Translations under genes and position numbers: made by a program
The notes under the pieces: generated by a model
Told to the model about the DNA's origin: nothing
Database searches by the model: none
What the model saw: only the letters and a program-made list of their open reading frames with translations
Part shown: piece by piece, positions 1 through 64,000 of the stretch
Layout: each line of letters starts with the position of its first letter
Position numbering within the stretch: position 1 is the first letter of the stretch
IMG/VR virus record: IMGVR_UViG_3300012983_003032
DNA: 64,000 nt
Reading direction: 5' to 3' (one strand)
DNA from: a virus

Positions 1-292
1 CTTTTGCAATACAATCTCCAATAAAATATCCATAATGTTTTGCTAAAAGGAACTTTGACCATTCCTCTGGGATATCTTTTTCCTTGATTAAATTGAGCAT
101 ATCTGCCATAAGACCATGTGCTGCAATTTCATCGTCTGTCCAAACAGTGCCATCTTTCTTTTCATCCTCAGGTTTTTCGTATGTATACTCACCTTCAACT
201 TCCTTAAAATAAACACCTACTGCAAGTGTTCCAGCACCAGGACCATATGGTACAATACCATATCCTACTTTTTCAATTTCAAGTTTTGCCAT
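1..292 (-). CDS. hypothetical protein, truncated by window edge (N-terminus at 292, continues past coordinate 1)
   Basis: Minus-strand ATG at 292-290 preceded by GAGAGGA SD-like sequence. Reading frame stays open to the window edge (MAKLEIEKVGYGIVPYGPGAG...). Not in ORF table because it lacks a stop within the window. Confidence 0.4.
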   Translation of the reverse strand, partial: MAKLEIEKVGYGIVPYGPGAGTLAVGVYFKEVEGEYTYEKPEDEKKDGTVWTDDEIAAHGLMADMLNLIKEKDIPEEWSKFLLAKHYGYFIGDCIAK

Positions 293-308
293 TGTTTAAA
301 GTTCCTCT

Positions 309-806
309 CTATTTTAATTTTAATTTTTCTGTATCAATCTGTTCTTTTATATACTCAAGATACATATTATAATTCTTTTCTGTTAATACTTTATCCTCTG
401 GTAAAGAAAGTGGAATTAATTCCTGCATTTCTTCACCTTTAACATTTACAATCATCGCGGTACCCGATAATGTAGATATTGAAGGATTAAGACCAATAGA
501 TTTACAATAGTTCATAATATCATTAAAGAACTTCTCTTGAAGTAATAATGATTTTGAGTCATTTGACTTTGTAAGGTTAAGATTCTTGGAGCTTAAAGAA
601 TCTACTACAATAGGTTCTCTAATGATACTTTGACTAACACCAGCACATCCACTTAATATAAGTAGAAGTACTGAAATTCCTAACATAACAAAATCAATAG
701 TAATATTACTAGACTTATCTATAAGTAATACTACTGATGAGACTCCAATTATAATTGTAACTTGACTTAAAATACTACTAAGAAACAGTAATATCTTTTG
801 CTTCAT
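309..806 (-). CDS. small membrane protein (two N-terminal hydrophobic helices)
   Basis: 165-aa ORF; residues ~5-60 are two long hydrophobic stretches, remainder polar. No recognised motif. Confidence 0.45.
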   Translation of the reverse strand: MKQKILLFLSSILSQVTIIIGVSSVVLLIDKSSNITIDFVMLGISVLLLILSGCAGVSQSIIREPIVVDSLSSKNLNLTKSNDSKSLLLQEKFFNDIMNYCKSIGLNPSISTLSGTAMIVNVKGEEMQELIPLSLPEDKVLTEKNYNMYLEYIKEQIDTEKLKLK

Positions 807-866
807 ATTGAAGACACACCTCCATATTTTTGTATTAAATTAGTTATTATACAGAAATCCTAAAAA

Positions 867-1115
867 TTAACGAATTTCTGCCCAATAGTAATGTCCACCA
901 GAACAGTGGTATTTCGCATAGACTTTATCACCTTTCTTCTTATAAGGTGTATTGGTTCTCCACGCAACCTGAACTTGTACGGTAGAATCTCCAGCTTTTA
1001 CAGCCTCAACACACTTAGCACATTTTACAGAATATCCATAATGGATATACTCACCCGCAAAAACGCTAAACATAATAGCAATTAAAATAATTGTAATAAT
1101 ACTTCTCTTCTTCAT
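867..1115 (-). CDS. small secreted/membrane-anchored Cys-containing protein
   Basis: 82-aa ORF with N-terminal signal-like hydrophobic segment (MKKRSIITIILIAIMFSVFA) and Cys pairs (CAKC ... HCSGGH). Confidence 0.4.
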   Translation of the reverse strand: MKKRSIITIILIAIMFSVFAGEYIHYGYSVKCAKCVEAVKAGDSTVQVQVAWRTNTPYKKKGDKVYAKYHCSGGHYYWAEIR

Positions 1116-1121
1116 ATTTAT

Positions 1122-3230
1122 TTAGTCCCAAATTTCTCCACCATTACTATTAAATATCTTTTTCCACATTTCATTATCAATGTAGTCTTTATTCATTAAA
1201 GTATTTAATATTGCACCTTTTGCTGCAAGGTTATCCAATTGTAAATTATCAATACTATTTTTATAACACATAAAATAATATCTAACCGTATTTTTCTGAC
1301 CATAACGCCAAGTACGGCGTCTACTCTGTTCATAATAATTGTAGTTAAAAGTTCTTTCAATATAGATATTAAAAGTACATTCTGTAATAGTAACAGAAGT
1401 ATTCATAATATTTATACTTGCAATAATAATCTTTTTATTAGGGTCAGCTTGAAACTCCTTAATAACTCTATTCATATCTTGAGGTTTCATTCCAGCCTCT
1501 ACTACAACAGGATTATATTGTTTTAACTCTTTAACAAGAACTTCTTTTGTTGCAGGGTGATTGTACCATACAATACCTCTTTCTTTATTATCATTAACCC
1601 TGTCAATTAAAATATCTTTAGTAATCCTTAATTTATAACTATCTTTAGTATAGTCATATTCTCTTATTTTGTCCTGCAATTCTGTAGGAAACTTGTCAAA
1701 AGAAGGAGTTTTTAAAATACAACTTGGATTATCAACTGCAAGTTGGAAAATACCAAACATATTTAATATTTCGTCTTTAGTATTCTTTGTACCAAGTTGT
1801 TTCTTATTCTGTACCATTCTTAATTGTTCTTTAACAAATCCCTCATATATTTCTCTTTGAATAGGGTCCATATCTATATGAATAGTAGGTACATCATAGT
1901 CTAATGGTAACTCCAAACATTCCCTTGCCAAACGTTTTGTACCATAAGTCCTTAATAAGACTTGGTTTAATTTTGCAATTTTCTCCATATTCCAATTATC
2001 AGGGTTTATTGCATTTTCATTGAAACTAGTACCTAACGCACCAAATGATTTTATCCAGTTTGTATATGGTCTACCTTGAATAAGTTGTTTATCCAATATG
2101 TACAAAGGTGCATATAATTTTTCATATTTATCTGCTAATGTACCAGTAAATAAATATCTAAAGTCAAAAAAGGGTAAATTTATCTTAAAGTATTGAAATC
2201 TAACAGACCTTGGGTCTGCCAAACTATGACATTCATCTAGGAATATACCCATATTTTTTCCATTTGACCATTTTTCCCAATCTATATATGACTTACCAAT
2301 ACCGTCTTTTAATTTTCTGGAAGGGTGCATTCCTTCTTTTAATGAGGATAAGTTCTTTTTCTTTATTATTACTTCTCTATCAATTTTAAGAAAGTCATTT
2401 AATATTTTTGTTTTAGTTTTATAATCTGGTGCAGAAGTATATTTAGGGTCTTTTCTATAAAATTCTCTCTTTCCTGCAAGAAAATCTTTTAAATCTTTTT
2501 CTGCTAATTCAATTTTCTTAGGTAGTCTCTTAGGGGCATTTACTATATCATAATAATAGTCATTGACACTTACAAAAGTGTCATATGGCATAATTATAAT
2601 TCTATATGGATACTTTTCTATATTAAAGATATCTCTATCCTCAGTTTCAGTAATAGAGTTAATTACATATATATCCTCGTGTTTTATAAGTTTTCCGTGT
2701 TTACATAACTCGTCTTTTAGATTATATACACCTGCTCTGGTCGAGAATATGATACATTTATCAATAAAATTATAAAACCATAAGTTTGATATCAATGATG
2801 TAAGTGCATATGACTTCCCAAGACCCATATCCCAATTGAATAAAAATCTATTTAAATTTATAGCTCTTGCAATATCTTGTTTCTGATAATTTTCATTAGG
2901 GTGGATTCCTAATAGTGGTGGATAATTTAGCAAGTCCCATTTAGGGATTACTCTAAATGGGGCAGATTTTAATTCTTTTAAAGACTCAAAATATCCCGCA
3001 ACTTGTCTTCTTGTAAGTTCAGAAATCTCTATAGGAATATTATCAACTGCCAAGTCGTCAATAATAGAGTCAAGGTCTGCGGGTAGAGCATTAAAACATT
3101 TTGTGGTTTTATTAAAAGTACACCCACTTAAAAAAAGACGTTCATTAGCTTCCTGAAATTCTTCAGGAGAGTAAGACCTATTCTTAAGGCAAAGTTTTGA
3201 GTGGGCAGCGTCAAACGTAATTTCAACCAT
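1122..3230 (-). CDS. SNF2/Rad54-family DNA-dependent ATPase/helicase
   Basis: 702 aa. Walker A-like DMGLGKSY, DExH box LDECHSLADP, and helicase motif VI QSRRRTWRYGQ typical of SNF2 ATPases. Confidence 0.85.
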   Translation of the reverse strand: MVEITFDAAHSKLCLKNRSYSPEEFQEANERLFLSGCTFNKTTKCFNALPADLDSIIDDLAVDNIPIEISELTRRQVAGYFESLKELKSAPFRVIPKWDLLNYPPLLGIHPNENYQKQDIARAINLNRFLFNWDMGLGKSYALTSLISNLWFYNFIDKCIIFSTRAGVYNLKDELCKHGKLIKHEDIYVINSITETEDRDIFNIEKYPYRIIIMPYDTFVSVNDYYYDIVNAPKRLPKKIELAEKDLKDFLAGKREFYRKDPKYTSAPDYKTKTKILNDFLKIDREVIIKKKNLSSLKEGMHPSRKLKDGIGKSYIDWEKWSNGKNMGIFLDECHSLADPRSVRFQYFKINLPFFDFRYLFTGTLADKYEKLYAPLYILDKQLIQGRPYTNWIKSFGALGTSFNENAINPDNWNMEKIAKLNQVLLRTYGTKRLARECLELPLDYDVPTIHIDMDPIQREIYEGFVKEQLRMVQNKKQLGTKNTKDEILNMFGIFQLAVDNPSCILKTPSFDKFPTELQDKIREYDYTKDSYKLRITKDILIDRVNDNKERGIVWYNHPATKEVLVKELKQYNPVVVEAGMKPQDMNRVIKEFQADPNKKIIIASINIMNTSVTITECTFNIYIERTFNYNYYEQSRRRTWRYGQKNTVRYYFMCYKNSIDNLQLDNLAAKGAILNTLMNKDYIDNEMWKKIFNSNGGEIWD

Positions 3231-3264
3231 AATATATTATATTAACGTCAAGAAATACTATAAT

Positions 3265-3858
3265 TTAGTGTAGTGACTTTAAGATTTTCTTGAAATCTAA
3301 TATCTTCATTTCATTAGCGTCTAAACAAACGTTAATGTACTTAGAAGTGTCAATATTCTTTGTTGGCCACTTCTCAAGGTCTACAGGTAATTCAGTAATT
3401 CCGTTTTTTCTTGCTGCCTTGAGATTCATTTCATAGTTTTCCATATCAACTTTAAAATACTTTTCGTCCACATTTGTATTATGTGTATGTCCGTGAATAT
3501 TTACAAAGTTTGAGTCTGTAACCATATAAACAGGTTCGTGAGATAAAATAATGTTTTCGTCAAATAATATCGGTTTGTTATAAACATAGTCAAAACCTAA
3601 CTTTTCAAAAAAGTCGCAAATGTTTTTACTATGAGTATGTTTTCTAACCATACGAAAAACGTCTTTATCATGGTTACCAATTACATAACAAAGTGTTCTA
3701 TTTTTACCCTTCATACGAGATACTATGCCTTTGAGAAGACTAAATGCGTTTGGATTAGTAGTGATAAGTCTACTAAATGCAAAATCCCCCAAGTTCCAAA
3801 CTACAGTATCTGGTGTATCTGGCAATTTATCAAACTCTTTTAAGATATCCTCGTTCAT
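3265..3858 (-). CDS. calcineurin-like metallophosphoesterase
   Basis: Motifs NLGDFAF (GD), GNHD, SHEP and HGHTH in canonical order. The first D-x-H motif lies upstream, beyond an in-frame TGA (see next feature). Confidence 0.75.
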   Translation of the reverse strand: MNEDILKEFDKLPDTPDTVVWNLGDFAFSRLITTNPNAFSLLKGIVSRMKGKNRTLCYVIGNHDKDVFRMVRKHTHSKNICDFFEKLGFDYVYNKPILFDENIILSHEPVYMVTDSNFVNIHGHTHNTNVDEKYFKVDMENYEMNLKAARKNGITELPVDLEKWPTKNIDTSKYINVCLDANEMKILDFKKILKSLH

Positions 3859-3987
3859 TTTAAAAATATCTTCTTCACTTTCCCAATTATAATTTCGGTC
3901 GCAATATTTAATTATATTACCGTGGAAAAAATGAAGTCAAAGGTCAGAAGTTATAAACATCTTATTTGCATTAAAAATATCTAACAT
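3859..3987 (-). other. in-frame upstream extension of the metallophosphoesterase, interrupted by a TGA stop (MLDIFNANKMFITSDL*LHFFHGNIIKYCDRNYNWESEEDIFK)
   Basis: Reverse-complement of 3859-3987 reads in the same frame as the downstream CDS. It contains the missing phosphoesterase motif I (SDL.LH..HGN) split by TGA at 3937-3939. Confidence 0.4.
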
Positions 3988-4029
3988 CTGACAATCCTCC
4001 TTACGGTATAGTATTATACCGATTTTAAG

Positions 4030-5181
4030 TTAATTTTTCAATACAACAGGTTCTTCCTTAAAGAAAAAGTTTTTAGGAACTAAATCTGTTATAAATCCAG
4101 TCTGTCTGGTCGACTGGCAGAACCAACCACCACCTTTAAATACATATAATTTCCAACTCTTTTTCATTGCTAAGTCTGCATTAACTTTCATTTTTATTAA
4201 AACTTTTCCTGAACCATATTTATATTTAATACCTTTTAAATCACACCAAGACGCTACTGTTTCTGCAATTTTTGAGTTGGTTAATTGTTTTTTATTACAA
4301 GACCATTTTGCCTTATCTAACTCATATGTGGCTAATGCCGCCCACTCTTGTAGTTTTTCTTTAATAGTACATAATTGACCATTAATATATATTACAGGAT
4401 TATCCATATAGTCTTCATAGTTATCAATAATATATTGTAGCATTATTACTCTAAGTCGTTTAAGGTGGTAGTATAATTGTGTATCTGAAACGGCTTTTTC
4501 AGTAATAAATTTTCTGACTCTTTCCTTACATTCAACATATGAAAAACTGCCCTCAAAAGTAACATCCCATAATGACATCATTTCAATATTTTCCATTGCT
4601 GATTTACAGCAATTGGAAAGAGTTTTTTTCTTTAATTTTAGTAACTGTTTCTGCTTATAAGCCTCCTGTTCGTAGAAAGGCTTATCTTCATATGCTAATG
4701 TAGAATCAAAATCTGGGATAAGGTCTAATGACTTTCCATATAAGAAGTCCTGTCCTTTATCAGACATTATAAATTTTACATACCTTTGATAGAGCATTTG
4801 AAGTTTATTAAGATTTTGTTTTAAGGTTTTTGTTTTATTTGACCAAGCTTTAACCAAAAAATACATTATTGGGGTAATATCCTCAACTGACGCATTGTAT
4901 ATTTTGGCAAAATCCTTATCCCTATTAAGAAATCCGATAACTTCGGAGTCTAGTATAGAAACACTCTGTCCTGTTAGAGGGTAAGAAGATAACCATTGAA
5001 TAAATAAATCTTGATTATTAAGAAAAATTTCCGAAGCACCTGGAACTTTTTCTATCATACTATTATATATGTACCTACTTGCATATTCATCGTTCTGTGA
5101 AATTGTATTAAAAATAAGATACTCTTTCTCTGTAAGAGTAGGTAGTATAGAAACGTAATCATATTTTGTCATATATAACAT
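4030..5181 (-). CDS. hypothetical protein (383 aa)
   Basis: Long intact ORF, coding-like composition, no recognised motif. Confidence 0.55.
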   Translation of the reverse strand: MLYMTKYDYVSILPTLTEKEYLIFNTISQNDEYASRYIYNSMIEKVPGASEIFLNNQDLFIQWLSSYPLTGQSVSILDSEVIGFLNRDKDFAKIYNASVEDITPIMYFLVKAWSNKTKTLKQNLNKLQMLYQRYVKFIMSDKGQDFLYGKSLDLIPDFDSTLAYEDKPFYEQEAYKQKQLLKLKKKTLSNCCKSAMENIEMMSLWDVTFEGSFSYVECKERVRKFITEKAVSDTQLYYHLKRLRVIMLQYIIDNYEDYMDNPVIYINGQLCTIKEKLQEWAALATYELDKAKWSCNKKQLTNSKIAETVASWCDLKGIKYKYGSGKVLIKMKVNADLAMKKSWKLYVFKGGGWFCQSTRQTGFITDLVPKNFFFKEEPVVLKN

Positions 5182-5221
5182 ATTAACAAATTAGCTATGT
5201 TTAATTTTTGTGAAAATATAA

Positions 5222-5440
5222 TTATGATATAGTATAATTTATAGAAACTTTTTTGATTTCACCTCTACATAATTCTTTTTGTTTATTTGTGGCTTGCCAT
5301 TTCATACCTACACAGTGTTGGTCAAAATTATAAGGGAATGGTTTCCAAGCATTTTGAAAAAAATCCCAACAATGTTCCATATTATTGAGTTTTGAAATAA
5401 TACAATAACCCTCAAAATTACCTTTCAAAATTGCCTCCAT
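5222..5440 (-). CDS. hypothetical small protein (72 aa)
   Basis: ORF only. Contains Cys/His/Trp-rich stretch (CWDFFQNAWKPFPYNFDQHC). Confidence 0.3.
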   Translation of the reverse strand: MEAILKGNFEGYCIISKLNNMEHCWDFFQNAWKPFPYNFDQHCVGMKWQATNKQKELCRGEIKKVSINYTIS

Positions 5441-5570
5441 TTTTCTATATATTAATTAATATTAATATATTAATATATCTTTTAGATTACATTAATGTTA
5501 TAATTGAACTTTTGCAAAAATTCGGTTTTTAAGGTGAAATTCTTAAAAATTTAAAGTTAATATATATCTT
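5441..5570. promoter_or_regulatory. divergent intergenic region with AT palindromes and sigma70-like -10 (TATAAT at ~5502)
   Basis: tatattaattaatattaatatattaatatat is internally symmetric (TATATTAAT / ATTAATATA). ttagat..N11..tataat lies ~60 nt upstream of the + strand gene. Confidence 0.3.
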
Positions 5571-5912
5571 ATGAAATCAAAAGAAAGAAAATTATACAAA
5601 GAACAATTAAAACTTTATGAAAGTTTAACTATGGTAGGAGAATGTAAGTGTGGAGGCACATTAACAGTTCTTTTAGACTCAAAGCCTGAAAATAGGTTTA
5701 ATGTATATTGTGGAGGACCAATACATTGTAACTCTATTTCAGATATTAGGTTTCCTAAGGCAGGAGACGAATATTTTGTAGAAAATGGAGAGTCACCAGT
5801 TGCAATGCTATGTAGACTTTATAAGGAAAAGAAGAGTGTTAATATTTCTGATGAAGAAATTGAAAATACACCTATTTCACCTATTGTGAATAAGGAACAC
5901 GGAGACTTGTAA
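5571..5912 (+). CDS. zinc-ribbon-like Cys-rich protein (113 aa)
   Basis: CKCGG ... CGGPIHC ... C pattern. ORF sits immediately upstream of, and is translationally coupled to, the nuclease gene. Confidence 0.5.
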   Translation: MKSKERKLYKEQLKLYESLTMVGECKCGGTLTVLLDSKPENRFNVYCGGPIHCNSISDIRFPKAGDEYFVENGESPVAMLCRLYKEKKSVNISDEEIENTPISPIVNKEHGDL

Positions 5913-5914
5913 CT

Positions 5915-6823
5915 ATGGCAAATGGAAATTGGTCGGCAAGTAGAATTTCTACATTCAATGCTTGTCCTCTTAAATATTATTATACATATGTAAAAAAGTG
6001 GGTTAGTTCTGTACCAGCAGATAATACTGCTGCAAATAAAGGTTTAGCATTTCATGAAACTGTAGAAAATTACACTACTGGTATGGATAGAGACTCTGTT
6101 CACAAAATAATTGAGAGTAAAATACAGGAGTATCACGTTGATACTAATGAGTATGACGAGTTTGGTGCCCTTGAAAGATTTTACCTATTTTGGGACGAAT
6201 ATATTGCACCTAGGGAAAAAGAGGGATTTGTTGTCAAACAAGAGTCTTGGGCTTCAAATAAAGAAGAGTCTACAAAGTTTAGTGCTAATCCTAAACTCTT
6301 AGACGGACCTCTTAATGAACCTTTTGTTGGTGCATTGGACTTATTTTTGGAAAATCCAACTACTGGAGAATATATTATTTTTGACTATAAATCAGGAAAG
6401 TCACCTGTAGCAACAAAATATCGTCCTCAGTTAATTTTGTATGCTTACCTTATTGGTCTTAATAAGGGGTATACTCTTGCACAGATGGCTGAAAAATGTA
6501 AATTATTTGTATTTTTTCCATTAGCAAAGACTGAGGATATTGATAAACTTATTGACCCTAAGGATAAAATGTTTGCTTCTGTAAAGGCATTACGTCTTAC
6601 AGAAAAAGATATTGAAAATACTATTAACGACTATAAGAAAACAATAGAAAATATCCATAATATGGATTGGGAAAATCTAGACGCTAATAAGTTGGCAACT
6701 TCAAATTTTTTATGTCAGTGGTGTGACTATTGTGGTTCCAGACCAAATCGTGGTGGATTTATGGGTTGTCCTGCTTCAAAGGATTTTATGACAAATAACG
6801 CTATTTTTACACTTAAGAGCTAA
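5915..6823 (+). CDS. Cas4-like / RecB-family PD-(D/E)XK nuclease with C-terminal Cys cluster
   Basis: N-terminal SASRISTFNACPLKYYY (Cas4/DUF83 signature with first Cys), IIFDYKSGK (D-x-K active-site motif) and QLILYAY (QxxxY). C-terminal CQWCDYC...C cysteines are consistent with a Fe-S cluster. Confidence 0.75.
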   Translation: MANGNWSASRISTFNACPLKYYYTYVKKWVSSVPADNTAANKGLAFHETVENYTTGMDRDSVHKIIESKIQEYHVDTNEYDEFGALERFYLFWDEYIAPREKEGFVVKQESWASNKEESTKFSANPKLLDGPLNEPFVGALDLFLENPTTGEYIIFDYKSGKSPVATKYRPQLILYAYLIGLNKGYTLAQMAEKCKLFVFFPLAKTEDIDKLIDPKDKMFASVKALRLTEKDIENTINDYKKTIENIHNMDWENLDANKLATSNFLCQWCDYCGSRPNRGGFMGCPASKDFMTNNAIFTLKS

Positions 6824-6829
6824 TTATAT

Positions 6830-7045
6830 ATGGCAGAAATTTCTATTGAAGAATATATGGAAAATACAAAACAATTGTCAGAAAAAGCAGTTGTTTTAGA
6901 CAATTTGTTATCTATATTAGACTCGTCAGATGGTCGTATTAGAGATATTAATTGGGTTGAAAATATTAGGGATATGTTAAACTCCTTAAAAGAAGAAGTA
7001 ACTGAGTTATTAGTGAAAAATGCAAAGGACTTCATAAACCCCTAA
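6830..7045 (+). CDS. hypothetical small acidic protein (71 aa)
   Basis: ORF follows the nuclease stop by 6 nt; helical, acidic. Confidence 0.35.
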   Translation: MAEISIEEYMENTKQLSEKAVVLDNLLSILDSSDGRIRDINWVENIRDMLNSLKEEVTELLVKNAKDFINP

Positions 7046-7059
7046 GTGAAAAATGTTAT

Positions 7060-7312
7060 TTTGAGTAATATGGTGTTCCACTACCAAGTTTGTTGAAGAC
7101 CTAGAGTCCAGTAAATAAAACGTTAAGAAACGAGGAAGATTATTCACAGGAACCGTAAAAGGTACGGGTGAAGTGGGGAACCCGCTTCCCGTTAGTACTG
7201 TGTCAGCATGAAGATAAAAGGACGCTTTTATTCTTACTGTAAGGCTGTAAGAAAGTAGGTGCTACCGACTACTTTAAGTTTTCTAGGAACATCGGGCATT
7301 TGTTTTATTTTG
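7060..7312 (+). ncRNA. GC-enriched structured non-coding region (candidate phage sRNA), function unknown
   Basis: No ORF of 60 aa or more on either strand. Local GC is clearly above the ~30% background. Several perfect hairpins: ccgta-aaagg-tacgg; cgggtgaag...cttcccg; ttcttac-N9-gtaagaa; agtag-N9-ctact. Followed by an intrinsic terminator. Confidence 0.3.
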
Positions 7313-7359
7313 CCTCTCTAAAAAACAGGTAATGCTGAATTAGAGAGGATTTTTCTTTT
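7313..7359 (+). terminator. rho-independent terminator (cctctcta-N20-tagagagg + attttTctttt)
   Basis: 8-bp perfect stem followed by T-run. Confidence 0.6.
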
Positions 7360-7381
7360 AAATACTTAATACTAAATATAT

Positions 7382-7597
7382 ATGACAATAGTACATAAAT
7401 CAGAAGAAATAATAAATGAAATAGTTAATAAGAATAATAATATTATTATTATAAATAATAACATCAACAATTGTAATGCTTGTAATTACTGTAATACTTG
7501 TAATAGTATTAATTCTTGTGATACTTGTAACGCTTGTAATAGTTGTCAAAGTGGATATAATCAGAATGACTTTGTACAAGACATAAAAGTTGTTTAA
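7382..7597 (+). CDS. questionable ORF encoding Asn/Cys repeat peptide (CNACNYCNTCNS...CDTCNACNSC)
   Basis: Coding potential arises from a 9-bp DNA tandem repeat. An equally repetitive ORF exists antisense (7400..7624). SD absent. Confidence 0.25.
   Translation: MTIVHKSEEIINEIVNKNNNIIIINNNINNCNACNYCNTCNSINSCDTCNACNSCQSGYNQNDFVQDIKVV
7472..7552. repeat. 9-bp tandem repeat, 9 units (tgtaatNNt consensus)
   Basis: tgtaatgct tgtaattac tgtaatact tgtaatagt attaattct tgtgatact tgtaacgct tgtaatagt tgtcaaagt. Confidence 0.8.
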
Positions 7598-7608
7598 GAT
7601 AGGAATAT

Positions 7609-8580
7609 ATGAAAAAATTAACAATTATAAGTTTGTTTTGTGATAAGGACTTTCAATTTTTACCTTCTTTATTAGATAATATAGATAAAAAAGTTATTTG
7701 TGATTTTGAACTAATTTTAGTTGATAATAGAGAAGAGTTTAAAAATACAGAAATACCCGCAATATCTATTTTTCAGAAATATCATTCTTGTAAAGTTTTA
7801 TCAAAAGGTTATAATTTATGTCAATTATTCTCAAAAAAGTATGCTTTAAGTTATGCAGTAGGTGAATATGTTTGGTTTATAGACGGAGATGACGAAATAG
7901 AGGACACAGTCTCTAATATAATTTTAAACATATGTGAAAGTGATATAATAGTATATAATTATAGATGTAATTTTAGTAAAGATGAAATATGTTATGAAGA
8001 AATAAGTAATAATTATCAAGTCTTAAAAAACTTGAATAGTTTTAGAAATAATGATTACTTAAAAAAAGTTACTCCAACTTGTTGGAATAAATGGTTTAAA
8101 AAAAGTTTATTAGATAGTGTATTTACTACTATACCAGATAATATAAAAGTTTCTTGTAATGAAGATGTATTTATTTGTAGTGCATCCCTAAATAGAGCAA
8201 ACTCAATCCAAGAAATACCTTTTTACGTTTATTGTAACTTTGCGTATAGAGGCATATCTAATAATAAATATATAGACTCTTTGGAAAAATTTAAAATAAT
8301 TTTTACAGGGTGGGAAGAGTCAATGAAACTTTTTAAAAAAGAGTTTCCGAATGATTGTGCATTGTTTAGTTATATGTCTAAAAGAAATAATGATATCTTA
8401 TATTTTTTACGTAGAGTTAAAGCGTCTTCTAAAGAATTATGGTCAGAAGAATTGGATTTTTTAAATAAAGTATTTAACTCTACTGAACTAATAGAGGCTA
8501 GTCATAAAATTAAAGATATAGTATTGCAAAGTTTTATAAAAAAATATTTTTCTGAAAATCTATATATTGATAAATATTGA
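7609..8580 (+). CDS. GT-A fold glycosyltransferase (family 2-like)
   Basis: N-terminal IISLFCDKD...ELILVDNREEF and DxD-type motif YVWFIDGDDEIE in the position expected for GT2 enzymes. Confidence 0.55.
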   Translation: MKKLTIISLFCDKDFQFLPSLLDNIDKKVICDFELILVDNREEFKNTEIPAISIFQKYHSCKVLSKGYNLCQLFSKKYALSYAVGEYVWFIDGDDEIEDTVSNIILNICESDIIVYNYRCNFSKDEICYEEISNNYQVLKNLNSFRNNDYLKKVTPTCWNKWFKKSLLDSVFTTIPDNIKVSCNEDVFICSASLNRANSIQEIPFYVYCNFAYRGISNNKYIDSLEKFKIIFTGWEESMKLFKKEFPNDCALFSYMSKRNNDILYFLRRVKASSKELWSEELDFLNKVFNSTELIEASHKIKDIVLQSFIKKYFSENLYIDKY

Positions 8581-8700
8581 AGCTATGCTTGGCTAAAGAC
8601 CAAGCATATTCCCTAACATTTTAGCGTGTTAGGAGATTGTTTCGTGCATTACCCTTAACTCGCATCTGCGAGTGCCAGATTAGCCAACAATGAAGTTGAC
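8581..8700 (-). ncRNA. putative omegaRNA (reRNA) scaffold overlapping tnpB 3' end and right-end hairpins
   Basis: By analogy with characterised TnpB systems, the guide RNA derives from the tnpB 3' end plus RE. Two hairpins are present at 8585-8633. Not verified. Confidence 0.3.
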
Positions 8701-10064
8701 AACACGCTACCAGTGTCTTTTGACAGCTTCTTTTCAGAAGCCTTTTCCTGGCTTTCCTCAGCTTCCCTGAGTACTTTTATAGCTTCAGTTTTTATATTAA
8801 CTGCTGCATTTTTGTCTCGTTGATGAATTTGTCCACATTCAGGACAAATCCAATTCTCCAAATGGAATTTCTTAACTTCTGGATTCTTAAAACCACAACA
8901 AGAACAAGTTTGTGAAGAGGCAAAGAATTTGTTTACTTTGATGATATGGCATCCATATCTTTCGCCTTTCCATTTTAATTTAGAAACGAAAGTTGACCAA
9001 GAGATGTCTTGGTAATTCTTTGCGTTTCTTGAGCCTTTCATCATTCCTTGGATAGACAAATCTTCAATTCCGATAAGTTGGTTTTCCTTTGTCAGTCTCA
9101 AAGATTCTTTTTCTATCCAATCTAAACGACAATTTGCAATATGCTCTTCCAAAGAAGCAATTTTGATTCTAATTTTTTCTTTGTTTTTAGAATTTTTAAT
9201 TTTTCTTGCATATTGTCTTTGAAGATGAGAAAGTTGAGAAAGATGTTCTTGTTTTTGCTTTTTGAATCCATAATCAGCTTTAGCTGACTTTTCGTTCGAG
9301 TCTATGTACATATCATCACAGTCAAAGTCTAAACCTATGACTTGGTTTTCGTCTAAGTCTTTAACTTTGACTTTCTGCTTAAAGTCTAAATTGACTTCAA
9401 ACAAAATTGTGATGTAATATTTTCCGTTAGGTGTTCTTGAGCAAGTGTATGAACAAACTTTAGTTCTGTTTTTATACCATTTTGGTAAGTTTCTGTGAGA
9501 AAACTTAATTTTCCCAATTTTGGGAAGTTCTACAGTTTTAGAGTTCCAATCTAAGAAGTTTTGTTTCATCTGTGAGTCTTTGAAGGAATTTTTAGCTTTC
9601 TTGGAATGGAATTTTGGCTTTTCTGATTTTCCGGAAAAGAAATTGCTATAAGCAGTTCTTAAATTCATAACTGCATTTGCTTTTCCTTGACCATTAGCTT
9701 CCTTCAAAAAAGGAAATTGTTGAGTCAATTCTGAAACTTTTGGTTCGTGGTATTTCTTATATTCAGAATTCGTTATTTTTCTAATAGCTTCAAGTTCGGC
9801 CTTTAGATTTTTGATTTCTTGCTTATTTTCTTTTGAATTTTTTTGCAGCTCTTCGAGCTTTTGAACTTTTTCGTAATAGTCAAATTCTTTTCTTAATGGA
9901 ACTATGGCGTTTTCGTAGAATTGATTTTTTGAATTTAAGAGGTAGTTGTAGATGAATCTAACACAACCAAAAGTCTTGTCCAATTTAGACTTTTGTTCTT
10001 GAGATGGGTTTAGTCTGAGCTTAAGTGCTAAATTTACACTTCTGTAACTAATTGTATTAGACAT
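8655..10064 (-). CDS. tnpB: TnpB (IS605 OrfB) RuvC-like RNA-guided endonuclease homolog
   Basis: 469 aa. RuvC-I (IGLDFD), RuvC-II (IGIEDL), zinc finger CSCCGF...CPECG and RuvC-III (HQRDKNAAVNI) in canonical order. Confidence 0.9.
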   Translation of the reverse strand: MSNTISYRSVNLALKLRLNPSQEQKSKLDKTFGCVRFIYNYLLNSKNQFYENAIVPLRKEFDYYEKVQKLEELQKNSKENKQEIKNLKAELEAIRKITNSEYKKYHEPKVSELTQQFPFLKEANGQGKANAVMNLRTAYSNFFSGKSEKPKFHSKKAKNSFKDSQMKQNFLDWNSKTVELPKIGKIKFSHRNLPKWYKNRTKVCSYTCSRTPNGKYYITILFEVNLDFKQKVKVKDLDENQVIGLDFDCDDMYIDSNEKSAKADYGFKKQKQEHLSQLSHLQRQYARKIKNSKNKEKIRIKIASLEEHIANCRLDWIEKESLRLTKENQLIGIEDLSIQGMMKGSRNAKNYQDISWSTFVSKLKWKGERYGCHIIKVNKFFASSQTCSCCGFKNPEVKKFHLENWICPECGQIHQRDKNAAVNIKTEAIKVLREAEESQEKASEKKLSKDTGSVLSTSLLANLALADAS

Positions 10065-10092
10065 TCAATAATCATTCCTTATTGTTTGTTTA

Positions 10093-10133
10093 GAAAGCTA
10101 TGAGAATCCCCATTCTTGTAGCTTTCGTTTTTT
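10093..10133 (+). terminator. plus-strand intrinsic terminator-like hairpin inside the IS, antisense to tnpB 5' region
   Basis: gaaagcta...tagctttc stem followed by gttttttc. Confidence 0.4.
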
Positions 10134-10331
10134 CTATTTAATTAGTAGAAACTTTTTGAAAAGGTTCTTATTTAATTAGTTAACTAGTTAACTACTTGTT
10201 AATATTTAATTTTAGAGCCATTCACGTGCTAAGCTAAAGACTTAGCACTTATCTGGCTCATTTTTTATATAATTTTTTAAATCTGTTAGTAAATATTGTT
10301 GTTTTTAAGAAATCTTCGTTAATATATTTTT

Positions 10332-10775
10332 ATGAGAATATCAGATTTTAATATAGAAATGAATTGGCCTAACGGTGGTGAAATAGTGTGGAGTAAATTA
10401 ACACCCCATGTAGTACCTTATTTGTCAGATGACTTTAAGTATGAGTCATTTTATCATCAGCAAGGTATATCAAAACCCATACCACCAAAATCTTTTAATC
10501 TTACTTTTAATTTAGGTCAAGATGCAGATATTTATAATTACCTAAAAAGCTTTTTTACGTCAAAGTCAAGAAAATATTATGGATTATACAGTCTTAAAGA
10601 TAAGGGATGGATATATATACATAATAGAATGTTGTATGCTAAAAATAAAAATGTACTTCGGAAAAAGTACATAAAAATGATTAATAATTTAATTCCATTA
10701 TATACTTATGAAGAAGATAGTTTGATTAAATATCAGCATGATAAAAATGTTGTTATTAAGCCATTTTGGTTGTAG
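10332..10775 (+). CDS. hypothetical protein (147 aa)
   Basis: ORF with coding-like composition. Confidence 0.45.
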   Translation: MRISDFNIEMNWPNGGEIVWSKLTPHVVPYLSDDFKYESFYHQQGISKPIPPKSFNLTFNLGQDADIYNYLKSFFTSKSRKYYGLYSLKDKGWIYIHNRMLYAKNKNVLRKKYIKMINNLIPLYTYEEDSLIKYQHDKNVVIKPFWL

Positions 10776-11275
10776 AGGTTCAAATGATTGGTGCAATATT
10801 CTGTTTAGGACTTGCTACTCTTATAAGTCACTATTTCATTAAGTCTCAATTAGACTTGGATTTAACAAAAGTTTGTAATGAACGAAATCAAAAAATTGAT
10901 AGAAGCCCAAATTGTAAAATATATATGATTTTGGCACACTATAATACCACACAAATGAAGATTCCTATGTCTTTTACGAGTTTAACTGATTATAAACCTC
11001 CTAGATGGGAGATATCTAAAAATCCATTTTCATTTAATGGTATGGAATTTAAATCCGCAGAAGTTAAACCTAATCCTTGGAGTCATCAAATAATTAATAA
11101 TGCAATTGAAACAATCAAGCAAAATTTTAGAATGACAGTGGGGATAAATACTGACGAAATTCAATATGACCTTTATCTATTAAGGGGTAATGATTTTTTG
11201 GACGGATACACAAGTAAAATTGTAAATGGCACAGAACAGGATATTAGAAATTACAGTTTTTCGGAAGATATGTGA
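10766..11275 (+). CDS. hypothetical protein with N-terminal TM helix (169 aa)
   Basis: N-terminal MIGAIFCLGLATLISHYFI hydrophobic segment. Confidence 0.4.
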   Translation: MVVEVQMIGAIFCLGLATLISHYFIKSQLDLDLTKVCNERNQKIDRSPNCKIYMILAHYNTTQMKIPMSFTSLTDYKPPRWEISKNPFSFNGMEFKSAEVKPNPWSHQIINNAIETIKQNFRMTVGINTDEIQYDLYLLRGNDFLDGYTSKIVNGTEQDIRNYSFSEDM

Positions 11276-11284
11276 GGTTAAAAA

Positions 11285-11761
11285 ATGAAACTGAGGACTA
11301 TTATTCTTACAGACCCCGTTAAAGCTGTAAATAAAATAAATGGTGAAAAAACACTCCAGTTCTTTGAAGAAAGTGTTATCAGCCATATAACAGACGTTAC
11401 CTCATTTTATGGAAATGAGTGTCTGTATTTCTTAGCCTATAAAGATAATAATCTTGTAGGTGTGGCAGTTGTGAGCGAAGAACGTACAGATATTAAAGGA
11501 CCTATGTCTGCCCCTTTTATTAGGGAGTTTGGTACAGTTAACTATACCAAAACTTGTAAGTATGCCAAAAAGGGGATAGGTGAGGAACTTTTAAATCATA
11601 TTATAAAACGAGTTGGGAACAGACTTACATTATCCTGTTTAGACAGTAATTCCGAACAATTTTGGAGATATATCGGTGAAAAGAAAGGATTGAAAGTTGA
11701 AGAAATTGGAAGAACTGTATGGGGTACACCAACTTTGTATTTTCGGGATTTTAAGGGTTAA
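11285..11761 (+). CDS. GNAT-family N-acetyltransferase (probable)
   Basis: SD GAGGT upstream. Acetyl-CoA binding-like KKGIGEELLNHII motif (R/Q-x-x-G-x-G/A) in a beta-alpha context. Confidence 0.5.
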   Translation: MKLRTIILTDPVKAVNKINGEKTLQFFEESVISHITDVTSFYGNECLYFLAYKDNNLVGVAVVSEERTDIKGPMSAPFIREFGTVNYTKTCKYAKKGIGEELLNHIIKRVGNRLTLSCLDSNSEQFWRYIGEKKGLKVEEIGRTVWGTPTLYFRDFKG

Positions 11762-11794
11762 AATTGCTATATTATAAATGTATAGGAGAAAATT

Positions 11795-13498
11795 ATGGCA
11801 AAGTCACAGAAAAAAATTAAAGAATGTAAACATAATGGCACTCGTTTTCCAGACCTTTTTAAGAGTAGAGGATTTACTCTTGCGGGTGTGTCACTTTATA
11901 ACAGTGATGTTGACTCTGCAGAAGAAATGCTTTGGCATTATGCAGCAAAGTTAGACACAGACTATGTTAAGAATGAAGTTTTTAACAAAAACTTTTATTT
12001 GTGTCTTAAAGAACAACTTCCTGAAACTTTAAGAAATATAAAGTTTCCTGATGGATTTATGTCTGTTCTTACAGAAATGAAGAAGTTGCAGGAAAAAGAA
12101 AAAGAAGAAAAAACACAGTATAAAAAAGACCATAAAGAAGAACTTAAAAAAGAGGCAGAAGACCTTAAAGAAGAATATGGATATGCAATTCTTAATGGTG
12201 AAAAACAGCCTCTTATGTCAAATTTGGTAGAAGGCCCTGGGATTTTTATTGCTCGTGGAGATGCACCCCTTCTTGGTATGTGGAAATACCGTACTATGCC
12301 AGAAGATGTAACAATTAACTATATTGGACCAAAAGAAGAAACTCCAAAAGCACCTGAAGGACATCATTGGAAGAAAGTAACTAATAATCAGGTATATTAT
12401 ATTGCTTCTTATGAAGTAGATATCGGACACATTACAACAAAGAATAAAGAAATTCGTTTTGGTAGTGGTTCTTCTGTAAAGGCTGATGCAGACCAAAAGA
12501 AGTTTGATAAGGCAGTAAATCTTTTACAGCATAAAAAAGAAATGGAACAGTATATTCGTGAGAACCTTACAAACCCTGACCCTAAAATTGCTGAGTGTGC
12601 TCTTATTTCTTGGTTATTGCAAGAAACAGGTATTCGTATAGGTAATTCTAAAAATGTCGAAATTGAAGCCGATACTGTTGGGGCGTCTACTTTGAAAAAA
12701 GAAAATATTTGGGCAGATGACGGAAAACTTTATCTTAATTTTATTGGTAAAGATTCGATTGTTTATAAAAATGAAATTGAAGTACCAAAGTATATTGAAA
12801 CTGCAATTAATCGAAAAGTTAAAAAGGCTAAAGATGGTGAACAGATTTTCAGTGTAGACTCAAATGATGTTAACAAATTCTTAGGAGCTTGTGTGGAAGG
12901 ATGTACTCCAAAGTTGTGGCGTACTGCAATTGCAACTGAACTTCTTGTAAATGCCTTTAAGGACCAACACGTTAAAAAGTCTATGACTGTAACTGAAAAA
13001 CTTCGTGCTTTTGACCTTGCAAATCTTGAAGTTGCGAAAAAATTAAATCATAAAAAAGCTGTATCAAAGAATTATGACTCACAGATTGAAAAGTTGGATT
13101 CTACTATTGAATCAGATGAGAATAAGTTTAATGAACTTAAAATTAAATTAACTGCTGAAATTAAAGAGCTTGATAAAAAAATTAAAAAAGCAAAAGAACT
13201 TGGTCTTGATAGAAATGTAAAATCTTTTAAGGAAACTAAAAAGAAAAAACAGGAACGTCTTACAAAGGCAGAAGAAAGTCTTAAAAACAAAAAGTTTAAG
13301 AGAGAATTCAAAGAACAGACAATGGATATTGCCATTGGTACGTCAAGAACAAATTATTGTAGTCCAAAAATTGCTTATAGTATCTGTAAGGACTTGGATA
13401 TTCCAATTGAAAAGATTTATTCTAAGTCTCTTTTGGAAAAGTTTAAGTGGGCAGAAAATGTAAGTAAGGATTATTGGAGAAAGTACCCAGATGTATAG
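11795..13498 (+). CDS. type IB DNA topoisomerase, eukaryotic (nuclear TOP1)-like with linker domain
   Basis: Recalled human TOP1 segments align along the protein: LKEEYGYAILNG...EGPGIFIARGDAPLLGMWKYRTMPEDVTINY with the TOP1 core; ADTVG and FIGKDSI; KLWRTAIATELL with KVFRTYNAS; and the catalytic-Tyr region AIGTSRTNYCSPKIAYSICKDLDIPIEKIYSKSLLEKFKWA with [41 protein letters not shown]. A ~100-aa coiled-coil linker precedes the active-site Tyr. Confidence 0.9.
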   Translation: MAKSQKKIKECKHNGTRFPDLFKSRGFTLAGVSLYNSDVDSAEEMLWHYAAKLDTDYVKNEVFNKNFYLCLKEQLPETLRNIKFPDGFMSVLTEMKKLQEKEKEEKTQYKKDHKEELKKEAEDLKEEYGYAILNGEKQPLMSNLVEGPGIFIARGDAPLLGMWKYRTMPEDVTINYIGPKEETPKAPEGHHWKKVTNNQVYYIASYEVDIGHITTKNKEIRFGSGSSVKADADQKKFDKAVNLLQHKKEMEQYIRENLTNPDPKIAECALISWLLQETGIRIGNSKNVEIEADTVGASTLKKENIWADDGKLYLNFIGKDSIVYKNEIEVPKYIETAINRKVKKAKDGEQIFSVDSNDVNKFLGACVEGCTPKLWRTAIATELLVNAFKDQHVKKSMTVTEKLRAFDLANLEVAKKLNHKKAVSKNYDSQIEKLDSTIESDENKFNELKIKLTAEIKELDKKIKKAKELGLDRNVKSFKETKKKKQERLTKAEESLKNKKFKREFKEQTMDIAIGTSRTNYCSPKIAYSICKDLDIPIEKIYSKSLLEKFKWAENVSKDYWRKYPDV

Positions 13499-13802
13499 AT
13501 TAAAATACACATATATGCAAATTAAAAAATACTTCCAGCAGAAAAAGTGTAAGCATAAGTACATTCTTATAAGGGACGTACATGGCGACGAGATAAACAC
13601 TTACTGCCAAAGTGTACGAAGTATTTGGAAATGTTTATAGCGTGTTGCGTAAAAGTCCCACATCTTTAGTGTGGGACATGTAGCAACACAAAGTCGTACT
13701 TTTGCTTTACGCCCAATGCTACTAAATATATAAAAGTTTATGCAAAATACAAAGAAAACCTAAAATGTATAAACTTTTGAGATAATATAATATTAAATAG
13801 AT

Positions 13803-14231
13803 ATGGCAAGAAAACTTGAAAGTTCAGCACATTCAAAGCATCTCATAATGTACCACTTGATATTTGTGGCAAAGTATAGAAGGAAGATATTTTCTTTCCA
13901 CGACTTTGGTGACGCTTTGAAACAAAAGTTTCTTGACATTTCTTCAAACTATGAGTTTTCAATAGATACAATAGACTTGGACTACTCTAAGCCAGACCAT
14001 ATACACATTCTTGTAAGAAGTATTCCTACATTGTCACCAGACCAAATAGTAAGAGTTCTGAAACAAGAAGCAAATATCTGGGCTTGGGATAACTATGGTC
14101 CTTGGCTCAAGAAGTTTTACCATAGAAGTCATCATCTCTTTACACGTGGATACTATTGTGGTTCAGTAGGAAATGTTTCCGCAGATACAGTAGCAAAATA
14201 CTTAGAAGACCAAGGGAGGAACGGATGCTAA
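13803..14231 (+). CDS. tnpA: IS200-like Y1 (HUH) transposase TnpA
   Basis: 142 aa. HUH motif HIHILV and C-terminal catalytic Tyr region (TVAKYLEDQ), size typical of IS200 TnpA. Confidence 0.85.
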   Translation: MARKLESSAHSKHLIMYHLIFVAKYRRKIFSFHDFGDALKQKFLDISSNYEFSIDTIDLDYSKPDHIHILVRSIPTLSPDQIVRVLKQEANIWAWDNYGPWLKKFYHRSHHLFTRGYYCGSVGNVSADTVAKYLEDQGRNGC

Positions 14232-15421
14232 AAGCGTATAAATATCGTATCTATCCTACTCAAGAACAAGAAACATTTCTATGTAAAGAACTCGGTTTGA
14301 AAAGACTCTATTGGAACATCTCACTTGCAAATAAGAATGCAGACCATTCTTACAAGCTTACTTCATACAAAGAAACATTTTCAAAATATAAGCCAGAAGC
14401 ACTTGAATGGTGTAAAGAAATAGACAGTACTGCTATGGCAGATGTTTGGAATGACTTGACACAAGCGTTCAGAAACTTCTTTGCATCTTGCAATGGTACA
14501 AGAAAAGGAAAGTTCGTAAAGCCACCAAAGTTCAAGTCTAAAAAGAATATGAAAGAGTCTATTGGCTACACTGCTATGGCAAAGCCAAAGTTTGTAAACG
14601 GAAAACTTTTCATAACAAGAAAACTTGGACTTCTAAAAGGTGCATACTATTGTCAGTTCTGTGAAGGAAAGTTAAAGAACGTAACTATAAGCAGAACTGC
14701 TACTGGTAAATGGTTTGTATCTATTTGTGTTGAGAAGAAAGACGAACCAAAGAACAATAACGGCAAAGCGATAGGAATAGACTGGAACTGTAGAGATGAC
14801 GTTTTTCTTACTTTAAGTGATGGCACGAAAGTCAAGTGTCCTCGCTTCCTAAGAGAAAAGGAAAAGCAGCTAGCTCACTATCAGAAACTCATGTCTAAAA
14901 AGTTTGTGAAAGGAAAACAAAAACAGTCTCAAAACTATTACAAAGCAAAATATAAAGTTGCTAAACTTCACGAAAAGGTTTCTTGGCAAAGACAAGACTG
15001 GTTGCATAGGTTGTCTTACGACTTGGCACAAAAGTATCAGTATGTCATTGTCGAAGACATCAACTTGCAGTCTATGGCACAAATGCATCACGGAAGAGCA
15101 GTTGGTGACCAAGGGTTTGGAATGCTAAGGAGTATGATAGCTTACAAAACTACTTTAGTGAAAGTTTCAGCAAAGAATACTTCTAAGACTTGTCATACTT
15201 GTGGGTATGTAAACCCAAAGGTTGTTTTAGGTGTTGAACAATGGAAATGCCCTGTCTGTTCTTCTGAACATGACAGAGATATAAATGCAGCCCTGAACAT
15301 CTTGAATAAAGGTGTTACTAGTCTGGGCGTAGTAGGCAGGGAACGAGCCGAAAGTACAAATGCCTGTGGAGTGCCACGAAGCACTGCGAAGCAGGAAGTC
15401 CACGTTGCCATCGAGCCTTAG
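14225..15421 (+). CDS. tnpB: TnpB (IS605 OrfB) RuvC-like nuclease
   Basis: Starts MLKAYKYRIYPT (classic TnpB N-terminus); the table ORF from 14156 is a TTG extension. Contains EDINLQ (RuvC-II), zinc finger CHTCGY...CPVCS and RuvC-III HDRDINAALNI. Confidence 0.9.
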   Translation: MLKAYKYRIYPTQEQETFLCKELGLKRLYWNISLANKNADHSYKLTSYKETFSKYKPEALEWCKEIDSTAMADVWNDLTQAFRNFFASCNGTRKGKFVKPPKFKSKKNMKESIGYTAMAKPKFVNGKLFITRKLGLLKGAYYCQFCEGKLKNVTISRTATGKWFVSICVEKKDEPKNNNGKAIGIDWNCRDDVFLTLSDGTKVKCPRFLREKEKQLAHYQKLMSKKFVKGKQKQSQNYYKAKYKVAKLHEKVSWQRQDWLHRLSYDLAQKYQYVIVEDINLQSMAQMHHGRAVGDQGFGMLRSMIAYKTTLVKVSAKNTSKTCHTCGYVNPKVVLGVEQWKCPVCSSEHDRDINAALNILNKGVTSLGVVGRERAESTNACGVPRSTAKQEVHVAIEP

Positions 15422-15480
15422 TTTCGGCTCGTAAGCAACTATGGAATGTCCCAGGTCTTTAGCCTGGGGCAGCGTTCAAT
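15300..15480 (+). ncRNA. putative omegaRNA scaffold (tnpB 3' end plus RE hairpin)
   Basis: Inferred from TnpB biology. The RE hairpin sits 30 nt after the tnpB stop. Confidence 0.3.
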
Positions 15481-15504
15481 ACATGAAAATTACGAGGTGT
15501 TGAA

Positions 15505-15669
15505 ATGACAATTATTTTAGAAGACAGTGATATCCGTAAGATTATTGCAGAAAAGTTTAATGTAGACCCAGAAGATATAGATTTTTCAGCTAAAGAAAAA
15601 GAAGAAGACTGTGGAATCGTAGACGTTAAATTCACTGCAGTTTCTGCAGTAATTACCAAGGAGGTGTAA
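15505..15669 (+). CDS. hypothetical small acidic protein (54 aa; not in ORF table)
   Basis: ATG at 15505 preceded by GAGGTG. Ends TAA 2 nt before the next gene's GTG. Confidence 0.35.
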   Translation: MTIILEDSDIRKIIAEKFNVDPEDIDFSAKEKEEDCGIVDVKFTAVSAVITKEV

Positions 15670-15670
15670 T

Positions 15671-15988
15671 GTGAAAAAAAGAAATATTGGCCTTGTAACT
15701 AATAGTGGTTCTAGTGATTGGAGTAATTTTAACGAACTTTCCTATGCAGACCTTATAGCCTCATTAAAGAGTGACTATTTTTTCTTTAGAGTATCTGACC
15801 CAATGAATAATGGACATAGTGCAGAATATAGAGAAATCTTAAAAACTTGGTGGGGTGTAAAAGTAAAAACAGTTGGGTATATAGACTTGGACAAAGTAGT
15901 ATTTGACGGAAAAACATACTATTTTCCTGAGTCATCAAGAACTTACGGATGGAATTTATGCCAAAAGAAGAAAAAGAAAAAAGATTAA
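15671..15988 (+). CDS. hypothetical protein (GTG start, Lys-rich C-terminus)
   Basis: Strong SD AAGGAGG 7 nt upstream of GTG. Confidence 0.45.
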   Translation: MKKRNIGLVTNSGSSDWSNFNELSYADLIASLKSDYFFFRVSDPMNNGHSAEYREILKTWWGVKVKTVGYIDLDKVVFDGKTYYFPESSRTYGWNLCQKKKKKKD

Positions 15989-16272
15989 ATAAAGTATTTT
16001 TTCTTGAAAATGAGTGTACTAATCAAATCTATAAAGTTACAACAGAAACAAGTAAACTTGCCATTCAACTGGCAGAAGATTGTGAGTCTTCTGTATATGA
16101 TGCATGGGCAAATGACAATATTGACATATGGGGTAATTGGATTGGCAATATCAAAGTTGTAGACTTTACTAAAATTGATGAAGACGCGTCTATCTGGGAT
16201 TTGGACGATGACTATTCTTTTAAATGGTGTGAATGGCCAAAAGAAAAGAAAAAGAAAGATTTTAACTTTTAA
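15949..16272 (+). CDS. hypothetical protein, probable tandem paralog of 15671..15988 (similar W-x-C...KKKKD C-terminus)
   Basis: Overlaps the upstream gene by 40 nt in the -1 frame. The 3' ends of both ORFs share a ~25-nt poly-purine repeat (ccaaaagaaRagaaaaagaaaRagat). Confidence 0.4.
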   Translation: MEFMPKEEKEKRLNKVFFLENECTNQIYKVTTETSKLAIQLAEDCESSVYDAWANDNIDIWGNWIGNIKVVDFTKIDEDASIWDLDDDYSFKWCEWPKEKKKKDFNF

Positions 16273-16298
16273 AAAACCACCCAAAAGGGTGGTTTTTG
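16271..16298. terminator. bidirectional intrinsic terminator (aaccaccc-aaaa-gggtggtt, flanked by A- and T-runs)
   Basis: Perfect 8-bp stem between convergent genes. Confidence 0.6.
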
Positions 16299-16301
16299 TA
16301 T

Positions 16302-17075
16302 TTAAAGACTAGAAATAGGATTAAATAATTCTTCTGTATTAGAAACAGCATTAAACATATCTAAAATATCTTTGTTTGTTGGCATTTCTTTGGAAGTGAA
16401 TAGATTGTCTTCACTTTCAAAAACATTAGTATCTATCTTGTTAAAGGCTTCTTTAACCTCTTCTTCTTTCATTTCTTTATATACTCTATCCGCCTCAGTT
16501 TTAATGTCTTCCTTATTAATTTCTATATCGGATTTTGACTCTTCGGGAATATCTTCTGCATAATCAACAAGATAGAAAGACTTTAACATAAAATCATATG
16601 GGTCAATTTCTTTATATTGGTTTAAATGACAAAACATGTAAGGTTTTATAAAAAGCTTATCATTATCCCCCAGTTCATTTTTAGCATATGTACCCCATGA
16701 AGTAGATGTATCTATATTGACAGTAGCATATAAAACATCTCCTCTAAGTTCCATATTTGAAACCATACCTATTTTAGTATTACCTTGGTCTTTTTGTCCG
16801 TATATAGGTAGGTCATAAAGACCTTCATCTATTACTTTTTCCCACAATTCACGAGGGTAGGTAATGTGTGTTTTAAGTGGAACACCACACTGCATTAAAG
16901 GTATAGTGTACTCAAAGTATCTAGGGAATAAAGACCTCATTTTAATAGTTTCTTTATTATCTAAATTTTCTACAGTTTTAAAAAGAAATCTTGGATTTTC
17001 TTTCATTGAATTAAAATCTCCTTTAAGTGTTACTTTTACGGTGTCTGCATTTATAAGTTCTGAATATACTGGCAT
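16302..17075 (-). CDS. hypothetical protein (257 aa)
   Basis: Intact ORF, divergent from the structural operon. Confidence 0.55.
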   Translation of the reverse strand: MPVYSELINADTVKVTLKGDFNSMKENPRFLFKTVENLDNKETIKMRSLFPRYFEYTIPLMQCGVPLKTHITYPRELWEKVIDEGLYDLPIYGQKDQGNTKIGMVSNMELRGDVLYATVNIDTSTSWGTYAKNELGDNDKLFIKPYMFCHLNQYKEIDPYDFMLKSFYLVDYAEDIPEESKSDIEINKEDIKTEADRVYKEMKEEEVKEAFNKIDTNVFESEDNLFTSKEMPTNKDILDMFNAVSNTEELFNPISSL

Positions 17076-17116
17076 ATAATTATATTAACAAAATTGAATC
17101 CTTCTAAGAATTAGAT

Positions 17117-17126
17117 ACTAATTTAG
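17117..17126 (+). promoter_or_regulatory. TACTAATTTA motif instance (candidate phage middle/late promoter element)
   Basis: Same decamer as at 26981. Related ACTAATT cores at 30057, 38958 and 40418, all upstream of structural genes. Confidence 0.3.
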
Positions 17127-17196
17127 GTAAGATAGTTTATCTTTTTTAAAATTACTTCGTGGCAACAAAAAATGTTGTATATATGGGAGAAAAGAG

Positions 17197-19695
17197 ATGG
17201 CATTAGTAAGAATGAGAGAAAGTCTTTGTATGCCTGCAAAGTACTATCAGGATATTACAGATACTGCACCAGCAAGTATTAAAGAATCTTTGAATAGTGC
17301 TAGACAGTCAGGAAGACTTACTGAGTCTACAAATGTAACAGTTAACTCTTTAGTTAAGATTCTTAGAGAGTCTAATATTGACGAAACTACTGTAGGAAAA
17401 GTAGTTACAAAATTAAAGTCTGACGGTGTTAACTTACAGGAACATAAGATTTATCGTGTTCCTATCAGTAGAATTAACCACCCAGAAAGAGGTGAGTTTA
17501 ATGGTAACGGTAGAGGATACAGCTCTGAGTTATGGCATAATGTAATGGACAATCAACAAGATGCTTGGAAAGGTCTTTGTGGGTTGGCAGACCACCCTAC
17601 AGACGACAACGACCCAGGTTCTTTCAAAAATAGTTCTATTGTTTGGTTAGGTATGGAAGTAGATGACCTCAATGATTTGGTATATGGTATCGGTTCTTTT
17701 GTAGGACCTTATGGTCATTTGGCACAGGAAATCATTGATTGTGGTGGTCGTGTAGGATTCAGTTCTTCTGGATTTGGTGAACTTATGCCTGACGGACATA
17801 CAGTAAACCCAGACACATATCAAATTGAACGTCTTGCAGACGTAGTATTAAATCCTTCACAGGACGTATACGGTGCAATTAACGACGAACAACGTAATAT
17901 CGAATACAGTGGTCCTAAAGAGGCAGTTGCTTCAACAGGAAATCAAAGAAATGGTATAAGCACATCTTATGGTGAATCTCGTGTATCATATAAACAATAC
18001 AATACATATAAGGAGTCAAACTCAATGGAAAATAACGGAATTAACTCAGCTTTTTCAAAAGTTAAGGAAAAGGAACTTAGAAAATATATTAAAAATTATT
18101 TAAATGAAAATACTGCAATCACTAATCCTATTAAGCAGTTGAAAGACCTTGAAGAAATTAGAGGTCTTATTCAGGAAGGTCAGTTAGAAGACCTTGAACC
18201 AGAAGTTCTTGCAAGAATGGAAGAAGCTAACAATAAGATTGAGGCAGCCGTAGAAAAGGGTATGAAAATCCAAGAAACAGAGGTAACTGTTTCTACTCCA
18301 GACGGAATCAATATCACTTTGAATGGTGACGGTGGTGCAGCACCTGTTTCAACTGCAATGGACGTTACTACACCTATAGACGGTGAAGTTTCTCTTGATG
18401 ATGAAGAAGAAACTTTCTTGGAATCAAACAAAATTGTAAAGGGTAAAAAACTTACAAAAGCACAGGAAAAATCAGTTCGTGCATATGTTAATAACTTTAT
18501 GAACGAATCTCACGAAGGTATGAACCCTCTTAAAGTTTATACTGACTTGACAGAAGTACTTGAATTGGTACGTGAATCTAAGTTTGACGACTTGGAAGAA
18601 GGTGTAGTTTCTAAACTTGAAGAAACTGCAAAACAGATGGAAAAAGACCTTAATGATGCTGTTACTATGAAAGCTAAACTTGGTTCTAAAGACCTTGCAG
18701 AAATTACTGAAAAAACTCAGGGTATTTTGGAAAAAGGTGAATTACTTGTTGAACAGTGTGCAGACTATAAAACTCTTTGTGAGGCACTTTCAAATAGAAA
18801 CCAAGAATTGGTTAAAGAATATCAAGCTTTGAAATTGAAGTTTGACCTTAATGAGTCTAAAGAAGAAGACTCAGTTCTTGCAAGAAATCAGAAAGTTGCA
18901 GAACTTGAAAATAAACTTGAAGAAGCAACAAAGAAATATGATGAACTTGACTTTGCTGCTGGTAGTAAAATGGCTGAACTTAACGAAGCTTTAGGAAAGG
19001 CAACAAAAGGTAATGTCAAACTTGAAAAAGAACTTGGTATTGCAAATTCTAAATATAAAGAAGCAACTGAAAAACTTAACAGTATGAAGACTTTCTATGA
19101 GTCTGAATTAGCAAAGTTGTCAGAAAAGAATAAAGAACTTGAAGAGTCATTAAAAACTAAAGAGGCAGAGGCTTCTAAGTTTGGTGAATCAATTGATAAT
19201 GTTCTTGCACAATTTAAGGCTTTACAAGAGTCAAATGCACAATTAACTGAAGAAGTTAAGAATTTAAAGGAAAATAAAACTTCTGACACTAATGAAGAAG
19301 TAGCTGAAGACACTTCTTCTGAAGAACCAAAAGACGAAAAGAAACCAGCTACTTTGGAAGAAGCAGTTTCTTTCAAAGACAGTGGAGTAGAAGGTTTCTG
19401 GAATGACTTACATACAAAATATGGTGAAGCCGTAGAACCTTATGAAATGAAGATTCGTGGACAGAAAACAATGCGTGAAGCTCAACTCGCTTGGATGGGA
19501 GTTATGAATAAAGTAGACGCAAATTTAAGAGTTGTTCAGGAAACTACATTTTATAAAAATGGTGTAATCTCACAAGGTCAAAGACTTCATAAATTGCACG
19601 AATGTGGTATGTTAACTTCAAAAGATGTTGAACAAGACGTTAATGAAATAAATGCAAGATTCCTTGCTAAAATGAAGGCTGCAGGTTTAAATTAA
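17197..19695 (+). CDS. virion morphogenesis protein: N-terminal globular domain plus ~450-aa C-terminal coiled coil (scaffold/prohead-protease-like organisation)
   Basis: 832 aa. The C-terminal half is heptad-rich and highly charged. Function inferred only from architecture and position. Confidence 0.55.
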   Translation: MALVRMRESLCMPAKYYQDITDTAPASIKESLNSARQSGRLTESTNVTVNSLVKILRESNIDETTVGKVVTKLKSDGVNLQEHKIYRVPISRINHPERGEFNGNGRGYSSELWHNVMDNQQDAWKGLCGLADHPTDDNDPGSFKNSSIVWLGMEVDDLNDLVYGIGSFVGPYGHLAQEIIDCGGRVGFSSSGFGELMPDGHTVNPDTYQIERLADVVLNPSQDVYGAINDEQRNIEYSGPKEAVASTGNQRNGISTSYGESRVSYKQYNTYKESNSMENNGINSAFSKVKEKELRKYIKNYLNENTAITNPIKQLKDLEEIRGLIQEGQLEDLEPEVLARMEEANNKIEAAVEKGMKIQETEVTVSTPDGINITLNGDGGAAPVSTAMDVTTPIDGEVSLDDEEETFLESNKIVKGKKLTKAQEKSVRAYVNNFMNESHEGMNPLKVYTDLTEVLELVRESKFDDLEEGVVSKLEETAKQMEKDLNDAVTMKAKLGSKDLAEITEKTQGILEKGELLVEQCADYKTLCEALSNRNQELVKEYQALKLKFDLNESKEEDSVLARNQKVAELENKLEEATKKYDELDFAAGSKMAELNEALGKATKGNVKLEKELGIANSKYKEATEKLNSMKTFYESELAKLSEKNKELEESLKTKEAEASKFGESIDNVLAQFKALQESNAQLTEEVKNLKENKTSDTNEEVAEDTSSEEPKDEKKPATLEEAVSFKDSGVEGFWNDLHTKYGEAVEPYEMKIRGQKTMREAQLAWMGVMNKVDANLRVVQETTFYKNGVISQGQRLHKLHECGMLTSKDVEQDVNEINARFLAKMKAAGLN

Positions 19696-19704
19696 TCTTT
19701 AATT

Positions 19705-19740
19705 TACCCTACTTTTTAGTAGGGTAAAAAACTTTTTAAG
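19705..19740 (+). terminator. intrinsic terminator (taccctact-tttt-agtagggta + T-rich)
   Basis: 9-bp perfect stem. Confidence 0.55.
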
Positions 19741-19753
19741 AGAGGAACATAAA

Positions 19754-21691
19754 GTGAGTTATAAAGACGAACAAATAAGTAAATATGTAAATAACGTTTA
19801 TCACTTGAATGAAAAAAATGCTGTTGCAAGAAATATTGACTCCTTAAGAGCACAAGGTAAGACTGATGACGAAATTCGTGCATTAAATCCTGTATATGCT
19901 CAAGAACTTGATAGGCAGGCAAGTAATATCAATGTTAAAGATAATTTTGATAAAGTGCGTCAAGCTAAAGATGCTGCAGTCAGAGCTCAGGACAGGGCTA
20001 ATTTGTATCAAACTGACAAGTTTGATATGGCCGCAGATAAAGCTAGGGCAAATGTTCATAAATCAGAACAAGACTTAGAGGCTGCAAAAGCACAGGCTAA
20101 GATAAATGCAGAACAAAATAGACAAGCTAGAGAAGATGCTCGTCTTGCTGACCTAGACGCATATAATGCTACTAAAAAAGCACAGGCTAAAGATAACCTT
20201 GATAAAAAGGCTTATGATGCTATGCACGAGTTGGAAAAAACAAAACAAGAACTTGAGCAGGCTAAAAAAGAGTTGGAAGAACTTAAAGCTAAGGCTGCAC
20301 AAGGTGACTTAAACGCTGCAAAAGAAGCAGAAAAGGTAGAAGACGTTGTAGACCAAAAAACAGAAGAAGTCCAAGAAGAACAGGCAGAAGTAGAAAATGC
20401 AAAAGATGAGACAACAACTCCTCCAACTGCAGAAGAATTAAATACTGGTGCAGAAACTACTACTACTCAGACTTCTCCAGAAGAAACTACTACTCAGACT
20501 TCTCCAGAAGAAACTGCAAATGCACAGGCTACTGCAGAGGCAGCAGCAACACAGTCTGCAATGGAAATTAAACCTACTGACACACCTGAAATTCAGCAGG
20601 CAAAACAGAACTTCCAGCAGGAATGGGCAGACTTGAAGACACAGATTGGCAGTATTCAGGATACTACTAAAAAGTTGATGGCTTCTCCAATTGCAACTTC
20701 TTATGTAAAACAGAGACCAGACCTTGCAACTAAGTTCCAGAAATTTGGTGGTGCATTGGCAGCAATGGGTTCTATTGTTGGTTTAGCTGGTATGATTACT
20801 ATGTTTATAAATCCTGCATTAGGTGGTATTTTATCTGCCGCAGGTAGAACTATGGTTGGTGCTGGTGGTGCTACAGCCTCTGGTGCAAATGCCGTTAAAC
20901 AGTTTAAGAATGGAAACGTACTTGGTGGTATAGGAAGCCTTGCAGCGGCAGGAATGTCAGGTGCAATGGCAGGTATGGGTGTTAAGAGTTTAGCAGGTAA
21001 TATTGGTACTATGCAAGCCGCAAATGCTGCACCAGCAGTTTCAACTGGTGCTACAGATGCAAATCCTGTAAATGGTAATACTACTCAGTCATTTACACCG
21101 GGTTCAAATCCTGCACAGTTTACTAACAGAGAGCCTACTATTGCAAATACAAATGACGCTGTAGCAAATGCACGTCCAGGTGATGTATTACAGAGGAATG
21201 ACGGAACAAGGATTGAGATTAATCAAGGAGATATAAATTGGGCAAAGGCACATCAAGCTCAACCAGTAGTACCACAGACTACACCTCAAGTTGGGGCACA
21301 GACTGTAAATACAGGTATTCCATTGCTTAACCAAAATGCAGGAACTCCAAACTTTGGTAATATTACATTACCTCAGGGTGTAGTACAGCCAAAGTTCTTG
21401 AATGACTATAATGCTTATAAGAGTCAGACTCAACCAAATCCTTTATTTAATTCAAGTGCTAATCCACTTAGTCCTAACTTGGGAAATATTAAGGTTCCTC
21501 AGGGCATATTGCAGCCAAATTTGAATGACTACAATGCTTATAAGACACAACCTAGTATGAACTTGTCTCAAGGTGTAAATATTGGTGGTAACAATCCACC
21601 AAATTGGATGCCAAGTTCTTGGTCTCAACCTCATCAACTTGCCCCAAATGTAAGTATTCCTTATGTAAATACAGTGGGTAATAATAGGTAA
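19754..21691 (+). CDS. structural protein: coiled-coil N-terminus, Thr-rich tandem repeat, Gly/Ala-rich hydrophobic segment, Q/N/P-rich C-terminal repeats
   Basis: 645 aa. Duplicated TTTQTSPEE; internal repeat PQG(V/I)(V/L)QP(K/N)(F/L)NDYNAYK(S/T)Q. Confidence 0.55.
   Translation: MSYKDEQISKYVNNVYHLNEKNAVARNIDSLRAQGKTDDEIRALNPVYAQELDRQASNINVKDNFDKVRQAKDAAVRAQDRANLYQTDKFDMAADKARANVHKSEQDLEAAKAQAKINAEQNRQAREDARLADLDAYNATKKAQAKDNLDKKAYDAMHELEKTKQELEQAKKELEELKAKAAQGDLNAAKEAEKVEDVVDQKTEEVQEEQAEVENAKDETTTPPTAEELNTGAETTTTQTSPEETTTQTSPEETANAQATAEAAATQSAMEIKPTDTPEIQQAKQNFQQEWADLKTQIGSIQDTTKKLMASPIATSYVKQRPDLATKFQKFGGALAAMGSIVGLAGMITMFINPALGGILSAAGRTMVGAGGATASGANAVKQFKNGNVLGGIGSLAAAGMSGAMAGMGVKSLAGNIGTMQAANAAPAVSTGATDANPVNGNTTQSFTPGSNPAQFTNREPTIANTNDAVANARPGDVLQRNDGTRIEINQGDINWAKAHQAQPVVPQTTPQVGAQTVNTGIPLLNQNAGTPNFGNITLPQGVVQPKFLNDYNAYKSQTQPNPLFNSSANPLSPNLGNIKVPQGILQPNLNDYNAYKTQPSMNLSQGVNIGGNNPPNWMPSSWSQPHQLAPNVSIPYVNTVGNNR
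20453..20506. repeat. 27-bp perfect tandem duplication (gaaactactactcagacttctccagaa x2)
   Basis: Direct reading of the sequence; in-frame within CDS 19754..21691. Confidence 0.8.
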
Positions 21692-21712
21692 TTATAAGAG
21701 GAGCTAATTATT

Positions 21713-22204
21713 ATGGATTATGAGAAATTATATAATGAGTCACAGATATTGGAACAGCAAGAAAAGTTAAAGCTAGAAGAGGCTAAGTACTATGATAGTT
21801 TTACAGATGTTTTGGAATCCATGAGTGAGTCTGACCAGAAAGACAGATTGTCTAAATTGGATGAAAGAGCCTTATTTAATTCTTTGTCTTCACAGGCAAG
21901 GAAAATGAAAAAGGCATTGGAAGATACAATATCTTCTTTGGAAGAATTATTAGGTAAAGATGGTAAAGGTGGTCCAATTGCATTGGACGCTGCAAATCCT
22001 AATAATAAAAATGCCCAGGTATTTTATCAACAGTTGTTAGGTGTTTATAATCAAGCAAAGGCTTCTTTGGCAAAGGTTACTTCACCTGAGTTTGTTAATA
22101 ACTATAAAACTATTGATGCTAATACAAATATCTTTGGTAAAGCTAAAGGAAGTATGGGTATTTCTTCCAAAGATATAAATACTGCCACAGGTGGTCATTT
22201 CTAA
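21713..22204 (+). CDS. MDYEK-family paralog 1 (163 aa)
   Basis: SD AGGAG. N-terminus MDYEKLYNESQ...; C-terminal NTNIFGKAKG similar to paralog 2. Confidence 0.55.
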   Translation: MDYEKLYNESQILEQQEKLKLEEAKYYDSFTDVLESMSESDQKDRLSKLDERALFNSLSSQARKMKKALEDTISSLEELLGKDGKGGPIALDAANPNNKNAQVFYQQLLGVYNQAKASLAKVTSPEFVNNYKTIDANTNIFGKAKGSMGISSKDINTATGGHF

Positions 22205-22256
22205 TGAAACTTATAAGGCAAGCTAATCACTTGCCTTATGAATTATAGGGGATAAT

Positions 22257-22727
22257 ATGGATTACGAAAAAATTGCAGAGCAGACAAAACTTCAAGAAAA
22301 CTTAAGAATTCAAGAATCTAAATATTGTGAGCAAATAATGAATATGCTTGAACTCTTAGGAGAGACTGAGTCTGTTGAATTTTTGAAATCACTACCTTCT
22401 CATTTACAAGAGGCTACCTTAAAAAAGCAAGCAACTCAAATGTATAATAAAATTGAACAGGTATTAGAGTCTACAAGTAAGGTTAAAAAAAGACTTGCTA
22501 AGGCTAATATCGTTGACAAAAAGAGTCCAAGATATATTAATCCAAAAGATAAAAATGTTATTTTGGAAAAAATTAAACATATTGAAGACCTTGCAGAAAA
22601 GACTAAGGAAATTTTGGAAAATTCAGAATTTAAGGCTTGGTGTAATAATGTAGACAGTAATAGTAATATATTTGGTGGTAAAAAGTTTGGGGCAACTGGC
22701 CCTTCTAGAAATGAATTGGGGGTATAA
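22257..22727 (+). CDS. MDYEK-family paralog 2 (156 aa)
   Basis: N-terminus MDYEKIAEQTK; C-terminal NSNIFGGKKFG. Confidence 0.55.
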   Translation: MDYEKIAEQTKLQENLRIQESKYCEQIMNMLELLGETESVEFLKSLPSHLQEATLKKQATQMYNKIEQVLESTSKVKKRLAKANIVDKKSPRYINPKDKNVILEKIKHIEDLAEKTKEILENSEFKAWCNNVDSNSNIFGGKKFGATGPSRNELGV

Positions 22728-22728
22728 T

Positions 22729-23244
22729 ATGGATTATGAAAAGATATTCAAAGAGGCACAAGACCTTGAAAATAATTCTGAAAAAGCCTCTGAAAAAATT
22801 GAAGATTTACCAAAAAATGAAATTGAAAAAACAGAAAAAGACACTCCAAAAGAACCTAAAGACCAATGGGTCACTGCTAAGAATAATGTAGAACAGATGG
22901 AAAGAGAATTTGCAGCTCTTATGAGAAACCCCGCAGTAGAAAGAGTTAGTAAAATAGACAGTTCTATTATGAGTTGTTTAAAAGGACTCGGTACTACTAT
23001 GGTTGGGTTATCTTCTATTCTTGGTGGACTATTAAAGTTGGGAAATACATTTATTCCAGGGTTTGGATTAATAAGTGTCCCAATGTCATATCTTTTGGGT
23101 GGTGGTAGAGTTATTGGTCAGGCAATGTTGGATAAGAGTAAACCACTTCATCCTATAAGCAGAACGGCACCTTCAGGTGAACGTTATGAAAAACCAAAAC
23201 TTGTACCTACTAAGAAAATGGATTTTAGAAAAACTCCACAATAG
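22729..23244 (+). CDS. MDYEK-family paralog 3 with C-terminal glycine-zipper hydrophobic domain (171 aa)
   Basis: Start ATG 22729 (the table ORF from 22672 is an upstream extension). N-terminus MDYEKIFKEAQ; C-terminal GLGTTMVGLSSILGGLLKLG. Confidence 0.55.
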   Translation: MDYEKIFKEAQDLENNSEKASEKIEDLPKNEIEKTEKDTPKEPKDQWVTAKNNVEQMEREFAALMRNPAVERVSKIDSSIMSCLKGLGTTMVGLSSILGGLLKLGNTFIPGFGLISVPMSYLLGGGRVIGQAMLDKSKPLHPISRTAPSGERYEKPKLVPTKKMDFRKTPQ

Positions 23245-23246
23245 AA

Positions 23247-23275
23247 TAAAAGCCCCTAAAAAGGGGCTTTTTTCA
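23247..23275. terminator. bidirectional intrinsic terminator (agcccct-aaaaa-aggggct + T-run)
   Basis: Between convergent genes. Confidence 0.6.
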
Positions 23276-23284
23276 TATTTTCTT

Positions 23285-23644
23285 CTAAAGGATGATATTA
23301 AAGTCTTTACATAATTGTTTAACTACAACACTGCCACATAAAGTATTTCTTAATACGTATAAATGATAAGTTGGTATTCTTTCATTATTTTTCACTTTTT
23401 CTGAGTATAAGTTATATAGTCTAATATATGTATTACACCTTTTTTTATGCCCTGAGAGTATTTTGATACTATAGAATACTCCTATCCCACTGGCTATAAT
23501 CCCAAAAGAGTATATTATTATAGGGGGAAGAGGTATATATTTATAAATATTCCAATATATTGAATTCCCTACTAAAAGGGAAACTACAGCAACCCAAAAA
23601 TACCCTAATAATATAATATTTAATTTAAATGAAATCTTTTCCAA
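23285..23644 (-). CDS. small membrane protein (3 predicted TM helices)
   Basis: 119 aa; three hydrophobic segments in the first 70 aa. Confidence 0.45.
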   Translation of the reverse strand: MEKISFKLNIILLGYFWVAVVSLLVGNSIYWNIYKYIPLPPIIIYSFGIIASGIGVFYSIKILSGHKKRCNTYIRLYNLYSEKVKNNERIPTYHLYVLRNTLCGSVVVKQLCKDFNIIL

Positions 23645-23681
23645 TTTTTGAACCTATGTAGATATTTTTTACTAATTGTAC

Positions 23682-23794
23682 GTACTCTTACCTGAAATAA
23701 CATTCCCTTATTTTTTCGGGAGACTAACTAAGAATAAATTCGTGTATTAATGACTCCTTAATTTCTGTCTTTATGTTATATTTCAGTAAGAGTA
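23682..23794. repeat. long imperfect inverted repeat (18-nt arms gtactcttacctgaaata / tatttcagtaagagtac) with 77-nt spacer
   Basis: Arms at 23682-23699 and 23777-23794, one mismatch/indel. Lies between two minus-strand genes. Confidence 0.5.
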
Positions 23795-23801
23795 CATTTT
23801 T

Positions 23802-24527
23802 TTAAAGTGTTTCGTCTACTTCTGCACTAAAGTTTGAAACACTCTCATTGTTAAATATTTCTGCAAAGATAACAATTTCTAATGAATTATTATTTTCTCT
23901 AGTATACATATGCCTTACACCAATATCGTTAGGTGGTATTGCATTAAATGAGATGTCTTGATTTTTTACTAAAAAGTTTGAAATAAATAATGGCTCATTT
24001 TTATAAAAAATAGTTACTTTTTCAGTACCGTTAAACTTGAGACTCTCATCAAAAATAAATTCAACCCCACCTCTAACATATTCTCCTGAAACACGATATT
24101 CAAGCCGAGTTGTTTCTTTAGAAGTCCTTGGTTGTTCAACAATTACTCTTTTAAGGTCTTTAACTTTTCTACGAATATAATCGTCGTCAATATATGTTAT
24201 AAGATTTTTCAAAGTTTGATATTCAGTTGAACCTATGTCAACAATAAGTGCTCTATGTGTTTTAGTATATTGTGGTGTTAATATAATTTTTTTAGTGTCT
24301 AGTAAAAACTTAAAAGGCTTAAACTCATTATTAGGATATGTTAATCTTACATAAATGTAAAGATTATTATCGTCTTTTATTTCATAGTCAAAATCTAAGT
24401 CTTCGATTTGACTAAAAAATAACTCCCTCATACCTTTATTTGTTGTAATATCATACTCTGTACTGTTAATATCAGCAGTCTTTTTATCCTCTATCCATTT
24501 TGATAGATTTCCCATATTCTCCTCCAA
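23802..24527 (-). CDS. hypothetical protein (241 aa)
   Basis: Intact ORF in a reverse-oriented 3-gene cassette. Confidence 0.5.
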   Translation of the reverse strand: MEENMGNLSKWIEDKKTADINSTEYDITTNKGMRELFFSQIEDLDFDYEIKDDNNLYIYVRLTYPNNEFKPFKFLLDTKKIILTPQYTKTHRALIVDIGSTEYQTLKNLITYIDDDYIRRKVKDLKRVIVEQPRTSKETTRLEYRVSGEYVRGGVEFIFDESLKFNGTEKVTIFYKNEPLFISNFLVKNQDISFNAIPPNDIGVRHMYTRENNNSLEIVIFAEIFNNESVSNFSAEVDETL

Positions 24528-24534
24528 ATAATAG

Positions 24535-24735
24535 CTAAATTTCTGCCTCTACCCAATTATTATTGGCAAGGTCTTCTAGTGTAAATGTGTAGTCTCTCCA
24601 TTCGAATTTGTCATTATCCCAAAAAGAGACTTTAGCTTTACCATGTTCATCTATTTGTATAGATATATAGTTGCTTTTCCAATTTTTGAGTTTTATTGAG
24701 TGTGGTTTTTTATCGAAAAATTCAGAGATATACAT
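24535..24735 (-). CDS. hypothetical small protein (66 aa)
   Basis: ORF first in the reverse cassette. Confidence 0.4.
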   Translation of the reverse strand: MYISEFFDKKPHSIKLKNWKSNYISIQIDEHGKAKVSFWDNDKFEWRDYTFTLEDLANNNWVEAEI

Positions 24736-24832
24736 TCTAATATTTAGTCAAGCAAAATGTTTTTTAAAAAAGTGTTAATATGTTAGTAAGTCCACAGTAT
24801 TGTGGGTATATTTATTTTTAAGAGGTGATATT

Positions 24833-25051
24833 TTGTCACAGGTTGTAAAAGTAATCGTAGAGGACACAGGTCATCCTGAAAAAGACCTTGAACGAGCTCT
24901 ACGTAAATTCCGAAAGGAAGAAGAAGCCGAAGACATTCTTAATGAAATTAAGAAACGTCAGTATTTTACAAAACCTTCTGCTATAAAACATGAACAGAAG
25001 AAACATTCAGCACACAAGGCTGAATTAGAAAAAAAAGAAAAAGGAAGGTGA
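24833..25051 (+). CDS. rpsU: ribosomal protein bS21 homolog (phage-encoded)
   Basis: MSQVVKVIVEDTGHPEKDLERALRKFRKEEEAEDILNEIKKRQYFTKPSAIKHEQKK parallels E. coli bS21 ([47 protein letters not shown]). TTG start at 24833 with AAGAGGTGA SD; the table ORF from 24800 is an upstream TTG extension. Confidence 0.75.
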   Translation: MSQVVKVIVEDTGHPEKDLERALRKFRKEEEAEDILNEIKKRQYFTKPSAIKHEQKKHSAHKAELEKKEKGR

Positions 25052-25071
25052 TAATTTTTTAATTTATTTTA

Positions 25072-25114
25072 GAAAGCCATACATAATATATTATTGTGTA
25101 TGGCTTTCTAATTT
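25072..25114 (+). terminator. intrinsic terminator after bS21 (12-bp perfect stem gaaagccataca / tgtatggctttc)
   Basis: Stem followed by taatttaa. Confidence 0.55.
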
Positions 25115-25238
25115 AAGTATGTATACTTGTGTGAACGGAGTCTCAGTTAAATACTTTAGTATATTTCTTCCCCATATACTAAATATGTACGATTTGTTTG
25201 TAAATTACAAACATTTAAAATTAAAAAGGGGGATAAAA

Positions 25239-26162
25239 TTGGAAACAGTTAAAGTGAAAATGTCAGATGGAAAAGAAATTGTATTAAACAAATTTCTACC
25301 ATCTAAAAAAATTAAAGCTGTAATAGTATTACATCACGGTCAAACAGAGCACTCTTTAAGATATACTCATTTTGCAGATTTCTTAAACAAAAATGGTATA
25401 GCATTGTATGCTCACGACGGAAGATGTCATGGTCAATCCGTAGATAAAATCGAAGATTTGGGTTACTTAGACTACAATAAAGGGTTTGATACAGTAACTT
25501 CGGATTTGCATACTATTATTGAAACTTGCCGTAAAGATTTACCTGACGTTAAAGTTTTTATTGCAGGACACTCATTTGGTTCTTTTATTGTTCAAAATTA
25601 TATTGAAAAATATAAAGCAGATAATGAAAACTTCGGTGGTGCAATATTATTAGGTTCTGCAGGACCAAAACCATTCTTAATGTTTGCAGGTATTTTACTA
25701 GCAAAAGTAGTTACATTTTTCAAAGGTAAAAAAGGGATAAGTAAATTACTCCATAAAGTAATGCACGGTTCTTATAATGACCATTTCCCTGGTGAGGGTG
25801 AAAATGCTTGGTTGACTCGCGATAAAGAAATTCAAAAGGCATTTGAAGATGACCCTAGATGTGGATTTGAACCTACAAACGCATTTAGACATACATTCTT
25901 AAAAGGTTTATTTAACATCCATAGACAAAAGAACCTTGCTAAAATAGATGTGGATTTACCAATTTTAATTATGTCTGGTACAGAAGACCCAGTAGGTGAC
26001 TATGGTAAATCTGTAGATAAATTGGTATCAGCATACAAAGATTATAGAATCAAATCACTTAAAGTAAAAATGTATAAAGACGCAAGACACGAACTCTTAA
26101 ACGAGTTGAATAAAGATGAAGTTATGAAAGACCTTTTAGATTGGGTTAAAGAAAAACTTTAA
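25239..26162 (+). CDS. alpha/beta-hydrolase, lysophospholipase / monoacylglycerol-lipase family
   Basis: VLHHGQTEHSLRYTHFADFL...HDGRCHGQS (HG oxyanion region), nucleophile elbow GHSFGS, and later Asp/His. TTG start at 25239 after GGGGG SD (alternative ATG 25260); the table ORF from 25119 is an extension. Confidence 0.75.
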   Translation: METVKVKMSDGKEIVLNKFLPSKKIKAVIVLHHGQTEHSLRYTHFADFLNKNGIALYAHDGRCHGQSVDKIEDLGYLDYNKGFDTVTSDLHTIIETCRKDLPDVKVFIAGHSFGSFIVQNYIEKYKADNENFGGAILLGSAGPKPFLMFAGILLAKVVTFFKGKKGISKLLHKVMHGSYNDHFPGEGENAWLTRDKEIQKAFEDDPRCGFEPTNAFRHTFLKGLFNIHRQKNLAKIDVDLPILIMSGTEDPVGDYGKSVDKLVSAYKDYRIKSLKVKMYKDARHELLNELNKDEVMKDLLDWVKEKL

Positions 26163-26169
26163 AGTAAAA

Positions 26170-26197
26170 GTCCTAAGGGTTCCTTAGGACTTTTTTA
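26170..26197. terminator. bidirectional intrinsic terminator (gtcctaagg-gtt-ccttaggac + TTTTTT)
   Basis: 9-bp perfect stem between convergent genes. Confidence 0.65.
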
Positions 26198-26201
26198 ATG
26201 A

Positions 26202-26876
26202 TTAAAGATTATTAATCAAAATAAGTGCAACAAAATAAAGACTAAATCGGATTAGTTCTTTAAGTAATTTAATACAAAAAGTTTTGAAAACTCCAGATGC
26301 AGAATTTTTTTCTGCTTTCCTAATTTTAAAGTTCGCAAATTCGTTATAAAGACTATCTACCAATTTTTTAATTTCGTTTTGTTCTTTTTTAAGAACAGCA
26401 ATGTCTTCTTCATTTTCAGTAATTTCTTCATTTTGAGCTTGGTCAATTTTAACAGACTCAATTTTTACTTCATTTAAATCATTTTTTACTTTTTTAATAA
26501 TTGAATCATTTTTTATGTCTTTTTCTTTCAAATCTTTAATTTTATCTTTCAATTCACTATAGTCTTTAACACTAGCTGCTTTGATTGCTTGAATTTCTTT
26601 GTCAATTTTATTTTCCAAGTTTTGTACTTTAGAAAGTTTAACTCCTTCTTTTGCTAATTCATCTGTTTTCTGAATTAACTCATATACTTTTTGGAACAAT
26701 AATTCATCAATCTCATCTTGAGACTTGTTTGTTTTACTAACAGCTGAAGTTTCATCTATCAAAAGATTAACATAATCTGTCAATTCTTTGATAGCAGCAG
26801 TCTGAGCTTCATTAACTTTAGTATTTGTGTTAATCTTTTCAAGCTCTTCTTTTAATTTCGCTAATAACTCATTCAT
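26202..26876 (-). CDS. coiled-coil protein with C-terminal TM anchor (224 aa)
   Basis: Heptad-rich E/K sequence; C-terminal LYFVALILINNL. Confidence 0.5.
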   Translation of the reverse strand: MNELLAKLKEELEKINTNTKVNEAQTAAIKELTDYVNLLIDETSAVSKTNKSQDEIDELLFQKVYELIQKTDELAKEGVKLSKVQNLENKIDKEIQAIKAASVKDYSELKDKIKDLKEKDIKNDSIIKKVKNDLNEVKIESVKIDQAQNEEITENEEDIAVLKKEQNEIKKLVDSLYNEFANFKIRKAEKNSASGVFKTFCIKLLKELIRFSLYFVALILINNL

Positions 26877-26912
26877 TGCATAAATCTCCTTTAGTTTTTA
26901 TATATTAGTTAC

Positions 26913-26934
26913 ACACTAATACCCTAATTAGTGT
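26913..26934. promoter_or_regulatory. hairpin/palindrome acactaat-acccta-attagtgt
   Basis: Perfect 8-bp inverted repeat sharing the CTAATTAGTGT core with 30057-30070. Confidence 0.3.
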
Positions 26935-26980
26935 AAACTAATTGCAACTTTTAAACCTGCTATGTTTTCATAATTCTCCC

Positions 26981-26990
26981 TACTAATTTA
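26981..26990 (+). promoter_or_regulatory. TACTAATTTA motif 33 nt upstream of the 1000-aa structural gene
   Basis: See motif finding. Confidence 0.3.
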
Positions 26991-27023
26991 ATAATTTTAC
27001 TTTTATTTTAAGGAGAATAATAC

Positions 27024-30000
27024 ATGAAATCATTTCGTCTTATATTTGTAGACCAAGATGAAAGCTATACAGTACAAACTGTTACTAGCCCTATTAAAGG
27101 TTTCATTTCAGTACGTGCCCCTAAAGGTACAACTGAAGCAATGTATTTTGAATACGGAAATGAAAAGGCAATAGATGCTATGATAGGTCTTGGTACTGCT
27201 GATTGGCCTGATATTAAAGAGGCAGTGGCATTTAACAGGTCTTATGGACTTTATATTTCTGCACCACCAGGAAATTGTGAAGACTACCCTACATATTATG
27301 GTGGATGTTATTTAACAACAAAAGGTTTATTTAACTTCTGGAGAGTAAATGACCCAGACGAACCTTCTTTTGATATTCAAGTTTACCCAGGATTTGAAAA
27401 TGTAGACTATGATGAAACTTTTGCTAAGTCAGAAATTGATGTTGTAGATATCAATACTGAGGCAGGAAAATCTTCTATTATTAAGATTACAAATATCGAC
27501 GCAAGAGTTTTCCAGAGAATGTCTTACTTTACTCTTAAATGTTGGGCAGACACTTCTACAAGAATTGGTGAAAATGAAGAAATTAAATATCACTTGGTAA
27601 ACGGAAAGATTTTCTCAGTTTATGACGACGAAGATTCTGAAATTCAAGCAGGTTTCTATGAACTTACAAGTGACGGTACTTATAATATCATTTTAGGTGC
27701 AACCGCAATTACTTCTCAAGACGATATCGTTCCAATTGATAAAAACATTACTACAGTTGTTGTTGTAACACCTTCTGCTACTAACGGTGGAGAAACTACT
27801 ACAGTAAGTTCTTTCTCTAGAGCAAGATTTGTAAGTACTTATAAATTAAAAGAAGGAAGATTCTTCTATAAAGATAAGGCTTGCACTGTACAGGCTGGTA
27901 TTTCTTCAACTGACGCAGATGGAAACACTATTACTGAGGATATGCCATCTACAGTATATGTAAAGGCAGCAGATATTGACACATTAAATGTAACAAAATA
28001 TACACCATCAAAGAATACTTTGAGTACACCTCATGTACCATACTTTGATATGACAAAGTTCTTGGGTGAGTATAACGCATTTGATATTTCAACAATTTAT
28101 TCTGATGATATTGAAGGACTTACAGGTCTTGAACTTATTAGATATCTTATCTTGAATGGATGTAGTAGTCTTGTTACTCTTAAAGGTAAGTTCAATAATG
28201 CAAATGTTGAAAAATACATTACTCCTACAGTTGGTCTTGTAGATAGAATCTACTGGAATATCAATGTAAAGAATGACTGTTTTATGTACGTTTCTCAGAA
28301 GTCACCTAACGAAACTCCTACTTCTATCACTATTAGTAACATTGGTTATGATAAGTATAAGTATGATATGCACGTTAGCTACATTTTGAAATCTGACTTC
28401 GACAAATTCAGAGACGGCTCTGTTGCACCTGACGGATTTATCAAAGCTGTTATTGCAAGTAATGCTGACGGTATTATTGACGTAGTAACTTCTACAGCTG
28501 AAAAAGACTTCTTAACACCAAGTACTAACCTCCATGCACTTTATCAGTATAGTACTGTAACAGGTGAATGGGTAGACGTTACACCAAATTATAAGACTAA
28601 GACTTTCTATATTGACGGACCTTTGGATTGTAAAGGTGTTAATGATAATAGTACAGTTAATGCTTTCTGTAAGTATACAATCTGGAAGATTGTAAATGTA
28701 AAAAAACCTGACTCATTTGAACATGAAACATATCAGATGAAGAATGGTGGAAACTATCCTTTGAAGTCTGATATTAACTATAACACTGTAACTATTTCTT
28801 GTAAAGAAAAAGTTTACCCAGGTACTTATACAACTGGTGGTACACATTATGGTTCTTTGAACCCAGAAGGTGTAGATGCAGCAGGAACAAATATTTATTT
28901 CCCTAACGTTCTTCCTAATGAAGAAACTGCTACATTCTTTAATGTTTATCCAGTTCATACTTTAGAGGAATTAGGTTGTGTAAATGATAATGGATTCTAT
29001 ACTGGTGTTAAGATTGTTGACCCAATCGGACCAGAACAAGATACATATACATTTACTATTAAAGGTCAGAGACCTATGACAGCCGCAGTTCAGGCTAACA
29101 TTGATGCAGGTACTGTAGGATGTGCTTGGACAACTAACGAAGTTTATGGTACTAGAGTAGACGCAATCTTCGAGGCTGCAATTAATGACTCTATTATTGA
29201 ATGTCAGGACGATATCTATGACGATGCACTTGTTATTATGGAATGTTCTGGACAGGAAGTATTTAAGTCTGCTTTAATGTCTTTAAGACAATCTCACCGT
29301 GATACAAGTACTATTATCTCTCCAAAGATTATTACTAAGGCAGAGTTTAATAATCCAAATACTATTGTAGTAAATGGTCGTGTAACAGGTACTGCACAGT
29401 ATATCGGTGAATTCAAGATGTATGACTCTAACACAGGTAAGTATTACTGGTGTCAACCAATTGGTGACGTTGGTGCTATGCTTGCTCGTATTATGGAAAA
29501 GAAATATGGTGGAATTGCACCTGCGGGTACAAATGATAGTCAGGGTCTTGGTGGTGTTCTTCCAAGAGCAGTTCTTGCTGCAAAGTGGAACTTCAAAGAT
29601 TCTCAGTTACAGATTCTTGACGGAAAAGGTTTGAACCCTATCACATTTGACTCAAAATATGGTCTTATGATGCAAGGTCAGAAAACAACTCAAGACCCAG
29701 ATAACGTAACTGACTGGTCTTACCTTGGACACTCAATGTCATTTGACTTGTGTAAACGTGAAATCCGTGATAACGTAATGGTTAAACAAGTTCACAAACG
29801 TATTAGTGATAACTACTTCACTATTCGTGAAAAGCAGGTTAAGGCTATCCTTGACAAACGTACAACTGGTAATGACCCTATTTGGGCACTTGCTACTGTT
29901 GACGTTGCTGGTGTTAATACTCCTTCAACTATGGCACAGAGAAAGTTCTGTATCAAGGTTAAAGTTAAAGTGTACGTGTACAGCGATTTTGTGGAACTCA

Positions 30001-30026
30001 CATTCGTTACGCTCGGACAGGAGTAA
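27024..30026 (+). CDS. large virion structural protein (1000 aa), beta-rich
   Basis: Strong SD AAGGAGA. T/S/N/V-rich composition typical of capsid/sheath/fibre proteins. Unusual C-terminus KVKVKVYVYSDFVELTFVTLGQE. Confidence 0.6.
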   Translation: MKSFRLIFVDQDESYTVQTVTSPIKGFISVRAPKGTTEAMYFEYGNEKAIDAMIGLGTADWPDIKEAVAFNRSYGLYISAPPGNCEDYPTYYGGCYLTTKGLFNFWRVNDPDEPSFDIQVYPGFENVDYDETFAKSEIDVVDINTEAGKSSIIKITNIDARVFQRMSYFTLKCWADTSTRIGENEEIKYHLVNGKIFSVYDDEDSEIQAGFYELTSDGTYNIILGATAITSQDDIVPIDKNITTVVVVTPSATNGGETTTVSSFSRARFVSTYKLKEGRFFYKDKACTVQAGISSTDADGNTITEDMPSTVYVKAADIDTLNVTKYTPSKNTLSTPHVPYFDMTKFLGEYNAFDISTIYSDDIEGLTGLELIRYLILNGCSSLVTLKGKFNNANVEKYITPTVGLVDRIYWNINVKNDCFMYVSQKSPNETPTSITISNIGYDKYKYDMHVSYILKSDFDKFRDGSVAPDGFIKAVIASNADGIIDVVTSTAEKDFLTPSTNLHALYQYSTVTGEWVDVTPNYKTKTFYIDGPLDCKGVNDNSTVNAFCKYTIWKIVNVKKPDSFEHETYQMKNGGNYPLKSDINYNTVTISCKEKVYPGTYTTGGTHYGSLNPEGVDAAGTNIYFPNVLPNEETATFFNVYPVHTLEELGCVNDNGFYTGVKIVDPIGPEQDTYTFTIKGQRPMTAAVQANIDAGTVGCAWTTNEVYGTRVDAIFEAAINDSIIECQDDIYDDALVIMECSGQEVFKSALMSLRQSHRDTSTIISPKIITKAEFNNPNTIVVNGRVTGTAQYIGEFKMYDSNTGKYYWCQPIGDVGAMLARIMEKKYGGIAPAGTNDSQGLGGVLPRAVLAAKWNFKDSQLQILDGKGLNPITFDSKYGLMMQGQKTTQDPDNVTDWSYLGHSMSFDLCKREIRDNVMVKQVHKRISDNYFTIREKQVKAILDKRTTGNDPIWALATVDVAGVNTPSTMAQRKFCIKVKVKVYVYSDFVELTFVTLGQE

Positions 30027-30044
30027 ATTGTTAATTTAACAATT
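30026..30044. promoter_or_regulatory. perfect 19-bp palindrome AATTGTTAATTTAACAATT, nested in gtggaa...ttccac
   Basis: Read directly. Lies immediately after the stop of the 1000-aa ORF and upstream of the HNH ORF. Confidence 0.4.
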
Positions 30045-30197
30045 CCACTACAGCCTACTAATTAGTGTTAATATATATACTAAGGAGTAGGCTTCAAGTT
30101 TAAAACTTATAATGATTTAATAACCTTTGCAGTAAGCAGAAATTGGAATAGGAACTCATATGAATATTTAGAGTTACATCATATTTTACCAAAAAAT

Positions 30198-31166
30198 ATG
30201 GGAGGAAACGATAGTCCTGAAAATTTGGTTTTTTTAAAAGTTGGGGAACACGTTGAAGCACATTATTTATTTGCAATGGAGCATCAATGGAATAAAAAAA
30301 TATATTATGCAAACTTAAATGCAGCTTGGATTATTATACATGGAAAAACTTTAGGTAGTAATATTAGAAGTCAATATATATCAGACTGGTTAAAAGATAA
30401 GGACAATCAAGATAAATTATCTGAAATAAAATTATTATTACGTAATCAACCCAGACCAAAAAGAAATATTGAAAAACAACCCCATTATTGGATGGCCCTA
30501 AATACTAGGTATCCAAGTTATGTTACAGAAAAGAGTATTTTTAAGTATTTACAAACAGGGTATATAAAACTAGACGACTGCCCTATATGTCATAATCCTA
30601 ATTCTGAAACTTCTTTTGCTTGTTGCAAAGAACATGAAGAACAATATATACTACAGAAAAAACAAGAGTATAAGACCCTCAAGGCAGAACAAACAAGAGA
30701 GTCTTGGACTAGACAAGAGGATAGAGAACTTCGTATTAAGAACAGCTTGGGTAAGAATACTGAAAAAGGAAGGTTCTTTTGGGCAACCAATGGAGTAGAA
30801 GACATTCAAATATTCAAGGGTGAAGATATTCCTGACGGATATATTAGAGGGCGTTCTAAGAATATTCCTACTCCTAATCATACAGACGAATCAAAAAGAA
30901 AACAGTCTGAACGTAGAAAAAATTGTTGTTATGTATGGAAGGATGATGTCCCTTGTAAAGAAATACAAAAGTCTGAATTAGAGGAATATTTAAGTCAAGG
31001 TTGGCATAGAGGAAGAAAACCTGGGACAGTAAATAGACCTAAAGGATTTAAACAACCTCAAATGGCTTGGGTAAATAAAAATGGTGAAATATTAAAGATA
31101 AGAGCAGATGACTTAGACAAGTACATATCTAATGGATATTCCAGGGGCAGAGGTTCTAAAGTTTAA
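30198..31166 (+). CDS. HNH homing-endonuclease-like protein; conserved HNH motif is encoded upstream of the first ATG
   Basis: In-frame upstream sequence (open from 30084) reads ...YEYLELHHILPKN-M-GGNDSPENLVFLKVGEHVEAH (H-H...N...H HNH signature). There is no ATG/GTG/TTG in frame before 30198. The rest is K/R-rich with CxxC ... C ... H pairs. Confidence 0.65.
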   Translation: MGGNDSPENLVFLKVGEHVEAHYLFAMEHQWNKKIYYANLNAAWIIIHGKTLGSNIRSQYISDWLKDKDNQDKLSEIKLLLRNQPRPKRNIEKQPHYWMALNTRYPSYVTEKSIFKYLQTGYIKLDDCPICHNPNSETSFACCKEHEEQYILQKKQEYKTLKAEQTRESWTRQEDRELRIKNSLGKNTEKGRFFWATNGVEDIQIFKGEDIPDGYIRGRSKNIPTPNHTDESKRKQSERRKNCCYVWKDDVPCKEIQKSELEEYLSQGWHRGRKPGTVNRPKGFKQPQMAWVNKNGEILKIRADDLDKYISNGYSRGRGSKV

Positions 31167-31279
31167 TTGTATTTTTATTTTTAAAAATAATTATTTTTTT
31201 AACTACCCCACACGTAAAATCAAATATTTAAGATTTGTTAATATATTTTTATAAATATAAAATTTTGGAGGTTAAAGCA

Positions 31280-32773
31280 ATGTTATTTATTGCAGGTATT
31301 GTAGCAGTAGTACTTTTGATATTACTGTTTATTACATCTTACATTAAGGCTTCACCTGATGAGGCTTTAATTGTTTCAGGTCTTCGTAAAAAACCAAAGA
31401 TTATTATTGGTAAGTCGGGATTTAGAATTCCTTTCTTGGAAAAGAAAGACCGACTCTCTCTTAAACTTATCCCTATTGATGTAAAAACCAGCTCGTCTGT
31501 ACCGACTGCAGACTATATCAACATTAATGTTGACGCAGTAGTAAACGTAAAAGTTTCAGATGACTTTGAAAAAATTAATCTTGCAGCACAGAACTTCTTG
31601 AATAAAGATACTGAAAAAATTGGTGCAATTGCCCGCGAGGTACTTGAGGGTAATATGCGTGAGATTGTAGGACAGATGACATTGGAACAGATGGTTTCTG
31701 ACCGACAAACTTTTGCCGAAAAAGTAAAGGATAATGCAGCTCCAGACCTTGCAAAGATGGGATTGGATATTGTTTCTTTTAATGTTCAGAACTTTATTGA
31801 TAATAATAATGTTATTGAAGACCTTGGTGTTGATAACATTACTAAAATTCGTAAAAAGGCTGCAATTGCAAAGGCACAGTCTGAAAAGGAAATTGCTGTT
31901 GAACAAGCTAAGGCTCGTAAAGAGGCAAATGACGCAAAGATTGAGTCTGATACACAGATTGCTATTAAAGAAAATGCACTTGCATTGAAGAAGTCTGAAT
32001 TGGACGCAAAAGCGGGTACTGAAAAGGCAAAGGCAGATGCAGCATATAAGATTCAACTTGAGGAACAGAGGAAAACTCTTGAAATTACAACTGCAAACGC
32101 AAATATTGCAAAGCAGGAAAAAGAGGTAGAAATCCGTCGTAAAGAAGTAGAAGTCCAGGAACAAACTCTTGACGCACAAATCAAGAAACAAGCAGAGGCA
32201 GATAAGTATGCAGCATTACAAAAAGCCGACGCAGATTTGTATACTCGTCAGAAAGAGGCTGAGGCAAGAGCATTTGAACTTCAAAAACAAGCTGAGGCAG
32301 AGGCTTATCAGAGACAGAAGAAAGCAGAGGCAGATAAAGCTGCAATGGAAAATGAAGCAACTGGTAAGAAAGCTCTTGCAGAGGCTGTTCAGGCACAAGG
32401 TGAGGCAGAAGCCGAGGCAATTAAAGCTAAACTTGTTGCAGAAGCTGATGGTATGCGTGAAAAGGCAGAGGCACTTAAAGAATATGGTGATGCTGCTAAA
32501 CAACAAATGCAACTTGACGCACTTAAAGTTTACTTTGAACAGTTGCCAAAGATTGCAGAGGCAGCAGGTAAAGCATACCAGAGTGTTGACAAGATTTATA
32601 TGTACGGTGGAGACTCTTCAAAGTTGCAAAGTGATATTATGAAGAATGTTACACAGGTTTCAGAGGGTCTTGGTCAGACAATGGGTATTGACCTTAAAAC
32701 ACTTCTTGGTGCTTTCGTAGGTAGTAAACTTGCTGGCAAAGGCACAGACTTAGAATTGCCTAAGACAGAATAA
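31280..32773 (+). CDS. SPFH (band-7/flotillin-like) membrane protein with long coiled-coil EA-rich tail
   Basis: N-terminal TM MLFIAGIVAVVLLILLFI, then a YqiK/flotillin-like SPFH core (ALIVSGLRKKPKIIIGKSGFRIPFLEKKDRLSLKLIPIDV...INVDAVVNVKV), then a ~250-aa KAEA-repeat coiled coil. ATG at 31280 after GGAGG; the table ORF from 31235 is an extension. Confidence 0.75.
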   Translation: MLFIAGIVAVVLLILLFITSYIKASPDEALIVSGLRKKPKIIIGKSGFRIPFLEKKDRLSLKLIPIDVKTSSSVPTADYININVDAVVNVKVSDDFEKINLAAQNFLNKDTEKIGAIAREVLEGNMREIVGQMTLEQMVSDRQTFAEKVKDNAAPDLAKMGLDIVSFNVQNFIDNNNVIEDLGVDNITKIRKKAAIAKAQSEKEIAVEQAKARKEANDAKIESDTQIAIKENALALKKSELDAKAGTEKAKADAAYKIQLEEQRKTLEITTANANIAKQEKEVEIRRKEVEVQEQTLDAQIKKQAEADKYAALQKADADLYTRQKEAEARAFELQKQAEAEAYQRQKKAEADKAAMENEATGKKALAEAVQAQGEAEAEAIKAKLVAEADGMREKAEALKEYGDAAKQQMQLDALKVYFEQLPKIAEAAGKAYQSVDKIYMYGGDSSKLQSDIMKNVTQVSEGLGQTMGIDLKTLLGAFVGSKLAGKGTDLELPKTE

Positions 32774-32782
32774 TTCATTTCT

Positions 32783-32821
32783 AAAAAGGTATATCCTATT
32801 ATATAGGATATACCTTTTTAT
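32783..32821 (+). terminator. intrinsic terminator (aggtatatcctat-tata-taggatatacct + TTTTT)
   Basis: 13-bp perfect stem. Confidence 0.65.
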
Positions 32822-32942
32822 AGTAAACGAGTGTAGAAAAATATTTAGTCTTTATCCAAACATAAGAATATGCACAATATGTTAATATATTTATATATCT
32901 AAAAAATAATATAGATTAAAAATATTTTAAGACGGAGAAATA

Positions 32943-33725
32943 ATGATAAAAATTTTACCTTGGACTTATAAAGACCCTTTAAACATGATAGGGGCATGTG
33001 CAGGATACTGTTGGGGAAGTAATACTACTAATCCCGAAGAAAATATAAAACGTGCAAAGTTTTGTATTAAAAGTAATCATGGTCGAGTTGAGGAATTTCC
33101 CGATATTTATTGTACAATAGACGGATATTCTGCGCGTTGTATTCGTGAATTATCAAGACATTGTGTGGGAACAACTTTTTTACAAAGTAGTACCAGATAT
33201 GTTGACGCAAAGGATATGAATCCTAGAGAGGACTTTTTTTATCCGTATGGTCTTGATACGACCCAAACAGACGTTCTTTTTAAAGGTTATAAGAAAATAA
33301 TGGAAACTTATAATGAATTAGAAAGTTTAGATGTAAATAAAGAAGATGCTGCAAATATTTTACCATTAGGAATGAATACTGACATAGTATGGAAATTAAA
33401 TGTTAGGGCATTAATCCATTTTATGGAGTTAAGACTTTGCAGTCGTGCATATAAAGAGATTCGTCAATTATGTATTGAACTTAAAAATAAGATGTCTGTA
33501 TATTCCGAAGAATGGAAATGGATTGCAGATAACTATTTTGTTCCGTCCTGCAAAACTCGTGGGTATTGTATTGAGGCTCAGTGTTGTGGTGTAGCACCTA
33601 AAGGTCTTAAAGGCCTTCAAGAAAAAAATATTACTGATTTTGTAAAATACTTATCTGAAAATACTACTGTGGATATAACTACAATAAAGGATATTATTCC
33701 AAGCTTTTTGGAGGAACCTAAATGA
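32943..33725 (+). CDS. thyX: flavin-dependent thymidylate synthase ThyX
   Basis: ThyX signature RHRx7S present as LSRHCVGTTFLQSSTRY; size 260 aa. Confidence 0.85.
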   Translation: MIKILPWTYKDPLNMIGACAGYCWGSNTTNPEENIKRAKFCIKSNHGRVEEFPDIYCTIDGYSARCIRELSRHCVGTTFLQSSTRYVDAKDMNPREDFFYPYGLDTTQTDVLFKGYKKIMETYNELESLDVNKEDAANILPLGMNTDIVWKLNVRALIHFMELRLCSRAYKEIRQLCIELKNKMSVYSEEWKWIADNYFVPSCKTRGYCIEAQCCGVAPKGLKGLQEKNITDFVKYLSENTTVDITTIKDIIPSFLEEPK

Positions 33726-34015
33726 AATTAGAAGAATGGCAGAAAGAACTTGGTGATGTTATAACTGAACAAAATGTAGAGAAAGTAGATTTCTTTGCCA
33801 AATGTGCTATAAGACTTGATGAACTTGAGCTCAAGATTTTTTTGAGATTATTAGAATTGGACGACAATGGTCCTGGAAGACATCATAGTATAGATGATAT
33901 TTTAAAATATGTTGCAGTAAATGAAAATATAACGCAACAGTCTATTGATAAATGTTATATTGCCTCAAAGAAGGCATTTGATGACTTAGTGGAAAAAGCA
34001 AAAACTTATTTATGA
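33722..34015 (+). CDS. hypothetical acidic protein with possible C-terminal HTH
   Basis: ATGA overlap with thyX. The ENITQQSIDKCYIASKKAFDDL segment resembles sigma-70 region 4-type HTH (weak). Confidence 0.4.
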   Translation: MKLEEWQKELGDVITEQNVEKVDFFAKCAIRLDELELKIFLRLLELDDNGPGRHHSIDDILKYVAVNENITQQSIDKCYIASKKAFDDLVEKAKTYL

Positions 34016-34026
34016 GGTGAAAATAA

Positions 34027-34185
34027 ATGGACTTTGAAGACTTTGCAAAAACTGAAATTTTTAAACTTTTATTTAAAAAGTTCACAGTTGCAGGTACAGA
34101 GGGGGAACTCTACAAGGTAATGCAGCAGTATTATAATGAAGTAGAGTATTTTTTGAATTTAAATAAGGAGGACGACGGGAAATGA
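34027..34185 (+). CDS. hypothetical small protein (52 aa; not in ORF table)
   Basis: ATG 34027 after GAGGTGA. Stop TGA overlaps the next ATG (ATGA). Confidence 0.3.
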   Translation: MDFEDFAKTEIFKLLFKKFTVAGTEGELYKVMQQYYNEVEYFLNLNKEDDGK

Positions 34186-34667
34186 CATATGCCAAGTTAG
34201 AAAGAATTGCGTGTAGACTAAGACAGCGTGCAGATGAAGAGTGGAAAAAATTAGATGGTTTTTATCCAGCAAAAAAATTAGATACTCAAGAAGATTGGGT
34301 AGAGTTTGACGGTGACGATTATTTTACACAGATTAAATTCTATTGGGACTGCTCAAATGTTCTTACTAGTATCGAAAATATCTTGCTTGACGCAAGAGAA
34401 GTTTCTAGTATGGTAGTAATTCTTAAATATGAGGATGATTTTCTTAAAAAATTGGATAGTGAAGTTAATAAGACTAGGTCTACTATGAAGTCTCTTAATT
34501 ATGAGACTTCCACAATAAGGATTGATTTTTCAAAATTGTTGGAAACTTATGAAAAACAGAGAAAAATTGTTGCGTCTCTTGAAGAGGATATTCAGGCTAA
34601 AAAACTAGAAACTAATGTAGAGGTTAGTCAGGAGATAATGACTTTCCTTGATAAATATGCTAACTAA
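34182..34667 (+). CDS. hypothetical protein (161 aa)
   Basis: SD AAGGAGG upstream. Confidence 0.45.
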   Translation: MTYAKLERIACRLRQRADEEWKKLDGFYPAKKLDTQEDWVEFDGDDYFTQIKFYWDCSNVLTSIENILLDAREVSSMVVILKYEDDFLKKLDSEVNKTRSTMKSLNYETSTIRIDFSKLLETYEKQRKIVASLEEDIQAKKLETNVEVSQEIMTFLDKYAN

Positions 34668-34673
34668 TTCTTA

Positions 34674-34702
34674 AAGGCACCCAATTTGGGTGCCTTTTTT
34701 AA
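34674..34702 (+). terminator. intrinsic terminator (aggcaccca-attt-gggtgcct + TTTTTT)
   Basis: Perfect stem plus T-run. Confidence 0.65.
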
Positions 34703-34763
34703 TTGATTTTACCTTAAATATAACTAACTATGTATAAATATTATTTTTTAAGAGGAATTAATA

Positions 34764-36935
34764 ATGGAAAAAAGAATAAGATTTAGTGAAGTACAGCTAA
34801 ATAGTGAAGTAGGTGATGTTCTTAAAAAAATTGCTAAATCATCGTCATTAAAGTTATCTGATAAAGCTATTAATGATGCTATTTTAGCTTGTGACGTATA
34901 TGAGCCTTTTACTAGTAAAAAAAGAGAGGATATTGAAAAGCCTGAGGCTGAAAATTATAATACTGTACCTGACGACTACTTTGATAGTAATATAGATTTT
35001 AGCCGTAATGATAAGGGTACTAAGTCACTTAGTAAAGATGTACGCAACGCTCAAATTCATACATATGGAAAAGACCTTCTTCAGAACGCCCCAAATATTA
35101 AAAAAGACACTTGGGATATGAAGGCTGCACTTACAACAGGTCAAAAAATTAAAATTGTTATTTCTGACCCTGACTATGAAAGAATTGGTATTCAAAATGA
35201 GGCAATTCTTTTAAATACTTATATTTATTTAATGGGTAAAGGTCCTCAACCAGCAGTGTTGGCAAGACCTGCTTGGGAGGATAAAGACGGGAATTTGATT
35301 GTTTCTGACGAGCCTATAAATGTAGAACAGATTAGAACCTACCTTTTGGTTCAATTTTCATATAATATTAGACAAGGTATGTTTGACGTATTAAGACCTA
35401 GTGTTAATAGTGATAATCCTACACAAGATAGATTAAGACGTAAGTGGGGATTGGCAAAAACTTTGGCTTGTGCCCCTGAAGATTTGGACTTAGATTGGTT
35501 CTATACATTAGGTATGTTATTCTTAACAGAAGGCTTCTGGGACACTGTTAGGGCAACAAGTAATCTTAGTAGGGTTAGAGACAACCCTAATAAAGACGGT
35601 GAAGGAATAACAGAGGAAGATATTGCGGAATTGTCTAAAACTAATCCAGGAAAGGGAACATTAAATGTAGACAAGGGATTACTTCTTGACACTAAAACTC
35701 AGGAATATCTTTCATCTGCTAAGGCATTTAATATGGACCACTATGATGATAGTGTAACTTGTCTTATGAACTGGATAGGGTATCAGATTAGATTAAGATT
35801 TAACTATTATAGGAAAATAATAGGTGTGCAGCAAATAAGAACTTTAAGTTCTACTCATACTGTTTCTGCAGACGAAATGCAAAGTCAGGTTGATGAAAAG
35901 TCAGGTGCAAGTAGACTTGAAAAAGAGATGTTTAAGTCTGGGGCATATATTGATTCTCCAGAAGACAAAATTGCACTTAATCAGAGTCTTGAAGCTTTCT
36001 TTAAGAAAGAAAAATATTGGTTAACTGATGAAGTAGAAAACTTCAATGATACTTACCCAATTTTAAGATATATGGCTGCAATGATTGAATATCCTTGTTG
36101 TCCTGGAACAATTATCCTTAATGCAGTAGGCAGTGGGCATATTGACCCTAAGGGTAAACATATTAATAACTGGGCTGGTATATTTACTTCAGATAGAAGA
36201 CCTGCAAAAGGTTCGTTAACACAATTATCAATCAAGGTTTCTAAAAAATTAAAGGAGTATGGAATACTTGATTTCTTTATGGGATTAGTTAATCACTTTG
36301 GTGGTGAAGTATATAGAACTAAGATTCTTAATAATTTGAAAAAAATCTTTGATGAGTTTGAGGGTACTCCAGATAAGTCTGCTACTATACCTCTTACATT
36401 TAAGCCTCATACAGAGAGTGAAATAAGAAGTATTCAAACTAAGGGTGTAGGATATTGGTATCTTGTAGATAATAACTATGTTCAGAGAAGTCTTGATAAA
36501 TGGGATAAATATAGTAAGCCTCTTGAAGGTACAGAAAATGAAAACCTAATAGAACTTGGTGAAAATATGATTATGGATGCTTGTGATTATAATATGAACG
36601 CCATTGTTTCTACATATGCGTATAGTCCTATTACTTCTCTCTTAAAGAAAACACCAGAAATAAGAGAACTTTTGGATAATACTGCAAAAAAAGCTGAAGA
36701 TGAAGAGAATGAAAGACATAAGGCAAGTATGGAAAGAATAAATAAGGCATTGGCAAAAGACGCTGGTGTTAGAAGTGAAGAAGACCTTTCAAATTGGGAT
36801 AATGTTGATGAAGATGATATTGATAATACAAAAATCTTAAACGTGAATGAGTCTATCTTTAAGTCTATCTATAAGAAATATATGAAGAAAAAGTTGTTTG
36901 AGACTATTTATAAAAATGCTCAAAAAAGAGGCTAA
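34764..36935 (+). CDS. major virion structural protein candidate (723 aa; monocistronic, flanked by strong terminators)
   Basis: SD AAGAGGA upstream. Flanking terminators suggest high expression. Major capsid or sheath role is inferred from context only. Confidence 0.6.
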   Translation: MEKRIRFSEVQLNSEVGDVLKKIAKSSSLKLSDKAINDAILACDVYEPFTSKKREDIEKPEAENYNTVPDDYFDSNIDFSRNDKGTKSLSKDVRNAQIHTYGKDLLQNAPNIKKDTWDMKAALTTGQKIKIVISDPDYERIGIQNEAILLNTYIYLMGKGPQPAVLARPAWEDKDGNLIVSDEPINVEQIRTYLLVQFSYNIRQGMFDVLRPSVNSDNPTQDRLRRKWGLAKTLACAPEDLDLDWFYTLGMLFLTEGFWDTVRATSNLSRVRDNPNKDGEGITEEDIAELSKTNPGKGTLNVDKGLLLDTKTQEYLSSAKAFNMDHYDDSVTCLMNWIGYQIRLRFNYYRKIIGVQQIRTLSSTHTVSADEMQSQVDEKSGASRLEKEMFKSGAYIDSPEDKIALNQSLEAFFKKEKYWLTDEVENFNDTYPILRYMAAMIEYPCCPGTIILNAVGSGHIDPKGKHINNWAGIFTSDRRPAKGSLTQLSIKVSKKLKEYGILDFFMGLVNHFGGEVYRTKILNNLKKIFDEFEGTPDKSATIPLTFKPHTESEIRSIQTKGVGYWYLVDNNYVQRSLDKWDKYSKPLEGTENENLIELGENMIMDACDYNMNAIVSTYAYSPITSLLKKTPEIRELLDNTAKKAEDEENERHKASMERINKALAKDAGVRSEEDLSNWDNVDEDDIDNTKILNVNESIFKSIYKKYMKKKLFETIYKNAQKRG

Positions 36936-36954
36936 CTCTTAAAAAATAATAATT

Positions 36955-36984
36955 AAGGCTGGGTGAAGTCCCAGCCTTTTTTAT
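36955..36984 (+). terminator. intrinsic terminator (ggctggg-tgaagt-cccagcc + TTTTTT)
   Basis: Perfect 7-bp GC stem plus T-run. Confidence 0.65.
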
Positions 36985-37029
36985 TTATAATGGCAAGAAA
37001 AATGCCACTTCTTTAGTTCGTCAGAGGGT

Positions 37030-37449
37030 TCAATTCACGTACAATTCTCTTATGTACTCAGCAGGGTGATAATTATACGGCACATTGTTGTTATACCAAT
37101 TAAAACCATCAGCTGCCAATGAGACAGTAGGATTATCACCGATTCTGACTTTTACAGGTGTAACTAATACCGTATAAGTTCCTATTTCACTTGGGGCAAA
37201 AGTAATCTCAACCCCATTATTAAATGTGACAGTAACCGTATAACTTGATGTATTCTGTACAGAATAATATTCTGCATTTACCGCAGCCATCCATAACACA
37301 ACTTTTGTATAGTCATAGTAAGCATTCTTTATTGGTGATTTCTGAAATTTTAAAACATCGTTTTCAAACACTTTTTCTAACTCAGTCCATTCAGTGTCAT
37401 TTTTTTTCTTTATATAAACATTTGTAACTTGTGTAGCCATATAAACCAC
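37030..37449 (-). CDS. hypothetical protein (139 aa)
   Basis: ORF; beta-rich composition. Confidence 0.45.
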   Translation of the reverse strand: MVYMATQVTNVYIKKKNDTEWTELEKVFENDVLKFQKSPIKNAYYDYTKVVLWMAAVNAEYYSVQNTSSYTVTVTFNNGVEITFAPSEIGTYTVLVTPVKVRIGDNPTVSLAADGFNWYNNNVPYNYHPAEYIRELYVN

Positions 37450-37716
37450 CTATAAGATAGTGAGATACAAAGATGTACCTACAAGTTCACTCTTTAGATA
37501 ACCATCTTCAATTTTTACACTTGAAATAACATCTAAGTTTTTAAGAACATTTGCAGGACCTTTAATTTGGATTTTTTCGTAATCTTGGTCGTCACTTAAA
37601 GAAATTCCGTCATCTCGTATGTCCGCAATGATATAGTCTGTAAAAGATTGACCACCATCTAAACTGACTTTTATAGTTTCTACTGTTGTTGGTAATTTTG
37701 TAAATTTAATTCTCAT
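37450..37716 (-). CDS. hypothetical protein (88 aa)
   Basis: Abuts the downstream gene. Confidence 0.45.
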   Translation of the reverse strand: MRIKFTKLPTTVETIKVSLDGGQSFTDYIIADIRDDGISLSDDQDYEKIQIKGPANVLKNLDVISSVKIEDGYLKSELVGTSLYLTIL

Positions 37717-37777
37717 ATAATTTAATTAGTAAAATGATATGACTATCTTATTACTGGACCATTATAACTAAATAATT

Positions 37778-38224
37778 ATGGACAACTTGAATAAGATTGT
37801 ATATTATGCACAGGCTTTTGCAAATGACCTCAAATATATTTATCTTCACTGTATGGGTAAAGATTTCGACACAATTCGTACATTATCAAATGAATTATGG
37901 ATAGAGTTAAATGCCGAAATAGATGAAATGTCAGAAATATTTATTCTTAACGGTATTGAAATAGATAATCCAAGTGAAATAAAGTCACAGTTAGACTTTG
38001 ACACAGAATGGCCAGCCACAAATAATCAAATTATTCAATTCCAGGACTTTGTACAAGAGTTAAAAATTAAAGGGTCAAAGTATTTATTGGAATTAGAAAA
38101 TGCTGCACTTCCAAAAGATATAAAGTATATATATATTAACTTTTGGAGAAATAAAGTACTTTTTAGAAGCCAAAGGTATGCAGTACCCGAAAATAATTTT
38201 GATAGGTTGGGTGAAGATGATTAA
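37778..38224 (+). CDS. hypothetical protein (148 aa)
   Basis: ORF. Confidence 0.4.
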   Translation: MDNLNKIVYYAQAFANDLKYIYLHCMGKDFDTIRTLSNELWIELNAEIDEMSEIFILNGIEIDNPSEIKSQLDFDTEWPATNNQIIQFQDFVQELKIKGSKYLLELENAALPKDIKYIYINFWRNKVLFRSQRYAVPENNFDRLGEDD

Positions 38225-38657
38225 TTTTAATCCTATACGAGCAGAAGTACTTTTTAATCAAATTGATAAGTTCTCAAGATATTTCCCTTTTTCTGTGGAC
38301 TATATAGGGTGCCCTGAATTTAGGACAGAAAAATATGAATGGTTTTTTATTACTGACGATTCATTCAGTACTGCTGAGGAAAAAGAAACTTGGTTAGGAT
38401 TAGTTTGCGTTACTGAAAACAAATATTTAGGTGGGCAGAATATACATTTAAGTGTATTAGAAGTTGCAGAACCATTAAGAAACTTAAATATAGGTACTTC
38501 AATAGTAGATAGATTTATTGATATCTCTAGGAGAAGTGGATATGAGACCTTATCTCTACAAATTAGAAACAGAGACCTTTTAAGGTTCTATAGACGATTT
38601 GGATTTAGGGACGTAATTTTAAAAGGAGGTATGGAACTAGAAGTTCTAGATTTATGA
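38178..38657 (+). CDS. GNAT-family acetyltransferase (probable); true start possibly ATG 38217
   Basis: RNLNIGTSIVDRFI (acetyl-CoA motif) and C-terminal FYRRFGF. Confidence 0.5.
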   Translation: MQYPKIILIGWVKMINFNPIRAEVLFNQIDKFSRYFPFSVDYIGCPEFRTEKYEWFFITDDSFSTAEEKETWLGLVCVTENKYLGGQNIHLSVLEVAEPLRNLNIGTSIVDRFIDISRRSGYETLSLQIRNRDLLRFYRRFGFRDVILKGGMELEVLDL

Positions 38658-38935
38658 TATTAGAGTCAAGAAAAAAAGTTGAACAATTACAAGTTAAGGG
38701 AGTAGACTTGGTTAAAAATTATATTAAGACTCCCATAGAACAACAGAATGTTGAGGATAGTATTAATATATTTTTATATATTAAAAATCTTTTTTGTCAA
38801 GCACTTATTGGTAGTAAAATATTTGATAGATATGTAACATTATCAAACTTCATAACAAGTGACAAGTCTAAATTAGAGTTTTTTACTAGTTCTCATACAA
38901 AAAAAGAGATACAATTATTTCTTGAAAATTGCTAA
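38654..38935 (+). CDS. hypothetical protein (93 aa)
   Basis: ATGA overlap with upstream gene. Confidence 0.35.
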   Translation: MILESRKKVEQLQVKGVDLVKNYIKTPIEQQNVEDSINIFLYIKNLFCQALIGSKIFDRYVTLSNFITSDKSKLEFFTSSHTKKEIQLFLENC

Positions 38936-38957
38936 ATTTTTCATTTTTTGAAACTCG

Positions 38958-38967
38958 ACTAATTCAT
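38958..38967 (+). promoter_or_regulatory. GACTAATTCA motif 30 nt upstream of gene 38998
   Basis: See motif finding. Confidence 0.25.
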
Positions 38968-38997
38968 AGAGTATTTTAATTTGGAGGAAAATTTTTA

Positions 38998-40107
38998 ATG
39001 GCAGAAATTAGAGATTCTGACGAAAATTATGGTTTCAAACCTAGTAAACCATCAGTAGAAGAGCTTCTTAAAGAAACACAAGAAAAAGTAAAAGAAATTG
39101 AAGAAATCCCAGCAGGTTATATTACTGTAGAACTCTCTGAAGAGGGGGAGTATTATGCACCTAAAGTTTTTCATATGAGAGACTTTAATACTGAGGATAT
39201 TTTGAACCTTGCAATTGCAGACGATAGTGAAGTAATTGTTAGGACGGCAAATATGCTAGATGACCTTATTTGGGAAAAAGATGTTTCTGTTAAAAACTTT
39301 ACTGACAAGGAAGTAACTGAAACTGTATTTACTCTTTACAAGACATTCTATAATCCGATTATGAAAGGGCAAGAATATACACCTACTAAAGAGGATATGG
39401 ATTTTCTTGCAAAACAAAATGGTGGAAGAGAGTCTGCAGAGTTTAAGCAGATTGAAAGAGACCTTAAAACAGGTCAGTGGAAGCCAACATTTGATATTGA
39501 CTTAAATAAAGTTGTCCCTTATAAAAAGCCTGCAAAAGCAACAAAAACCGCAACAGTAACAAAACCTAATGGATTTTCTTGTAAGTATGCTATGCCTAGG
39601 TATGGTGATACAATTGTTCTCAAGAATTATGTAGAAGAATTTTGGGCAGATGAGGATAGAAAATTTGAACCTATTACTCAAATGCTTAAAGACGCTGAGG
39701 ATATGAGGAGAAGATTTAGGGAAGGAGAAAATATTAATTTACTTTCTATCCCTAAACCAACAAAAGAAGATATGAAAAGGTATAATGACTATGTTATGAA
39801 AAGAAATGCTTTTTCTATGACAGCTCTTAGGGCACTTCATTTGATTGAATTCCGTGGTCAGGACGTTTCAAACTTAACCCTTAGTGAAAAATATAAAATG
39901 GCACAAGACCCTGAATTGGATTTGCCTACATTTAAAAAAATTAATGAGGCATTTAACAGTGTTAAAATAGGTTTACCAGATAAAATTAAAATTATCAGCC
40001 CAATTACAAACCGGGAGGTGGAATACGAATATAGCTTTCGTCTTCCTGTTATTCTTCAGGCCATGGGAAATAACGAATCTGATGGAACTGTTATTGACTT
40101 TGACTAA
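38998..40107 (+). CDS. tail-module protein (369 aa) immediately upstream of the tape-measure gene
   Basis: SD GGAGG. Position suggests tail tube/chaperone-region protein; no motif. Confidence 0.5.
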   Translation: MAEIRDSDENYGFKPSKPSVEELLKETQEKVKEIEEIPAGYITVELSEEGEYYAPKVFHMRDFNTEDILNLAIADDSEVIVRTANMLDDLIWEKDVSVKNFTDKEVTETVFTLYKTFYNPIMKGQEYTPTKEDMDFLAKQNGGRESAEFKQIERDLKTGQWKPTFDIDLNKVVPYKKPAKATKTATVTKPNGFSCKYAMPRYGDTIVLKNYVEEFWADEDRKFEPITQMLKDAEDMRRRFREGENINLLSIPKPTKEDMKRYNDYVMKRNAFSMTALRALHLIEFRGQDVSNLTLSEKYKMAQDPELDLPTFKKINEAFNSVKIGLPDKIKIISPITNREVEYEYSFRLPVILQAMGNNESDGTVIDFD

Positions 40108-40357
40108 AGAGACATCAACTTCTTTCAGTGAGTTATTGAAACTCCCATTTTATATTACCTATGGTATGTATAATACTTTGGTTAATTTAAATAAAAAGGA
40201 ACAAGAGGCACAAAAGAAAGAGGAAGAGGCTGCAAAGGCAGAATATAATATCCCAAATATTAATTCTTTGCAAAGTCAGGCATTATCAAGTATTAACAGT
40301 GCAACACCAAAAGTGCAGATTCCTAATATTCCTTCTTCTGGAAGTTTCCACTTGTAA
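40082..40357 (+). CDS. small protein overlapping previous ORF in the +1 frame (91 aa)
   Basis: 26-nt overlap; helical, Q/A/E/K-rich. Confidence 0.35.
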   Translation: MELLLTLTKETSTSFSELLKLPFYITYGMYNTLVNLNKKEQEAQKKEEEAAKAEYNIPNINSLQSQALSSINSATPKVQIPNIPSSGSFHL

Positions 40358-40361
40358 TTAT

Positions 40362-40393
40362 AGAAAAACCCTACAATTATGTAGGGTTTTTTA
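40362..40393. terminator. intrinsic terminator (aaccctac-aattat-gtagggtt + TTTTTT)
   Basis: 8-bp perfect stem, A-run before, T-run after. Confidence 0.55.
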
Positions 40394-40417
40394 ATTTTTC
40401 AATACTATTCACCCGTT

Positions 40418-40427
40418 CACTAATTAA
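40418..40427 (+). promoter_or_regulatory. CACTAATTAA motif immediately upstream of the tape-measure gene
   Basis: See motif finding. Confidence 0.25.
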
Positions 40428-40429
40428 AT

Positions 40430-43400
40430 ATGGCAGTTAATCAAGAAACCCTAGAAACTTTAGGGGGTATAAAAGAATCAATAGACTCAATCAAAGCAGG
40501 AAATACTTCTGCAAAAGACGGTGTTACCGATAAAGAAGAGTCACTTGAAAAGTTGGTTGAAAGATTAGAAAAAAGTCTAACCGACGAAATGAAAGAAATT
40601 ATTGACGCAATAAATGGTAAAAATAAGAAAGGTAAAGAAACAAAAGACGCCGCTGCCAGTATATTCTCTGATGATGATATTGAACAACTTAGTGGTGTAG
40701 TAAATGGTGGAACAGAAGAGAAAATTACCCCACCAAAATCAGGTCAAGTAACACCTAATGATTTGTCAAAAATTGACCAAACTGCTGCATTAGGAAGTTT
40801 ACTTATCTATTATAAATTAGATGAAATTAAACAAGCTCTAGACCCGTTAATTTTAAAATTAACAAAAGGTGGAGTTTCAAAGGATAAATCCCAAGCTGGT
40901 TCAGAGGGTATAAATATAGCCGATAGTGGAAATATGGCAACAATGATTTCAAGTTTAAAAGAATTTGCAAAAGCCGCAATGTTATTGGCACTTATACCAA
41001 AAGGACCTGCAACTGCTGGAGTGGAATTATTTGAAAATTTTGTAAAATCTATGAATCAGATGTCAGAAAAAACCGATGCTAAAAAACAAGAAGATTTTGC
41101 AAAATCTCTTTCAAGTATGTCAGAGTCCATTAAAAAACTTGCAGGTGCTTGTTTATTATTATCAGTATCTATTGTATTTATAGCAGTTTCTGTCCCTGCA
41201 ATGTTGTTATTAAGAGAAGTTGTTAGACTAGCAGGTGAGGCAGGAGAGCTGGTTGGTGAGAATGCCCAAAACCTTGCAATATTGGCTGTAGGTGCAGTAT
41301 TACTTGCTGTTTCATTTATATTATTTGGTGCAGCTTTTGTAGTTATGGCAAATGTACTTCCTAAAATACCTGCTGCATTATTGAGTATTTTAGCAGTAAT
41401 AGGTGTTTTGGCTGTAACATTAGTATTAGGTGCTCTTATGGCATATGCTGTACCTATTTTGGCAATATTCCCATTAGTAGCAATTTTAGTTGCAATTGGA
41501 TATATGGCAATGGCAGCCGCAATTTTAGTTTTAAGTAATATAAAGGTTGACCAAGAACAATTGAAAAAAGGTATTGACGGTATAAAAATGGTATTAGAGG
41601 AAACTGTTCAGTTAGGGATAGCTTGTTTACCATTAGTTATACTTATGGTGCCATTTATCCTTACAGCAGGACTTATGTTTGTAGGTTTTACTGTTTTATA
41701 CTTTGCATTATTCTCTTTAGCACTTATAAGTTTCTTTATAGGAACAGGTGAATGGATGGATGTTGCTGTAGCAAAGATAATTAAATTTTTTGCGGCTTTT
41801 GGTACACAAGAATTTTTGAAAACCGCAGGTCTCGCATTGGTAGGTTCTCTTGCAATTGCAGTTGCCTCAGTAGCATTGGTTATTGCATTTGTTTCCATGA
41901 CCATAAATATACTTTTATTAAAGGCTATTGACGCTCTTATTACAGACGATAATATGATTCCAAGAATTATGGGTAAAGAGGGTGCAATTAGCAAGATAAT
42001 GGATAGTACAGTGGCTTTAAGTTTAAAAGCTCTTGTTGCAACTATCGCGGCAGTCCCATTGGTTGCATTTGGTGTTGTATTCCTTGTAGCTATGGCTTCT
42101 ATTGCTCTTGCATTTGGAGCAATTGTATTAGTTGATAAAGCCGTAAATGCTATTAAAGACCCTAAGTCTTTAGGTGATAAGTCTAGAGACCTTTGTGTAA
42201 ATTTATTATTGTCTATAATGGGTCTTGACGCAGATGGCTCTATAAGTGCAGGCGACCTTATTAAAGGTGGATTAAATATGGTAGGAATGACGGCAGCAGC
42301 CGTATTGATAGTTCCTTTTGCAGTTGCAGCTGCCCTTGCAATGGTAAGTTTATTGGCTACAGTTGAGTCAATCAAAGCATTAAGTAAGGTAATTGACTCT
42401 TTTGGGCCTGAAGACGTACAGAATGTAATGAGTGTTATGGGTATAATACTTGGTACGTTAGCTGAGTCGGCAGAAGCCTTTAAGGGTACTTCTGCAAAGA
42501 CCATAACTGCATTAGGTTCTTTAGTAAAAGACGTTGCAGAGTCTATATCTACTTTAACTGACGTAGTTCTTAAATTAAAGAACGGTATCCCTGACGAACA
42601 GATAGATGCAGCTGTTTTTGCAATAAAGAGAATTTGTGAGAAATTGTTCGGTAATCCTGACGTAGATGAAAAGGGTGCATATAATTTAACAGTACTATTC
42701 AAACAGTTGGCAAGTAGTAAATTAAAGAATTTAAAGGCAGAGGCTGTTTCTGCATTAATCCCAATAATAGATTCTATTGATACTCTTGCAGACTTGGTAG
42801 TTAAAGTAAGTGATGAAGACCAATTTTCTCAGCAAAGGATTGATTTAGGGACTGCAAATATAGAAAGATTCTTGGGGTTAATAGTAAATGTTGCCTCCGC
42901 AATGAAGTCTCTTGTAAAAGTAGACGGTGGTTGGCTCGGTGCAAAATTATTAGGAAATAAATCTCCTCTTGAGGCAGTAGAAGAAGTAGTTAATTCAGGA
43001 TTTTTTGACAAATTTACTACTATGATTAATCAAATGTCTTCTACTGCAAATATTGTAGGTACTGCAAGAGTTGAAGAATATCAGGGATTTATAAATTTCT
43101 GGAAACAAGACTTCTCAAAAATGAGTGAAAGTTCTTCTGAGTTTAAGGCTGCATTTAAAAATGTTAATGACGCCTTTAAGGGTATTAATGATAAAACATT
43201 AGACGCATATGAAAGATTTATTAAGATAAGTACAATGGATTCTTCGGGTGCAACTCAGACTCTAAGTTCCTTAACAACACTTGCAAATCTTTCTCCAAAG
43301 TTTGTAGCCATTGCCGACGCTTTTAGTAAAATGGCTTCGTCTATGGACACTATGGCAAAGAAGACAAGTAAACTTAATGAAATGTTCGATAAGATGAAGA

Positions 43401-43630
43401 AAGCAGAAAAAACTGCAACTGCAATGGCAAATGTTAAGGAAGGTAATATCTCAATAGGTAGTGGTGCTGTTCAAGGAGATAATAGTATCGGTCTTTTATA
43501 TGCTATTGTTGATAGTTGGAATAGAGACGGTGTTCCTATTAGAGCAAGTATTAATTCTGCTGAGGGTAAAATTGAACCTGATAATGTAAATAATAAGACA
43601 GGCATGAGTGCTAGGAGAAATTGGCAATGA
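40430..43630 (+). CDS. tail tape-measure protein candidate (1066 aa; helical N-terminus, ~15 hydrophobic segments)
   Basis: Size, Ala/Leu/Val-rich repeats, multiple membrane-spanning-like segments and position upstream of baseplate-like genes. Confidence 0.6.
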   Translation: MAVNQETLETLGGIKESIDSIKAGNTSAKDGVTDKEESLEKLVERLEKSLTDEMKEIIDAINGKNKKGKETKDAAASIFSDDDIEQLSGVVNGGTEEKITPPKSGQVTPNDLSKIDQTAALGSLLIYYKLDEIKQALDPLILKLTKGGVSKDKSQAGSEGINIADSGNMATMISSLKEFAKAAMLLALIPKGPATAGVELFENFVKSMNQMSEKTDAKKQEDFAKSLSSMSESIKKLAGACLLLSVSIVFIAVSVPAMLLLREVVRLAGEAGELVGENAQNLAILAVGAVLLAVSFILFGAAFVVMANVLPKIPAALLSILAVIGVLAVTLVLGALMAYAVPILAIFPLVAILVAIGYMAMAAAILVLSNIKVDQEQLKKGIDGIKMVLEETVQLGIACLPLVILMVPFILTAGLMFVGFTVLYFALFSLALISFFIGTGEWMDVAVAKIIKFFAAFGTQEFLKTAGLALVGSLAIAVASVALVIAFVSMTINILLLKAIDALITDDNMIPRIMGKEGAISKIMDSTVALSLKALVATIAAVPLVAFGVVFLVAMASIALAFGAIVLVDKAVNAIKDPKSLGDKSRDLCVNLLLSIMGLDADGSISAGDLIKGGLNMVGMTAAAVLIVPFAVAAALAMVSLLATVESIKALSKVIDSFGPEDVQNVMSVMGIILGTLAESAEAFKGTSAKTITALGSLVKDVAESISTLTDVVLKLKNGIPDEQIDAAVFAIKRICEKLFGNPDVDEKGAYNLTVLFKQLASSKLKNLKAEAVSALIPIIDSIDTLADLVVKVSDEDQFSQQRIDLGTANIERFLGLIVNVASAMKSLVKVDGGWLGAKLLGNKSPLEAVEEVVNSGFFDKFTTMINQMSSTANIVGTARVEEYQGFINFWKQDFSKMSESSSEFKAAFKNVNDAFKGINDKTLDAYERFIKISTMDSSGATQTLSSLTTLANLSPKFVAIADAFSKMASSMDTMAKKTSKLNEMFDKMKKAEKTATAMANVKEGNISIGSGAVQGDNSIGLLYAIVDSWNRDGVPIRASINSAEGKIEPDNVNNKTGMSARRNWQ

Positions 43631-44940
43631 TAGTTTCACATAATTTAGAAGACCCTAAAAAAGTAGGAAGTTTAATAACTTCTACTATCGTAGATACGGA
43701 TGGTAAAAAATTAGATAATTACAATGCGGCTAGTCTAAAGTCAACAATTACTTGGCCTGACCCTGCTTCATACAATGAACCTGAGACTGCGGATGTTCAG
43801 AAACTTGCAGACGCAAGATATGACGTAGTAAATAGAGCAAAATTATTTGAAATAGCAATTGGTTCACCAAGTTCTGCATTATCAGAATATGTGTCGTCTC
43901 AAGGTGAAACTAACCTCTTAATTGCCTCTCCTTTTGGTAATTGGCGTGATTATGGAGTTAATGGATTTTGTCAGATTTCAGACAGAATATTATTAGAGTG
44001 TCCTGAACAAATTAGCAAAGTTGGTGGTGGGGTTACATATAGTGTTTCTACTCTTAGAGAAGAAATAGAAGGGCATAGTGTAGTTAAAACAATATCGAAT
44101 GTTACAAATGCCGTTAATGCTGGGGCAGAGGCTTTATCTGCCGTAACTGGAAAAGACTTGACGGGTGGTGCAAACACAAAAGGTGACTTTATCTCAAGAT
44201 GGCAAAATATGCCCGTTTATGACCCAGTAAAAACAACAGGGCAGGATATAGAAAGTTTATCTTTTACTTTTAGATTTGGTCAAGGTCAACTTTTTTCTGG
44301 TGAAGAAGAAGTAGTAAAACCTATCTTGGCATTAGCAAATATATTTTTACCTCGTACAAATGGTGAAAACCATAAACTTACAGGCCCTTTTATATCTGGT
44401 GTTAGAGCAAAAGGAAAATTCTTAACTGCCTTTCTTAATGAGGGTCTTAAAGAAATTTTTAGTAACTTAAAAAATACAGATGGTGCTACAGTCGCATCAG
44501 CAGGTGTTGATGGTATAGCTGGGGCAGTAAATGATATCAATAAAATTACTGAGGCTGTTTATAATGTACAAGACGTAGTTGCAAAAGAAGCACTTTCTGA
44601 AACAAGTACAATAGTTGGAACAATTGGTGGCTATGTATTTGGTCCACTTGTTACAACAAATGTAAAATGGGACTTTGACTTCTCTCAAGTTGATGAGTAC
44701 GGATACCCTTGTGCGGGAACAATTACATTTGGTGGTCTTAAACCTATTATGCTTCTTACTTCTGGTGACGTATTTAGAAGATGGGGTTATAATACAACTA
44801 AGATTACCCCTGAAGGTAATCCTTCTCAACCCGCATTAAAGCAACTTAAAAACTCTGGTGCAAGTACTTGGGTTTCTTCTAAAATGACTGACCTTGCTAA
44901 AGATGTTGGTCAATTTATAGAAAATCGAAGAAACAACTAA
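43627..44940 (+). CDS. tail/baseplate protein (437 aa)
   Basis: ATGA overlap with tape-measure stop (table start 43621 is a TTG extension). Confidence 0.5.
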   Translation: MIVSHNLEDPKKVGSLITSTIVDTDGKKLDNYNAASLKSTITWPDPASYNEPETADVQKLADARYDVVNRAKLFEIAIGSPSSALSEYVSSQGETNLLIASPFGNWRDYGVNGFCQISDRILLECPEQISKVGGGVTYSVSTLREEIEGHSVVKTISNVTNAVNAGAEALSAVTGKDLTGGANTKGDFISRWQNMPVYDPVKTTGQDIESLSFTFRFGQGQLFSGEEEVVKPILALANIFLPRTNGENHKLTGPFISGVRAKGKFLTAFLNEGLKEIFSNLKNTDGATVASAGVDGIAGAVNDINKITEAVYNVQDVVAKEALSETSTIVGTIGGYVFGPLVTTNVKWDFDFSQVDEYGYPCAGTITFGGLKPIMLLTSGDVFRRWGYNTTKITPEGNPSQPALKQLKNSGASTWVSSKMTDLAKDVGQFIENRRNN

Positions 44941-44942
44941 AT

Positions 44943-45281
44943 GTGAAAAGAGGTATATATATGAAATCTAGATATGACTTTATGGAAGATAGTAAAGTTT
45001 GTGATATAGACGGTCTTAATTATCCAGACCCTTTAAGTTTAAATTATTCTGATTATGCAATTACTGAAATCCCTACATTGTTTCAAACAACGGCAGCAGA
45101 TATTTCTAAGTTTTGGACCAGAATGTATCACGACTATAAAATAACAGAATTAGACGACGTATTGTTAGATATGAATGGAATTGGATATGTTGGTATGTTA
45201 GAACCAGGCTCAATATTATATAGATTTGATATAAAGGATATACAAGGTGTAAATAGTAATAAGAGGAAGGAGGTTATATAA
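44943..45281 (+). CDS. hypothetical tail-module protein (112 aa)
   Basis: Tightly packed ORF. Confidence 0.45.
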   Translation: MKRGIYMKSRYDFMEDSKVCDIDGLNYPDPLSLNYSDYAITEIPTLFQTTAADISKFWTRMYHDYKITELDDVLLDMNGIGYVGMLEPGSILYRFDIKDIQGVNSNKRKEVI

Positions 45282-46609
45282 TGTTTTTTGACCCATTAGT
45301 TCTTATTCAAATAGACGGCGGGCCTATATTAGACTATAATAAAGTAAGAGATATTTCTATTTATTCCTCTATTGATAGTACTTTACCTGAATTAACTTTT
45401 AAGATTAATGACTCTGACGGTAGATTCATATCTACAATGCAATTATATCTTGGTCAAATTGTTAACGTTATGGTTAGAGATATTTCTTCTGATGGAGATA
45501 AAATTGCTGCAAGGGACCCCCATTTTAATCCTTTAATTAACTTGTGTACATTTACAATTAAACGTATTTATGATGGTCTTGAGGTGGGTAATGGGTATTC
45601 AGGATTTATTCAGATATGGTGTACTCAAAGTTGGAGAACATTTGGAAATTATAAACCAAAAATTTACTCTCCTCAACTTAATAGTAATGTAATCAGAGAT
45701 GTTTGTAAAAACGCGAATAAACTTGCAAATATTGGTATAAATGCAGATTATTGGAACGAAAGTAGTGACCAAGGTATTATACCAAGGTATAAATGTGGTG
45801 AATCAGATATAGAATTTTTGGAAACAAAAGTACTACCTTATACCAATATAGACGACAGTAATGTTTTTTTCTTTTTAGACCAATTTGGTTATGCACATTT
45901 AACTTCTTTTGATAAAATTAAAAATACTGAAGAAAAGGCAATTATTCGTGCACCAGATAGTCAAGTTAATGACGTATGGGAAAAAGTAAATAAATTAAAA
46001 GACGAGAAAAAAATTGAAGCTTACCCTTATGAAGATATTAAGATAGATATAGGAGATATAGATATTTTAAAAAAGTTAGGACTTATTAAACAAAAAGTTC
46101 TTCTCATCAATAACAATACTGGCAAAGTATATGACGGTATTCAAAAACTATCTGCAAGAATGGGTGGAAATTCAGGTAAAACATTCCAAAATGTAGTGCC
46201 TATATCTTTAATAAATATGGCGTCTATGGAGGCTACTAGTAGTAAAATTATTGAGAATCGTATTTTTGATGATGCTATGGCTATTGCGGGTAACTCTGAA
46301 ATTCAATTAGAAGATATGTTCCAGATAATTGTTTCTGTTGGTAATATCCTTAATGAAGTATTACCAGGGGATACAATAAACTTAATTCCACCTTTACAAA
46401 TTATGGATACTAGTGAGACTATAAATACTCCAGGTTTAGAAAATAAAATAGTAAGTTGGCTTGACGGTAAATGGATTGTAAAGTCGGTTCAATATAATCA
46501 GAAAGAAAAGTCTAAAGCAAGTACGTCATTAATTTTAATAAGACCTACTTTTATCTATTCTTCAGACTATACAACAATTGATAACCCAGATAGGTTCTAT
46601 CAAATATAG
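45281..46609 (+). CDS. baseplate/hub-like protein (442 aa)
   Basis: ATGT overlap; position. Confidence 0.5.
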   Translation: MFFDPLVLIQIDGGPILDYNKVRDISIYSSIDSTLPELTFKINDSDGRFISTMQLYLGQIVNVMVRDISSDGDKIAARDPHFNPLINLCTFTIKRIYDGLEVGNGYSGFIQIWCTQSWRTFGNYKPKIYSPQLNSNVIRDVCKNANKLANIGINADYWNESSDQGIIPRYKCGESDIEFLETKVLPYTNIDDSNVFFFLDQFGYAHLTSFDKIKNTEEKAIIRAPDSQVNDVWEKVNKLKDEKKIEAYPYEDIKIDIGDIDILKKLGLIKQKVLLINNNTGKVYDGIQKLSARMGGNSGKTFQNVVPISLINMASMEATSSKIIENRIFDDAMAIAGNSEIQLEDMFQIIVSVGNILNEVLPGDTINLIPPLQIMDTSETINTPGLENKIVSWLDGKWIVKSVQYNQKEKSKASTSLILIRPTFIYSSDYTTIDNPDRFYQI

Positions 46610-46622
46610 GAGGTAATTTTTA

Positions 46623-47372
46623 ATGAGAGAATACGAAAAGCCTAGTATGGAATTAAAACTATATAGGGCAAGAATATATGATAATGGTAAAGATGGCGAC
46701 GATAGAATTCAAGTTAGAATTATTCCATATATGATAGAATATGAGGACTCAGAGTGTGGGGATTTACCTAGGTACCCTGCCTTATTTAAAGGTCAAGTCT
46801 TTAATGGGTATACGGAAAGAAATCCTAATCCATTAACAAAAAAAGCGGACGAAGTATTTGTATTATCTACTAACGATTGGACTTATGGATATGTTGTAGG
46901 GTATGCAAATATGTTTTATAACTGTTCCTCTACACCATATCAGGATTCGTATGGATTTATGAATATTCAAAGTTACCTTAGTACTAGAGGTTTGGACGCA
47001 ATTGATTATGACTCAATAGTAGTTGATAATTGGTTGAATACTGATGAAGGTGGATATATTGAATTCCACAATTTTAAGACAGGTGACAAATATATTATAA
47101 ATGCAAGTGGTAACTGTTTTGCGATATTGTCAGATAGAATATATATAAGGGCAGGTTCACCAAATGGTACAAAAAATGGTGGTAATGGTAACCCATTTTC
47201 TACTATTGTTATGACAAATACAGACGTAACTATTAAAACAAAAAACTTTTCAATAGACGCAGAAAAAGTATCATTAGGTAAACATGGTCATTATCTTTTA
47301 GGAACAGTTTCGTCTTTATCAACTGCATACAACGGTGTTAACTTGCAGCCTATTAAGGATATTACAGTTTAA
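46623..47372 (+). CDS. baseplate/spike-like protein (249 aa)
   Basis: SD GGAGG; beta-rich. Confidence 0.5.
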   Translation: MREYEKPSMELKLYRARIYDNGKDGDDRIQVRIIPYMIEYEDSECGDLPRYPALFKGQVFNGYTERNPNPLTKKADEVFVLSTNDWTYGYVVGYANMFYNCSSTPYQDSYGFMNIQSYLSTRGLDAIDYDSIVVDNWLNTDEGGYIEFHNFKTGDKYIINASGNCFAILSDRIYIRAGSPNGTKNGGNGNPFSTIVMTNTDVTIKTKNFSIDAEKVSLGKHGHYLLGTVSSLSTAYNGVNLQPIKDITV

Positions 47373-47375
47373 TTT

Positions 47376-48857
47376 TTGGGAGAAATTATGGCAAAGAAAA
47401 AGTCTTTTGTAGATAAAGTTTATGATGCATATATAAAATCAGACTATTCATACGGTGACAATAACTTAAACCCAAAAAGAGAAATTCGTAAGGATAATAA
47501 AGTTAATACGGAAGATGAATTAAATAAGATTTTATCAGAAATAGAAAGTAAAGTTGAGAATATTAAGTCAAAATATAAGACTTCTTTATTTAGAGAAAAT
47601 GAAATTGCCTTTAATGTTAATGGTGACGGAAAAAATCAAGTTGGTACACCAAGGTCTTTGAAAAACGCCATTCGCCGTGCAGGTGGTAATGGTGATAATT
47701 TAATTTTAGTACCTGGATTTGAAGAAAAATATCCAAATAATTTACCATTGGATATTGAAATGACAATTACAAAGATAATTGGTTCCTTAGGCCCAGACCT
47801 TACAGATAGAGGAGGCCCAAAGTTTGACCCAATTAACCTTAATATCAATGGTCCAAGCCTATTTACTATAAGATGTGACGGTACTATAGATTTTCTTACT
47901 CAAAAAGATACCTCTCCAAAAACAGAAGTTGGGGAGTCTGGAGACCTTATAGGTAATGGTGAAAATGTTGACGGTAGTACTGGAAACGGTGGTAATAATG
48001 GTGCTGGTGGTGGCGGTGGTGCTGGTGGTTCAAACTCCACAAGAAATAGTTCTACATCAGATATGCAGGATAAAGCCGTAAGAGACGCACGAAGCCGTAT
48101 GATAGCAAACTTACAAAACGATAGAGCTACAGTAATCGATTGTGCATTATATGACTTAAGTATACTTCAAGTAATACTATCTATATTAAAGGTAATAAAG
48201 ACTATTAGGGGTATTCTTGACCCTGCATTATCAATTACAGTAGAGTCTGTAAAATTGGTTGTTTTGGCTGCACAATGTTGGAATAACCCTACCTCTATAG
48301 GTGAAGTAATTTCACGTATTATGGAAAAAGTTGTTGCTATTTTGGTTATGATAGTTGCAATGTTACTTCAAATGTTGTGGAATATGTTAGGTTTGGACTG
48401 TTTAACTTCTAGGTCTATATCTACGATTCAAGAGATTAAATCTCTCTTGGCAGGGATAAACTCAATATTTATTGAAGTAGATAAAACTGCATTATCTTTA
48501 TCTGGTGGTGTTCAACAAGTTAAGGATGCATGGGATGAGGCAAGTGATGCTATACAAGACGCAATGAATTATAGTCTTTCTGATAGGCTTAAAGATACAA
48601 TAGATATGGAAACTTTATCAAAGAATTTCTACGACTCTGCATTAGTTTCTAATCCTAGAGGTGCAGCGGAGTCTTTCGCTATGGATGCTGTTTCTCAAAC
48701 AGACGCATATAATCAGATTATAGATGCAATTAACAATGTTAAAAGTTTGGGAAGTACTGCACAAAGTATGGTTAACGCATTTAGTAAGATGACCAAAAAT
48801 GTTGATAAGGGTATTCAGCAGTTCTCTAATAAATTTGAGGGAATTCACGTAAAATAA
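47376..48857 (+). CDS. tail protein with poly-Gly linker and C-terminal hydrophobic helices (493 aa)
   Basis: GNGGNNGAGGGGGAGGS linker followed by amphipathic/hydrophobic segments; possible membrane-interacting tip protein. Confidence 0.5.
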   Translation: MGEIMAKKKSFVDKVYDAYIKSDYSYGDNNLNPKREIRKDNKVNTEDELNKILSEIESKVENIKSKYKTSLFRENEIAFNVNGDGKNQVGTPRSLKNAIRRAGGNGDNLILVPGFEEKYPNNLPLDIEMTITKIIGSLGPDLTDRGGPKFDPINLNINGPSLFTIRCDGTIDFLTQKDTSPKTEVGESGDLIGNGENVDGSTGNGGNNGAGGGGGAGGSNSTRNSSTSDMQDKAVRDARSRMIANLQNDRATVIDCALYDLSILQVILSILKVIKTIRGILDPALSITVESVKLVVLAAQCWNNPTSIGEVISRIMEKVVAILVMIVAMLLQMLWNMLGLDCLTSRSISTIQEIKSLLAGINSIFIEVDKTALSLSGGVQQVKDAWDEASDAIQDAMNYSLSDRLKDTIDMETLSKNFYDSALVSNPRGAAESFAMDAVSQTDAYNQIIDAINNVKSLGSTAQSMVNAFSKMTKNVDKGIQQFSNKFEGIHVK

Positions 48858-48923
48858 TACCTAAAATCTTGCTTTCCTTATATTGAACTAAATATTTATA
48901 AATATATAAGGAATTTTTAAAAA

Positions 48924-51900
48924 TTGGAAAATTATGTAAACTTTTTAAGTGATACTGAGACATCTTCTTCTTCATACAGAAATCGTGTTGATAGATTAGA
49001 GAATTACAATAAGTATCTTAAAGATAATTTTTTTACAGGTAGCAAGTTTAAGTCAATAACAGACCTTGCAAAGTTTTTAAGACTCAAAGTAGTAGACGCT
49101 AACAGCATAGACGTTATAAATTCTATTAAGCCACCAGCAATGGGTAATGACTTGAATGACCCAGAAACAGAAATGGTAACAGGAATGTTACAACATTTAC
49201 AGGCTTCTGAATTTGTACAAATGTTCTTGGACTCTTATATGGCCCCACTTAACAGTGATATTAAGTGGCGACTAGGTGAAGTAACAGGTACAAAAATTTT
49301 CAATTATATTGACGGTAAAGCCTTATATGAACCTGATAAAATCAGTCAACTTGTACAATACGACGAGTTTGGTAGAATTGACACTACTGCAAACTTTAGG
49401 TATAAAGTAAAGATAGATGGTTTAGGTAGTTCTATACGTTCTGCAGAAGAATATTTAGTAAATTATTTTTTCCCACCTTATACCAAAGACGCATTTGCGG
49501 GATTAGACACAAAATATATTGCTGATGAAGCCATAAAAAAGAGAGTTTGGGTAGATACTATTTATAACGACTATAATGAGATTGTACCTTGTAAGGTTTG
49601 TGGTAAAAAAGGGGGTCACTGGCATTATCCTGATATGAATAATGATATGGTGAACATTACTTTTGATACCAAAAATCTTATGTCTATGAGGGAAAACCCA
49701 ACTTATCGTAAAGTTGCATTTAAACCTATTAATGACAATATTTCATTACTTCAACGTGGATTTGAATATGTAACAGGTATAGTTTCTACATATCTTACAG
49801 AGTGGGATATTTCTTTGTATATACAAGAAGGACTTCTTTCAGATACAGCAGGAGTTACACCTTCAACATTAACTATTTGTAATAGAATTACTAAAGATAA
49901 TCCTTGTAAATTAACAGGCTCTAATGCCTTAAACTTTGGTGTATTAAACGGTGCTATTTCAAAATTAGATATAAGTTCGGGCCTTATACCTTGTAAGGCA
50001 GAATGGGACCCTTCTGCTTATCCATTATCAACATATTGGTGGCCTTTGGAAACTAAGCCTAGAGGAAAAACAAACTCTGTTTCTGACCAATTACCAACTT
50101 TCTATGATGAGGCTAAGAAGACTTGGTCAAATGTTAATATCGGAAGTAAAAGTACTAGAGATAAGATAAGATTCTTTGATGGTAGAGGTGCAGCCTATAG
50201 TGGTTGGAGAAGTTGGGATAGGATGAAATATGCCTCTTCTATATACACAACTCCTGACGATGGATTATCTGACGTAGACGTAATCCATATGTGTGAAGAA
50301 ACTGCGGACTTTACATTCTGTGATACTCTTGATAAAAATGGTCAAATTGTAGACGGTGAAATTCAACAGATTATTAACCTCTTTCTAGAGGAAGAGGGTA
50401 TGGGAGGCATTGCCGAAGGTTCTGATGAAGATGATTATTATGACGGACAAAAGGCTACAACCGTTCCAGAAATAAATATTGATGACAGTGGTGATGACGA
50501 CGGTAGGTGGAAAAGTACTTGTAAGTCATTTGTAAGAAAATATTTTAGTAGGAACAGTACTAAAGATAATGCCCTTAAAGTAGGAAAGAAAGCAGGAAAT
50601 GGATTTATGAATGCCATGATGGGTGTTTCTAATGACGCTACGTCTGCTGGCACAAATACTGTTAATGGTAATGCAGGCAGTGCAAACGGTAGTACAGATA
50701 CATCAAATGCAGTTCCTTCTTTATTAAATACTGACGCGTCTGTTAATGGTCAATACAGTAGACAAGACGGTGTTTCTCAGTGGTCACCTGCATTATATGG
50801 TGGACCTCACGGTAGGTTTTATTCACCAAAAACTTTACAAGCATGGGGACAAGTAGGAAATCCGTTCTTAAGGGATATTCCAAGAATAGATAATCCTGTA
50901 AATAATTCTACTTTCCATTCTAAGACTTGGAACTTCTCAGGAGTTGAAAATTTCTATACTTTAACTGAGAACTTAGGAACAGAAGACCCTAGTAGAAGCC
51001 CTACTAAAGGCTTATCAATTTTGAAAAAAGGTTCCCTTACCTATACTCAACAAGCTGTTTGGGTATTAAATACACATTGGGTTTATAACGAATATCAACG
51101 TCGTTCCCGTAAAAAATGGGGTTGGCTTTGGTGGGGTTGGGAATACTACTTACCTGGCACATATAATGGGTATACTCTTACTTACACAGGACGAACAGGT
51201 GTAAAATTAAAGTGGGAAAGTACTGGGTATATTTCTTCTTGGTCAAATGTATGTACTAATTGGCCTTGGTGTCCTCACTATTATAGTGACGGTTGGTATG
51301 AGTGGAATACATATTATAGTTATACCAACTCACATCAGTCTTATTGGACAAAAACTTTCTATGGATATGGAACCGTAAGACAATATAATGGTTCAAGTAT
51401 AGTTTCTACTGGTAGTTCAAGTAGTAATAGTTATGGTTCAAGTTCAAGTTCAGGATATGGTGGTAGAGCAACTAGTGGTACAAGGCAATTATATCTCTTA
51501 AAGTCAGCTTCATTTGTTACAACATATGAGGCATACTATAAAAAGTGGGAAATAGAATATAAGAAAAGACCTCTTTTACACGCGTCACCGGCTGCAAAAT
51601 GGAGAATAACACCTGCGGTTAGTTATAGTGCGCAAATTAGAATTGAGCCTGTTTATCGTAGTTTCTGGGATAGAGTATATAATTGGATTTTTAGGCACTC
51701 TACATTAACTGTAAAATATGTATACTCTTTAGGTAATATGAGGACTACACATAGGTTAACTTTCCCTAACTCTGGATATAAAATAGTTCGTAATGCAATG
51801 ACAACATCAGGAAGTAATACGGGGTACCCATATTTATCTTCTTATGAGGAACAAAGTTTCATAGAACATGTATTAGGTAAAAATGAAGGTGCTATGAAGA

Positions 51901-54269
51901 ATGTTTGGGTTCCAATGTGGTTTATACAAGGAGAATCTTCTGCCATAAAAGATGGTAGACCTAATATGATTTTTAGGGCATACTGTAGAGTATTAAATGA
52001 TACTTATTTTGCGGGGTATTGGGAGGCAATTACACACAGAAGTTGGTGTAGCTCTTGGATAGAATACGTATTTAGGGCACAACCTCAAACTGCACAGTAT
52101 ATTGAAATTGATATGAATAGAATTGCCCAGGAACCGTTAGTTCTTTCTGGTTTTGATGTAGAACCATATAGTAATATGGATATTGCAAGTAAGTCAAATG
52201 ATTTAATTGAACTTAAAGGTGATATTCCTACTAAAGGTAAAACAAAATTATACAGTTCTCCTTTTGAGTTCCAAAAAGATATGTATTATCCAATTACATA
52301 CCCTGGACGAGCATGTGAATCTACTCCTTATAAGGTAATTGAAGGATATGGGTATACTTCTGTTATTCCTTGGATTTTACCAAGAACAGACTTAGAATCT
52401 ACTCAATTTGAAGACCCTAATGACTGGTGTTGTTTGAACAATATGGGTAATAATCCTGTGCAAACAAAATCTATAAGTCAAATGATGTCCCTCTTCAAGT
52501 TTCCTACAAGAAATACAGGATATAATACTATATGGAAAGGTTGGAAACCGTCATTACGTACAGGTATAAATGCTACTTGGTGGATAGAAAGGGGTAGTTA
52601 TACTCGTGGTTTCCAGAAAGTTTTGGTTAAGATTTTAACAACTTCTACTTTCTTTAAAAACCAAGCGGTAGAAACTTATAGAGACCCTTATATTGTTGAA
52701 AACTCTAATCCTCTTAGAACTATGACGAAGATTGCTTTACATCAAAAGGCTTGGTTGCAGCAGTGTAAGACTTTATATTTGGAAAACTTGGACTTCCAAG
52801 CAGTATTATCTATTATAAATACCTGTATTGACACAAGTATCCTAAGTCGTAGTATTAAAGGTAGAAAATTGTATGGTCAATTTGATAGTATTTATTATCA
52901 CTATTGGATTGATAAAGCTTATGACTTATTTTCAGACTCTAATACTAAACAACGTTTACGTGAGGCATTTGACAGGGTTATTGGTCAACTAGATAACTTT
53001 ATAAAAGGCAATCGTTATCCAAATTTCAAAAGAATTGGAATAAATCGTATAGACTTAACAATGGATAAATGGAATTATAATGGTATGATAGAGACTTATA
53101 AAAAAATGAGTAATCTTGCATCTTATATAAACGACAGTAACTCTTCAACTGGTGATATGACATTTATCGGTGACTTTATGTATGCTTACTTAAATGTATT
53201 ATATGAATACAGAAAGTTCTTTATAAATAAAAGATGTAATAAAATTGACGGTACTTTATGGACTATGAGAGAACTAGAGGGTGCCATACCTATGGTCACA
53301 AAGAATATTAAAAAACCTAGTGACCCAAGTGGTGGTGGACAAACTGGTGCAAATGGTAATGCAACAGGTACCCCACAATGGTCGTATAAAGTAGATTATT
53401 ATTCTGTTAATAATAATAACTTTGATAAAATCCAGGCTGGTGCCGAAATAACTCAACCTTTGAATATGGATAGAACAAAGTACGTTTATATTGAAGTAAA
53501 ATATGTAGACAAACTTGTAGTTGAGGATTATCTCGAAAAAGTTAAGAATAATAGATGGGACGAATCTAAGGCAGGTCGTTATATATTTATTCCTGAGAGT
53601 CAAAAGTGGGCAGAATTACCATTTGATGGTAAGTATAGATATGAGTCTACTGAATTTTTGGAAAACTTGGCAAAAGAGGTTTATAACGAAAAGGCTAAAA
53701 AAGTTGGAAGACTAGATTTATTGAAAAACATAAATGAAAATATTCAGGAGTGTAAATTTGATATAAAGTGGTCTGACGGTAGTGGTGGTCTTAATGAAGT
53801 TATAACAGGTGGGAAGACAAGAAAAGAGACATTAGATATGACTAATCATTTCCCATACGTTTATAAAAAGCCAAAAACTGAAGATTATCCAAGTATCATA
53901 TTTAATGTAATGAGTGGTATTGACCTTACTAAAGTAAGTGATATCGCAACAAAGATAGAAGACCCTTCTGGTGCATTAAGTACAGTATGTTATCTTAAAC
54001 TGGATAAAGACTACTGGCAGATACGTATTCCAGAAGATAAGATGCCTTTAACTGTAGGATATTTAACTAACCTTAGTATTAAAACATTATTGTCATCTTT
54101 AGATTACTACGACGTACCTGATATATCATTCCCAGGTGCAGCAACAGGCGCATTTGGTTATATGTTATATCCAATTGTTGAGGAACAGGCTAACTCTATT
54201 CCTGGTATTGGTGTAGACTTGAATGGTATAAGTGAGAAAATTAAAGAGTATTATAAAATAGGGGGCTAA
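48924..54269 (+). CDS. giant tail fibre / host-recognition protein (1781 aa) with Trp/Tyr-rich region
   Basis: TTG start after AAGGA. Contains WGWLWWGWEYYLPGTYNGY...WPWCPHYYSDGWYEW and S/G-rich spacers. Confidence 0.55.
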   Translation: MENYVNFLSDTETSSSSYRNRVDRLENYNKYLKDNFFTGSKFKSITDLAKFLRLKVVDANSIDVINSIKPPAMGNDLNDPETEMVTGMLQHLQASEFVQMFLDSYMAPLNSDIKWRLGEVTGTKIFNYIDGKALYEPDKISQLVQYDEFGRIDTTANFRYKVKIDGLGSSIRSAEEYLVNYFFPPYTKDAFAGLDTKYIADEAIKKRVWVDTIYNDYNEIVPCKVCGKKGGHWHYPDMNNDMVNITFDTKNLMSMRENPTYRKVAFKPINDNISLLQRGFEYVTGIVSTYLTEWDISLYIQEGLLSDTAGVTPSTLTICNRITKDNPCKLTGSNALNFGVLNGAISKLDISSGLIPCKAEWDPSAYPLSTYWWPLETKPRGKTNSVSDQLPTFYDEAKKTWSNVNIGSKSTRDKIRFFDGRGAAYSGWRSWDRMKYASSIYTTPDDGLSDVDVIHMCEETADFTFCDTLDKNGQIVDGEIQQIINLFLEEEGMGGIAEGSDEDDYYDGQKATTVPEINIDDSGDDDGRWKSTCKSFVRKYFSRNSTKDNALKVGKKAGNGFMNAMMGVSNDATSAGTNTVNGNAGSANGSTDTSNAVPSLLNTDASVNGQYSRQDGVSQWSPALYGGPHGRFYSPKTLQAWGQVGNPFLRDIPRIDNPVNNSTFHSKTWNFSGVENFYTLTENLGTEDPSRSPTKGLSILKKGSLTYTQQAVWVLNTHWVYNEYQRRSRKKWGWLWWGWEYYLPGTYNGYTLTYTGRTGVKLKWESTGYISSWSNVCTNWPWCPHYYSDGWYEWNTYYSYTNSHQSYWTKTFYGYGTVRQYNGSSIVSTGSSSSNSYGSSSSSGYGGRATSGTRQLYLLKSASFVTTYEAYYKKWEIEYKKRPLLHASPAAKWRITPAVSYSAQIRIEPVYRSFWDRVYNWIFRHSTLTVKYVYSLGNMRTTHRLTFPNSGYKIVRNAMTTSGSNTGYPYLSSYEEQSFIEHVLGKNEGAMKNVWVPMWFIQGESSAIKDGRPNMIFRAYCRVLNDTYFAGYWEAITHRSWCSSWIEYVFRAQPQTAQYIEIDMNRIAQEPLVLSGFDVEPYSNMDIASKSNDLIELKGDIPTKGKTKLYSSPFEFQKDMYYPITYPGRACESTPYKVIEGYGYTSVIPWILPRTDLESTQFEDPNDWCCLNNMGNNPVQTKSISQMMSLFKFPTRNTGYNTIWKGWKPSLRTGINATWWIERGSYTRGFQKVLVKILTTSTFFKNQAVETYRDPYIVENSNPLRTMTKIALHQKAWLQQCKTLYLENLDFQAVLSIINTCIDTSILSRSIKGRKLYGQFDSIYYHYWIDKAYDLFSDSNTKQRLREAFDRVIGQLDNFIKGNRYPNFKRIGINRIDLTMDKWNYNGMIETYKKMSNLASYINDSNSSTGDMTFIGDFMYAYLNVLYEYRKFFINKRCNKIDGTLWTMRELEGAIPMVTKNIKKPSDPSGGGQTGANGNATGTPQWSYKVDYYSVNNNNFDKIQAGAEITQPLNMDRTKYVYIEVKYVDKLVVEDYLEKVKNNRWDESKAGRYIFIPESQKWAELPFDGKYRYESTEFLENLAKEVYNEKAKKVGRLDLLKNINENIQECKFDIKWSDGSGGLNEVITGGKTRKETLDMTNHFPYVYKKPKTEDYPSIIFNVMSGIDLTKVSDIATKIEDPSGALSTVCYLKLDKDYWQIRIPEDKMPLTVGYLTNLSIKTLLSSLDYYDVPDISFPGAATGAFGYMLYPIVEEQANSIPGIGVDLNGISEKIKEYYKIGG

Positions 54270-54271
54270 AA

Positions 54272-55111
54272 ATGATTTTATGTATAACGAATTATAGGGA
54301 GTCTGATATATTATGTTTAAATTGTGAAATACAAAAGTTTTTAAAATCTTTTGAAAATTGTCAAGTTTATATATATCATGACGAAGATTATTCAATTTGC
54401 AGAGATAGATATTTAGAGTCCCCAAATATTCATATTTTGACAGAAAATATGAATAAAGGTACTTTATACGGTAGGATAAAAATTATAAATTCAATCCCCT
54501 CAGAATTTGATAATGAGTTTTTATTGTGGTTGGATTCAGATGATATTTTGACAAATATATCTTTTTTAAAAAAAGTAGATACAGACTTTAAGAACTTTGA
54601 CGTTATAGCTCAAGATGATTTAAGTATTAAGGCAATATGGACAAAAATTGTAAAATTGAAAATTTTCAAACAAATTATTCCTACAATAAAACAATATCAA
54701 GGATTAAAAGTTAGAACATCTGAATGTAATATTTTAACAGCGGGAATATTAGATTTATGTTATAATAAAAATATACCTTATCTAATTTGTGAAACAAACT
54801 GGATTAAATATAAAGGTATTCATCAACCTTTCAATATACTAAAATCTAATTTTGATTGTGGGGATTTTGAAAAAACGAAATATTTGTTACAAGATTTGAT
54901 ACAATGGGTAATTTGGGAAGAAAAAGAACCACCTAGTTTTAATATAAACATGGGTAATTGTAATCATGTATATGAAGAAAATAAAGAATCCTTCAATAAA
55001 CTTAGACAAATTAAAGAATATATAAACTTGATAAATAATTATGTTGAAGAAATAAGTATTGATATGCCTACAGATTACAAAGAAATAATAAATAAAAATT
55101 TTAAGATTTAA
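54272..55111 (+). CDS. GT-A-like glycosyltransferase candidate (279 aa)
   Basis: YIYHDED and LLWLDSDDIL (DxD) arrangement reminiscent of the 7609 GT; weak. Confidence 0.4.
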   Translation: MILCITNYRESDILCLNCEIQKFLKSFENCQVYIYHDEDYSICRDRYLESPNIHILTENMNKGTLYGRIKIINSIPSEFDNEFLLWLDSDDILTNISFLKKVDTDFKNFDVIAQDDLSIKAIWTKIVKLKIFKQIIPTIKQYQGLKVRTSECNILTAGILDLCYNKNIPYLICETNWIKYKGIHQPFNILKSNFDCGDFEKTKYLLQDLIQWVIWEEKEPPSFNINMGNCNHVYEENKESFNKLRQIKEYINLINNYVEEISIDMPTDYKEIINKNFKI

Positions 55112-55195
55112 TTTCATTTTTGAAAATAAAAACTAATTTTTAAAAGTTTAAACATACTATACGGTTTTAAAATAGTATATTATTTCAAAAATACA

Positions 55196-55687
55196 TTGGA
55201 GGAGAAAATGATTTTAACAGAATATGTTAATTCAGCAAACGTAAATGATTCAATCAAAAAATATTTAAAAGACGAGAAAAATTTTTCTGATGAAAGAAAA
55301 ACTTCCGAAATTAAAGATATGATTACTAGTGCTTACAATTATGGTGTTTTTAGCTTATTAAATGATAGAAAAGCCTCTAAAGACAGAACCAAATTGGATA
55401 AAACTAAAGAAATTACTGCCTATTTACCTGATATGTTTACCAATTCTAATATGGGTGAACAACTTACAACGTCGATAATGCAGGCAATTAAAACAAACAG
55501 TAGTAATTATATTTTGAATATAGGGTATGAAACTATTATCCCCGACGATATTAAAAAAGCTTTACAAATTGCATATGCAATAGGTATAACAGCAGGATTT
55601 GATATTTCAAGTGACCCCGAATTGAAATCAATATATCAGGCAAATATCGAAAGGTTTATCAAACACGGGGCTGGGAATAATGTATAA
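55196..55687 (+). CDS. hypothetical protein (163 aa)
   Basis: SD GGAGG. Confidence 0.45.
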   Translation: MEEKMILTEYVNSANVNDSIKKYLKDEKNFSDERKTSEIKDMITSAYNYGVFSLLNDRKASKDRTKLDKTKEITAYLPDMFTNSNMGEQLTTSIMQAIKTNSSNYILNIGYETIIPDDIKKALQIAYAIGITAGFDISSDPELKSIYQANIERFIKHGAGNNV

Positions 55688-55943
55688 GTTTAGTAGAAAC
55701 TTTTCAAATAATCTACTAAAAAATACGGGGATTGTTCTAACCGAAGACAATGCAGCATATATTAAATCTATTTGTAAAAATACTGAACCTTATCGTAAGA
55801 TAGATAATAAAGGTAGGAACTCAGAGTATTTTACTTTTAGATTAGAAGACAATTTGGTCACCTTAGTATGTGATGCAGATAAAAAGTTAATAGTAACGTG
55901 TATCATTGAAACACATGATAGACCACAATTTAGGAAAAAATAA
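55680..55943 (+). CDS. hypothetical protein (87 aa)
   Basis: Overlapping start. Confidence 0.4.
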   Translation: MYKFSRNFSNNLLKNTGIVLTEDNAAYIKSICKNTEPYRKIDNKGRNSEYFTFRLEDNLVTLVCDADKKLIVTCIIETHDRPQFRKK

Positions 55944-55945
55944 AT

Positions 55946-56218
55946 ATGACTGTAAAAACAATAAACTTTGTAAGTGATAATCCTAGGGAGAAGTTAGCCT
56001 GCGTTTTTGTCTTAGATGATAATAATACAGAACTTAAAAAGATGTCGTTTTATAATGACGATAAAGACGTGGCAATGGAGCCAGAATTAGCACAAACTAT
56101 TGATAGTCTTCCAGAGTTCTTAGAATATGTTTATAATATGGGAAAGGACGGTGTTAAGGTAGACTTTATAACTTCAGATATCGAAGTTCCGTCAGATGAC
56201 GAAGAAGAAACTAATTAA
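55946..56218 (+). CDS. hypothetical acidic protein (90 aa)
   Basis: ORF. Confidence 0.4.
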   Translation: MTVKTINFVSDNPREKLACVFVLDDNNTELKKMSFYNDDKDVAMEPELAQTIDSLPEFLEYVYNMGKDGVKVDFITSDIEVPSDDEEETN

Positions 56219-56240
56219 ATAAATTGGAGGTTATATATAA

Positions 56241-57914
56241 ATGGGAAAAATCCTAAAATTTGGAAATGACGCAAGAAGTTTAGTTCTTGACGGTATTAAT
56301 GAACTTGAAGAGGCAGTAACTTGTACACTTGGCCCAAAAGGACGTACTGTTATTTTAGACAGTGGTAATGGTCATCCTATTGTTACTAAAGACGGTGTTT
56401 CTGTTGCAAAGTTCATTGACTTTTCTGATAAATATAAAAATATTGGTGCAAGTTTCATACAAGAAGCAGCAAGAAAAACCAATGCTGTTGCAGGTGATGG
56501 TACTACAACTGCAACTCTTATCACATCGGAATTATGTAAAGCAGGACATGAATTGGTTTCTCAAAAATTTGACGCAGTTGACGTTAAAAAAGGATTTGAG
56601 AAAGCTAAAGATGCAGTAATTGAAGTATTAAATACTCAAAAAAGAGTTATTTCTGAGGAAGACGATATTTTACACATTGCAACTATTTCTGCAAATAATG
56701 ACGAAGAAATTGGTCAATTTATCTGTGACGCTTTTACACATATTGGAGAAGGTGGTATTGTTGGTGCAATGGACGCACATAACAGAACAGGAAAGACATC
56801 TATTACATACTCTAATGGTATGGAGTTTTTGAAGGGATTTTTCTCTTCTTCGGTAGTTAATACCGATATGGAAACTTGTTGTTTTGAAAATCCTAGATAC
56901 CTTATTTATGGTAATAAGGTTGATGATTTTAAGAGTATTGCACAAATTATACAGATGGCTAACAAAAATAACGAAAGTCTTGTTATTATCGCCCCTTATT
57001 TTGAAGACACATTCCAAGAAAACTTTATTACAAATGTTGAAAAAGGATATATTAGTGCAGTAGCAGTTGTTGCCCCTGGAAATAGTAGAGACGATATAAA
57101 TGAAAACCTTGGTGATATTGCTGCTTTGGTAGGTGCAACTATTATTGAGGGAAAGGGTAAAGACTCAATCTCTATAGATAAGTTTGAATACAAACATTTA
57201 GGTTCTTCTGAGTCAATTACAGTTGCTCGTGGTAAAACAACTATCACAGGTGGTAAGGGCACTAAGGAGGATATAGACAAAAGGGTTGCAGATATTAAAA
57301 AACTTATTGAAGGTAGTGAGGCAGACGAAACATTTAAGACAGATTATGAATTAGATATGTTAAAAGAACGTATTGCAAAACTTTCAGGTGGTATAGCAAC
57401 AATTCATATTGGTGCATTCTCAGATATCGAAGCAAAGGAAAAGAAAGATAGATATGAAGATGCTATCAATGCCGTAAATGCTGCAATTCGTGACGGTATT
57501 ATCGCAGGTGGTGGTGCTGGTCTTTTACATGCTGTAAAGACTGTTGCAAATAGTCATAAACCATTAGAAAACCCTACACAGGAAGTGGGATTCCAAAAAT
57601 TTCTTAAAATTATGGAAATGCCAGCAAGAAGAATTATCGAGTCTACTGGTAAAGACCCAGGTTATTATGCAGAAAAGATTAAGGAAAGTGATAATCTCTC
57701 TTATGGATTTAATGCAAAACTTGAAGAATTTTCAGACGACCTTTATAGGGACGGAGTAGTAGACCCAGTAAAAGTAACTGAGGCAGCATTGTCATACGGT
57801 ACTTCTGTAGCTGGAACTTTTATTACTTCTTCATGTGTTATTACTTCTGACGTTTATAATTGTAGGGTTTCTGCAAATGACCCTATTATGAGTGAGGAGG
57901 TAATATATGAGTAA
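56241..57914 (+). CDS. groEL: GroEL/Hsp60-family chaperonin
   Basis: KFGNDAR...LGPKGRTVIL...PIVTKDGVSVAKFIDF...AGDGTTTATL...ATISANNDEEIG tracks E. coli GroEL over the equatorial domain. 557 aa. No GroES-like gene adjacent. Confidence 0.9.
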   Translation: MGKILKFGNDARSLVLDGINELEEAVTCTLGPKGRTVILDSGNGHPIVTKDGVSVAKFIDFSDKYKNIGASFIQEAARKTNAVAGDGTTTATLITSELCKAGHELVSQKFDAVDVKKGFEKAKDAVIEVLNTQKRVISEEDDILHIATISANNDEEIGQFICDAFTHIGEGGIVGAMDAHNRTGKTSITYSNGMEFLKGFFSSSVVNTDMETCCFENPRYLIYGNKVDDFKSIAQIIQMANKNNESLVIIAPYFEDTFQENFITNVEKGYISAVAVVAPGNSRDDINENLGDIAALVGATIIEGKGKDSISIDKFEYKHLGSSESITVARGKTTITGGKGTKEDIDKRVADIKKLIEGSEADETFKTDYELDMLKERIAKLSGGIATIHIGAFSDIEAKEKKDRYEDAINAVNAAIRDGIIAGGGAGLLHAVKTVANSHKPLENPTQEVGFQKFLKIMEMPARRIIESTGKDPGYYAEKIKESDNLSYGFNAKLEEFSDDLYRDGVVDPVKVTEAALSYGTSVAGTFITSSCVITSDVYNCRVSANDPIMSEEVIYE

Positions 57915-58212
57915 AACAGATAAATTATTAAAATCAGACGGTCAATTATATCAACCTATGGTTATATATAATCAAACTATAAGGGTTGGATTTCATAAGG
58001 AAAGGATGGGGTATACATTTTATTCACCAAACGTATTCCTCGACCCTGATAGTGCAGTAAAATATATGTCAACTTTTATAAAAGAATTAATTTCTGAAGG
58101 AACTTTACCTCAAGAAGTTATAAAAGATGGTCAGATTGACTATAGTATGATTGAAACAACTGTAGCACCTTGTATTTTATCTGCAATTGAAGCCGTGGAT
58201 GAGGATGAATAA
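57907..58212 (+). CDS. hypothetical protein (101 aa), not GroES-like
   Basis: Overlaps groEL stop; no GroES mobile-loop/beta-barrel pattern. Confidence 0.4.
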   Translation: MSKTDKLLKSDGQLYQPMVIYNQTIRVGFHKERMGYTFYSPNVFLDPDSAVKYMSTFIKELISEGTLPQEVIKDGQIDYSMIETTVAPCILSAIEAVDEDE

Positions 58213-58551
58213 ATGAAATTTAAAATGGATAGAGTTATGTCTGGTACAATAATAGGCGTAGCACTTGCATTTTTAATACAAACAGTTTTGTTTGGGGTAT
58301 TTGGTCTACTATGGATTGGACTATTGATAGACCTTCTACCAATAGGATTTGCAGTAGTCACTATTTGTAGTCTTTATAGGTATATGAAAAAGGTTGAAGC
58401 AGGAAATGAAAAAATGAAAGCCTATACCAAATATAATGACATACGATATATGACTAAACAGCAATATGACACATATCGAGAAAAAGGATATATCGTTACT
58501 GATGACGGTATTGCAATTATTAAAGAAAATATAGAGGAAGTGATATTATGA
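58213..58551 (+). CDS. holin-like small membrane protein (2 TM + charged C-terminus)
   Basis: ~45-aa hydrophobic hairpin followed by K/E-rich tail; no adjacent lysin identified. Confidence 0.35.
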   Translation: MKFKMDRVMSGTIIGVALAFLIQTVLFGVFGLLWIGLLIDLLPIGFAVVTICSLYRYMKKVEAGNEKMKAYTKYNDIRYMTKQQYDTYREKGYIVTDDGIAIIKENIEEVIL

Positions 58552-58997
58552 TAGAAGAAAAGAAAACAGAAAAGAAAACAGAAAAGAAAACAGAGAAGGA
58601 AGTTGCTGCTAAACCAAAAACTTTTATGGGTAAAGAAGTAAAAAATATGGAAATTGTATGTAGTCGTCACGGTAATATTATAGGTGGTGCATACTATACA
58701 ACCTATAATATTTATAAAAAAGACCCTAACGTAGAAGGTGGTGTAAAAGTAGTGGAAAAAAATAACGTATTCTGTATTGCTTGTTTAAATGAAATATACA
58801 GAATGTTACAACATACTCCAAGACTTGATGATGAGGGAAAACCTATTTACTTAAAAGACGCTGAGGGTAAGGATATTTTGGATAAAGATGGAAATCCTAT
58901 TCCAGATACTCTAGTAGGTAATATTGACGTTTCAATCGAACTTGCTGACCCACAAAAAGAGGGTGCTTCGGAAGAAAAAAATAGTCCTGCTGAATAA
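58548..58997 (+). CDS. hypothetical protein with N-terminal KKTE repeats and CxxH...CxxC zinc-ribbon-like pairs
   Basis: MIEEKKTEKKTEKKTEKE from a 12-bp DNA repeat; CSRHG ... CIAC. Confidence 0.45.
   Translation: MIEEKKTEKKTEKKTEKEVAAKPKTFMGKEVKNMEIVCSRHGNIIGGAYYTTYNIYKKDPNVEGGVKVVEKNNVFCIACLNEIYRMLQHTPRLDDEGKPIYLKDAEGKDILDKDGNPIPDTLVGNIDVSIELADPQKEGASEEKNSPAE
58557..58596. repeat. 12-bp tandem repeat (aaaagaaaacag, about 3.3 units)
   Basis: Direct reading of the sequence. Confidence 0.7.
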
Positions 58998-58999
58998 AA

Positions 59000-59030
59000 T
59001 AAAAAGCCACCTTGTTAGGTGGCTTTAATT
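59000..59030. terminator. bidirectional intrinsic terminator (agccacct-tgtt-aggtggct)
   Basis: A-run before, T-rich after; between convergent genes. Confidence 0.6.
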
Positions 59031-59047
59031 TGTATAGAAGGGGTTGT

Positions 59048-59188
59048 TTAACCGTTCATTCTTGTTAAAGTTTTATAGTGCCCAGGGTTATTTTTATCTT
59101 CAACAATTCTTACAGAATGATTCTTTTTTGCTTCTTCTAACTGTTCTAGTGTAACCTCTACACCATCAAGATATATTTTTTTATCCAT
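59048..59188 (-). CDS. hypothetical small protein (46 aa; not in ORF table)
   Basis: Minus-strand ATG at 59188-59186: MDKKIYLDGVEVTLEQLEEAKKNHSVRIVEDKNNPGHYKTLTRMNG. Confidence 0.3.
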   Translation of the reverse strand: MDKKIYLDGVEVTLEQLEEAKKNHSVRIVEDKNNPGHYKTLTRMNG

Positions 59189-59267
59189 AAAAAATTATCC
59201 TCCTAAATATAGATATTCAATTAGTAATGCAACTAATTATTGAAACCAATAATAATGGAGAATTATA

Positions 59268-59783
59268 ATGTTTTTAACAGATGAACCAAATAGCATAGAA
59301 GATTTTCTTAAAGCAGTAAAGTTTATTGCCCCAAAGGGAATGAACCTAAAATATTTTATCGTCCCTACAGAAAGGGACACTCCAACCCTTGCTACAACTG
59401 CAAAGGATAATGGATTTTTGAATCAAGATAACTTTAAGTCTAATGTAGATAATGTACCAGGTGTTACTGACACAATTATTTATCGTAAGGCAGATACCTC
59501 AGAAAAACAATCAGTTAGTCACCCTTCAATAGACGTTACTACTATCCCAAATGACTTTCCTATAACAAAAGCTACTCTTGACGATACTGTTACTACTGAC
59601 TTTTCTGATAAACAGCCAATTAAAACTGATATCATTATTTCAGGTGGAGAAGTTATGCCTCCAAATGCTGGTGTTAAAGTACTTGAGTCTACCGAAAGAT
59701 TTCATGACGTAATGCTTAATGAAGATATGGGTATATTTCCAAAATTTACAGTATTCCATTTTGTTAAGGAGAGAGTAGAATAA
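59268..59783 (+). CDS. hypothetical protein (171 aa)
   Basis: ORF. Confidence 0.45.
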   Translation: MFLTDEPNSIEDFLKAVKFIAPKGMNLKYFIVPTERDTPTLATTAKDNGFLNQDNFKSNVDNVPGVTDTIIYRKADTSEKQSVSHPSIDVTTIPNDFPITKATLDDTVTTDFSDKQPIKTDIIISGGEVMPPNAGVKVLESTERFHDVMLNEDMGIFPKFTVFHFVKERVE

Positions 59784-60244
59784 TGAATATAAACAATTTA
59801 GATACTTTAAGTAAGTCTGACGTAGGAATTATTAACTCCGCAGAACAAAGTATTATTAAAACTGTAAATAGTCTTATTGCTGACTGTCAATACCTTGCAA
59901 ATGTATTAGTACAGTATAGAGATGCTATGGTTCAAAATGTTACTGCGTCTGTTCAAGAGTCAGATATTCTTAGAAAATATAGTTCGGGACCTAGTGGTAA
60001 TTCTTATAATTTACCAGGCGTATTTGCAACAACTTTAGGTACATATGACCTTGAAAAAATGAATCAAGATAATGCAAGACTTGAAAGTGCTATGCAGACT
60101 AAAAAAGAAAGTGAAAAACAGAGAAATACTACTTTTGCATTAGTTACCCAAACATATGGGGATATACGTCAAAAGTTAAATTCTCTTGCTAATGAAAATC
60201 AGCAGATTATTCAATATATTGAAGCATTAAAAGATAAAGACTAA
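59783..60244 (+). CDS. hypothetical coiled-coil protein (153 aa)
   Basis: ATGA overlap. Confidence 0.45.
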   Translation: MNINNLDTLSKSDVGIINSAEQSIIKTVNSLIADCQYLANVLVQYRDAMVQNVTASVQESDILRKYSSGPSGNSYNLPGVFATTLGTYDLEKMNQDNARLESAMQTKKESEKQRNTTFALVTQTYGDIRQKLNSLANENQQIIQYIEALKDKD

Positions 60245-60277
60245 AAAAGAAAAGACCCCTTTTGGGGTCTTTTTTAT
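60245..60277. terminator. bidirectional intrinsic terminator (agacccc-tttt-ggggtct + TTTTTT)
   Basis: Between convergent operons. Confidence 0.65.
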
Positions 60278-60510
60278 TGAACTTTTTTAATTTCAAACTT
60301 ATTATAGGGGTAATCTTTCATTGCTGCACTTAGCAAGTTTTGTGCCTCTAAATATGACCAACATCTTCCACCACAAACTGCTCTAGTTGTATTATCTTTC
60401 ACTATCCATATAGACGATTTTTCTTCATGTAATTCTTCAAGTTCTTCAAGACCACTACTTACACCAAACAATTTGTCTAACTCGTTTTGTGAAATTCCAC
60501 CATTACCCAT
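60274..60510 (-). CDS. hypothetical small protein (78 aa)
   Basis: Last gene of the minus-strand NAD cluster operon. Confidence 0.4.
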   Translation of the reverse strand: MGNGGISQNELDKLFGVSSGLEELEELHEEKSSIWIVKDNTTRAVCGGRCWSYLEAQNLLSAAMKDYPYNKFEIKKVQ

Positions 60511-60635
60511 CTTTTATTTTTCCTTAAATCTATTAGGATTTTTCAAGTCAACAGAAACAAGTTCACGACCTTTATTTGCATTTTCCATAATACCCAATAA
60601 CATAAAACTCAAAAAAACAATAGCAATTACCATAC

Positions 60636-61304
60636 TTAATCCTCTCTTGGATGACAGTCTTTAGTAGAAAGTAAACTTTCATTAACCAAAAAATATTCCT
60701 GCTTTTCAAGTTCAATATCTACCAATTTGTCATAAAGTTCTTTATATTTATCAGTATAACTCTTTAACCAATCGTAGTTTAGCAATTTCTCCAAGTCTCG
60801 CACACCATAAATATTATTTATGATATGAATTTGGTCTTCATGAAGTCGTGGATACTGACTAAATCCTGCTAAGTGATTATCTCTCAATGATATAATATCT
60901 TCTAGAGTTACTTTTTTAATAGCCCTTTTAAATAAAGTTTCATACGAAAAATATGTATTTTTGTACTTATAGTATCCATTACCGTCACCATAACGTCTAA
61001 GAAAAGTTATTAAACAATTTGACCAACGTTTTCCAAGCCAAGGGTTGTCATCTAATTCATTTAGATATATACAGTCAACTTGACTATCTACAAAAGAATC
61101 AAAAAATTGTTTAATTTTGGCAACGGATTCTTCAGACAAAAGATTTGACTGTTCTTGTATTCCGTCAAGATAACTATTGCCATACATCCTAATATCATCT
61201 TTAAAGTCTTTCTTACTCATATTTTGCCCTTTAACGAAGTATTGCCTGCTGTACTTCCATAACTTTAATTGCTGCCTTGTGACTTTCGTCATTAAGACAA
61301 GCAC
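60636..61304 (-). CDS. hypothetical protein (real start probably Met at 61223, giving ~195 aa)
   Basis: Table ORF overlaps pncA by 74 nt; the internal Met (MSKKDFKDD) removes the overlap. Confidence 0.45.
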   Translation of the reverse strand: MLVLMTKVTRQQLKLWKYSRQYFVKGQNMSKKDFKDDIRMYGNSYLDGIQEQSNLLSEESVAKIKQFFDSFVDSQVDCIYLNELDDNPWLGKRWSNCLITFLRRYGDGNGYYKYKNTYFSYETLFKRAIKKVTLEDIISLRDNHLAGFSQYPRLHEDQIHIINNIYGVRDLEKLLNYDWLKSYTDKYKELYDKLVDIELEKQEYFLVNESLLSTKDCHPRED

Positions 61305-61755
61305 AAAGATTCTGGTGTACTACAATAGGTGTTTCTGGGAAGAGTGCCTTCAAAATAGTGAAATTACTTGCTACACAAATCCCTGTGCAGACCCCGCTCA
61401 TTTCAATAACTTCTGGATTTACGTCATTGAGCTCATTTGCAAAGAAAACATCCCAATTATTGTATCCAAAACTTGGTTTATTAACATAGTAGTCAACAAA
61501 TGGTTTAAGTTCGTCTACAACTTCCCAACCCTCAGTGTCTTTAATACAATGTGGAACTGGGAGATTTTTTCCTTCCTGAGTTTCCATATAATTGTCATCG
61601 TGAGTATCACGAGTAGCAATAATTGTGTAACCTTTTTTTTCAAGTTCTTTTGCTTTATCAGCAATCCCTTTGATAATTCCTACTGCAGCGTCATTTTTAA
61701 GACTACCTGTGCAGAAGTCATTTTGCATGTCAACAATAATAAAATATTTTCCCAT
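61231..61755 (-). CDS. pncA: nicotinamidase/pyrazinamidase (isochorismatase-family cysteine hydrolase)
   Basis: FIIVDMQNDF (catalytic Asp), TRDTHDDNY...H (metal site), K in VNKPSFG, and nucleophile Cys in GVCTGICV. Confidence 0.75.
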   Translation of the reverse strand: MGKYFIIVDMQNDFCTGSLKNDAAVGIIKGIADKAKELEKKGYTIIATRDTHDDNYMETQEGKNLPVPHCIKDTEGWEVVDELKPFVDYYVNKPSFGYNNWDVFFANELNDVNPEVIEMSGVCTGICVASNFTILKALFPETPIVVHQNLCACLNDESHKAAIKVMEVQQAILR

Positions 61756-61767
61756 ATTACCTCCAAA

Positions 61768-62355
61768 TTAAAATTTATAAATTTCGGTTTTACCAGTGTT
61801 TGGTTCGATTTTCATCATATCCAAGTTTCTAAACTGAATATTTTTACTATTTATTAATTCATATGGTGTATCAGTTGTATGGTTATAGAATGAATATGCC
61901 GTTCTACCAAAAAGACCGTGTGTTACCCAAATAATATTTCTATCATCAGTTTTCTTAGACTTTAGAAACTCTCTAATATCTGTACCCATAGTCTCTACGA
62001 TAGCATCGGATATTCGGATATTCATATTATTTTTATTCAGCCCAGAACACTTATCAAATTCTTGTTCTGATATTTCCCAGAACTTTTTACCCGCAAGACC
62101 GGAACAGTCAAATTCTGAAAGTTTCGGAGTAACAATAACTTTCTTGTCAGGGAAGATAAATTTGGCAGTATTTATACACCTTTTTGCTGGTGAACAGAAT
62201 ATTTTATATTCACCATTTTTTGGTAAAAATTGTCCTACTTTTGACCACCATTTTTCAGTATCAAATGGTATAATATCAAAAGAGTCATAGTTTTTTACCA
62301 AGTCTCCACTGAGATTTGCCTCAGTTGGAGCGTGTCGTATAATAAATAAGTTCAT
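61768..62355 (-). CDS. histidine-phosphatase superfamily protein (PGAM-like)
   Basis: N-terminal LFIIRHAPTEAN (RH catalytic motif) and later VTHG. Confidence 0.6.
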   Translation of the reverse strand: MNLFIIRHAPTEANLSGDLVKNYDSFDIIPFDTEKWWSKVGQFLPKNGEYKIFCSPAKRCINTAKFIFPDKKVIVTPKLSEFDCSGLAGKKFWEISEQEFDKCSGLNKNNMNIRISDAIVETMGTDIREFLKSKKTDDRNIIWVTHGLFGRTAYSFYNHTTDTPYELINSKNIQFRNLDMMKIEPNTGKTEIYKF

Positions 62356-62419
62356 TAAAATCCTCTGTTATATATTAACATAAATCGAACTTCGTAAGAT
62401 TCCAGCTTTTAAGCTGGGG

Positions 62420-62629
62420 TTAGTTCATAGGGTTTTCTTCAAACTTATAGTTATACCCACAAAAATTAAAAGGTGTATTTTCTTCAAGGTAAGGAGACAT
62501 CTTATGCCAACCACCCATAATAGGGTCGTCAGCATGAAGTTTATCCTGCCAATATATCTGCTTACCTTCCTTTGCTGCCAAAATTACTTTTACCATGTCA
62601 TCATATGACATTTGATATAACTTTGTCAT
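62420..62629 (-). CDS. hypothetical small protein (69 aa)
   Basis: ATGA overlap with nadE stop region. Confidence 0.4.
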   Translation of the reverse strand: MTKLYQMSYDDMVKVILAAKEGKQIYWQDKLHADDPIMGGWHKMSPYLEENTPFNFCGYNYKFEENPMN

Positions 62630-63435
62630 ACTAAACCCTCTAATTCCTTAAAGTCTTCAAAGACAGGTAAATTAATATCAATTGTTGCCATAGGTACTAA
62701 CTTCAATACTGTATTTGGATTAAAGTGCATTTCTTTAATTTTTCTATACACTTTAAGTGATTTTGGTGGTAAATTATAACGAATAAGTTTATCAAGAGAC
62801 TCATATGTAAATCCTAAATTATCTTCGTCTGTCTTTCCACACATACCGTCAGATGGTGTCTTATGTACCAATTCTTTTGGAAGACCCATATAATCACCAA
62901 TCTGTAAAACTTCTGTTACAGTAAGTTTATTAAGAAGTGAAAAGTCCCCCATACAGTCACCCCCTTTGGAACTATATCCGAGGTAGTCTTCCGAAAAATT
63001 ACAGGTATTAGCCACAAATCCGTGATTAAGAGCAGCAACACCGTAAAGTGTGACCATACGAATACGAGCAGGTGTATTTGTTGAATACAAAGAGTTAGGG
63101 AACTCTTCACCGTCTTTTGCAGCAACACGAATGTTTTTTGTAAGTGCTTCATATGTGTCACCGATATTTACTGTAACTTTCTGAATACCTGTAACTTCAA
63201 AAACTTTATCAGAATCACTGATATCTTTCTGAACACCATTTGGCATTTGTACACCAATTACTCTATCTGGTCCGAGTGCTTCTGCAAGAAGGGCTGCACA
63301 AATAGTAGAGTCCTTACCACCAGAAATTCCTAAAACTGCAGGTGCATTTCCTTTATCGGAGAACCAATTTTTAGTCCAATCAATAATTTTATCGTGGACT
63401 TCTTTTACATTAAAATTATATTCCATATATTTCAT
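62626..63435 (-). CDS. nadE: NH3-dependent NAD+ synthetase
   Basis: PP-loop VLGISGGKDST and overall NadE-like length and organisation. SD AAGGA upstream. Confidence 0.8.
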   Translation of the reverse strand: MKYMEYNFNVKEVHDKIIDWTKNWFSDKGNAPAVLGISGGKDSTICAALLAEALGPDRVIGVQMPNGVQKDISDSDKVFEVTGIQKVTVNIGDTYEALTKNIRVAAKDGEEFPNSLYSTNTPARIRMVTLYGVAALNHGFVANTCNFSEDYLGYSSKGGDCMGDFSLLNKLTVTEVLQIGDYMGLPKELVHKTPSDGMCGKTDEDNLGFTYESLDKLIRYNLPPKSLKVYRKIKEMHFNPNTVLKLVPMATIDINLPVFEDFKELEGLV

Positions 63436-63444
63436 ACAATTTCC

Positions 63445-64000
63445 TTATTCTTCATTTTCAAATAAAAAATGTGCATCAGAAAATACTTTTTCTTCATTTA
63501 CCAAATGTGTTGGTGCAAATTGTCTTTCTTCATCTCTATCCGAATTTTGAAGTGCAAGTAGATGTTGGTCAACCTGATTACAGAATTTTTCGTACAATTC
63601 TTTTTTATTTGACTTAGCCAAATATTTACCAAAGGAGTATATATCAAATACCCAGTTGTCATAGTCTTCTTCGTCTTTTATATCACCATTATATGATATT
63701 TTAATATGACTATCCTTAAATAAATGATTTTCAAGAACCCAATAATACTTGATGTCTGTAATATTATTAAAGTCTATCCAACAATATGTACCGCCTTCAT
63801 TTACTCGAATAAATCCTTTAGGGGGATTAGATTGTGTATATTCGTCTGAAACAAGATATCCTTCATATTCGGAATCATAGTAATATAAATGTTGTTCATA
63901 GTCAGGGTCACCAACATATTGATGGACACCCTTTTTCCCTTTCCAAACAATTCCAAAAAAGTCTGTAAAAGTTACTTCACTTAATCCAAACTGATTTGCA
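63445..64000 (-). CDS. hypothetical protein, N-terminally truncated by window edge (C-terminal ~185 aa visible)
   Basis: Frame open from window end to TAA at 63447-63445; immediately upstream of nadE in the same operon. Confidence 0.4.
   Translation of the reverse strand, partial: ANQFGLSEVTFTDFFGIVWKGKKGVHQYVGDPDYEQHLYYYDSEYEGYLVSDEYTQSNPPKGFIRVNEGGTYCWIDFNNITDIKYYWVLENHLFKDSHIKISYNGDIKDEEDYDNWVFDIYSFGKYLAKSNKKELYEKFCNQVDQHLLALQNSDRDEERQFAPTHLVNEEKVFSDAHFLFENEE

Follow-up and report, generated by a model that had tools for sequence, protein, structure and literature searches.

The window analysed here, a 64-kb stretch of viral DNA, contains a co-directional operon of orf113, a PD-(D/E)XK nuclease gene and orf71, and the last element of this operon is a non-coding region with features of a structured RNA. 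There is no coding frame at positions 7046–7381, an interval flanked by one 71-aa ORF at 6830–7045 and another at 7382–7597. TAA stops are present in all six frames of the interval; therefore, recoding of TAG or TGA leaves it closed, and coding by means of an alternative genetic code is ruled out. Relatives with 98.5% identity differ by a 1-nt indel (A2 alignment, column 69), which is an argument against coding as well. Thus, the absence of an ORF noted in a preliminary description of this DNA was confirmed. The same description considered the G+C content to be well above average. The core of the element (7072–7301) has a G+C content of 42.2% compared to a 32.5% mean for the window, which corresponds to the 97.8th percentile among 230-nt intervals, or about +2.1 SD; for the entire described span, 7060–7359, the value is 38.7%. 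The excess is therefore real, but its size is moderate.

Homologues identified by nhmmer and blastn span window positions 7058–7363. From these homologues and their consensus fold the following features were delineated.

7071–7359, plus strand: the whole RNA element (5′ hairpin, multi-helix core, linker, terminator hairpin and U-tract), from nhmmer/blastn homologues and consensus fold
7072–7085, plus strand: P0, the 5′ hairpin (GGU.../...ACC), with a variable pair at A2 columns 7/16
7088–7106, plus strand: 5′ strand of P1 (GUUUG-UG, internal loop AAGA, CCUAGAG), paired with 7281–7297 by RNAalifold
7107–7143, plus strand: junction strand J1/2, nearly invariant at 7107–7130 (UCCAGUAAAUAAAACGUUAAGAAA) and variable at 7131–7143
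7144–7203, plus strand: P2 three-way domain, with P2 at 7144–7149/7198–7203 and junction UAGUA at 7193–7197
within the P2 domain, plus strand: P2a (7152–7154/7161–7163, loop GUAAAA) and P2b (7164–7177/7181–7192)
7204–7251, plus strand: variable region with a linker (7204–7213), the P3 hairpin (7214–7231) and the P4 hairpin (7233–7251), the hairpins seen as perfect repeats in the window
7252–7275, plus strand: P5 hairpin with compensatory pairs and an invariant 10-nt loop, GUGCUACCGA (7259–7268)
7281–7297, plus strand: 3′ strand of P1 (UUCUAGG, AA, CA, U, CGGGC), from consensus fold and pair changes
7298–7312, plus strand: U-rich, poorly conserved linker, variable in both sequence and length
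7313–7359, plus strand: intrinsic terminator, with a stem (7313–7321/7340–7348), an inner stem (7326–7328/7335–7337) and a U-tract (7350–7359)

P1 is a long-range helix that joins the ends of a ~210-nt core. The multi-helix junction carries the three-way P2/P2a/P2b domain, the variable hairpins P3 and P4, and P5. With covariance model R1 the core (7087–7298) scores 256 bits.

Four perfect inverted repeats were located (7214–7220/7225–7231, 7231–7237/7247–7253, 7252–7258/7269–7275 and 7313–7321/7340–7348), and a bulged 12-bp hairpin is also present at 7164–7192. The terminator stem, CCUCUCUAA/UUAGAGAGG, is a perfect 9-bp helix followed by A-UUUUUCUUUU at 7349–7359, with a hairpin energy of −15.0 kcal/mol. 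Unlike the loops of usual intrinsic terminators, its loop is exceptionally long at 18 nt and holds an inner stem; the hairpin was missed by a simple consensus terminator scanner because the loop exceeds the scanner's 8-nt limit. The U-tract is kept in all sequences aligned. The basal pair of the stem changes from C-G to G-C in the diverged L002 lineage described below, and in three sequences G-C and A-U replace one another in the inner stem. The proposal that the region ends in an intrinsic terminator is thus upheld, with pairing kept by compensatory changes.

Nine further distinct sequences, all from gut and rumen assemblies in Logan, ENA and JGI, carry the element, among them a close homologue, L030, contributed by a scan of JGI metagenomes. 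The element is conserved in a small group of gut huge phages. Gut huge phages are uncultivated, and orphans make up most of their gene content. Within the close cluster the RNA core is 95–96% identical, which exceeds the conservation of each flanking gene: identities are 88–95% for the nuclease, 87–92% for topoisomerase IB (TopoIB), 76–81% for orf147 and 71–77% for orf71. The L002 lineage is 71% identical (29% substitutions), and its helices are retained via compensatory changes. In four related loci (L019–L022) the core is absent within the 6 kb seen, having been replaced, and the terminator part alone is retained; the RNA is therefore either dispensable or located elsewhere in those genomes.

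Outside this group no homologues were detected in the following searches. Neither the RNA (by blastn) nor window positions 1–20000 (by megablast) matched any phage in INPHARED. Exact-pattern scans for the RNA gave no match in IMG/VR, the main public viral contig collection, and surveys drawing on collections of this kind would therefore probably have missed the element. Scans of GTDB genomes gave 0 and 4 matches, the four being chance matches without nhmmer similarity. With model R1 the window gave no second copy, and the rest of it is dissimilar to the RNA; nor did the model match the more distant nuclease-bearing loci L005–L008 or the IMG/VR loci L036 and L037. A literature search on the conserved sequence blocks returned unrelated papers only.

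The plus-strand folding energy is unremarkable relative to shuffled sequences (z = −1.39 and −1.59), while the single-sequence fold of the minus strand does beat shuffles (z = −3.28). The case for more-than-chance structure therefore comes from conservation and covariation and not from folding energy. In the consensus structure 98.2% of cells are paired. Eleven pairs are doubly changed, compared to 2.3 ± 1.1 in shuffled alignments (0 of 500 reached 11) and 0–3 when the pairing partners were slid, in an alignment of low diversity (effective sequence number of 0.86) where the compensatory changes stem almost entirely from a single lineage, L002/L003. The same structure read on the minus strand pairs 87.7% of cells, and the consensus energy is −62.1 kcal/mol on the plus strand versus −50.6 kcal/mol on the minus strand. 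P1 includes three consecutive invariant U.G pairs compatible with the plus strand only, and the U-tract exists only on that strand. The G.U pairs, consensus energy and U-tract all point to a putative RNA transcribed from the plus strand.

The covariation is distributed unevenly over the element. Among relatives the variable P0 pair is U-A, U.G or C-G. P1 changes from U-A to C-G in the L002 lineage, from U.G to C-G in L017 and from G-C to G.U in L018. The P2 domain contains five pairs with compensatory double changes in L002, where ACC/GGU becomes AUA/UAU and AAGUGGG/CCCGCUU becomes AAGAGGA/UCCUCUU, and the loop and junction of this domain are 100% conserved. In P5 two pairs are compensatory (A-U to G-C and U-A to C-G), and the GUGCUACCGA loop is identical in 10 of 10 sequences. 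No compensatory changes were found in the alignment for helices P1b, P2, P3 and P4. In J1/2, which contains a 3-bp mini-hairpin at 7114–7124, 22 of the 24 positions of the 7107–7130 segment match the L002 lineage, compared to only 46% at 7131–7143. The P3/P4 region (7204–7251) has diverged, with only 41% identity, 13 gapped columns and a different fold in L002. Overall, in the L002 lineage loops and junctions are 92–100% conserved and the stems covary.

If the region had no function as RNA, recombination or recent shared ancestry would explain its conservation, and chance or signals at the DNA level its pairings. The close cluster is indeed very similar throughout, and both the folding z-scores and the effective sequence number given above are in line with such an explanation. 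We nevertheless consider it very unlikely. The diverged lineage carries 29% substitutions, yet these avoid loops and junctions, and the 11 double changes keep pairs at a frequency that the slid-partner controls do not approach; moreover, the core is conserved above every flanking gene in the close cluster. Conservation and covariation among relatives, which the preliminary description had named as the check on its proposal of a structured RNA, were thus both found, and the proposal is borne out by the homologues, the compensatory changes and the strand-specific G.U pairs. The analysis supports the assignment of plus-strand positions 7071–7359 to a predicted, uncatalogued structured RNA of ~290 nt that ends in an intrinsic terminator.

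The genes on both sides of the element vary among relatives. Upstream, relatives carry an ORF of about 130 aa without a Pfam match between orf71 and the RNA. P0 overlaps the final codons of this ORF (130–132 aa), and the hairpin is kept while the encoded C-terminus changes (SLCPVC, ILYQVC, SPYQVC); the UGA stop codon (7094–7096) falls within the 5′ strand of P1. In the window this ORF has been lost and the RNA is kept from P0 onward, which we count as a sign of selection on the RNA. Downstream, in seven of the nine other homologues (L001, L030, L027, L028, L018, L015, L025, L002 clade), the RNA is followed directly by an ORF of 135–149 aa that corresponds to window positions 10332–10775 (orf147). 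In the window, a block containing a Cys-rich ORF, a GT2 glycosyltransferase gene and tnpB (about 7364–10314) is an insertion that is missing from most relatives. In L017 the downstream neighbour is a convergent, minus-strand gene for a 286-aa protein. The RNA core is 95–96% identical whichever of these three neighbours follows. Since the inserted block is absent from most relatives, a glycosyltransferase-specific leader, as suggested in the preliminary description, is not supported. Searches of the neighbour proteins against Pfam, PDB and NCBIfam gave no informative annotation of the downstream genes, and an AlphaFold model of orf147 was too poor for use (pLDDT 46). In L018, a NUMOD3 ORF interrupts the clade's TopoIB gene.

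The inserted block raises the question of an omega RNA, or a right-end remnant, of the adjacent IS200/IS605 element. TnpB guide RNAs are G+C-rich, structured and 150–250 nt in length. The RNA described here resembles TnpB omega RNA (reRNA) in structure, G+C richness and length, and in that it starts within the 3′ end of an ORF, from which it extends downstream; one tnpB gene lies 1.3 kb away on the minus strand (8655–10064) and a second is found at 14156–15421. However, the overlapped ORF in relatives is the 130-aa protein, and the RNA is 95–96% identical in relatives without TnpB at the locus (L001, L030, L018, L015 and L025). The RNA lies on the strand opposite to tnpB, 1.3 kb from its 3′ end, and nothing else in the window is similar to the RNA. 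Hairpins of its own mark the ends of the TnpB element (~8583–8607 and ~10226–10250), which also has a structured 3′ region. The omega RNA assignment, extremely improbable in our estimate, was rejected on the basis of distribution among relatives and strand.

A ribozyme or intron remnant had also been suggested. Small group I-like introns are frequent in huge phages of the gut and in crAss-like phages. Group I introns of about 206 nt are numerous in related gut huge phages (PMC12363816), and a small group I-like intron between the halves of a split gene would loosely fit the size and closing helix of the element; the split TopoIB gene of L018 could be taken in the same sense. Yet Intron_gpI (RF00028), GIR1 and other ribozyme models gave no match at E ≤ 10 to two diverged copies, in a search with the general Rfam models. 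P0 contains no plausible 5′ splice site with a conserved U.G. Each flanking ORF is a gene in its own right: orf147 has its own conserved ATG, 19 of its 19 homologues are 135–149 aa long with no fused form, and the upstream ORF was deleted in the window with the RNA and orf147 left intact. Between the supposed exons lies, moreover, a terminator that covaries and has a U-tract. We thus reject an intron that would split orf130 from orf147, these being separate genes with a terminator between them, and the suggestion of a ribozyme or intron remnant in general, which did not find support, is highly improbable.

At gathering thresholds, the 4227 models of Rfam 15 gave no match across the whole 64-kb window. 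The set includes riboswitches, ribozymes, T-box, RNase P, SRP, 6S, tmRNA, pRNA and Y RNA, as well as GOLLD, ROOL, raiA, HEARO and the IS605-orfB motifs. At E ≤ 10, the window and L002 copies gave only unrelated weak matches (HPnc0260, Clostridiales-2, L10_leader, DUF805 and miRNAs) that differed between the copies. ARAGORN found no tRNA or tmRNA in the window. No RT domain was found in the neighbours scanned with Pfam, so there is no partner gene there for a retron msr-msd or a DRT. The P5 loop GUGCUACCGA has only a superficial likeness to GGUGGNACCGCG. T-box leaders combine a stem I bearing a specifier loop with UGGN in an anti-terminator bulge; such a leader was rejected since the P5 loop lacks UGGN and belongs to a closed hairpin situated 45 nt ahead of the terminator, and since the Rfam T-box model gave no match.

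The main rival to the interpretation that we favour is a riboswitch-like transcription attenuator, in which the P1-closed core would sense a metabolite, an ion or a protein. Such an arrangement would leave UGCCU (7311–7315) free to complete the terminator when P1 is formed; without P1, GGGCA (7294–7298) would pair with UGCCU, removing three base pairs beside the U-tract and allowing read-through into orf147, GNAT and TopoIB in relatives, or into the Cys-rich ORF and GT2 in the window. As in the multi-way-junction riboswitches (lysine, FMN, cobalamin), P1 closes a junction whose nucleotides are conserved and whose stems covary, although covarying stems and invariant junctions, typical of aptamers, are shared with ribozymes and RNP RNAs and are not riboswitch-specific. 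The layout is also that of classic terminator riboswitches: a core, a 15-nt linker past P1, a terminator, and a same-strand ORF 22–35 nt further on. A conventional promoter would have little space between the terminator and the start codon that follows. A double change in L018 (C to U at 7297 and G to A at 7312) preserves one candidate anti-terminator pair.

This sole candidate anti-terminator, which overlaps P1 as well as the terminator base, is however weak. It consists of only 5 bp (−4.9 kcal/mol, compared to −15.0 kcal/mol for the terminator), forcing it to form costs about 4 kcal/mol, and in L002 two of its five pairs are broken and the terminator pairing is maintained instead. Unlike in riboswitches, the downstream gene is inconstant, and the core is still 96% conserved ahead of the convergent gene of L017. 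The stop codon of the upstream ORF lies inside P1, and no known riboswitch model matches at E ≤ 10. Further, a GTTAATATAT-N4-6-ATG motif is present ahead of orf147 (10318–10327), at the head of the nuclease operon (5556–5565) and ahead of other operon-head genes. The motif suggests that orf147 may have its own start signal and that a new transcription unit may begin after the terminator. We therefore regard the attenuator as less likely than our interpretation, though it deserves more credit than any of the other alternatives to our interpretation.

The RNA is always the last element before the terminator that closes the same operon, and L019–L022 keep the terminator alone after replacement of the core. 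Both observations would be compatible with a passive role, in which a structured 3′ UTR merely shields the nuclease-operon mRNA from 3′ exonucleases. A terminator hairpin alone is normally enough for the protection of mRNA 3′ ends. Mere stabilization does not need invariant single-stranded segments of 10 and 24 nt, nor does it need conservation above that of the flanking genes, and a passive 3′-end element is in our view quite unlikely.

The interpretation we prefer, to which we give about an even chance, is that of a new and stable non-coding RNA with a tertiary fold, acting via its invariant loops and independently of the downstream gene. The RNA would accumulate as a discrete stable molecule, with the 5′ hairpin at one end and the terminator hairpin at the other. 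It may arise by processing of the operon transcript, of which it would be the 3′ end, or from a transcript begun just upstream of P0; its 5′ end, abundance and processing are predictions. Only 5 of the 10 sequences have a promoter-like TTTG-N19-TAATTTTG sequence 5′ of P0; the window lacks it, and the Bacteroides-type motif sought (TTTG-N19–21-TAnnTTTG) showed no enrichment there. The RNA would act via its tertiary fold, with the invariant junction strands and loops possibly serving as a surface to which a protein or small ligand binds. The candidate surface comprises AAGA, UCCAGUA..ACGUUAAGAA, GUAAAA, UAGUA and GUGCUACCGA. Its function would not depend on the identity of the downstream gene.

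A more specific proposal is tentative and clearly less probable: a new class of tertiary-folded RNA of this huge-gut-phage lineage, being either a riboswitch that gates read-through from the nuclease operon into orf147, GNAT and TopoIB, or an RNP subunit or decoy acting in infection, with the GUGCUACCGA loop and the ACGUUAAGAA junction as the recognition surface.

The element shares with GOLLD, ROOL, raiA and HEARO/IscB omega RNA a phage-borne location, a G+C content high relative to the genome, a complex fold and conservation beyond that of its neighbours. In contrast to those RNAs, it matches none of their Rfam 15 models, is much smaller than GOLLD or ROOL, and so far comes from one narrow phage clade, to which the evidence for it is confined. 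A covariation-supported multi-helix RNA of ~210 nt without an Rfam match is a candidate for a new riboswitch, ribozyme or RNP RNA and, if so, would be an addition to the short list of complex structured phage RNAs. The most conserved element of this replication-module locus is the RNA and not a protein. Its small size suits direct biochemistry, and the source samples are public.

Similarities to terminator-ended sRNAs, including those derived from mRNA 3′ UTRs, are also evident: the G+C-rich hairpin and the U-tract after it lie on the same strand as the flanking genes and, as in 3′ UTR-derived sRNAs, the element sits at the 3′ end of an operon, shares the operon's terminator and has 5′ and 3′ hairpins as bounds. 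Unlike short seed-bearing sRNAs, the body of the element is a multi-helix junction with invariant loops and junctions, and a search for complements of these revealed no convincing base-pairing target. The loop-complement pattern gave 11 matches at up to two mismatches, versus 3.7 ± 2.0 expected, and outside the RNA each match contained at least one mismatch.

The stretch at 7046-7381 is bounded by two 71-aa ORFs, orf71 upstream (6830-7045, +) and a Cys-rich one downstream (7382-7597, +). TAA stops occur in all its frames on both strands, and it therefore stays closed even when TAG or TGA is reassigned. ORF coverage of the window changes from 0.91 under the standard code to 0.93 when either TAG or TGA is recoded, and there is no sign of stop-codon recoding. 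G+C content of the core (7072-7301) is 42.2% compared to a window mean of 32.5%, placing it at the 97.8th percentile among 230-nt windows. Perfect inverted repeats were found at 7214-7220/7225-7231, 7231-7237/7247-7253 and 7252-7258/7269-7275. Another, at 7313-7321/7340-7348, forms a terminator stem followed by A-UUUUUCUUUU; an 18-nt loop is the sole cause of a simple terminator scanner overlooking this 7313-7348 hairpin. The GC-rich multi-hairpin non-coding region with a terminator that the preliminary description placed at 7060-7359 (38.7% G+C over this full span) is real and was placed well; the best bounds of the element are 7071-7359. Folding energy on the + strand was no better than that of shuffled sequence (z = -1.39 and -1.59), whereas the window copy scored better when reverse-complemented (z = -3.28). 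Thermodynamics alone is, therefore, no proof of a functional fold.

The window sequence is identical to a stretch of a 425-kb ENA metagenome contig (L009). It encodes a PD-(D/E)XK nuclease, a SNF2-type helicase, a eukaryotic-type topoisomerase IB (TopoIB), GroEL and two TnpB proteins, and many of its ORFs match neither Pfam nor PHROG. It fits an uncultivated huge phage from gut and rumen communities. Top tblastn matches of its GroEL are Bacteroides phages (38% identity), and the host is possibly a member of Bacteroidota. Related contigs were recovered through homologues of the nuclease and of the 147-aa ORF at 10332-10775 (orf147), with one JGI contig added by a DNA pattern scan. The RNA was found by nhmmer in contigs L001, L030, L027, L028/29, L018, L015/16, L017, L025/26 and L002/3, giving ten distinct sequences, the window included. 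It was not found in searches of IMG/VR, GTDB species genomes or GenBank phages, and two distant nuclease relatives from IMG/VR also lacked it. The known distribution of the family is narrow, with evidence from few lineages.

Identity to the window within the close cluster is 95-96% for the RNA core, which is conserved better than anything else at the locus (nuclease, 88-95%; TopoIB, 87-92%; orf147, 76-81%; orf71, 71-77%). In the L002/L003 lineage the RNA is 71% identical, compared to 80-82% for the nuclease and TopoIB. A consensus structure was obtained with RNAalifold from the alignment of RNA homologues and mapped to window coordinates.

Consensus structure of the RNA (RNAalifold; window positions, + strand)
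7072-7074 / 7083-7085, helix P0
7088-7106 with 7281-7297, long-range helix P1 with two internal loops
7114-7124, mini-hairpin
7144-7149 / 7198-7203, helix P2
7152-7163, P2a, within P2
7164-7192, P2b, within P2
7214-7231, P3
7233-7251, P4
7252-7275, P5
7298-7312, linker
7313-7348, terminator
7350-7359, U-tract

Differences between L002/L003 and the window are unevenly distributed along the RNA. The P1 internal loop AAGA, the loop GUAAAA, the junctions UAGUA and AAGUU and the 10-nt loop GUGCUACCGA are 100% identical and the junction UCCAGUA..ACGUUAAGAA is 92% identical, while the stems are altered with compensation and the P3/P4 region is 41% identical. Standard pairs occupy 98.2% of cells in the consensus structure, with G.U in most sequences at 8 of the 74 pairs, including three consecutive U.G in P1. 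Both-side changes were detected at 11 pairs compared to 2.3 +/- 1.1 in 500 shuffles, none of which reached 11; after the 3' partners had been shifted by 1-3 columns, 0-3 such pairs were left. Compensatory support was obtained for P0, P1a, P2a (2 pairs), P2b (3), P5 (2) and the terminator (2), while P1b, P2, P3 and P4 are invariant, have one-side changes only or are not alignable in L002. Because one diverged lineage gives nearly all of this support (effective sequence number, 0.86), the core architecture is supported overall rather than proven helix by helix. The RNA is a product of the + strand. Paired cells drop from 98.2% to 87.7% when the alignment is read in the opposite sense, consensus energies are -62.1 kcal/mol for the + and -50.6 kcal/mol for the - strand, a U-tract follows the hairpin on the + strand only, and the neighbor genes of the conserved backbone are all on +.

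The usual gene order in relatives is orf113, nuclease, orf68, orf130, the RNA with its terminator, orf147 (135-149 aa), orf163, GNAT and TopoIB. In every relative a Cys-containing ORF of 130-132 aa precedes and overlaps the RNA and terminates within it, its last codons being P0 and its UGA lying in the 5' strand of P1 (7094-7096). Because the C-terminus of this ORF is variable, and in L002 its frame and stop differ as well, while the nucleotides are kept, the constraint on the overlap is on RNA, not protein. The ORF is precisely deleted in the window (7046-7057): positions 1547-1921 of L001 have no counterpart there, and the RNA is kept from ~7058 on. What remains is the last ~12 codons, forming the 5' hairpin of the RNA. 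L001, L030, L027, L028 and L025 carry a Bacteroides-type promoter-like sequence, TTTG-N19-TAATTTTG, ~9 nt ahead of P0, within the last part of the 130-aa ORF. Upstream of P0, L017 retains the TAAATTTG part alone, and the window, L018/L015 and L002 have no such sequence; across the window, the motif shows no enrichment.

Downstream of the RNA, window positions 7364-10314 are missing from most relatives. They comprise a cassette of the Cys-rich ORF and a family-2 glycosyltransferase (GT2) gene, found also in L017 and L019-L024, and a separate TnpB element (~8585-10260). In L017 a convergent 286-aa gene is next after the RNA. In L019-L022 another GT2 gene (331 aa) and a 59-aa ORF take the place of the RNA core, with the terminator alone remaining and the breakpoint at the 3' end of P1 (e.g. 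L019 1-860). The proposal that the RNA regulates the downstream glycosyltransferase fails, since the GT2 block is absent from most relatives and other downstream neighbors occur in those carrying the RNA. The site just past the terminator is an insertion hot spot and, judging from these contigs, the RNA-adjacent site is a recurrent insertion/replacement hot spot for glycosyltransferase cassettes.

No Rfam 15 family matched the RNA at gathering thresholds, and no consistent weak hit was obtained with two diverged copies. A tRNA or tmRNA was ruled out. A TnpB guide RNA was rejected: the nearest tnpB is on the opposite strand with its 3' end 1.3 kb away, and the RNA is present without TnpB in relatives. 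Huge phages of the gut commonly carry small group I introns (PMC12363816). The reading of the RNA as an intron between orf130 and orf147 is nearly but not fully closed: each of the two is a gene of its own, no homologue fuses them, a terminator separates them, and the window lacks the upstream ORF. No reverse transcriptase was detected among the scanned neighbors and no paralogue of the RNA within the 64-kb window. The RNA is a new structured family of a familiar general kind, a phage-borne, terminator-ended non-coding RNA with a complex fold.

The anatomy, conservation and strand of the RNA are demonstrated here; that it is transcribed and stable is inferred. As a discrete, tertiary-folded molecule it would act in trans, by binding a protein or as an RNP component, and would be either the 3' portion of the nuclease operon transcript or the product of initiation immediately upstream of P0. 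We give this reading about an even chance, because conservation of the RNA is independent of the downstream gene (the convergent L017 arrangement included), because the RNA outlived the loss of the upstream ORF, because stable small RNAs are usually built with a 5' hairpin and a terminator hairpin, and because the motif GTTAATATAT-N4-6-ATG ahead of orf147 suggests that a new transcription unit starts past the terminator. The same motif precedes the unit-head genes at 3230(-), 5181(-), 5440(-), 5571(+) and 17075(-). GTTAATATAW sites are located at 3237-3246(-), 5178-5187(-), 5447-5456(-), 5556-5565(+), 10318-10327(+), 17080-17089(-) and 62370-62379(-), 4-6 nt (in one case 14 nt) upstream of an ATG, and the genes they precede appear to head transcription units within the part of the window that holds the replication module. 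With at most one mismatch, 31 sites were found (17.7 +/- 4.2 expected); an ATG opening an ORF of at least 60 aa lies within 30 nt downstream of 8 of them, compared to 8.7% of random positions. GTTAATATAW may be a phage promoter producing near-leaderless mRNAs or a translation-initiation context.

The layout of the RNA is also of riboswitch type, and a candidate anti-terminator, GGGCA (7294-7298) with UGCCU (7311-7315), overlaps P1 and the three terminator pairs beside the U-tract and has one double change, in L018. Its energy is, however, -4.9 kcal/mol compared to -15.0 kcal/mol for the terminator, and in L002 it is the terminator pairing that is kept while the anti-terminator pairing is broken. 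A riboswitch-like attenuator gating read-through to the next genes is the second of the two readings that remain and, to us, the less likely one. The RNA offers a clean candidate, amenable to testing, for a new class of functional RNA in huge phages.

Several other features of the locus were recorded. The 71-aa ORF at 7382-7597 has a repetitive Cys/Asn core, NNCNACNYCNTCNSINSCDTCNACNSCQSGY, and is directly followed by GT2 (7609-8580); the pair, an insertion relative to most related phages, also occurs in L017, L019 and L024, with the core CNACYNMCNLCNLCNTCNTCNTCNACNACQSGY, and may represent a cassette for a glycosylated peptide (glycocin-like RiPP). The element at ~8585-10260, which relatives lack at this site, is a TnpB-only IS200/IS605-type element (tnpB 8655-10064, -) with similar hairpins carrying CUAAAGAC loops near both ends (~8583-8607 and 10226-10250). 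Its G+C-rich, structured 3' region (z = -2.8) is probably its guide RNA. A complete IS200/IS605 element is located at 13803-15421 (Y1 transposase TnpA, 13803-14231; TnpB, 14156-15421). The highest G+C peak of the window (51%, 15249-15478) coincides with the 3' end of that tnpB gene, the expected place of a guide RNA; Rfam IS605-orfB motifs were not called at this peak. At the end of contig L031 (1-40), palindromic GGAATGTTCCACA...TGTGGAAC replaces the 5' two-thirds of the RNA and is joined to it at the start of P4, the junction being either an assembly artefact or a rearrangement within the RNA. The eukaryotic-type TopoIB (11795-13498) has N-terminal, core and C-terminal domains and no tblastn match among 50,697 GenBank phage records. 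In L018 (3478-5458) its gene is interrupted by a 301-aa ORF that faintly matches NUMOD3, suggestive of an inserted homing endonuclease, intron or intein.

Follow-up and report, generated by a model that had tools for sequence, protein, structure and literature searches.

The 425-kb contig examined here carries two IS200/IS605 insertion sequences, E1 and E2, each with a gene (tnpB) for an RNA-guided nuclease. We conclude, with a probability of roughly 85%, that a single transposase-recognition system is common to the two elements, whose host is probably a huge phage. The window, that is, the whole stretch of DNA that was analysed, comprises 64,000 nt (IMG/VR record IMGVR_UViG_3300012983_003032). 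On indirect evidence, the contig is probably a huge phage genome; a PDB sequence search and PHROGs/Pfam identified no structural hallmark (capsid or other) in 30 ORFs. Similarly, megablast of the 7000–17000 region found no match among 50,697 phage records, and tblastn found no match among phages for the 645-aa, 1781-aa and Topo IB ORFs. Two related elements had been predicted between positions 8581 and 15480. This proposal is borne out by the shared loop, right-end guide GAAT and right-end terminus TTCAA and by the compensatory left-end target/guide pairs; the predicted outer limits are off by 1–4 nt, the actual ones being 8577 and 15479 (Table 1). The case is ordinary in kind and unusually well resolved, and a known family gains members.

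Table 1. Features of E1 and E2 in the window (LE, left end; RE, right end)
Feature	Position	Strand	Remarks
E1, tnpA-less (IS1341-like) IS200/IS605 element	8577-10266	-	1690 nt; homology breakpoints and guide/cleavage rule
E1 target/TAM TATAT	10267-10271	-	outside element; common to window, L003, L004
E1 LE hairpin	10226-10248	-	GTGCTAAG-TCTTTAG-CTTAGCAC; guide ATAA at 10249-10252; outer helix GAGCCA/TGGCTC
tnpB1	8655-10064	-	469 aa; RuvC D/E/D and CxxC..CxxC intact
Predicted E1 omegaRNA scaffold (tnpB1 3' end and RE)	8577-8719	-	conserved stem-loops in four close copies
E1 RE hairpin	8585-8607	-	ATGCTTGG-TCTTTAG-CCAAGCAT; preceded by guide GAAT at 8608-8611
E1 RE cleavage motif TTCAA	8577-8581	-	next two bases differ among family members
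Predicted E1 omegaRNA guide/RE flank	8557-8576	-	TATTTATCAATATATAGATT; predicted from position directly 3' of RE terminus
E2 target/TAM TTTAT	13634-13638	+	outside element; LE flank, vacant allele, pairing rule
E2, autonomous IS200/IS605 element (tnpA and tnpB)	13639-15479	+	1841 nt; copies with unrelated flanks, vacant allele
E2 LE hairpin	13655-13677	+	GTCCCACA-TCTTTAG-TGTGGGAC; guide AAAA at 13651-13654; outer helix GTGTTGC/GCAACAC
tnpA, Y1 HUH transposase	13803-14231	+	142 aa; HIH motif and RGYY tyrosine region present
tnpB2	14225-15421	+	398 aa; ATG start as in gene callers; RuvC D/E/D and zinc finger intact
Predicted E2 omegaRNA scaffold (tnpB2 3' end and RE)	15290-15479	+	RNAalifold, 6 relatives
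E2 RE hairpin	15448-15470	+	GTCCCAGG-TCTTTAG-CCTGGGGC, one G.T pair; guide GAAT at 15444-15447
E2 RE terminus AGCG + TTCAA	TTCAA at 15475-15479	+	follows RE hairpin
Predicted E2 omegaRNA guide/RE flank	15480-15499	+	TACATGAAAATTACGAGGTG; putative function

Each tnpB ORF is bracketed by a pair of hairpins, each an 8-bp stem closed by the loop TCTTTAG, which always reads in this direction on the tnpB coding strand. The original prediction of four subterminal hairpins with different stems, an identical 7-nt loop and a consistent orientation to tnpB is therefore correct. The heptamer occurs 37 times in the window (17.9 ± 4.5 expected); a stem of at least 6 perfect pairs surrounds only 4 of these copies, and the remaining 33 have 0–4 pairs. 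When the four ends are folded as single-stranded DNA, their z-scores range from −3.0 to −5.2. Among relatives, 24 distinct hairpins could be compared: 98.4% of the stem cells are paired, each of the eight stem pairs has compensatory changes, and the loop never varies. TnpA homologues to as low as 61% identity retain TCTTTAG loops. A scan of IMG/VR with the end pattern gave 13 matches, all with complementary stems; the same scan of 596 Gb of genomes gave nine, six of which are stemless chance matches. The hairpins at both ends lie on one strand, and the ends themselves (AGCG.../...TTCAA) form no terminal inverted repeats. The two right ends have the layout GAAT-hairpin-AGC(G)TTCAA. The distance from hairpin to TTCAA is 3 nt in E1 and 4 nt in E2, and that from the left-end start to the hairpin is 18 and 16 nt, respectively. 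Being stable, G+C-rich and intergenic, these stem-loops could conceivably be phage transcription terminators or regulatory hairpins with no tie to transposition. We rejected this reading as having virtually no chance of being right, because none of the four is followed by a T-run or listed by a terminator scan, because they move with tnpB into unrelated genomes, and because the loop is constant over 24 stems.

As element ends, the hairpins follow a simple pairing rule. The 4-nt guide (G) directly 5' of each hairpin matches a 5-nt cleavage site (C), such that C = N1N2N3-A-N5 and G = revcomp(N1N2N3) + comp(N5). By sequence comparison, this one rule fits five co-varying C/G combinations (TTTAT/AAAA, TATAT/ATAA, TTCAT/GAAA, TTCAA/GAAT and TTCAC/GAAG), with the single exception of a relative (L031) that combines TTGAT with GAAA. 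TTTAT, TATAT or TTCAT precedes every left end examined. The left-end target/guide pairs of E1 and E2 differ just by compensatory change, and one E1-type copy (L005) has a TTTAT target with the compensating guide AAAA. The GAAG/TTCAC variant, as predicted by the rule, is present among TnpA homologues; the right end of L008, found via TnpB homology, is also of this type, and its classification as decayed was rejected. The GAAT/TTCAA right ends from the IMG/VR scan were chosen by the search pattern and thus lend the rule no independent support. Insertion in this family occurs 3' of a (T/A)-rich NNNAT and does not duplicate the target, and the elements end in TTCAA. A longer end, TTCAATA, was considered since TA follows in five of six E1/E2 copies; we rejected it because these bases vary in the wider family and the vacant allele described below fits only TTCAA.

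The ends of both elements could be fixed because copies in unrelated viral contigs and a vacant allele are available in addition to the pairing rule. Homology of E1 to three other copies (L003, L004 and L005; 81–86% at the nucleotide level) stops at the E1 ends, as judged from blastn breakpoints, and the flanks are unrelated. Copies of E2 in L006 and L007 are 96% identical in nucleotide sequence, again with unrelated flanks. A further comparison (L076 with L077: same left flank, other right flank) was set aside, since the contig stops 21 nt past the element and is possibly an assembly chimera. By exact-protein look-ups we found the vacant E2 allele, TTTAT-TACATG, in five contigs from five samples (L015, L049–L052), and filled alleles in at least five other contigs. 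Insertion converts TTTAT-TACATG to TTTAT-E2-TACATG with no target duplication. These copies in unrelated viral contexts, together with the vacant allele, show that the hairpins are not part of one contiguous non-mobile region. The proposed search for exact ends and empty sites hence succeeded for the ends of both elements and for the E2 site; no vacant E1 allele was found. The search of IMG/VR for Topo IB relatives that might show a vacant site found no relative, and the contigs contain neither a circle junction nor the clean excision product GTTTAT-TACATG.

TnpA and both TnpB proteins exceed the Pfam and NCBIfam cut-offs. TnpA scores 91.9 bits against PF01797 (cut-off 23) and 93.1 bits against NF033573 (cut-off 55), matches solved Y1 transposases and conserves HIH and RGYY in comparison with 2ec2/2f4f; E1 has no TnpA. 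Both TnpBs match PF12323, PF01385, PF07282 and NF040570 above cut-off and align to ISDra2-type TnpB structures. Disabling substitutions in the RuvC triad are absent, with D/E/D and the zinc-finger cysteines intact in both proteins; TnpB1 is longer by about 60 residues that follow its N-terminal helix-turn-helix. TnpB1 and TnpB2 are only 27% identical. Therefore, as far as sequences tell, E1 and E2 are related via their ends and not via their cargo. The E2 transposase would excise and insert the top strand, like those of IS608 and ISDra2. If the enzyme recognises identity and strand from the loop, and DNA–DNA pairing picks the cleavage site, it should also process the ends of E1. Trans-mobilisation of E1 by E2 TnpA is thus mechanistically plausible.

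E1 was thought to be inserted exactly after the stop codon of the glycosyltransferase gene. Instead, the TGA stop (8578–8580) lies inside E1: the reverse complement of the E1 TTCAA provides the T of TAT and this stop codon. We infer that the original stop was TAA and was split by the insertion. The predicted E1 omegaRNA guide is antisense to the last glycosyltransferase codons. E1 is filled in all contigs covering the site (14 + 10 contigs carrying neighbouring ORFs), so that nothing in these contigs points to E1 being mobile at present. IMG/VR holds no vacant sites for the E1-type copies of L003 and L005, and the glycosyltransferase relatives searched there for vacant sites are only 28–35% identical. 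No vacant E1 site occurs in metagenome_contigs, which is uninformative because this collection also missed a 29-nt unit known from a JGI contig. E1 might accordingly be an immobile relic with ends that resemble those of E2 by common descent only and on which the E2 transposase is inactive; it would persist because it is neutral or because its own TnpB restores it. The uniformly filled site, the lack of vacant alleles in IMG/VR, the low identity of the TnpBs, and spacer lengths and a left-end guide unlike those of E2 all agree with this scenario. On the other hand, E1-type copies with intact ends occur in three unrelated viral contexts, so the E1 type has moved. Furthermore, right-end guide, loop and terminus are the same as in E2, and the left-end difference is compensatory, as expected for recognition by DNA pairing. 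On balance we consider a relic unlikely, albeit a serious contender.

The suggestion that each right end encodes an omegaRNA gains support for the E2 group from covariation in a predicted 3' RNA structure: RNAalifold on six relatives found compensatory changes in 21 of 71 pairs, including stems downstream of the stop codon. Support is weak for the E1 group, where four close copies show compensatory change in 2 of 42 predicted pairs. The proposed covariance-model search matched no Rfam family: at E ≤ 1, positions 8000–16500 yielded neither an omegaRNA nor a group I intron nor anything else of relevance, only terminator-like chance matches near 16240–16331. Each TnpB would use RNA from its own 3' end and the right end, with the flanking 16–20 nt as guide, and would cut sites consisting of TAM and guide sequence, that is, vacant alleles. 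Recombination of the cut vacant genome with a filled genome could then restore or spread the element. In all vacant E2 alleles, TTTAT is directly followed by TACATGAAAATTACGAGGTG, a perfect 20-nt match to the E2 right-end flank. In otherwise identical genomes, the vacant allele that occurs naturally forms a perfect TAM and guide target.

Homing of E2 driven by TnpB is plausible from these sequences. A homing model for TnpB has been described, in which homing between co-infecting phages is considered possible in theory (PMC13565253). Phage genomes separated by 0–2 SNPs per kilobase either carry or lack E2, a polymorphism that could also stem from ordinary transposition or from general recombination between phage lineages, with TnpB inactive or without a role. 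Consistent with this, TnpA alone is enough for insertion in IS608 and ISDra2 (PMC8612924), and the nuclease activity of TnpB2 is predicted from sequence. However, TTTAT with the adjoining 20-nt match in the vacant allele, the intact catalytic residues of TnpB2, a 3' RNA structure kept by covariation, and published homing results for IS605-family TnpB make an origin without TnpB improbable in our view.

Three precise deletions adjoin element ends and stop at TTTAT sites. The first, 29 nt next to the left end, distinguishes the E2-filled allele of the studied phage, which consequently did not arise from the observed vacant allele by insertion alone. The second removed 305 nt (L007 to L006), and the third removed 984 nt at a right end (L082 to L080), with breakpoints free of microhomology. 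This pattern suggests adjacent deletion mediated by the transposase, which would join a cleaved element end to a nearby TTTAT-like target on the same strand. We tentatively propose, at clearly less than even odds, that this lineage shapes phage genomes by such deletions and by a TnpB2 homing drive between co-infecting phages, neither of which has been documented yet.

As predicted, E1 and E2 lie in opposite orientation around a 3.4-kb segment with the GNAT and Topo IB genes. This geometry is the one argument for a composite transposon that carries the segment. We rejected this idea as exceedingly improbable. Single-strand transposition needs a left end upstream of a right end on one strand. 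The two left ends face each other, so neither strand offers left end, segment and right end in this order, and the pair cannot mobilise the segment. In addition, the segment is present with identical sequence in genomes without E2 (L015).

The two elements provide two compact TnpB nucleases with predicted TAMs (TATAT and TTTAT), guides and RNA scaffolds. A 7-nt loop seemingly confers identity in this transposase system, and a simple pairing rule seemingly decides where cleavage occurs, which may make the system reprogrammable. Near-identical phage genomes with and without E2 are a ready natural system for studying TnpB homing between co-infecting phages. The adjacent-deletion signature, if true, would be a new route for these elements to erode phage genomes.

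Among known systems, IS608 (ISHp608) from Helicobacter pylori also combines a Y1 HUH TnpA with TnpB, has subterminal hairpins on one strand, and inserts 3' of a short target without duplication. Its 4-nt guides 5' of each hairpin read the cleavage sites and its right end terminates in TCAA (PMC3201880). The E2 TnpA is detectably homologous to IS608 TnpA (2a6m, E = 9e-5). In contrast to E2 and E1 (TTTAT and TATAT), IS608 targets TTAC. Its hairpins are not perfectly paired, and an extrahelical T determines the strand (PMC5027513), whereas E1/E2-type stems are base-paired throughout and the loop TCTTTAG is their sole asymmetric invariant feature. The left-end distance is 16–18 nt in E1/E2 and 19 nt in IS608; that from the right-end hairpin foot to TCAA is 4–5 nt, compared with 10 nt given for IS608. 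Unlike IS608, the left ends of E1 and E2 possess an extra outer helix. ISDra2 from Deinococcus radiodurans likewise has a pentanucleotide target ending in AT (TTGAT) that doubles as TnpB TAM, and a guide expected from the right-end flank; TnpB1 and TnpB2 align nearly full-length to its TnpB structures (8bf8/8exa/8h1j, E = 1e-40 to 2e-45). The differences are the TAM, the extra residues of TnpB1, a 3' RNA that no Rfam model matches, and residence in a probable phage instead of a chromosome. Finally, E1 and three relatives (L022, L027 and L031) resemble IS1341-type elements and palindrome-associated non-autonomous IS200/IS605 derivatives in combining tnpB and family ends without tnpA. Such tnpA-less elements have been proposed to rely on TnpA in trans and, by analogy, these four must do so as well. 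Unlike the usual IS1341-type element, E1 shares its genome with a matching autonomous element, E2, at a distance of 3.4 kb.

The heptamer TCTTTAG occurs 37 times in the window, against about 18 expected copies, and a scripted measure of flank complementarity found stems of at least six perfect pairs at only four of them, the remaining 33 having 0–4 pairs. These four are the hairpins from which the original prediction proposed two IS200/IS605 elements, the tnpA-less E1 (TnpB1) and the tnpA- and tnpB-carrying E2 (TnpA, TnpB2). Above the curated cut-offs of Pfam and NCBIfam, the transposase was assigned to Y1_Tnp/IS200-IS605 and both TnpBs, which are only 27% identical to each other, to the TnpB family. 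Disabled RuvC residues, which would have spoken against two functional nucleases, were not encountered: aligned to one another and to ISDra2-type TnpB structures, both proteins retain Asp/Glu/Asp and the CxxC...CxxC zinc finger. Comparison with solved Y1 transposases shows that TnpA likewise retains the HUH (HIH) motif and the RGYY tyrosine region. TnpB1 contains about 60 extra Lys/Glu-rich residues (~58–117) after the N-terminal helix-turn-helix, which break its alignment to ISDra2-type TnpB into residues 13–57 and 118–430. The window holds no further copy of E1 or E2, and exact-protein look-ups returned TnpB1 and TnpB2 from these loci only.

Features of the two elements and their surroundings in the window
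Feature	Position	Strand	Remarks
E1	8577-10266	-	3' of TATAT; TTCAA terminus; ends set by blastn breakpoints
E1 hairpins	8585-8607, 10226-10248	-	flanking 469-aa TnpB ORF 8655-10064
Predicted E1 guide	8576-8557	-	TATTTATCAATATATAGATT
Hairpin in E1 left-end region	10093-10126	+	15 pairs, then GTTTTTTCTA; antisense to tnpB1
Topoisomerase IB, full length	11795-13498	+	eukaryote/archaeal type; Topoisom_I_N, Topoisom_I, Topo_C_assoc domains
E2	13639-15479	+	3' of TTTAT; TTCAA terminus
E2 hairpins	13655-13677, 15448-15470	+	flanking Y1 transposase and TnpB ORFs
E2 Y1 transposase ORF (TnpA)	13803-14231	+	
E2 TnpB ORF	14225-15421	+	398 aa
Predicted E2 guide	15480-15499	+	TACATGAAAATTACGAGGTG
Hairpin between convergent genes	16240-16331		AAAACCACCC-AAAA-GGGTGGTTTT, flanked by A and T runs
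SPFH/flotillin-like protein	31235-32773	+	
GroEL chaperonin	56241-57914	+	

Viral contigs in IMG/VR carry close relatives of both elements (TnpB1 at 85–89% and TnpB2 at 96% amino acid identity). Since their blastn similarity to the window is limited to blocks of ~1.7 and ~1.85 kb with unrelated flanks, E1 and E2 are discrete mobile units. As the original prediction had suggested, the exact ends of E2 could be read from an empty site. By exact-protein look-ups of neighbouring genes we located genomes of the same phage from five samples (L015, L049–L052) in which the Topo IB gene is followed by 196 nt and then by a 54-aa ORF. The flanks of this vacant allele differ from those of filled alleles (the window and L044–L048) by 0–2 substitutions over 0.4–2.5 kb. 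With a slash marking each junction, the vacant allele reads ...GTTTAT-ATTGTGGCAAAATAATACATAGAC-GTTTAT/TACATGAAAATT... and the filled allele ...GTTTAT/AGCGTG...(E2)...GCGTTCAA/TACATGAAAATT..., which places E2 3' of TTTAT with a TTCAA terminus and no target duplication. A circle formed by E2 would carry the junction ...GCGTTCAA/AGCGTGTTGC, and a clean donor joint would read GGAAATGTTTAT/TACATGAAAA.

The filled allele lacks 29 nt that lie between the two GTTTAT sites of the vacant allele (13634-13638 in the window; 2486-2520 in L015); therefore, excision from the present filled allele cannot have produced the vacant one. An undeleted filled allele would read ...ACATAGACGTTTAT/AGCGTGTTGC. Two more losses of this kind were found. 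In a second phage, one contig (L007; region 2105-2414) has an E2 copy 3' of TTTAT, and an otherwise identical contig (L006) has lost 305 nt, its left end (LE) being joined to an upstream TTTAT. In a third lineage, L082 contains 984 nt between the right end (RE; TTCAC/) and ...GGTTTAT/ATCC (3720-4703), and in L080 the RE is joined straight to ATCC. Slippage between TTTATA repeats could have produced the 29-nt and 305-nt deletions, but fails for the 984-nt case, where breakpoint microhomology is absent. Each of the three deletions runs from an element end to a TTTAT site. This pattern suggests, as a working hypothesis, TnpA-mediated adjacent deletion, in which an intramolecular form of the usual strand transfer would join a cleaved element end and a cleaved target-like site of one strand. 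We found no description of transposase-mediated adjacent deletion of this kind in the searchable literature.

E1 appears to be fixed: no vacant allele was found among 24 contigs covering either side, nor a vacant site for E1 relatives in IMG/VR. The predicted vacant site would read ATTGATAAATA/ATATAATTTTTT and a circle junction ...AGCTTCAA/AAAAAATGAG. E1 had been placed exactly after the stop codon of the glycosyltransferase gene, but it sits within that codon. The ORF ends ...GAT AAA TAT TGA, and the T of TAT together with TGA (8577-8580) is the reverse complement of the E1 terminus TTCAA, so that the element supplies the TGA. Without E1 the gene would presumably end ...GAT AAA TA/A, with a TAA stop that the insertion would have interrupted, adding one Tyr to the protein. 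The antisense hairpin in the E1 left-end region looks like a terminator that could halt glycosyltransferase read-through before it exits E1. A composite element carrying the 3.4-kb Topo IB/GNAT segment between E1 and E2 can be excluded, because the two elements lie head to head, with the order LE, segment, RE on neither strand, and the segment is unchanged in genomes lacking E2.

Both REs follow the pattern GAAT-[8-bp stem]-TCTTTAG-[stem]-AGC(G)-TTCAA. A scan that left the stem sequence free matched 13 loci in IMG/VR, all with complementary stems (nine different sequences) and with variable bases 3' of TTCAA. In 596 Gb of species-representative genomes it gave nine matches, six of which are stemless and due to chance; the three that look genuine come from Oscillospiraceae (one contig) and Methanovirga (two contigs). 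Three tnpB-only viral relatives (L022, L027, L031; TnpBs 60–67% identical to TnpB2) have TCTTTAG hairpins at both ends, as do elements with TnpAs at 71% and 61% identity. With TnpA as protein query, 95 homologue clusters were returned, all but one of purely metagenomic source and one with an NCBI source. Judging from these sources and from 13/13 viral versus 3/9 genomic matches, the lineage may circulate chiefly among phages. Across 24 distinct hairpins the loop, itself part of the search patterns, is invariant. Standard pairs fill 98.4% of stem cells, compared to 52% in shuffles and 28–40% in slid controls, with compensatory changes at 8/8 stem pairs; LE hairpins had been chosen by a filter of at least 6–7 pairs, and RE stems from the IMG/VR scan were not selected for pairing. 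In Candidatus Methanovirga basalitermitum, TCTTTAG hairpins occur in pairs ~200 nt apart (L036, 250-477; L041, 552-779) with AGCTTCAA after the second hairpin and, in L041, a TnpA fragment nearby; these pairs are putative non-autonomous, MITE-like offshoots of the family, here carried by a methanogen.

In IS608, a tetranucleotide 5' of each hairpin, and not the protein, reads the cleavage sites TTAC and TCAA (PMC3201880). The present ends fit one rule: for a site N1N2N3-A-N5, the tetranucleotide just 5' of the hairpin foot combines revcomp(N1N2N3) with the complement of N5. LE sites pair as TTTAT with AAAA (E2, L022, L027, L033, L074 and both ends of L070), TATAT with ATAA (E1, L032, L030) and TTCAT with GAAA (L080, L081), and RE sites as TTCAA with GAAT (E1, E2) and TTCAC with GAAG (L008, L074–77 and L079–82, found through protein homology and not the pattern). 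The sole exception is L031 (TTGAT with GAAA). Since these combinations fit one rule, RE recognition is identical in E1 and E2, and their LEs differ by a compensatory pair. Strand specificity in IS608 comes from an extrahelical T (PMC5027513). In contrast, the present stems are perfect palindromes, which leaves the asymmetric, invariant TCTTTAG loop as the obvious candidate determinant of identity and strand. With this loop, the shared RE recognition and the compensatory LE pair, it is plausible that E2 TnpA could process the ends of E1.

A metagenomic contig of 425,174 nt encodes the exact TnpA and TnpB proteins, as do numerous shorter ones from related samples. The source metagenomes are ENA ERZ27246266/292/298/314/319/346/388, SRR7549xxx, SRR8275908/9 and JGI 3300023022-44. 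On the long contig, ~247–255 kb and beyond the window, two LE-type TCTTTAG hairpins that face each other, both with TTTAT and AAAA, enclose a 104-aa TnpA remnant 78% identical to E2 TnpA (L070, 3820-4450), so this phage genome contains at least one or two further decayed family members. The source is probably a huge phage. The window (32.5% G+C) has no DNA resemblance to any of 50,697 deposited phage genomes; its GroEL is 37% identical to large-phage GroELs, and other products include thymidylate synthase, NAD synthetase, a helicase and weak tail-like matches. No tRNAs were found in the window, and for most of its remaining large ORFs (up to 1781 aa) Pfam, PHROG and the phage database gave no match. 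Its Topo IB, an unusual gene product in a phage, aligns best with the solved structures 6z01 (E = 6e-64) and human Topo I (E = 4e-61); tblastn found no match in the same 50,697 genomes.

A covariance-model search, proposed to locate the TnpB guide RNA (omegaRNA), matched no Rfam family in the 3' RNA regions. The only weak Rfam matches originate from the hairpin between convergent genes, which looks like a bidirectional intrinsic terminator. The putative RNA scaffolds cover 8577-8800 (-) for E1 and 15290-15479 (+) for E2; the RNAs would extend about 16–20 nt beyond TTCAA, and the expected TAMs are TATAT for TnpB1 and TTTAT for TnpB2. For the E2 group (n = 6, TnpB 60–100% identical), the RNAalifold prediction for the last ~190 nt has 71 pairs; 21 of these carry compensatory changes, and stems past the stop codon as well as the RE hairpin itself are included. 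The E1 group, with only four close copies alignable, gave weak support (2 compensatory pairs). The predicted E2 guide stands 3' of TTCAA, a non-TAM, in the filled allele and directly 3' of TTTAT in vacant alleles. TnpB reportedly cuts a target motif (TAM) followed by a guide match to reinstate or spread its transposon; E2 vacant alleles have the same layout.

Deposited phage genomes commonly carry IS200/IS605 elements and TnpB genes; among them we found TnpB homologues in 416 records and TnpA homologues in 87, all below 60% identity to the E1 and E2 proteins. E1 and E2 therefore belong to a known kind of element, to which this case adds full delimitation, a clear end code and natural presence/absence polymorphism, along with two hypotheses open to testing: that such elements home between phages and that their transposase makes adjacent deletions.

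Follow-up and report, generated by a model that had tools for sequence, protein, structure and literature searches.

Type IB topoisomerases (Topo IB) occur in a long and a short form. According to published work, the long form is known from eukaryotes and, among prokaryotes, only from Thaumarchaeota and their relatives, while the enzymes of bacteria and viruses are short (PMC4824112, PMC8748870). From this distribution, it has been argued that the common ancestor of Archaea and Eukarya already possessed the long form (PMC2621148). It is marked by the Topoisom_I_N module, which poxviral and bacterial enzymes lack, and its archaeal representative from Caldiarchaeum subterraneum (CsTOP1) relaxes supercoils of either sign (PMC4824112). 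Short forms have about 300 aa, with a small N-terminal domain (virDNA-Topo-I_N) where the long form has the CAP module, and no linker. Among viruses, a full-length TOP1 architecture is encoded by giant viruses (Nucleocytoviricota, e.g. Dasosvirus, Marseillevirus LCMAC and many GVMAGs), and a “phage-specific topoisomerase I” has been described in the jumbo phages Motura, PaBG, phiRSL1 and Lu11 (PMC7824862). A literature search of incomplete coverage, and thus indicating absence of evidence only, returned no description of the long form from phages.

Here we describe a long-form Topo IB gene in a 64,000-nucleotide stretch of viral DNA (the window). An identical protein is encoded on a contig of 425,174 bp (ENA ERZ27246346, k141_1467315). 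The protein adds a new member to a known enzyme family, in a carrier where such an enzyme was not expected. Our best explanation, with a probability of roughly 0.8 as a whole, is that an active TOP1-type topoisomerase resides in a bacterial, contractile-tailed phage with a genome of at least 425 kb, and that its gene is not cargo of insertion sequences (IS) but an old, vertically inherited part of a huge-phage family.

The enzyme and its known relatives

The gene (11795..13498, plus strand) encodes 567 aa and is preceded by a Shine-Dalgarno (SD) site, AGGAG, read directly from the sequence 6 nt upstream of the ATG (11784..11788, plus strand). Three Pfam families (PF02919, PF01028 and PF14370) matched the protein far above their curated cut-offs. 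These are the CAP or DNA-binding module Topoisom_I_N (PF02919; aa 9-210, 11819..12424; E 7e-38, 130.7 bits against a cut-off of 25), the catalytic core Topoisom_I with R281, K319, R376 and H419 (aa 226-450, 12470..13144; E 3e-44), and the C-terminal domain Topo_C_assoc (aa 494-560, 13274..13474; E 2e-19), in which the codon of the catalytic Tyr521 occupies positions 13355-13357. The N-terminal domain of short forms (virDNA-Topo-I_N) had no Pfam match in the protein, and searches of NCBIfam and PHROGs with it returned no family. In sequence searches of the PDB, the best match was Caldiarchaeum TOP1 (6z01, E 6e-64). Human TOP1 matched at E 4e-61 over residues 41-558, so that the alignment passes through the linker, and variola Topo IB reached E 0.011 at best. 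The catalytic pentad R281/K319/R376/H419/Y521 aligns with human R488/K532/R590/H632/Y723 and is unchanged across 172 homologues. GTSRTNY aligns with human GTSKLNY, which makes Y521 the counterpart of human Y723. A sequence-only reading of this DNA had proposed a eukaryote-type, full-length Topo IB with a linker and had quoted the motifs GTSRTNY, PIEKIY and EKFKWA; all three are present, and the proposal is borne out by the Pfam and PDB matches, by the aligned pentad and by the structural model.

The AlphaFold2 (AF2) model of the protein (pLDDT 93.3, pTM 0.83) contains a coiled-coil linker between core and C-terminal domain, predicted as two antiparallel helices (aa 427-468 and 472-508, 13073..13318, plus strand) with pLDDT above 90. 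In Foldseek comparisons, human topo70 structures with an ordered linker (1rrj, 1k4t) matched the model over 565 residues at TM 0.86, while human structures without an ordered linker scored lower (0.72-0.76). Judged by the predicted structure, the similarity in the linker is thus genuine, and the protein does not group with the short forms, of which the catalytic core alone aligns (TMq 0.27-0.32). The linker region is also long. The spacing between the catalytic His and Tyr is 102 aa, much longer than the 67 aa of CsTOP1, and amounts to 91 aa in human TOP1. Median values are 106 aa in the clade of the query, 79 aa in the archaeal-like group and 72 aa in giant viruses, the linker region of the latter being short.

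Much of this architecture is shared with the enzymes of Caldiarchaeum and Nitrososphaerota, i.e. the same three Pfam domains, the pentad, the linker and the lack of a long N-terminal tail (length about 520-540 aa vs. 567 aa), and the archaeal enzymes fall on the same side as the phage sequences of a tree split supported at 100%. However, identity to them is only ~32%, the query lies outside the archaeal clade (91%), and the gene is carried by a virus of bacteria instead of an archaeal chromosome. With human TOP1, the fold of the whole chain is shared, linker included, and the residues of the human enzyme that contact drugs (R364, D533, N722) have identical counterparts in R154, D320 and N520. 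Nevertheless, identity is just about 28-30%, the query is placed outside the eukaryote clade (100%), and the charged N-terminal domain of ~200 aa in the human enzyme has no counterpart, only 10 residues preceding the core in the query compared to a eukaryote median of 215. A prediction of camptothecin sensitivity from the three shared residues was dropped, since CsTOP1, although similar in architecture, is resistant (PMC4824112, PMC8748870); sensitivity of the phage enzyme can therefore not be assumed.

Giant-virus proteins in BFVD matched the query at TMq 0.78-0.82, and dozens of full-length matches (30-33% identity) among 170 IMG/VR relatives are located on giant-virus contigs. Their loci, however, show ~0% SD motifs compared to 64% in the window, and they form a separate clade (97%) beside the eukaryotes. 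Short Topo IB (variola/vaccinia, Deinococcus radiodurans) and the topoisomerase I of the jumbo phages named above have the pentad and the tyrosine-recombinase-like catalytic fold in common with the query. Neither has the Topoisom_I_N cap or the linker, and the catalytic core alone aligns, at 13-18% identity, with the known phage proteins matching partially (TMq 0.33-0.42). The view that viral Topo IB are always minimal needs correction, as many giant viruses carry the long form. That such an enzyme is unusual in a phage was confirmed, as no relative was found in 50,697 deposited phages and the literature limits the long form to eukaryotes and Thaumarchaeota.

The carrier and the surroundings of the gene

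Several features point to a huge tailed phage as the carrier. A contractile tail sheath (27024..30026, plus strand) was recognised with a profile of the sheath family (30 homologues from an exhaustive search) that matched T4 gp18 at E 2.3e-15; by itself, the protein matched Afp3 weakly in a single-sequence PDB search (E 0.22), and tblastn against deposited phages gave no match. A ribosomal protein bS21 homologue is encoded at 24800..25051 (plus strand; Pfam Ribosomal_S21, E 2e-9; NCBIfam S21p equivalog, 38.2 bits against a cut-off of 28.95), and bS21 is a ribosomal protein specific to bacteria. The GroEL of the window scored 462 bits against bacterial GroEL and 84 bits against the thermosome. 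SD motifs at -18..-3 precede 30 of the 47 ORFs in the window (64%) and none at a control offset. Within the 64-kb window of the 425-kb contig, genes for capsid, portal or terminase were not found, and the assignment to phages thus rests on the sheath, the mode of translation and the host-type markers. The sequence-only reading had likewise taken the carrier for a phage, and the T4-type sheath, SD usage, bS21 and bacterial GroEL agree with it.

Otherwise, the window is poor in recognisable genes. The majority of its ORFs, large ones included, had no Pfam or PHROG match, single-sequence PDB searches with candidate structural proteins were insignificant, and a tape-measure match was weak. The ORF at 17197-19695, which had been guessed by eye to be a prohead protease-scaffold fusion, was confirmed as such by no search. 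Megablast of the window and tblastn of the topoisomerase (E 1e-5) against the 50,697 deposited phages found nothing. GroEL and TnpB were uninformative on the identity of the host: GroEL matches among phages were all ~37% identical, and the best plasmid matches of TnpB were ~35% identical and taxonomically scattered.

Upstream of the topoisomerase, on the same strand and with short gaps, lie the promoter-like motif GTTAATATA (10318-10326), two ORFs without assigned function (10332-10775 and 10766-11275) and a GNAT-like acetyltransferase (11285-11761; weak match, E 4e-4). This stretch (10318..11761) is likely the 5' part of an operon with the topoisomerase gene, judging from its arrangement, and the motif would mark its start. 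GTTAATATA is enriched (11 observed vs. 2.3 expected) and precedes a helicase gene as well as the first gene of the topoisomerase operon, both here and in a related 442-kb scaffold (L088). A scan for sigma-70 promoters and terminators around the topoisomerase gene remained at chance level. A block of helicase and PD-(D/E)XK nuclease genes is situated just 5' of the topoisomerase gene, and the gene for a large coiled-coil protein follows ~3.7 kb downstream in the window. Gene order in L088 matches (helicase, nuclease, topoisomerase, then proteins of 857 and 722 aa), and its orthologous topoisomerase is 87% identical at a dS of 0.73. In more distant relatives, sheath homologues (L006, L095) or a baseplate-like block of four genes (L008, L014, L061, L091) are found within 10 kb of the topoisomerase gene.

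Two IS605-family elements flank the gene, as the sequence-only reading had stated. The downstream one is an IS200/IS605 element (13640..15472, plus strand, boundaries approximate) with TnpA (13803-14231) and TnpB (14225-15421), identified with NCBIfam (IS200 transposase 93 bits against a cut-off of 55, TnpB 243 against 100), subterminal hairpins at each end and an empty site. It is missing from L005, a contig of the same strain, and from L088, and is a strain-specific insertion; the empty-site junction in L005 is not clean, with about 22 bp differing. Upstream, a stand-alone TnpB of the IS605 family (469 aa, 8655..10064, minus strand; Pfam/NCBIfam) is missing from the syntenic region of L088. 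A role of these elements for the gene is not supported: L088 is syntenic without either of them, and L005 lacks the downstream one.

Inheritance of the gene and competing origins

Relationships were analysed with an unrooted neighbour-joining tree (simple distance correction, 516 columns, 196 sequences, 200 bootstraps). A split at 100% separates a side with eukaryotes and giant viruses from a side with sequences on SD-using contigs and archaeal ones. Eukaryotes form a clade at 100%, giant viruses at 97% and archaea at 91% (19 labelled sequences), and the query falls outside all three, within a core clade of 69 members (86%) that consists only of SD-using or unlabelled metagenomic sequences. 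A wider phage clade of 79 members, most of them unlabelled metagenomic proteins, has 52% support for monophyly. The SD-using contigs of the clade are rich in ORFans and measure 62-940 kb. In the SD test, 26 loci scored 30-83% and every GVMAG or giant-virus locus ~0%; in the tree, these 26 loci are represented by 21 distinct sequences, none of which falls outside the phage/archaeal side. Identity within the clade falls to about 36% among phage-like contigs, which points to long residence. Group-HMM scores of the query were 373 bits for eukaryotes, 368 for giant viruses and 318 for archaea, and these roughly equal values single out neither a sister group nor a direction for ancient transfers. 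A sister relationship of phage and archaeal enzymes was dropped for the same rough equidistance and because the tree is unrooted. A scan of genome contigs for clade-specific peptides yielded three loci only, which says little about cellular distribution. The gene itself evolves under purifying selection (dN/dS 0.107 against the L088 orthologue over 565 codons).

Three other explanations for the presence of the gene have to be weighed against long residence in huge phages. If the carrier were an archaeal virus or a Nitrososphaerota element, the gene would merely reflect the known archaeal distribution. Phage and archaeal groups do share one side of the 100% split in the unrooted tree, SD sites are usable by archaea, tailed viruses of archaea exist, and a GC content near 32% resembles that of marine Nitrososphaerota. 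Yet the window encodes the bacteria-specific bS21 and a chaperonin of the GroEL type instead of a thermosome, the clade of the query is separate from the archaeal one, identity to archaeal enzymes is only ~32%, and one relative belongs to a bin classified as a gut bacterium of the Clostridia, all of which renders an archaeal carrier very improbable. A recent capture from a eukaryote or a co-habiting giant virus, in line with the horizontal acquisition that the sequence-only reading had raised as a possibility, could account for the architecture of eukaryotic TOP1, for the best full-length fold matches (human TOP1 and giant-virus proteins), for group-HMM scores marginally above the archaeal one and for the IS elements on either side. 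The tree and the synteny with L088 do not bear it out. Eukaryotic and giant-virus sequences are no more than 30-36% identical to the query, the clades of both groups contain no sequence from an SD-using contig, the gene has a canonical SD site, a GC content near 32% like its surroundings and no eukaryotic N-terminal domain, and it is syntenic in a relative as diverged as dS 0.73. We consider such a capture extremely improbable given the deep clade of SD-using viral contigs in which the query resides.

Lastly, the gene might be passenger cargo of a composite IS605 transposon built from both flanking elements, an idea invited by IS605-family genes on both sides (8655-10064 and 13803-15421) and by TnpB genes near the topoisomerase in further contigs as well (L089, L090, L096). 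But blastn detected no DNA similarity between the two elements, three other ORFs separate the upstream TnpB from the topoisomerase, and the gene is present without the downstream IS in L005 and without either in L088. IS200/IS605 elements move via a single-strand peel-and-paste route and are not known to form composite transposons. With syntenic loci free of IS, this reading is refuted, and we give it next to no chance. Long residence of the gene in a family of huge phages hence is our preferred reading of its history.

Putative role and significance

Conservation of the pentad, the low dN/dS and the predicted structure suggest that the enzyme is catalytically active. By analogy with human and Caldiarchaeum TOP1, it would close round duplex DNA, and Tyr521 would nick one strand via a 3'-phosphotyrosyl link with the help of R281, K319, R376 and H419. 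Swivelling of the duplex downstream, braked by friction from cap and linker, could then follow before the nick is resealed, and positive as well as negative supercoils would be relaxed without ATP or Mg2+. Such an enzyme may provide the phage with its own swivel for the torsional stress that arises while a very long genome is replicated and transcribed. This role in phage replication and transcription is the most likely one, based on the gene neighbourhood and the shared promoter-like motif.

An active enzyme might instead serve mainly to collapse the supercoiling of the host during takeover, or be packaged in the virion for DNA ejection or packaging. A swivelase relaxing negative supercoils would oppose host gyrase. 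A place in the virion would fit the sheath genes adjoining the topoisomerase in L006 and L095, the baseplate-like genes in L008 and L091 and the large coiled-coil protein encoded 3' of it in the window, and vaccinia Topo IB is encapsidated according to work cited in PMC4824112. On the other hand, the nearest conserved 5' neighbours are the helicase and nuclease genes, and the same promoter-like motif precedes both the operon and the helicase gene. We regard either as unlikely to be the main role, though both are compatible with relaxation of the phage genome and not mutually exclusive with it.

A large, diverse, selectively maintained clade of long-form enzymes in bacterial viruses is a lineage that arguments about the ancestry of this form have not considered. 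It is conceivable, albeit doubtful, that huge phages hold an ancient reservoir of the long form, a fourth lineage beside the enzymes of eukaryotes, giant viruses and Nitrososphaerota, with a viral origin if the tree were rooted there. A root placed among or beside the phage enzymes would make a virus the source of the archaeal enzyme and, in the end, of eukaryotic TOP1, a parallel case to the viral origin proposed for eukaryotic Topo IIA (PMC9752973). The origin of the long form thereby becomes testable by a properly rooted phylogeny. In addition, these compact enzymes without an N-terminal tail have the longest natural linkers in this comparison, which makes them suitable for work on linker function, strand rotation and drug sensitivity. 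For the huge phages themselves, the finding contributes a eukaryote-like trait and implies that an ATP-independent swivelase may be useful for genomes of 0.2-0.9 Mb inside bacterial cells.

A long-form topoisomerase IB

The open reading frame at 11795..13498 (+), a position that the sequence-only reading had exactly right, encodes a topoisomerase IB (Topo IB) of 567 aa and is preceded by the Shine-Dalgarno (SD) site AGGAG at 11784-11788 (+), 6 nt 5' of its ATG. Three eukaryotic topoisomerase I domains are arranged in tandem along the protein (Pfam: Topoisom_I_N, aa 9-210, E 7e-38; Topoisom_I, aa 226-450, E 3e-44; Topo_C_assoc, aa 494-560, E 2e-19). The top sequence matches in the PDB were TOP1 of Caldiarchaeum subterraneum (CsTOP1, 6z01, E 6e-64) and human TOP1 (E 4e-61), the latter in an unbroken alignment of residues 41-558 that includes the linker, and variola Topo IB reached only E 0.011. 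The catalytic pentad (R281, K319, R376, H419, Y521) is unchanged in 172/172 aligned homologues. Compared with its counterpart on L088, a 442-kb scaffold of a diverged relative, the gene has a dN of 0.078 and a dS of 0.735, and the resulting dN/dS of 0.107 indicates purifying selection on a functional protein.

In an AlphaFold2 model built from an alignment of 28 sequences (mean pLDDT 93.3, pTM 0.83), the core is separated from the tyrosine domain by a pair of long helices at 427-468 and 472-508. In Foldseek searches of the PDB, this model matched human topo70 with an ordered linker (1rrj, 1k4t) at TM 0.86 and an rmsd of 3.4 Å over 565 residues, while the TM dropped to 0.72-0.76 for human structures without an ordered linker, and the short enzymes of variola and Deinococcus gave a TMq of just 0.27-0.32. 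The suggestion of a full TOP1-type enzyme with linker was thus borne out by the domains, the alignment to the human protein through the linker, the modelled helices and the TM of 0.86; neither a grouping with short forms nor a spurious linker was found. On every feature examined by sequence and predicted structure, the protein qualifies fully as a long-form Topo IB. It differs from nuclear TOP1 in lacking the N-terminal tail (10 residues before the core vs a eukaryote median of 215) and in its longer linker region, with 102 aa from the catalytic His to the Tyr (91 in eukaryotes). The median of its own clade is 106 aa, compared with 79 in the archaeal-like group, 72 in giant viruses and 67 in CsTOP1, so that by this spacing no other group compared has as long a linker region as the clade.

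Evidence for a huge tailed phage as carrier

The window has a GC content of ~32%, no tRNA genes were found in it, and a nucleotide search against 50,697 deposited phages gave no match; most of its large ORFs were without a match in Pfam and PHROG searches. The exact Topo IB protein occurs on a 425,174-bp contig from a metagenome as well as on four shorter contigs. The carrier is a tailed phage of bacteria, judging from a tail sheath profile, SD use, a bS21 homologue, a bacterial GroEL and the remaining gene set. The 1000-aa ORF at 27024-30026 had 258 relatives in an exhaustive search, and a profile built from 30 of them matched the T4 gp18 tail sheath (E 2.3e-15) as well as the Afp3 and Pvc3 sheaths. 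SD motifs were located at -18..-3 in 30/47 window ORFs vs 0 at a control offset. Ribosomal protein bS21 is a bacterial protein, and its homologue at 24800-25051 (+) (Pfam E 2e-9; above the cut-off of the NCBIfam S21p equivalog) shares 80% identity with its L088 counterpart. The chaperonin at 56241-57914 scored 462 bits against bacterial GroEL vs 84 against the archaeal thermosome. ThyX (32943-33725), NAD+ synthase (NadE, 62626-63435, -), an SPFH/flotillin protein (31235-32773), a PD-(D/E)XK nuclease and a helicase complete a gene set as expected for a huge phage; a histidine phosphatase (61768-62355, -) and an alpha/beta hydrolase (25119-26162) are encoded as well. NadE fits one account of gut jumbo phages, which reports an NAD+ synthesis module (PMC11662467).

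Capsid, portal and terminase genes were not found within the 64-kb window, and the assignment of ORF 17197-19695 as prohead protease, guessed by eye, was confirmed by no search. The stretch 38998-55111 as a whole seems to form a module for tail and baseplate that escapes Pfam and PHROGs. The 1066-aa protein at 40430-43630, with long hydrophobic stretches, resembles a tape measure only on visual inspection; the sole, weak PHROG tape-measure match is the neighbouring ORF 47376-48857. For the 1781-aa ORF 48924-54269 no family was detectable.

The contexts inspected across the clade are ORFan-rich contigs of 131-940 kb encoding RecA, DnaK, HSP20, ThyX, lytic transglycosylase, TnpB and giant proteins of ~3000 aa. 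Sheath profile matches adjoin the topoisomerase gene in L095 (a 553,723-bp contig, E 2e-201) and in L006 (ENA ERZ28612970, SHIW14-1_SAMN02144230 scaffold_1, 940,564 bp; sheath ORF 12798-15827, topoisomerase 10001-11944, E 1.7e-197), both with SD-type starts and hardly any Pfam matches. If L006 is one genome, it would exceed the largest phage record among those searched (735 kb, LR756501), and the scaffold could be a misassembly or concatemer. Four baseplate-like genes clustered in the window (43615-47369) recur as homologues at most 10 kb from the topoisomerase gene in the contigs L008, L014, L061 and L091. Together with the adjoining sheaths, this makes at least several of the branches inspected related contractile-tailed phages. 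One of these contigs, L091 (JAZNWZ010000130.1, 306,108 bp), comes from a Clostridia gut MAG of ‘Candidatus Fimenecus sp.’ and encodes a phage-clade Topo IB (38% identical) besides its baseplate-like homologues. This contig probably represents a huge phage sorted into a bacterial bin, and it hints at a Firmicutes host weakly at best.

Phylogenetic position and flanking IS elements

Of the candidates scored from a large protein database, 360 were relatives at E ≤ 1e-10, many of them on contigs of 100-940 kb. Both Topoisom_I_N and the catalytic-core domain are present in 120/120 of the matches listed, and Topo_C_assoc is missing only from a few short fragments. IMG/VR added ~170 relatives (30-37% identity), many being giant-virus MAGs. 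SD motifs precede 30-83% of ORFs at 26 loci (window relatives, ~20 IMG/VR contigs and three MAG contigs) vs ~0% at every GVMAG or giant-virus locus. In an unrooted neighbour-joining tree (196 sequences, 516 aligned columns, 200 bootstraps; with 19 labelled Nitrososphaerota and Caldarchaeum sequences, four eukaryotes and 51 giant-virus loci), eukaryotes and giant viruses were split from all other sequences at 100%, and 21/21 SD-locus sequences fell on the non-eukaryote side. Support was 100% for the eukaryote, 97% for the giant-virus and 91% for the archaeal clade, which includes two Anaerolineae MAG contigs. The other 79 sequences (16 SD loci and 63 unlabelled proteins) had a joint support of 52%, with a core of 69, query included, at 86%. 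Group HMMs scored the query at 373 (eukaryote), 368 (giant-virus) and 318 bits (archaeal). Given these scores and the unrooted tree, we limit our claim to the phage sequences forming a deep lineage of their own outside every sampled cellular or giant-virus clade, a claim that does not extend to a sister relationship with the archaeal enzymes; the query is not of the eukaryotic, archaeal or giant-virus Topo IB lineage.

A second SD-using viral group (L009, L011, L012, L013, L016 and L021; IMG/VR contigs of 62-388 kb) forms a tight subclade (9/10 sequences at 100%). Its union with the main phage clade reaches only 52% and it scores 424-513 bits against all group HMMs, far above the query, so phage-borne long-form Topo IB may comprise two lineages. 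The two Anaerolineae contigs (L092, DAOTYB010000248.1, Anaerolineae MAG; L093, DYLA01000001.1, Anaerolinea sp. MAG; Chloroflexota, GC 58-62%) encode long-form enzymes of 820-830 aa whose His-to-Tyr spacing of ~262 aa implies that the linker region has gained about 190 aa. They represent either a bacterial long-form enzyme, against the published distribution, or bin contamination.

Both IS605-family elements noticed beside the gene exist: a stand-alone TnpB (8655-10064, -) upstream, and TnpA (13803-14231, +) paired with TnpB (14225-15421, +) downstream. A part for them in the acquisition of the gene is contradicted by comparison. The two show no DNA-level relationship to each other; in L005, a same-strain contig, the topoisomerase gene continues directly into the downstream genes, which delimits the downstream insertion to ~13640-15472, with hairpins at either end; and L088, with an 87% identical topoisomerase, lacks IS on both sides while sharing the gene order helicase, PD-(D/E)XK nuclease, topoisomerase, 857-aa protein and 722-aa protein. 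Both are therefore recent, independent insertions and not the vehicle of the gene. The downstream insertion is not clean: the empty site in L005 (2492-2513) has 22 bp, TTGTGGCAAAATAATACATAGA, in place of the IS, and similar GTTTAT / CGTTyAwTACATG strings flank both junctions. A recent horizontal acquisition as such also found no backing, since the phage sequences are nested in none of the sampled cellular or giant-virus clades and the gene is syntenic in the IS-free L088.

Expression, proposed role and significance

A helicase and nuclease block precedes the gene, which appears to be the last of four in an operon (10332-13498). A motif, GTTAATATA, lies 5 nt upstream of the first ATG of this putative operon and occurs 11 times in the window vs 2.3 expected (3238-3246(-), 5556-5564, 10318-10326, 17081-17089(-), 62371-62379(-) and six others). 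For the helicase gene, the first operon gene and other genes without an SD site, it precedes the start codon by 5-7 nt; it is kept at orthologous positions in L088 and looks like a phage-specific promoter giving leaderless or near-leaderless mRNAs. By analogy with the human and Caldiarchaeum enzymes (PMC8748870, PMC4824112), the protein would clamp duplex DNA, Tyr521 would cut one strand via a 3'-phosphotyrosyl bond, and the DNA would swivel against friction from cap and linker before the nick is resealed, relaxing supercoils of both signs without ATP. Its inferred role is that of a swivel while a very long genome is replicated and transcribed; it is also possible that the enzyme collapses host supercoiling or acts packaged in the virion.

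Long forms have been ascribed to eukaryotes and, among prokaryotes, to Thaumarchaeota/BAT archaea only, and short forms to bacteria and viruses (PMC4824112, PMC8748870, PMC2621148). The initial impression that a long form is unusual in a phage holds: the recent reviews and huge-phage surveys searched mention no TOP1-type enzyme, and a comparative survey of jumbo phages lists only a phage-specific topoisomerase I in Motura, PaBG, phiRSL1 and Lu11 (PMC7824862), which matches our model partially (TMq 0.33-0.42, 13-17% identity). Full-length viral matches in BFVD were giant viruses only (Dasosvirus, Marseillevirus LCMAC). The protein thus belongs to a known enzyme family in an unexpected carrier, and it is of evolutionary interest in that it brings a lineage from viruses of bacteria into the question of where TOP1 came from.
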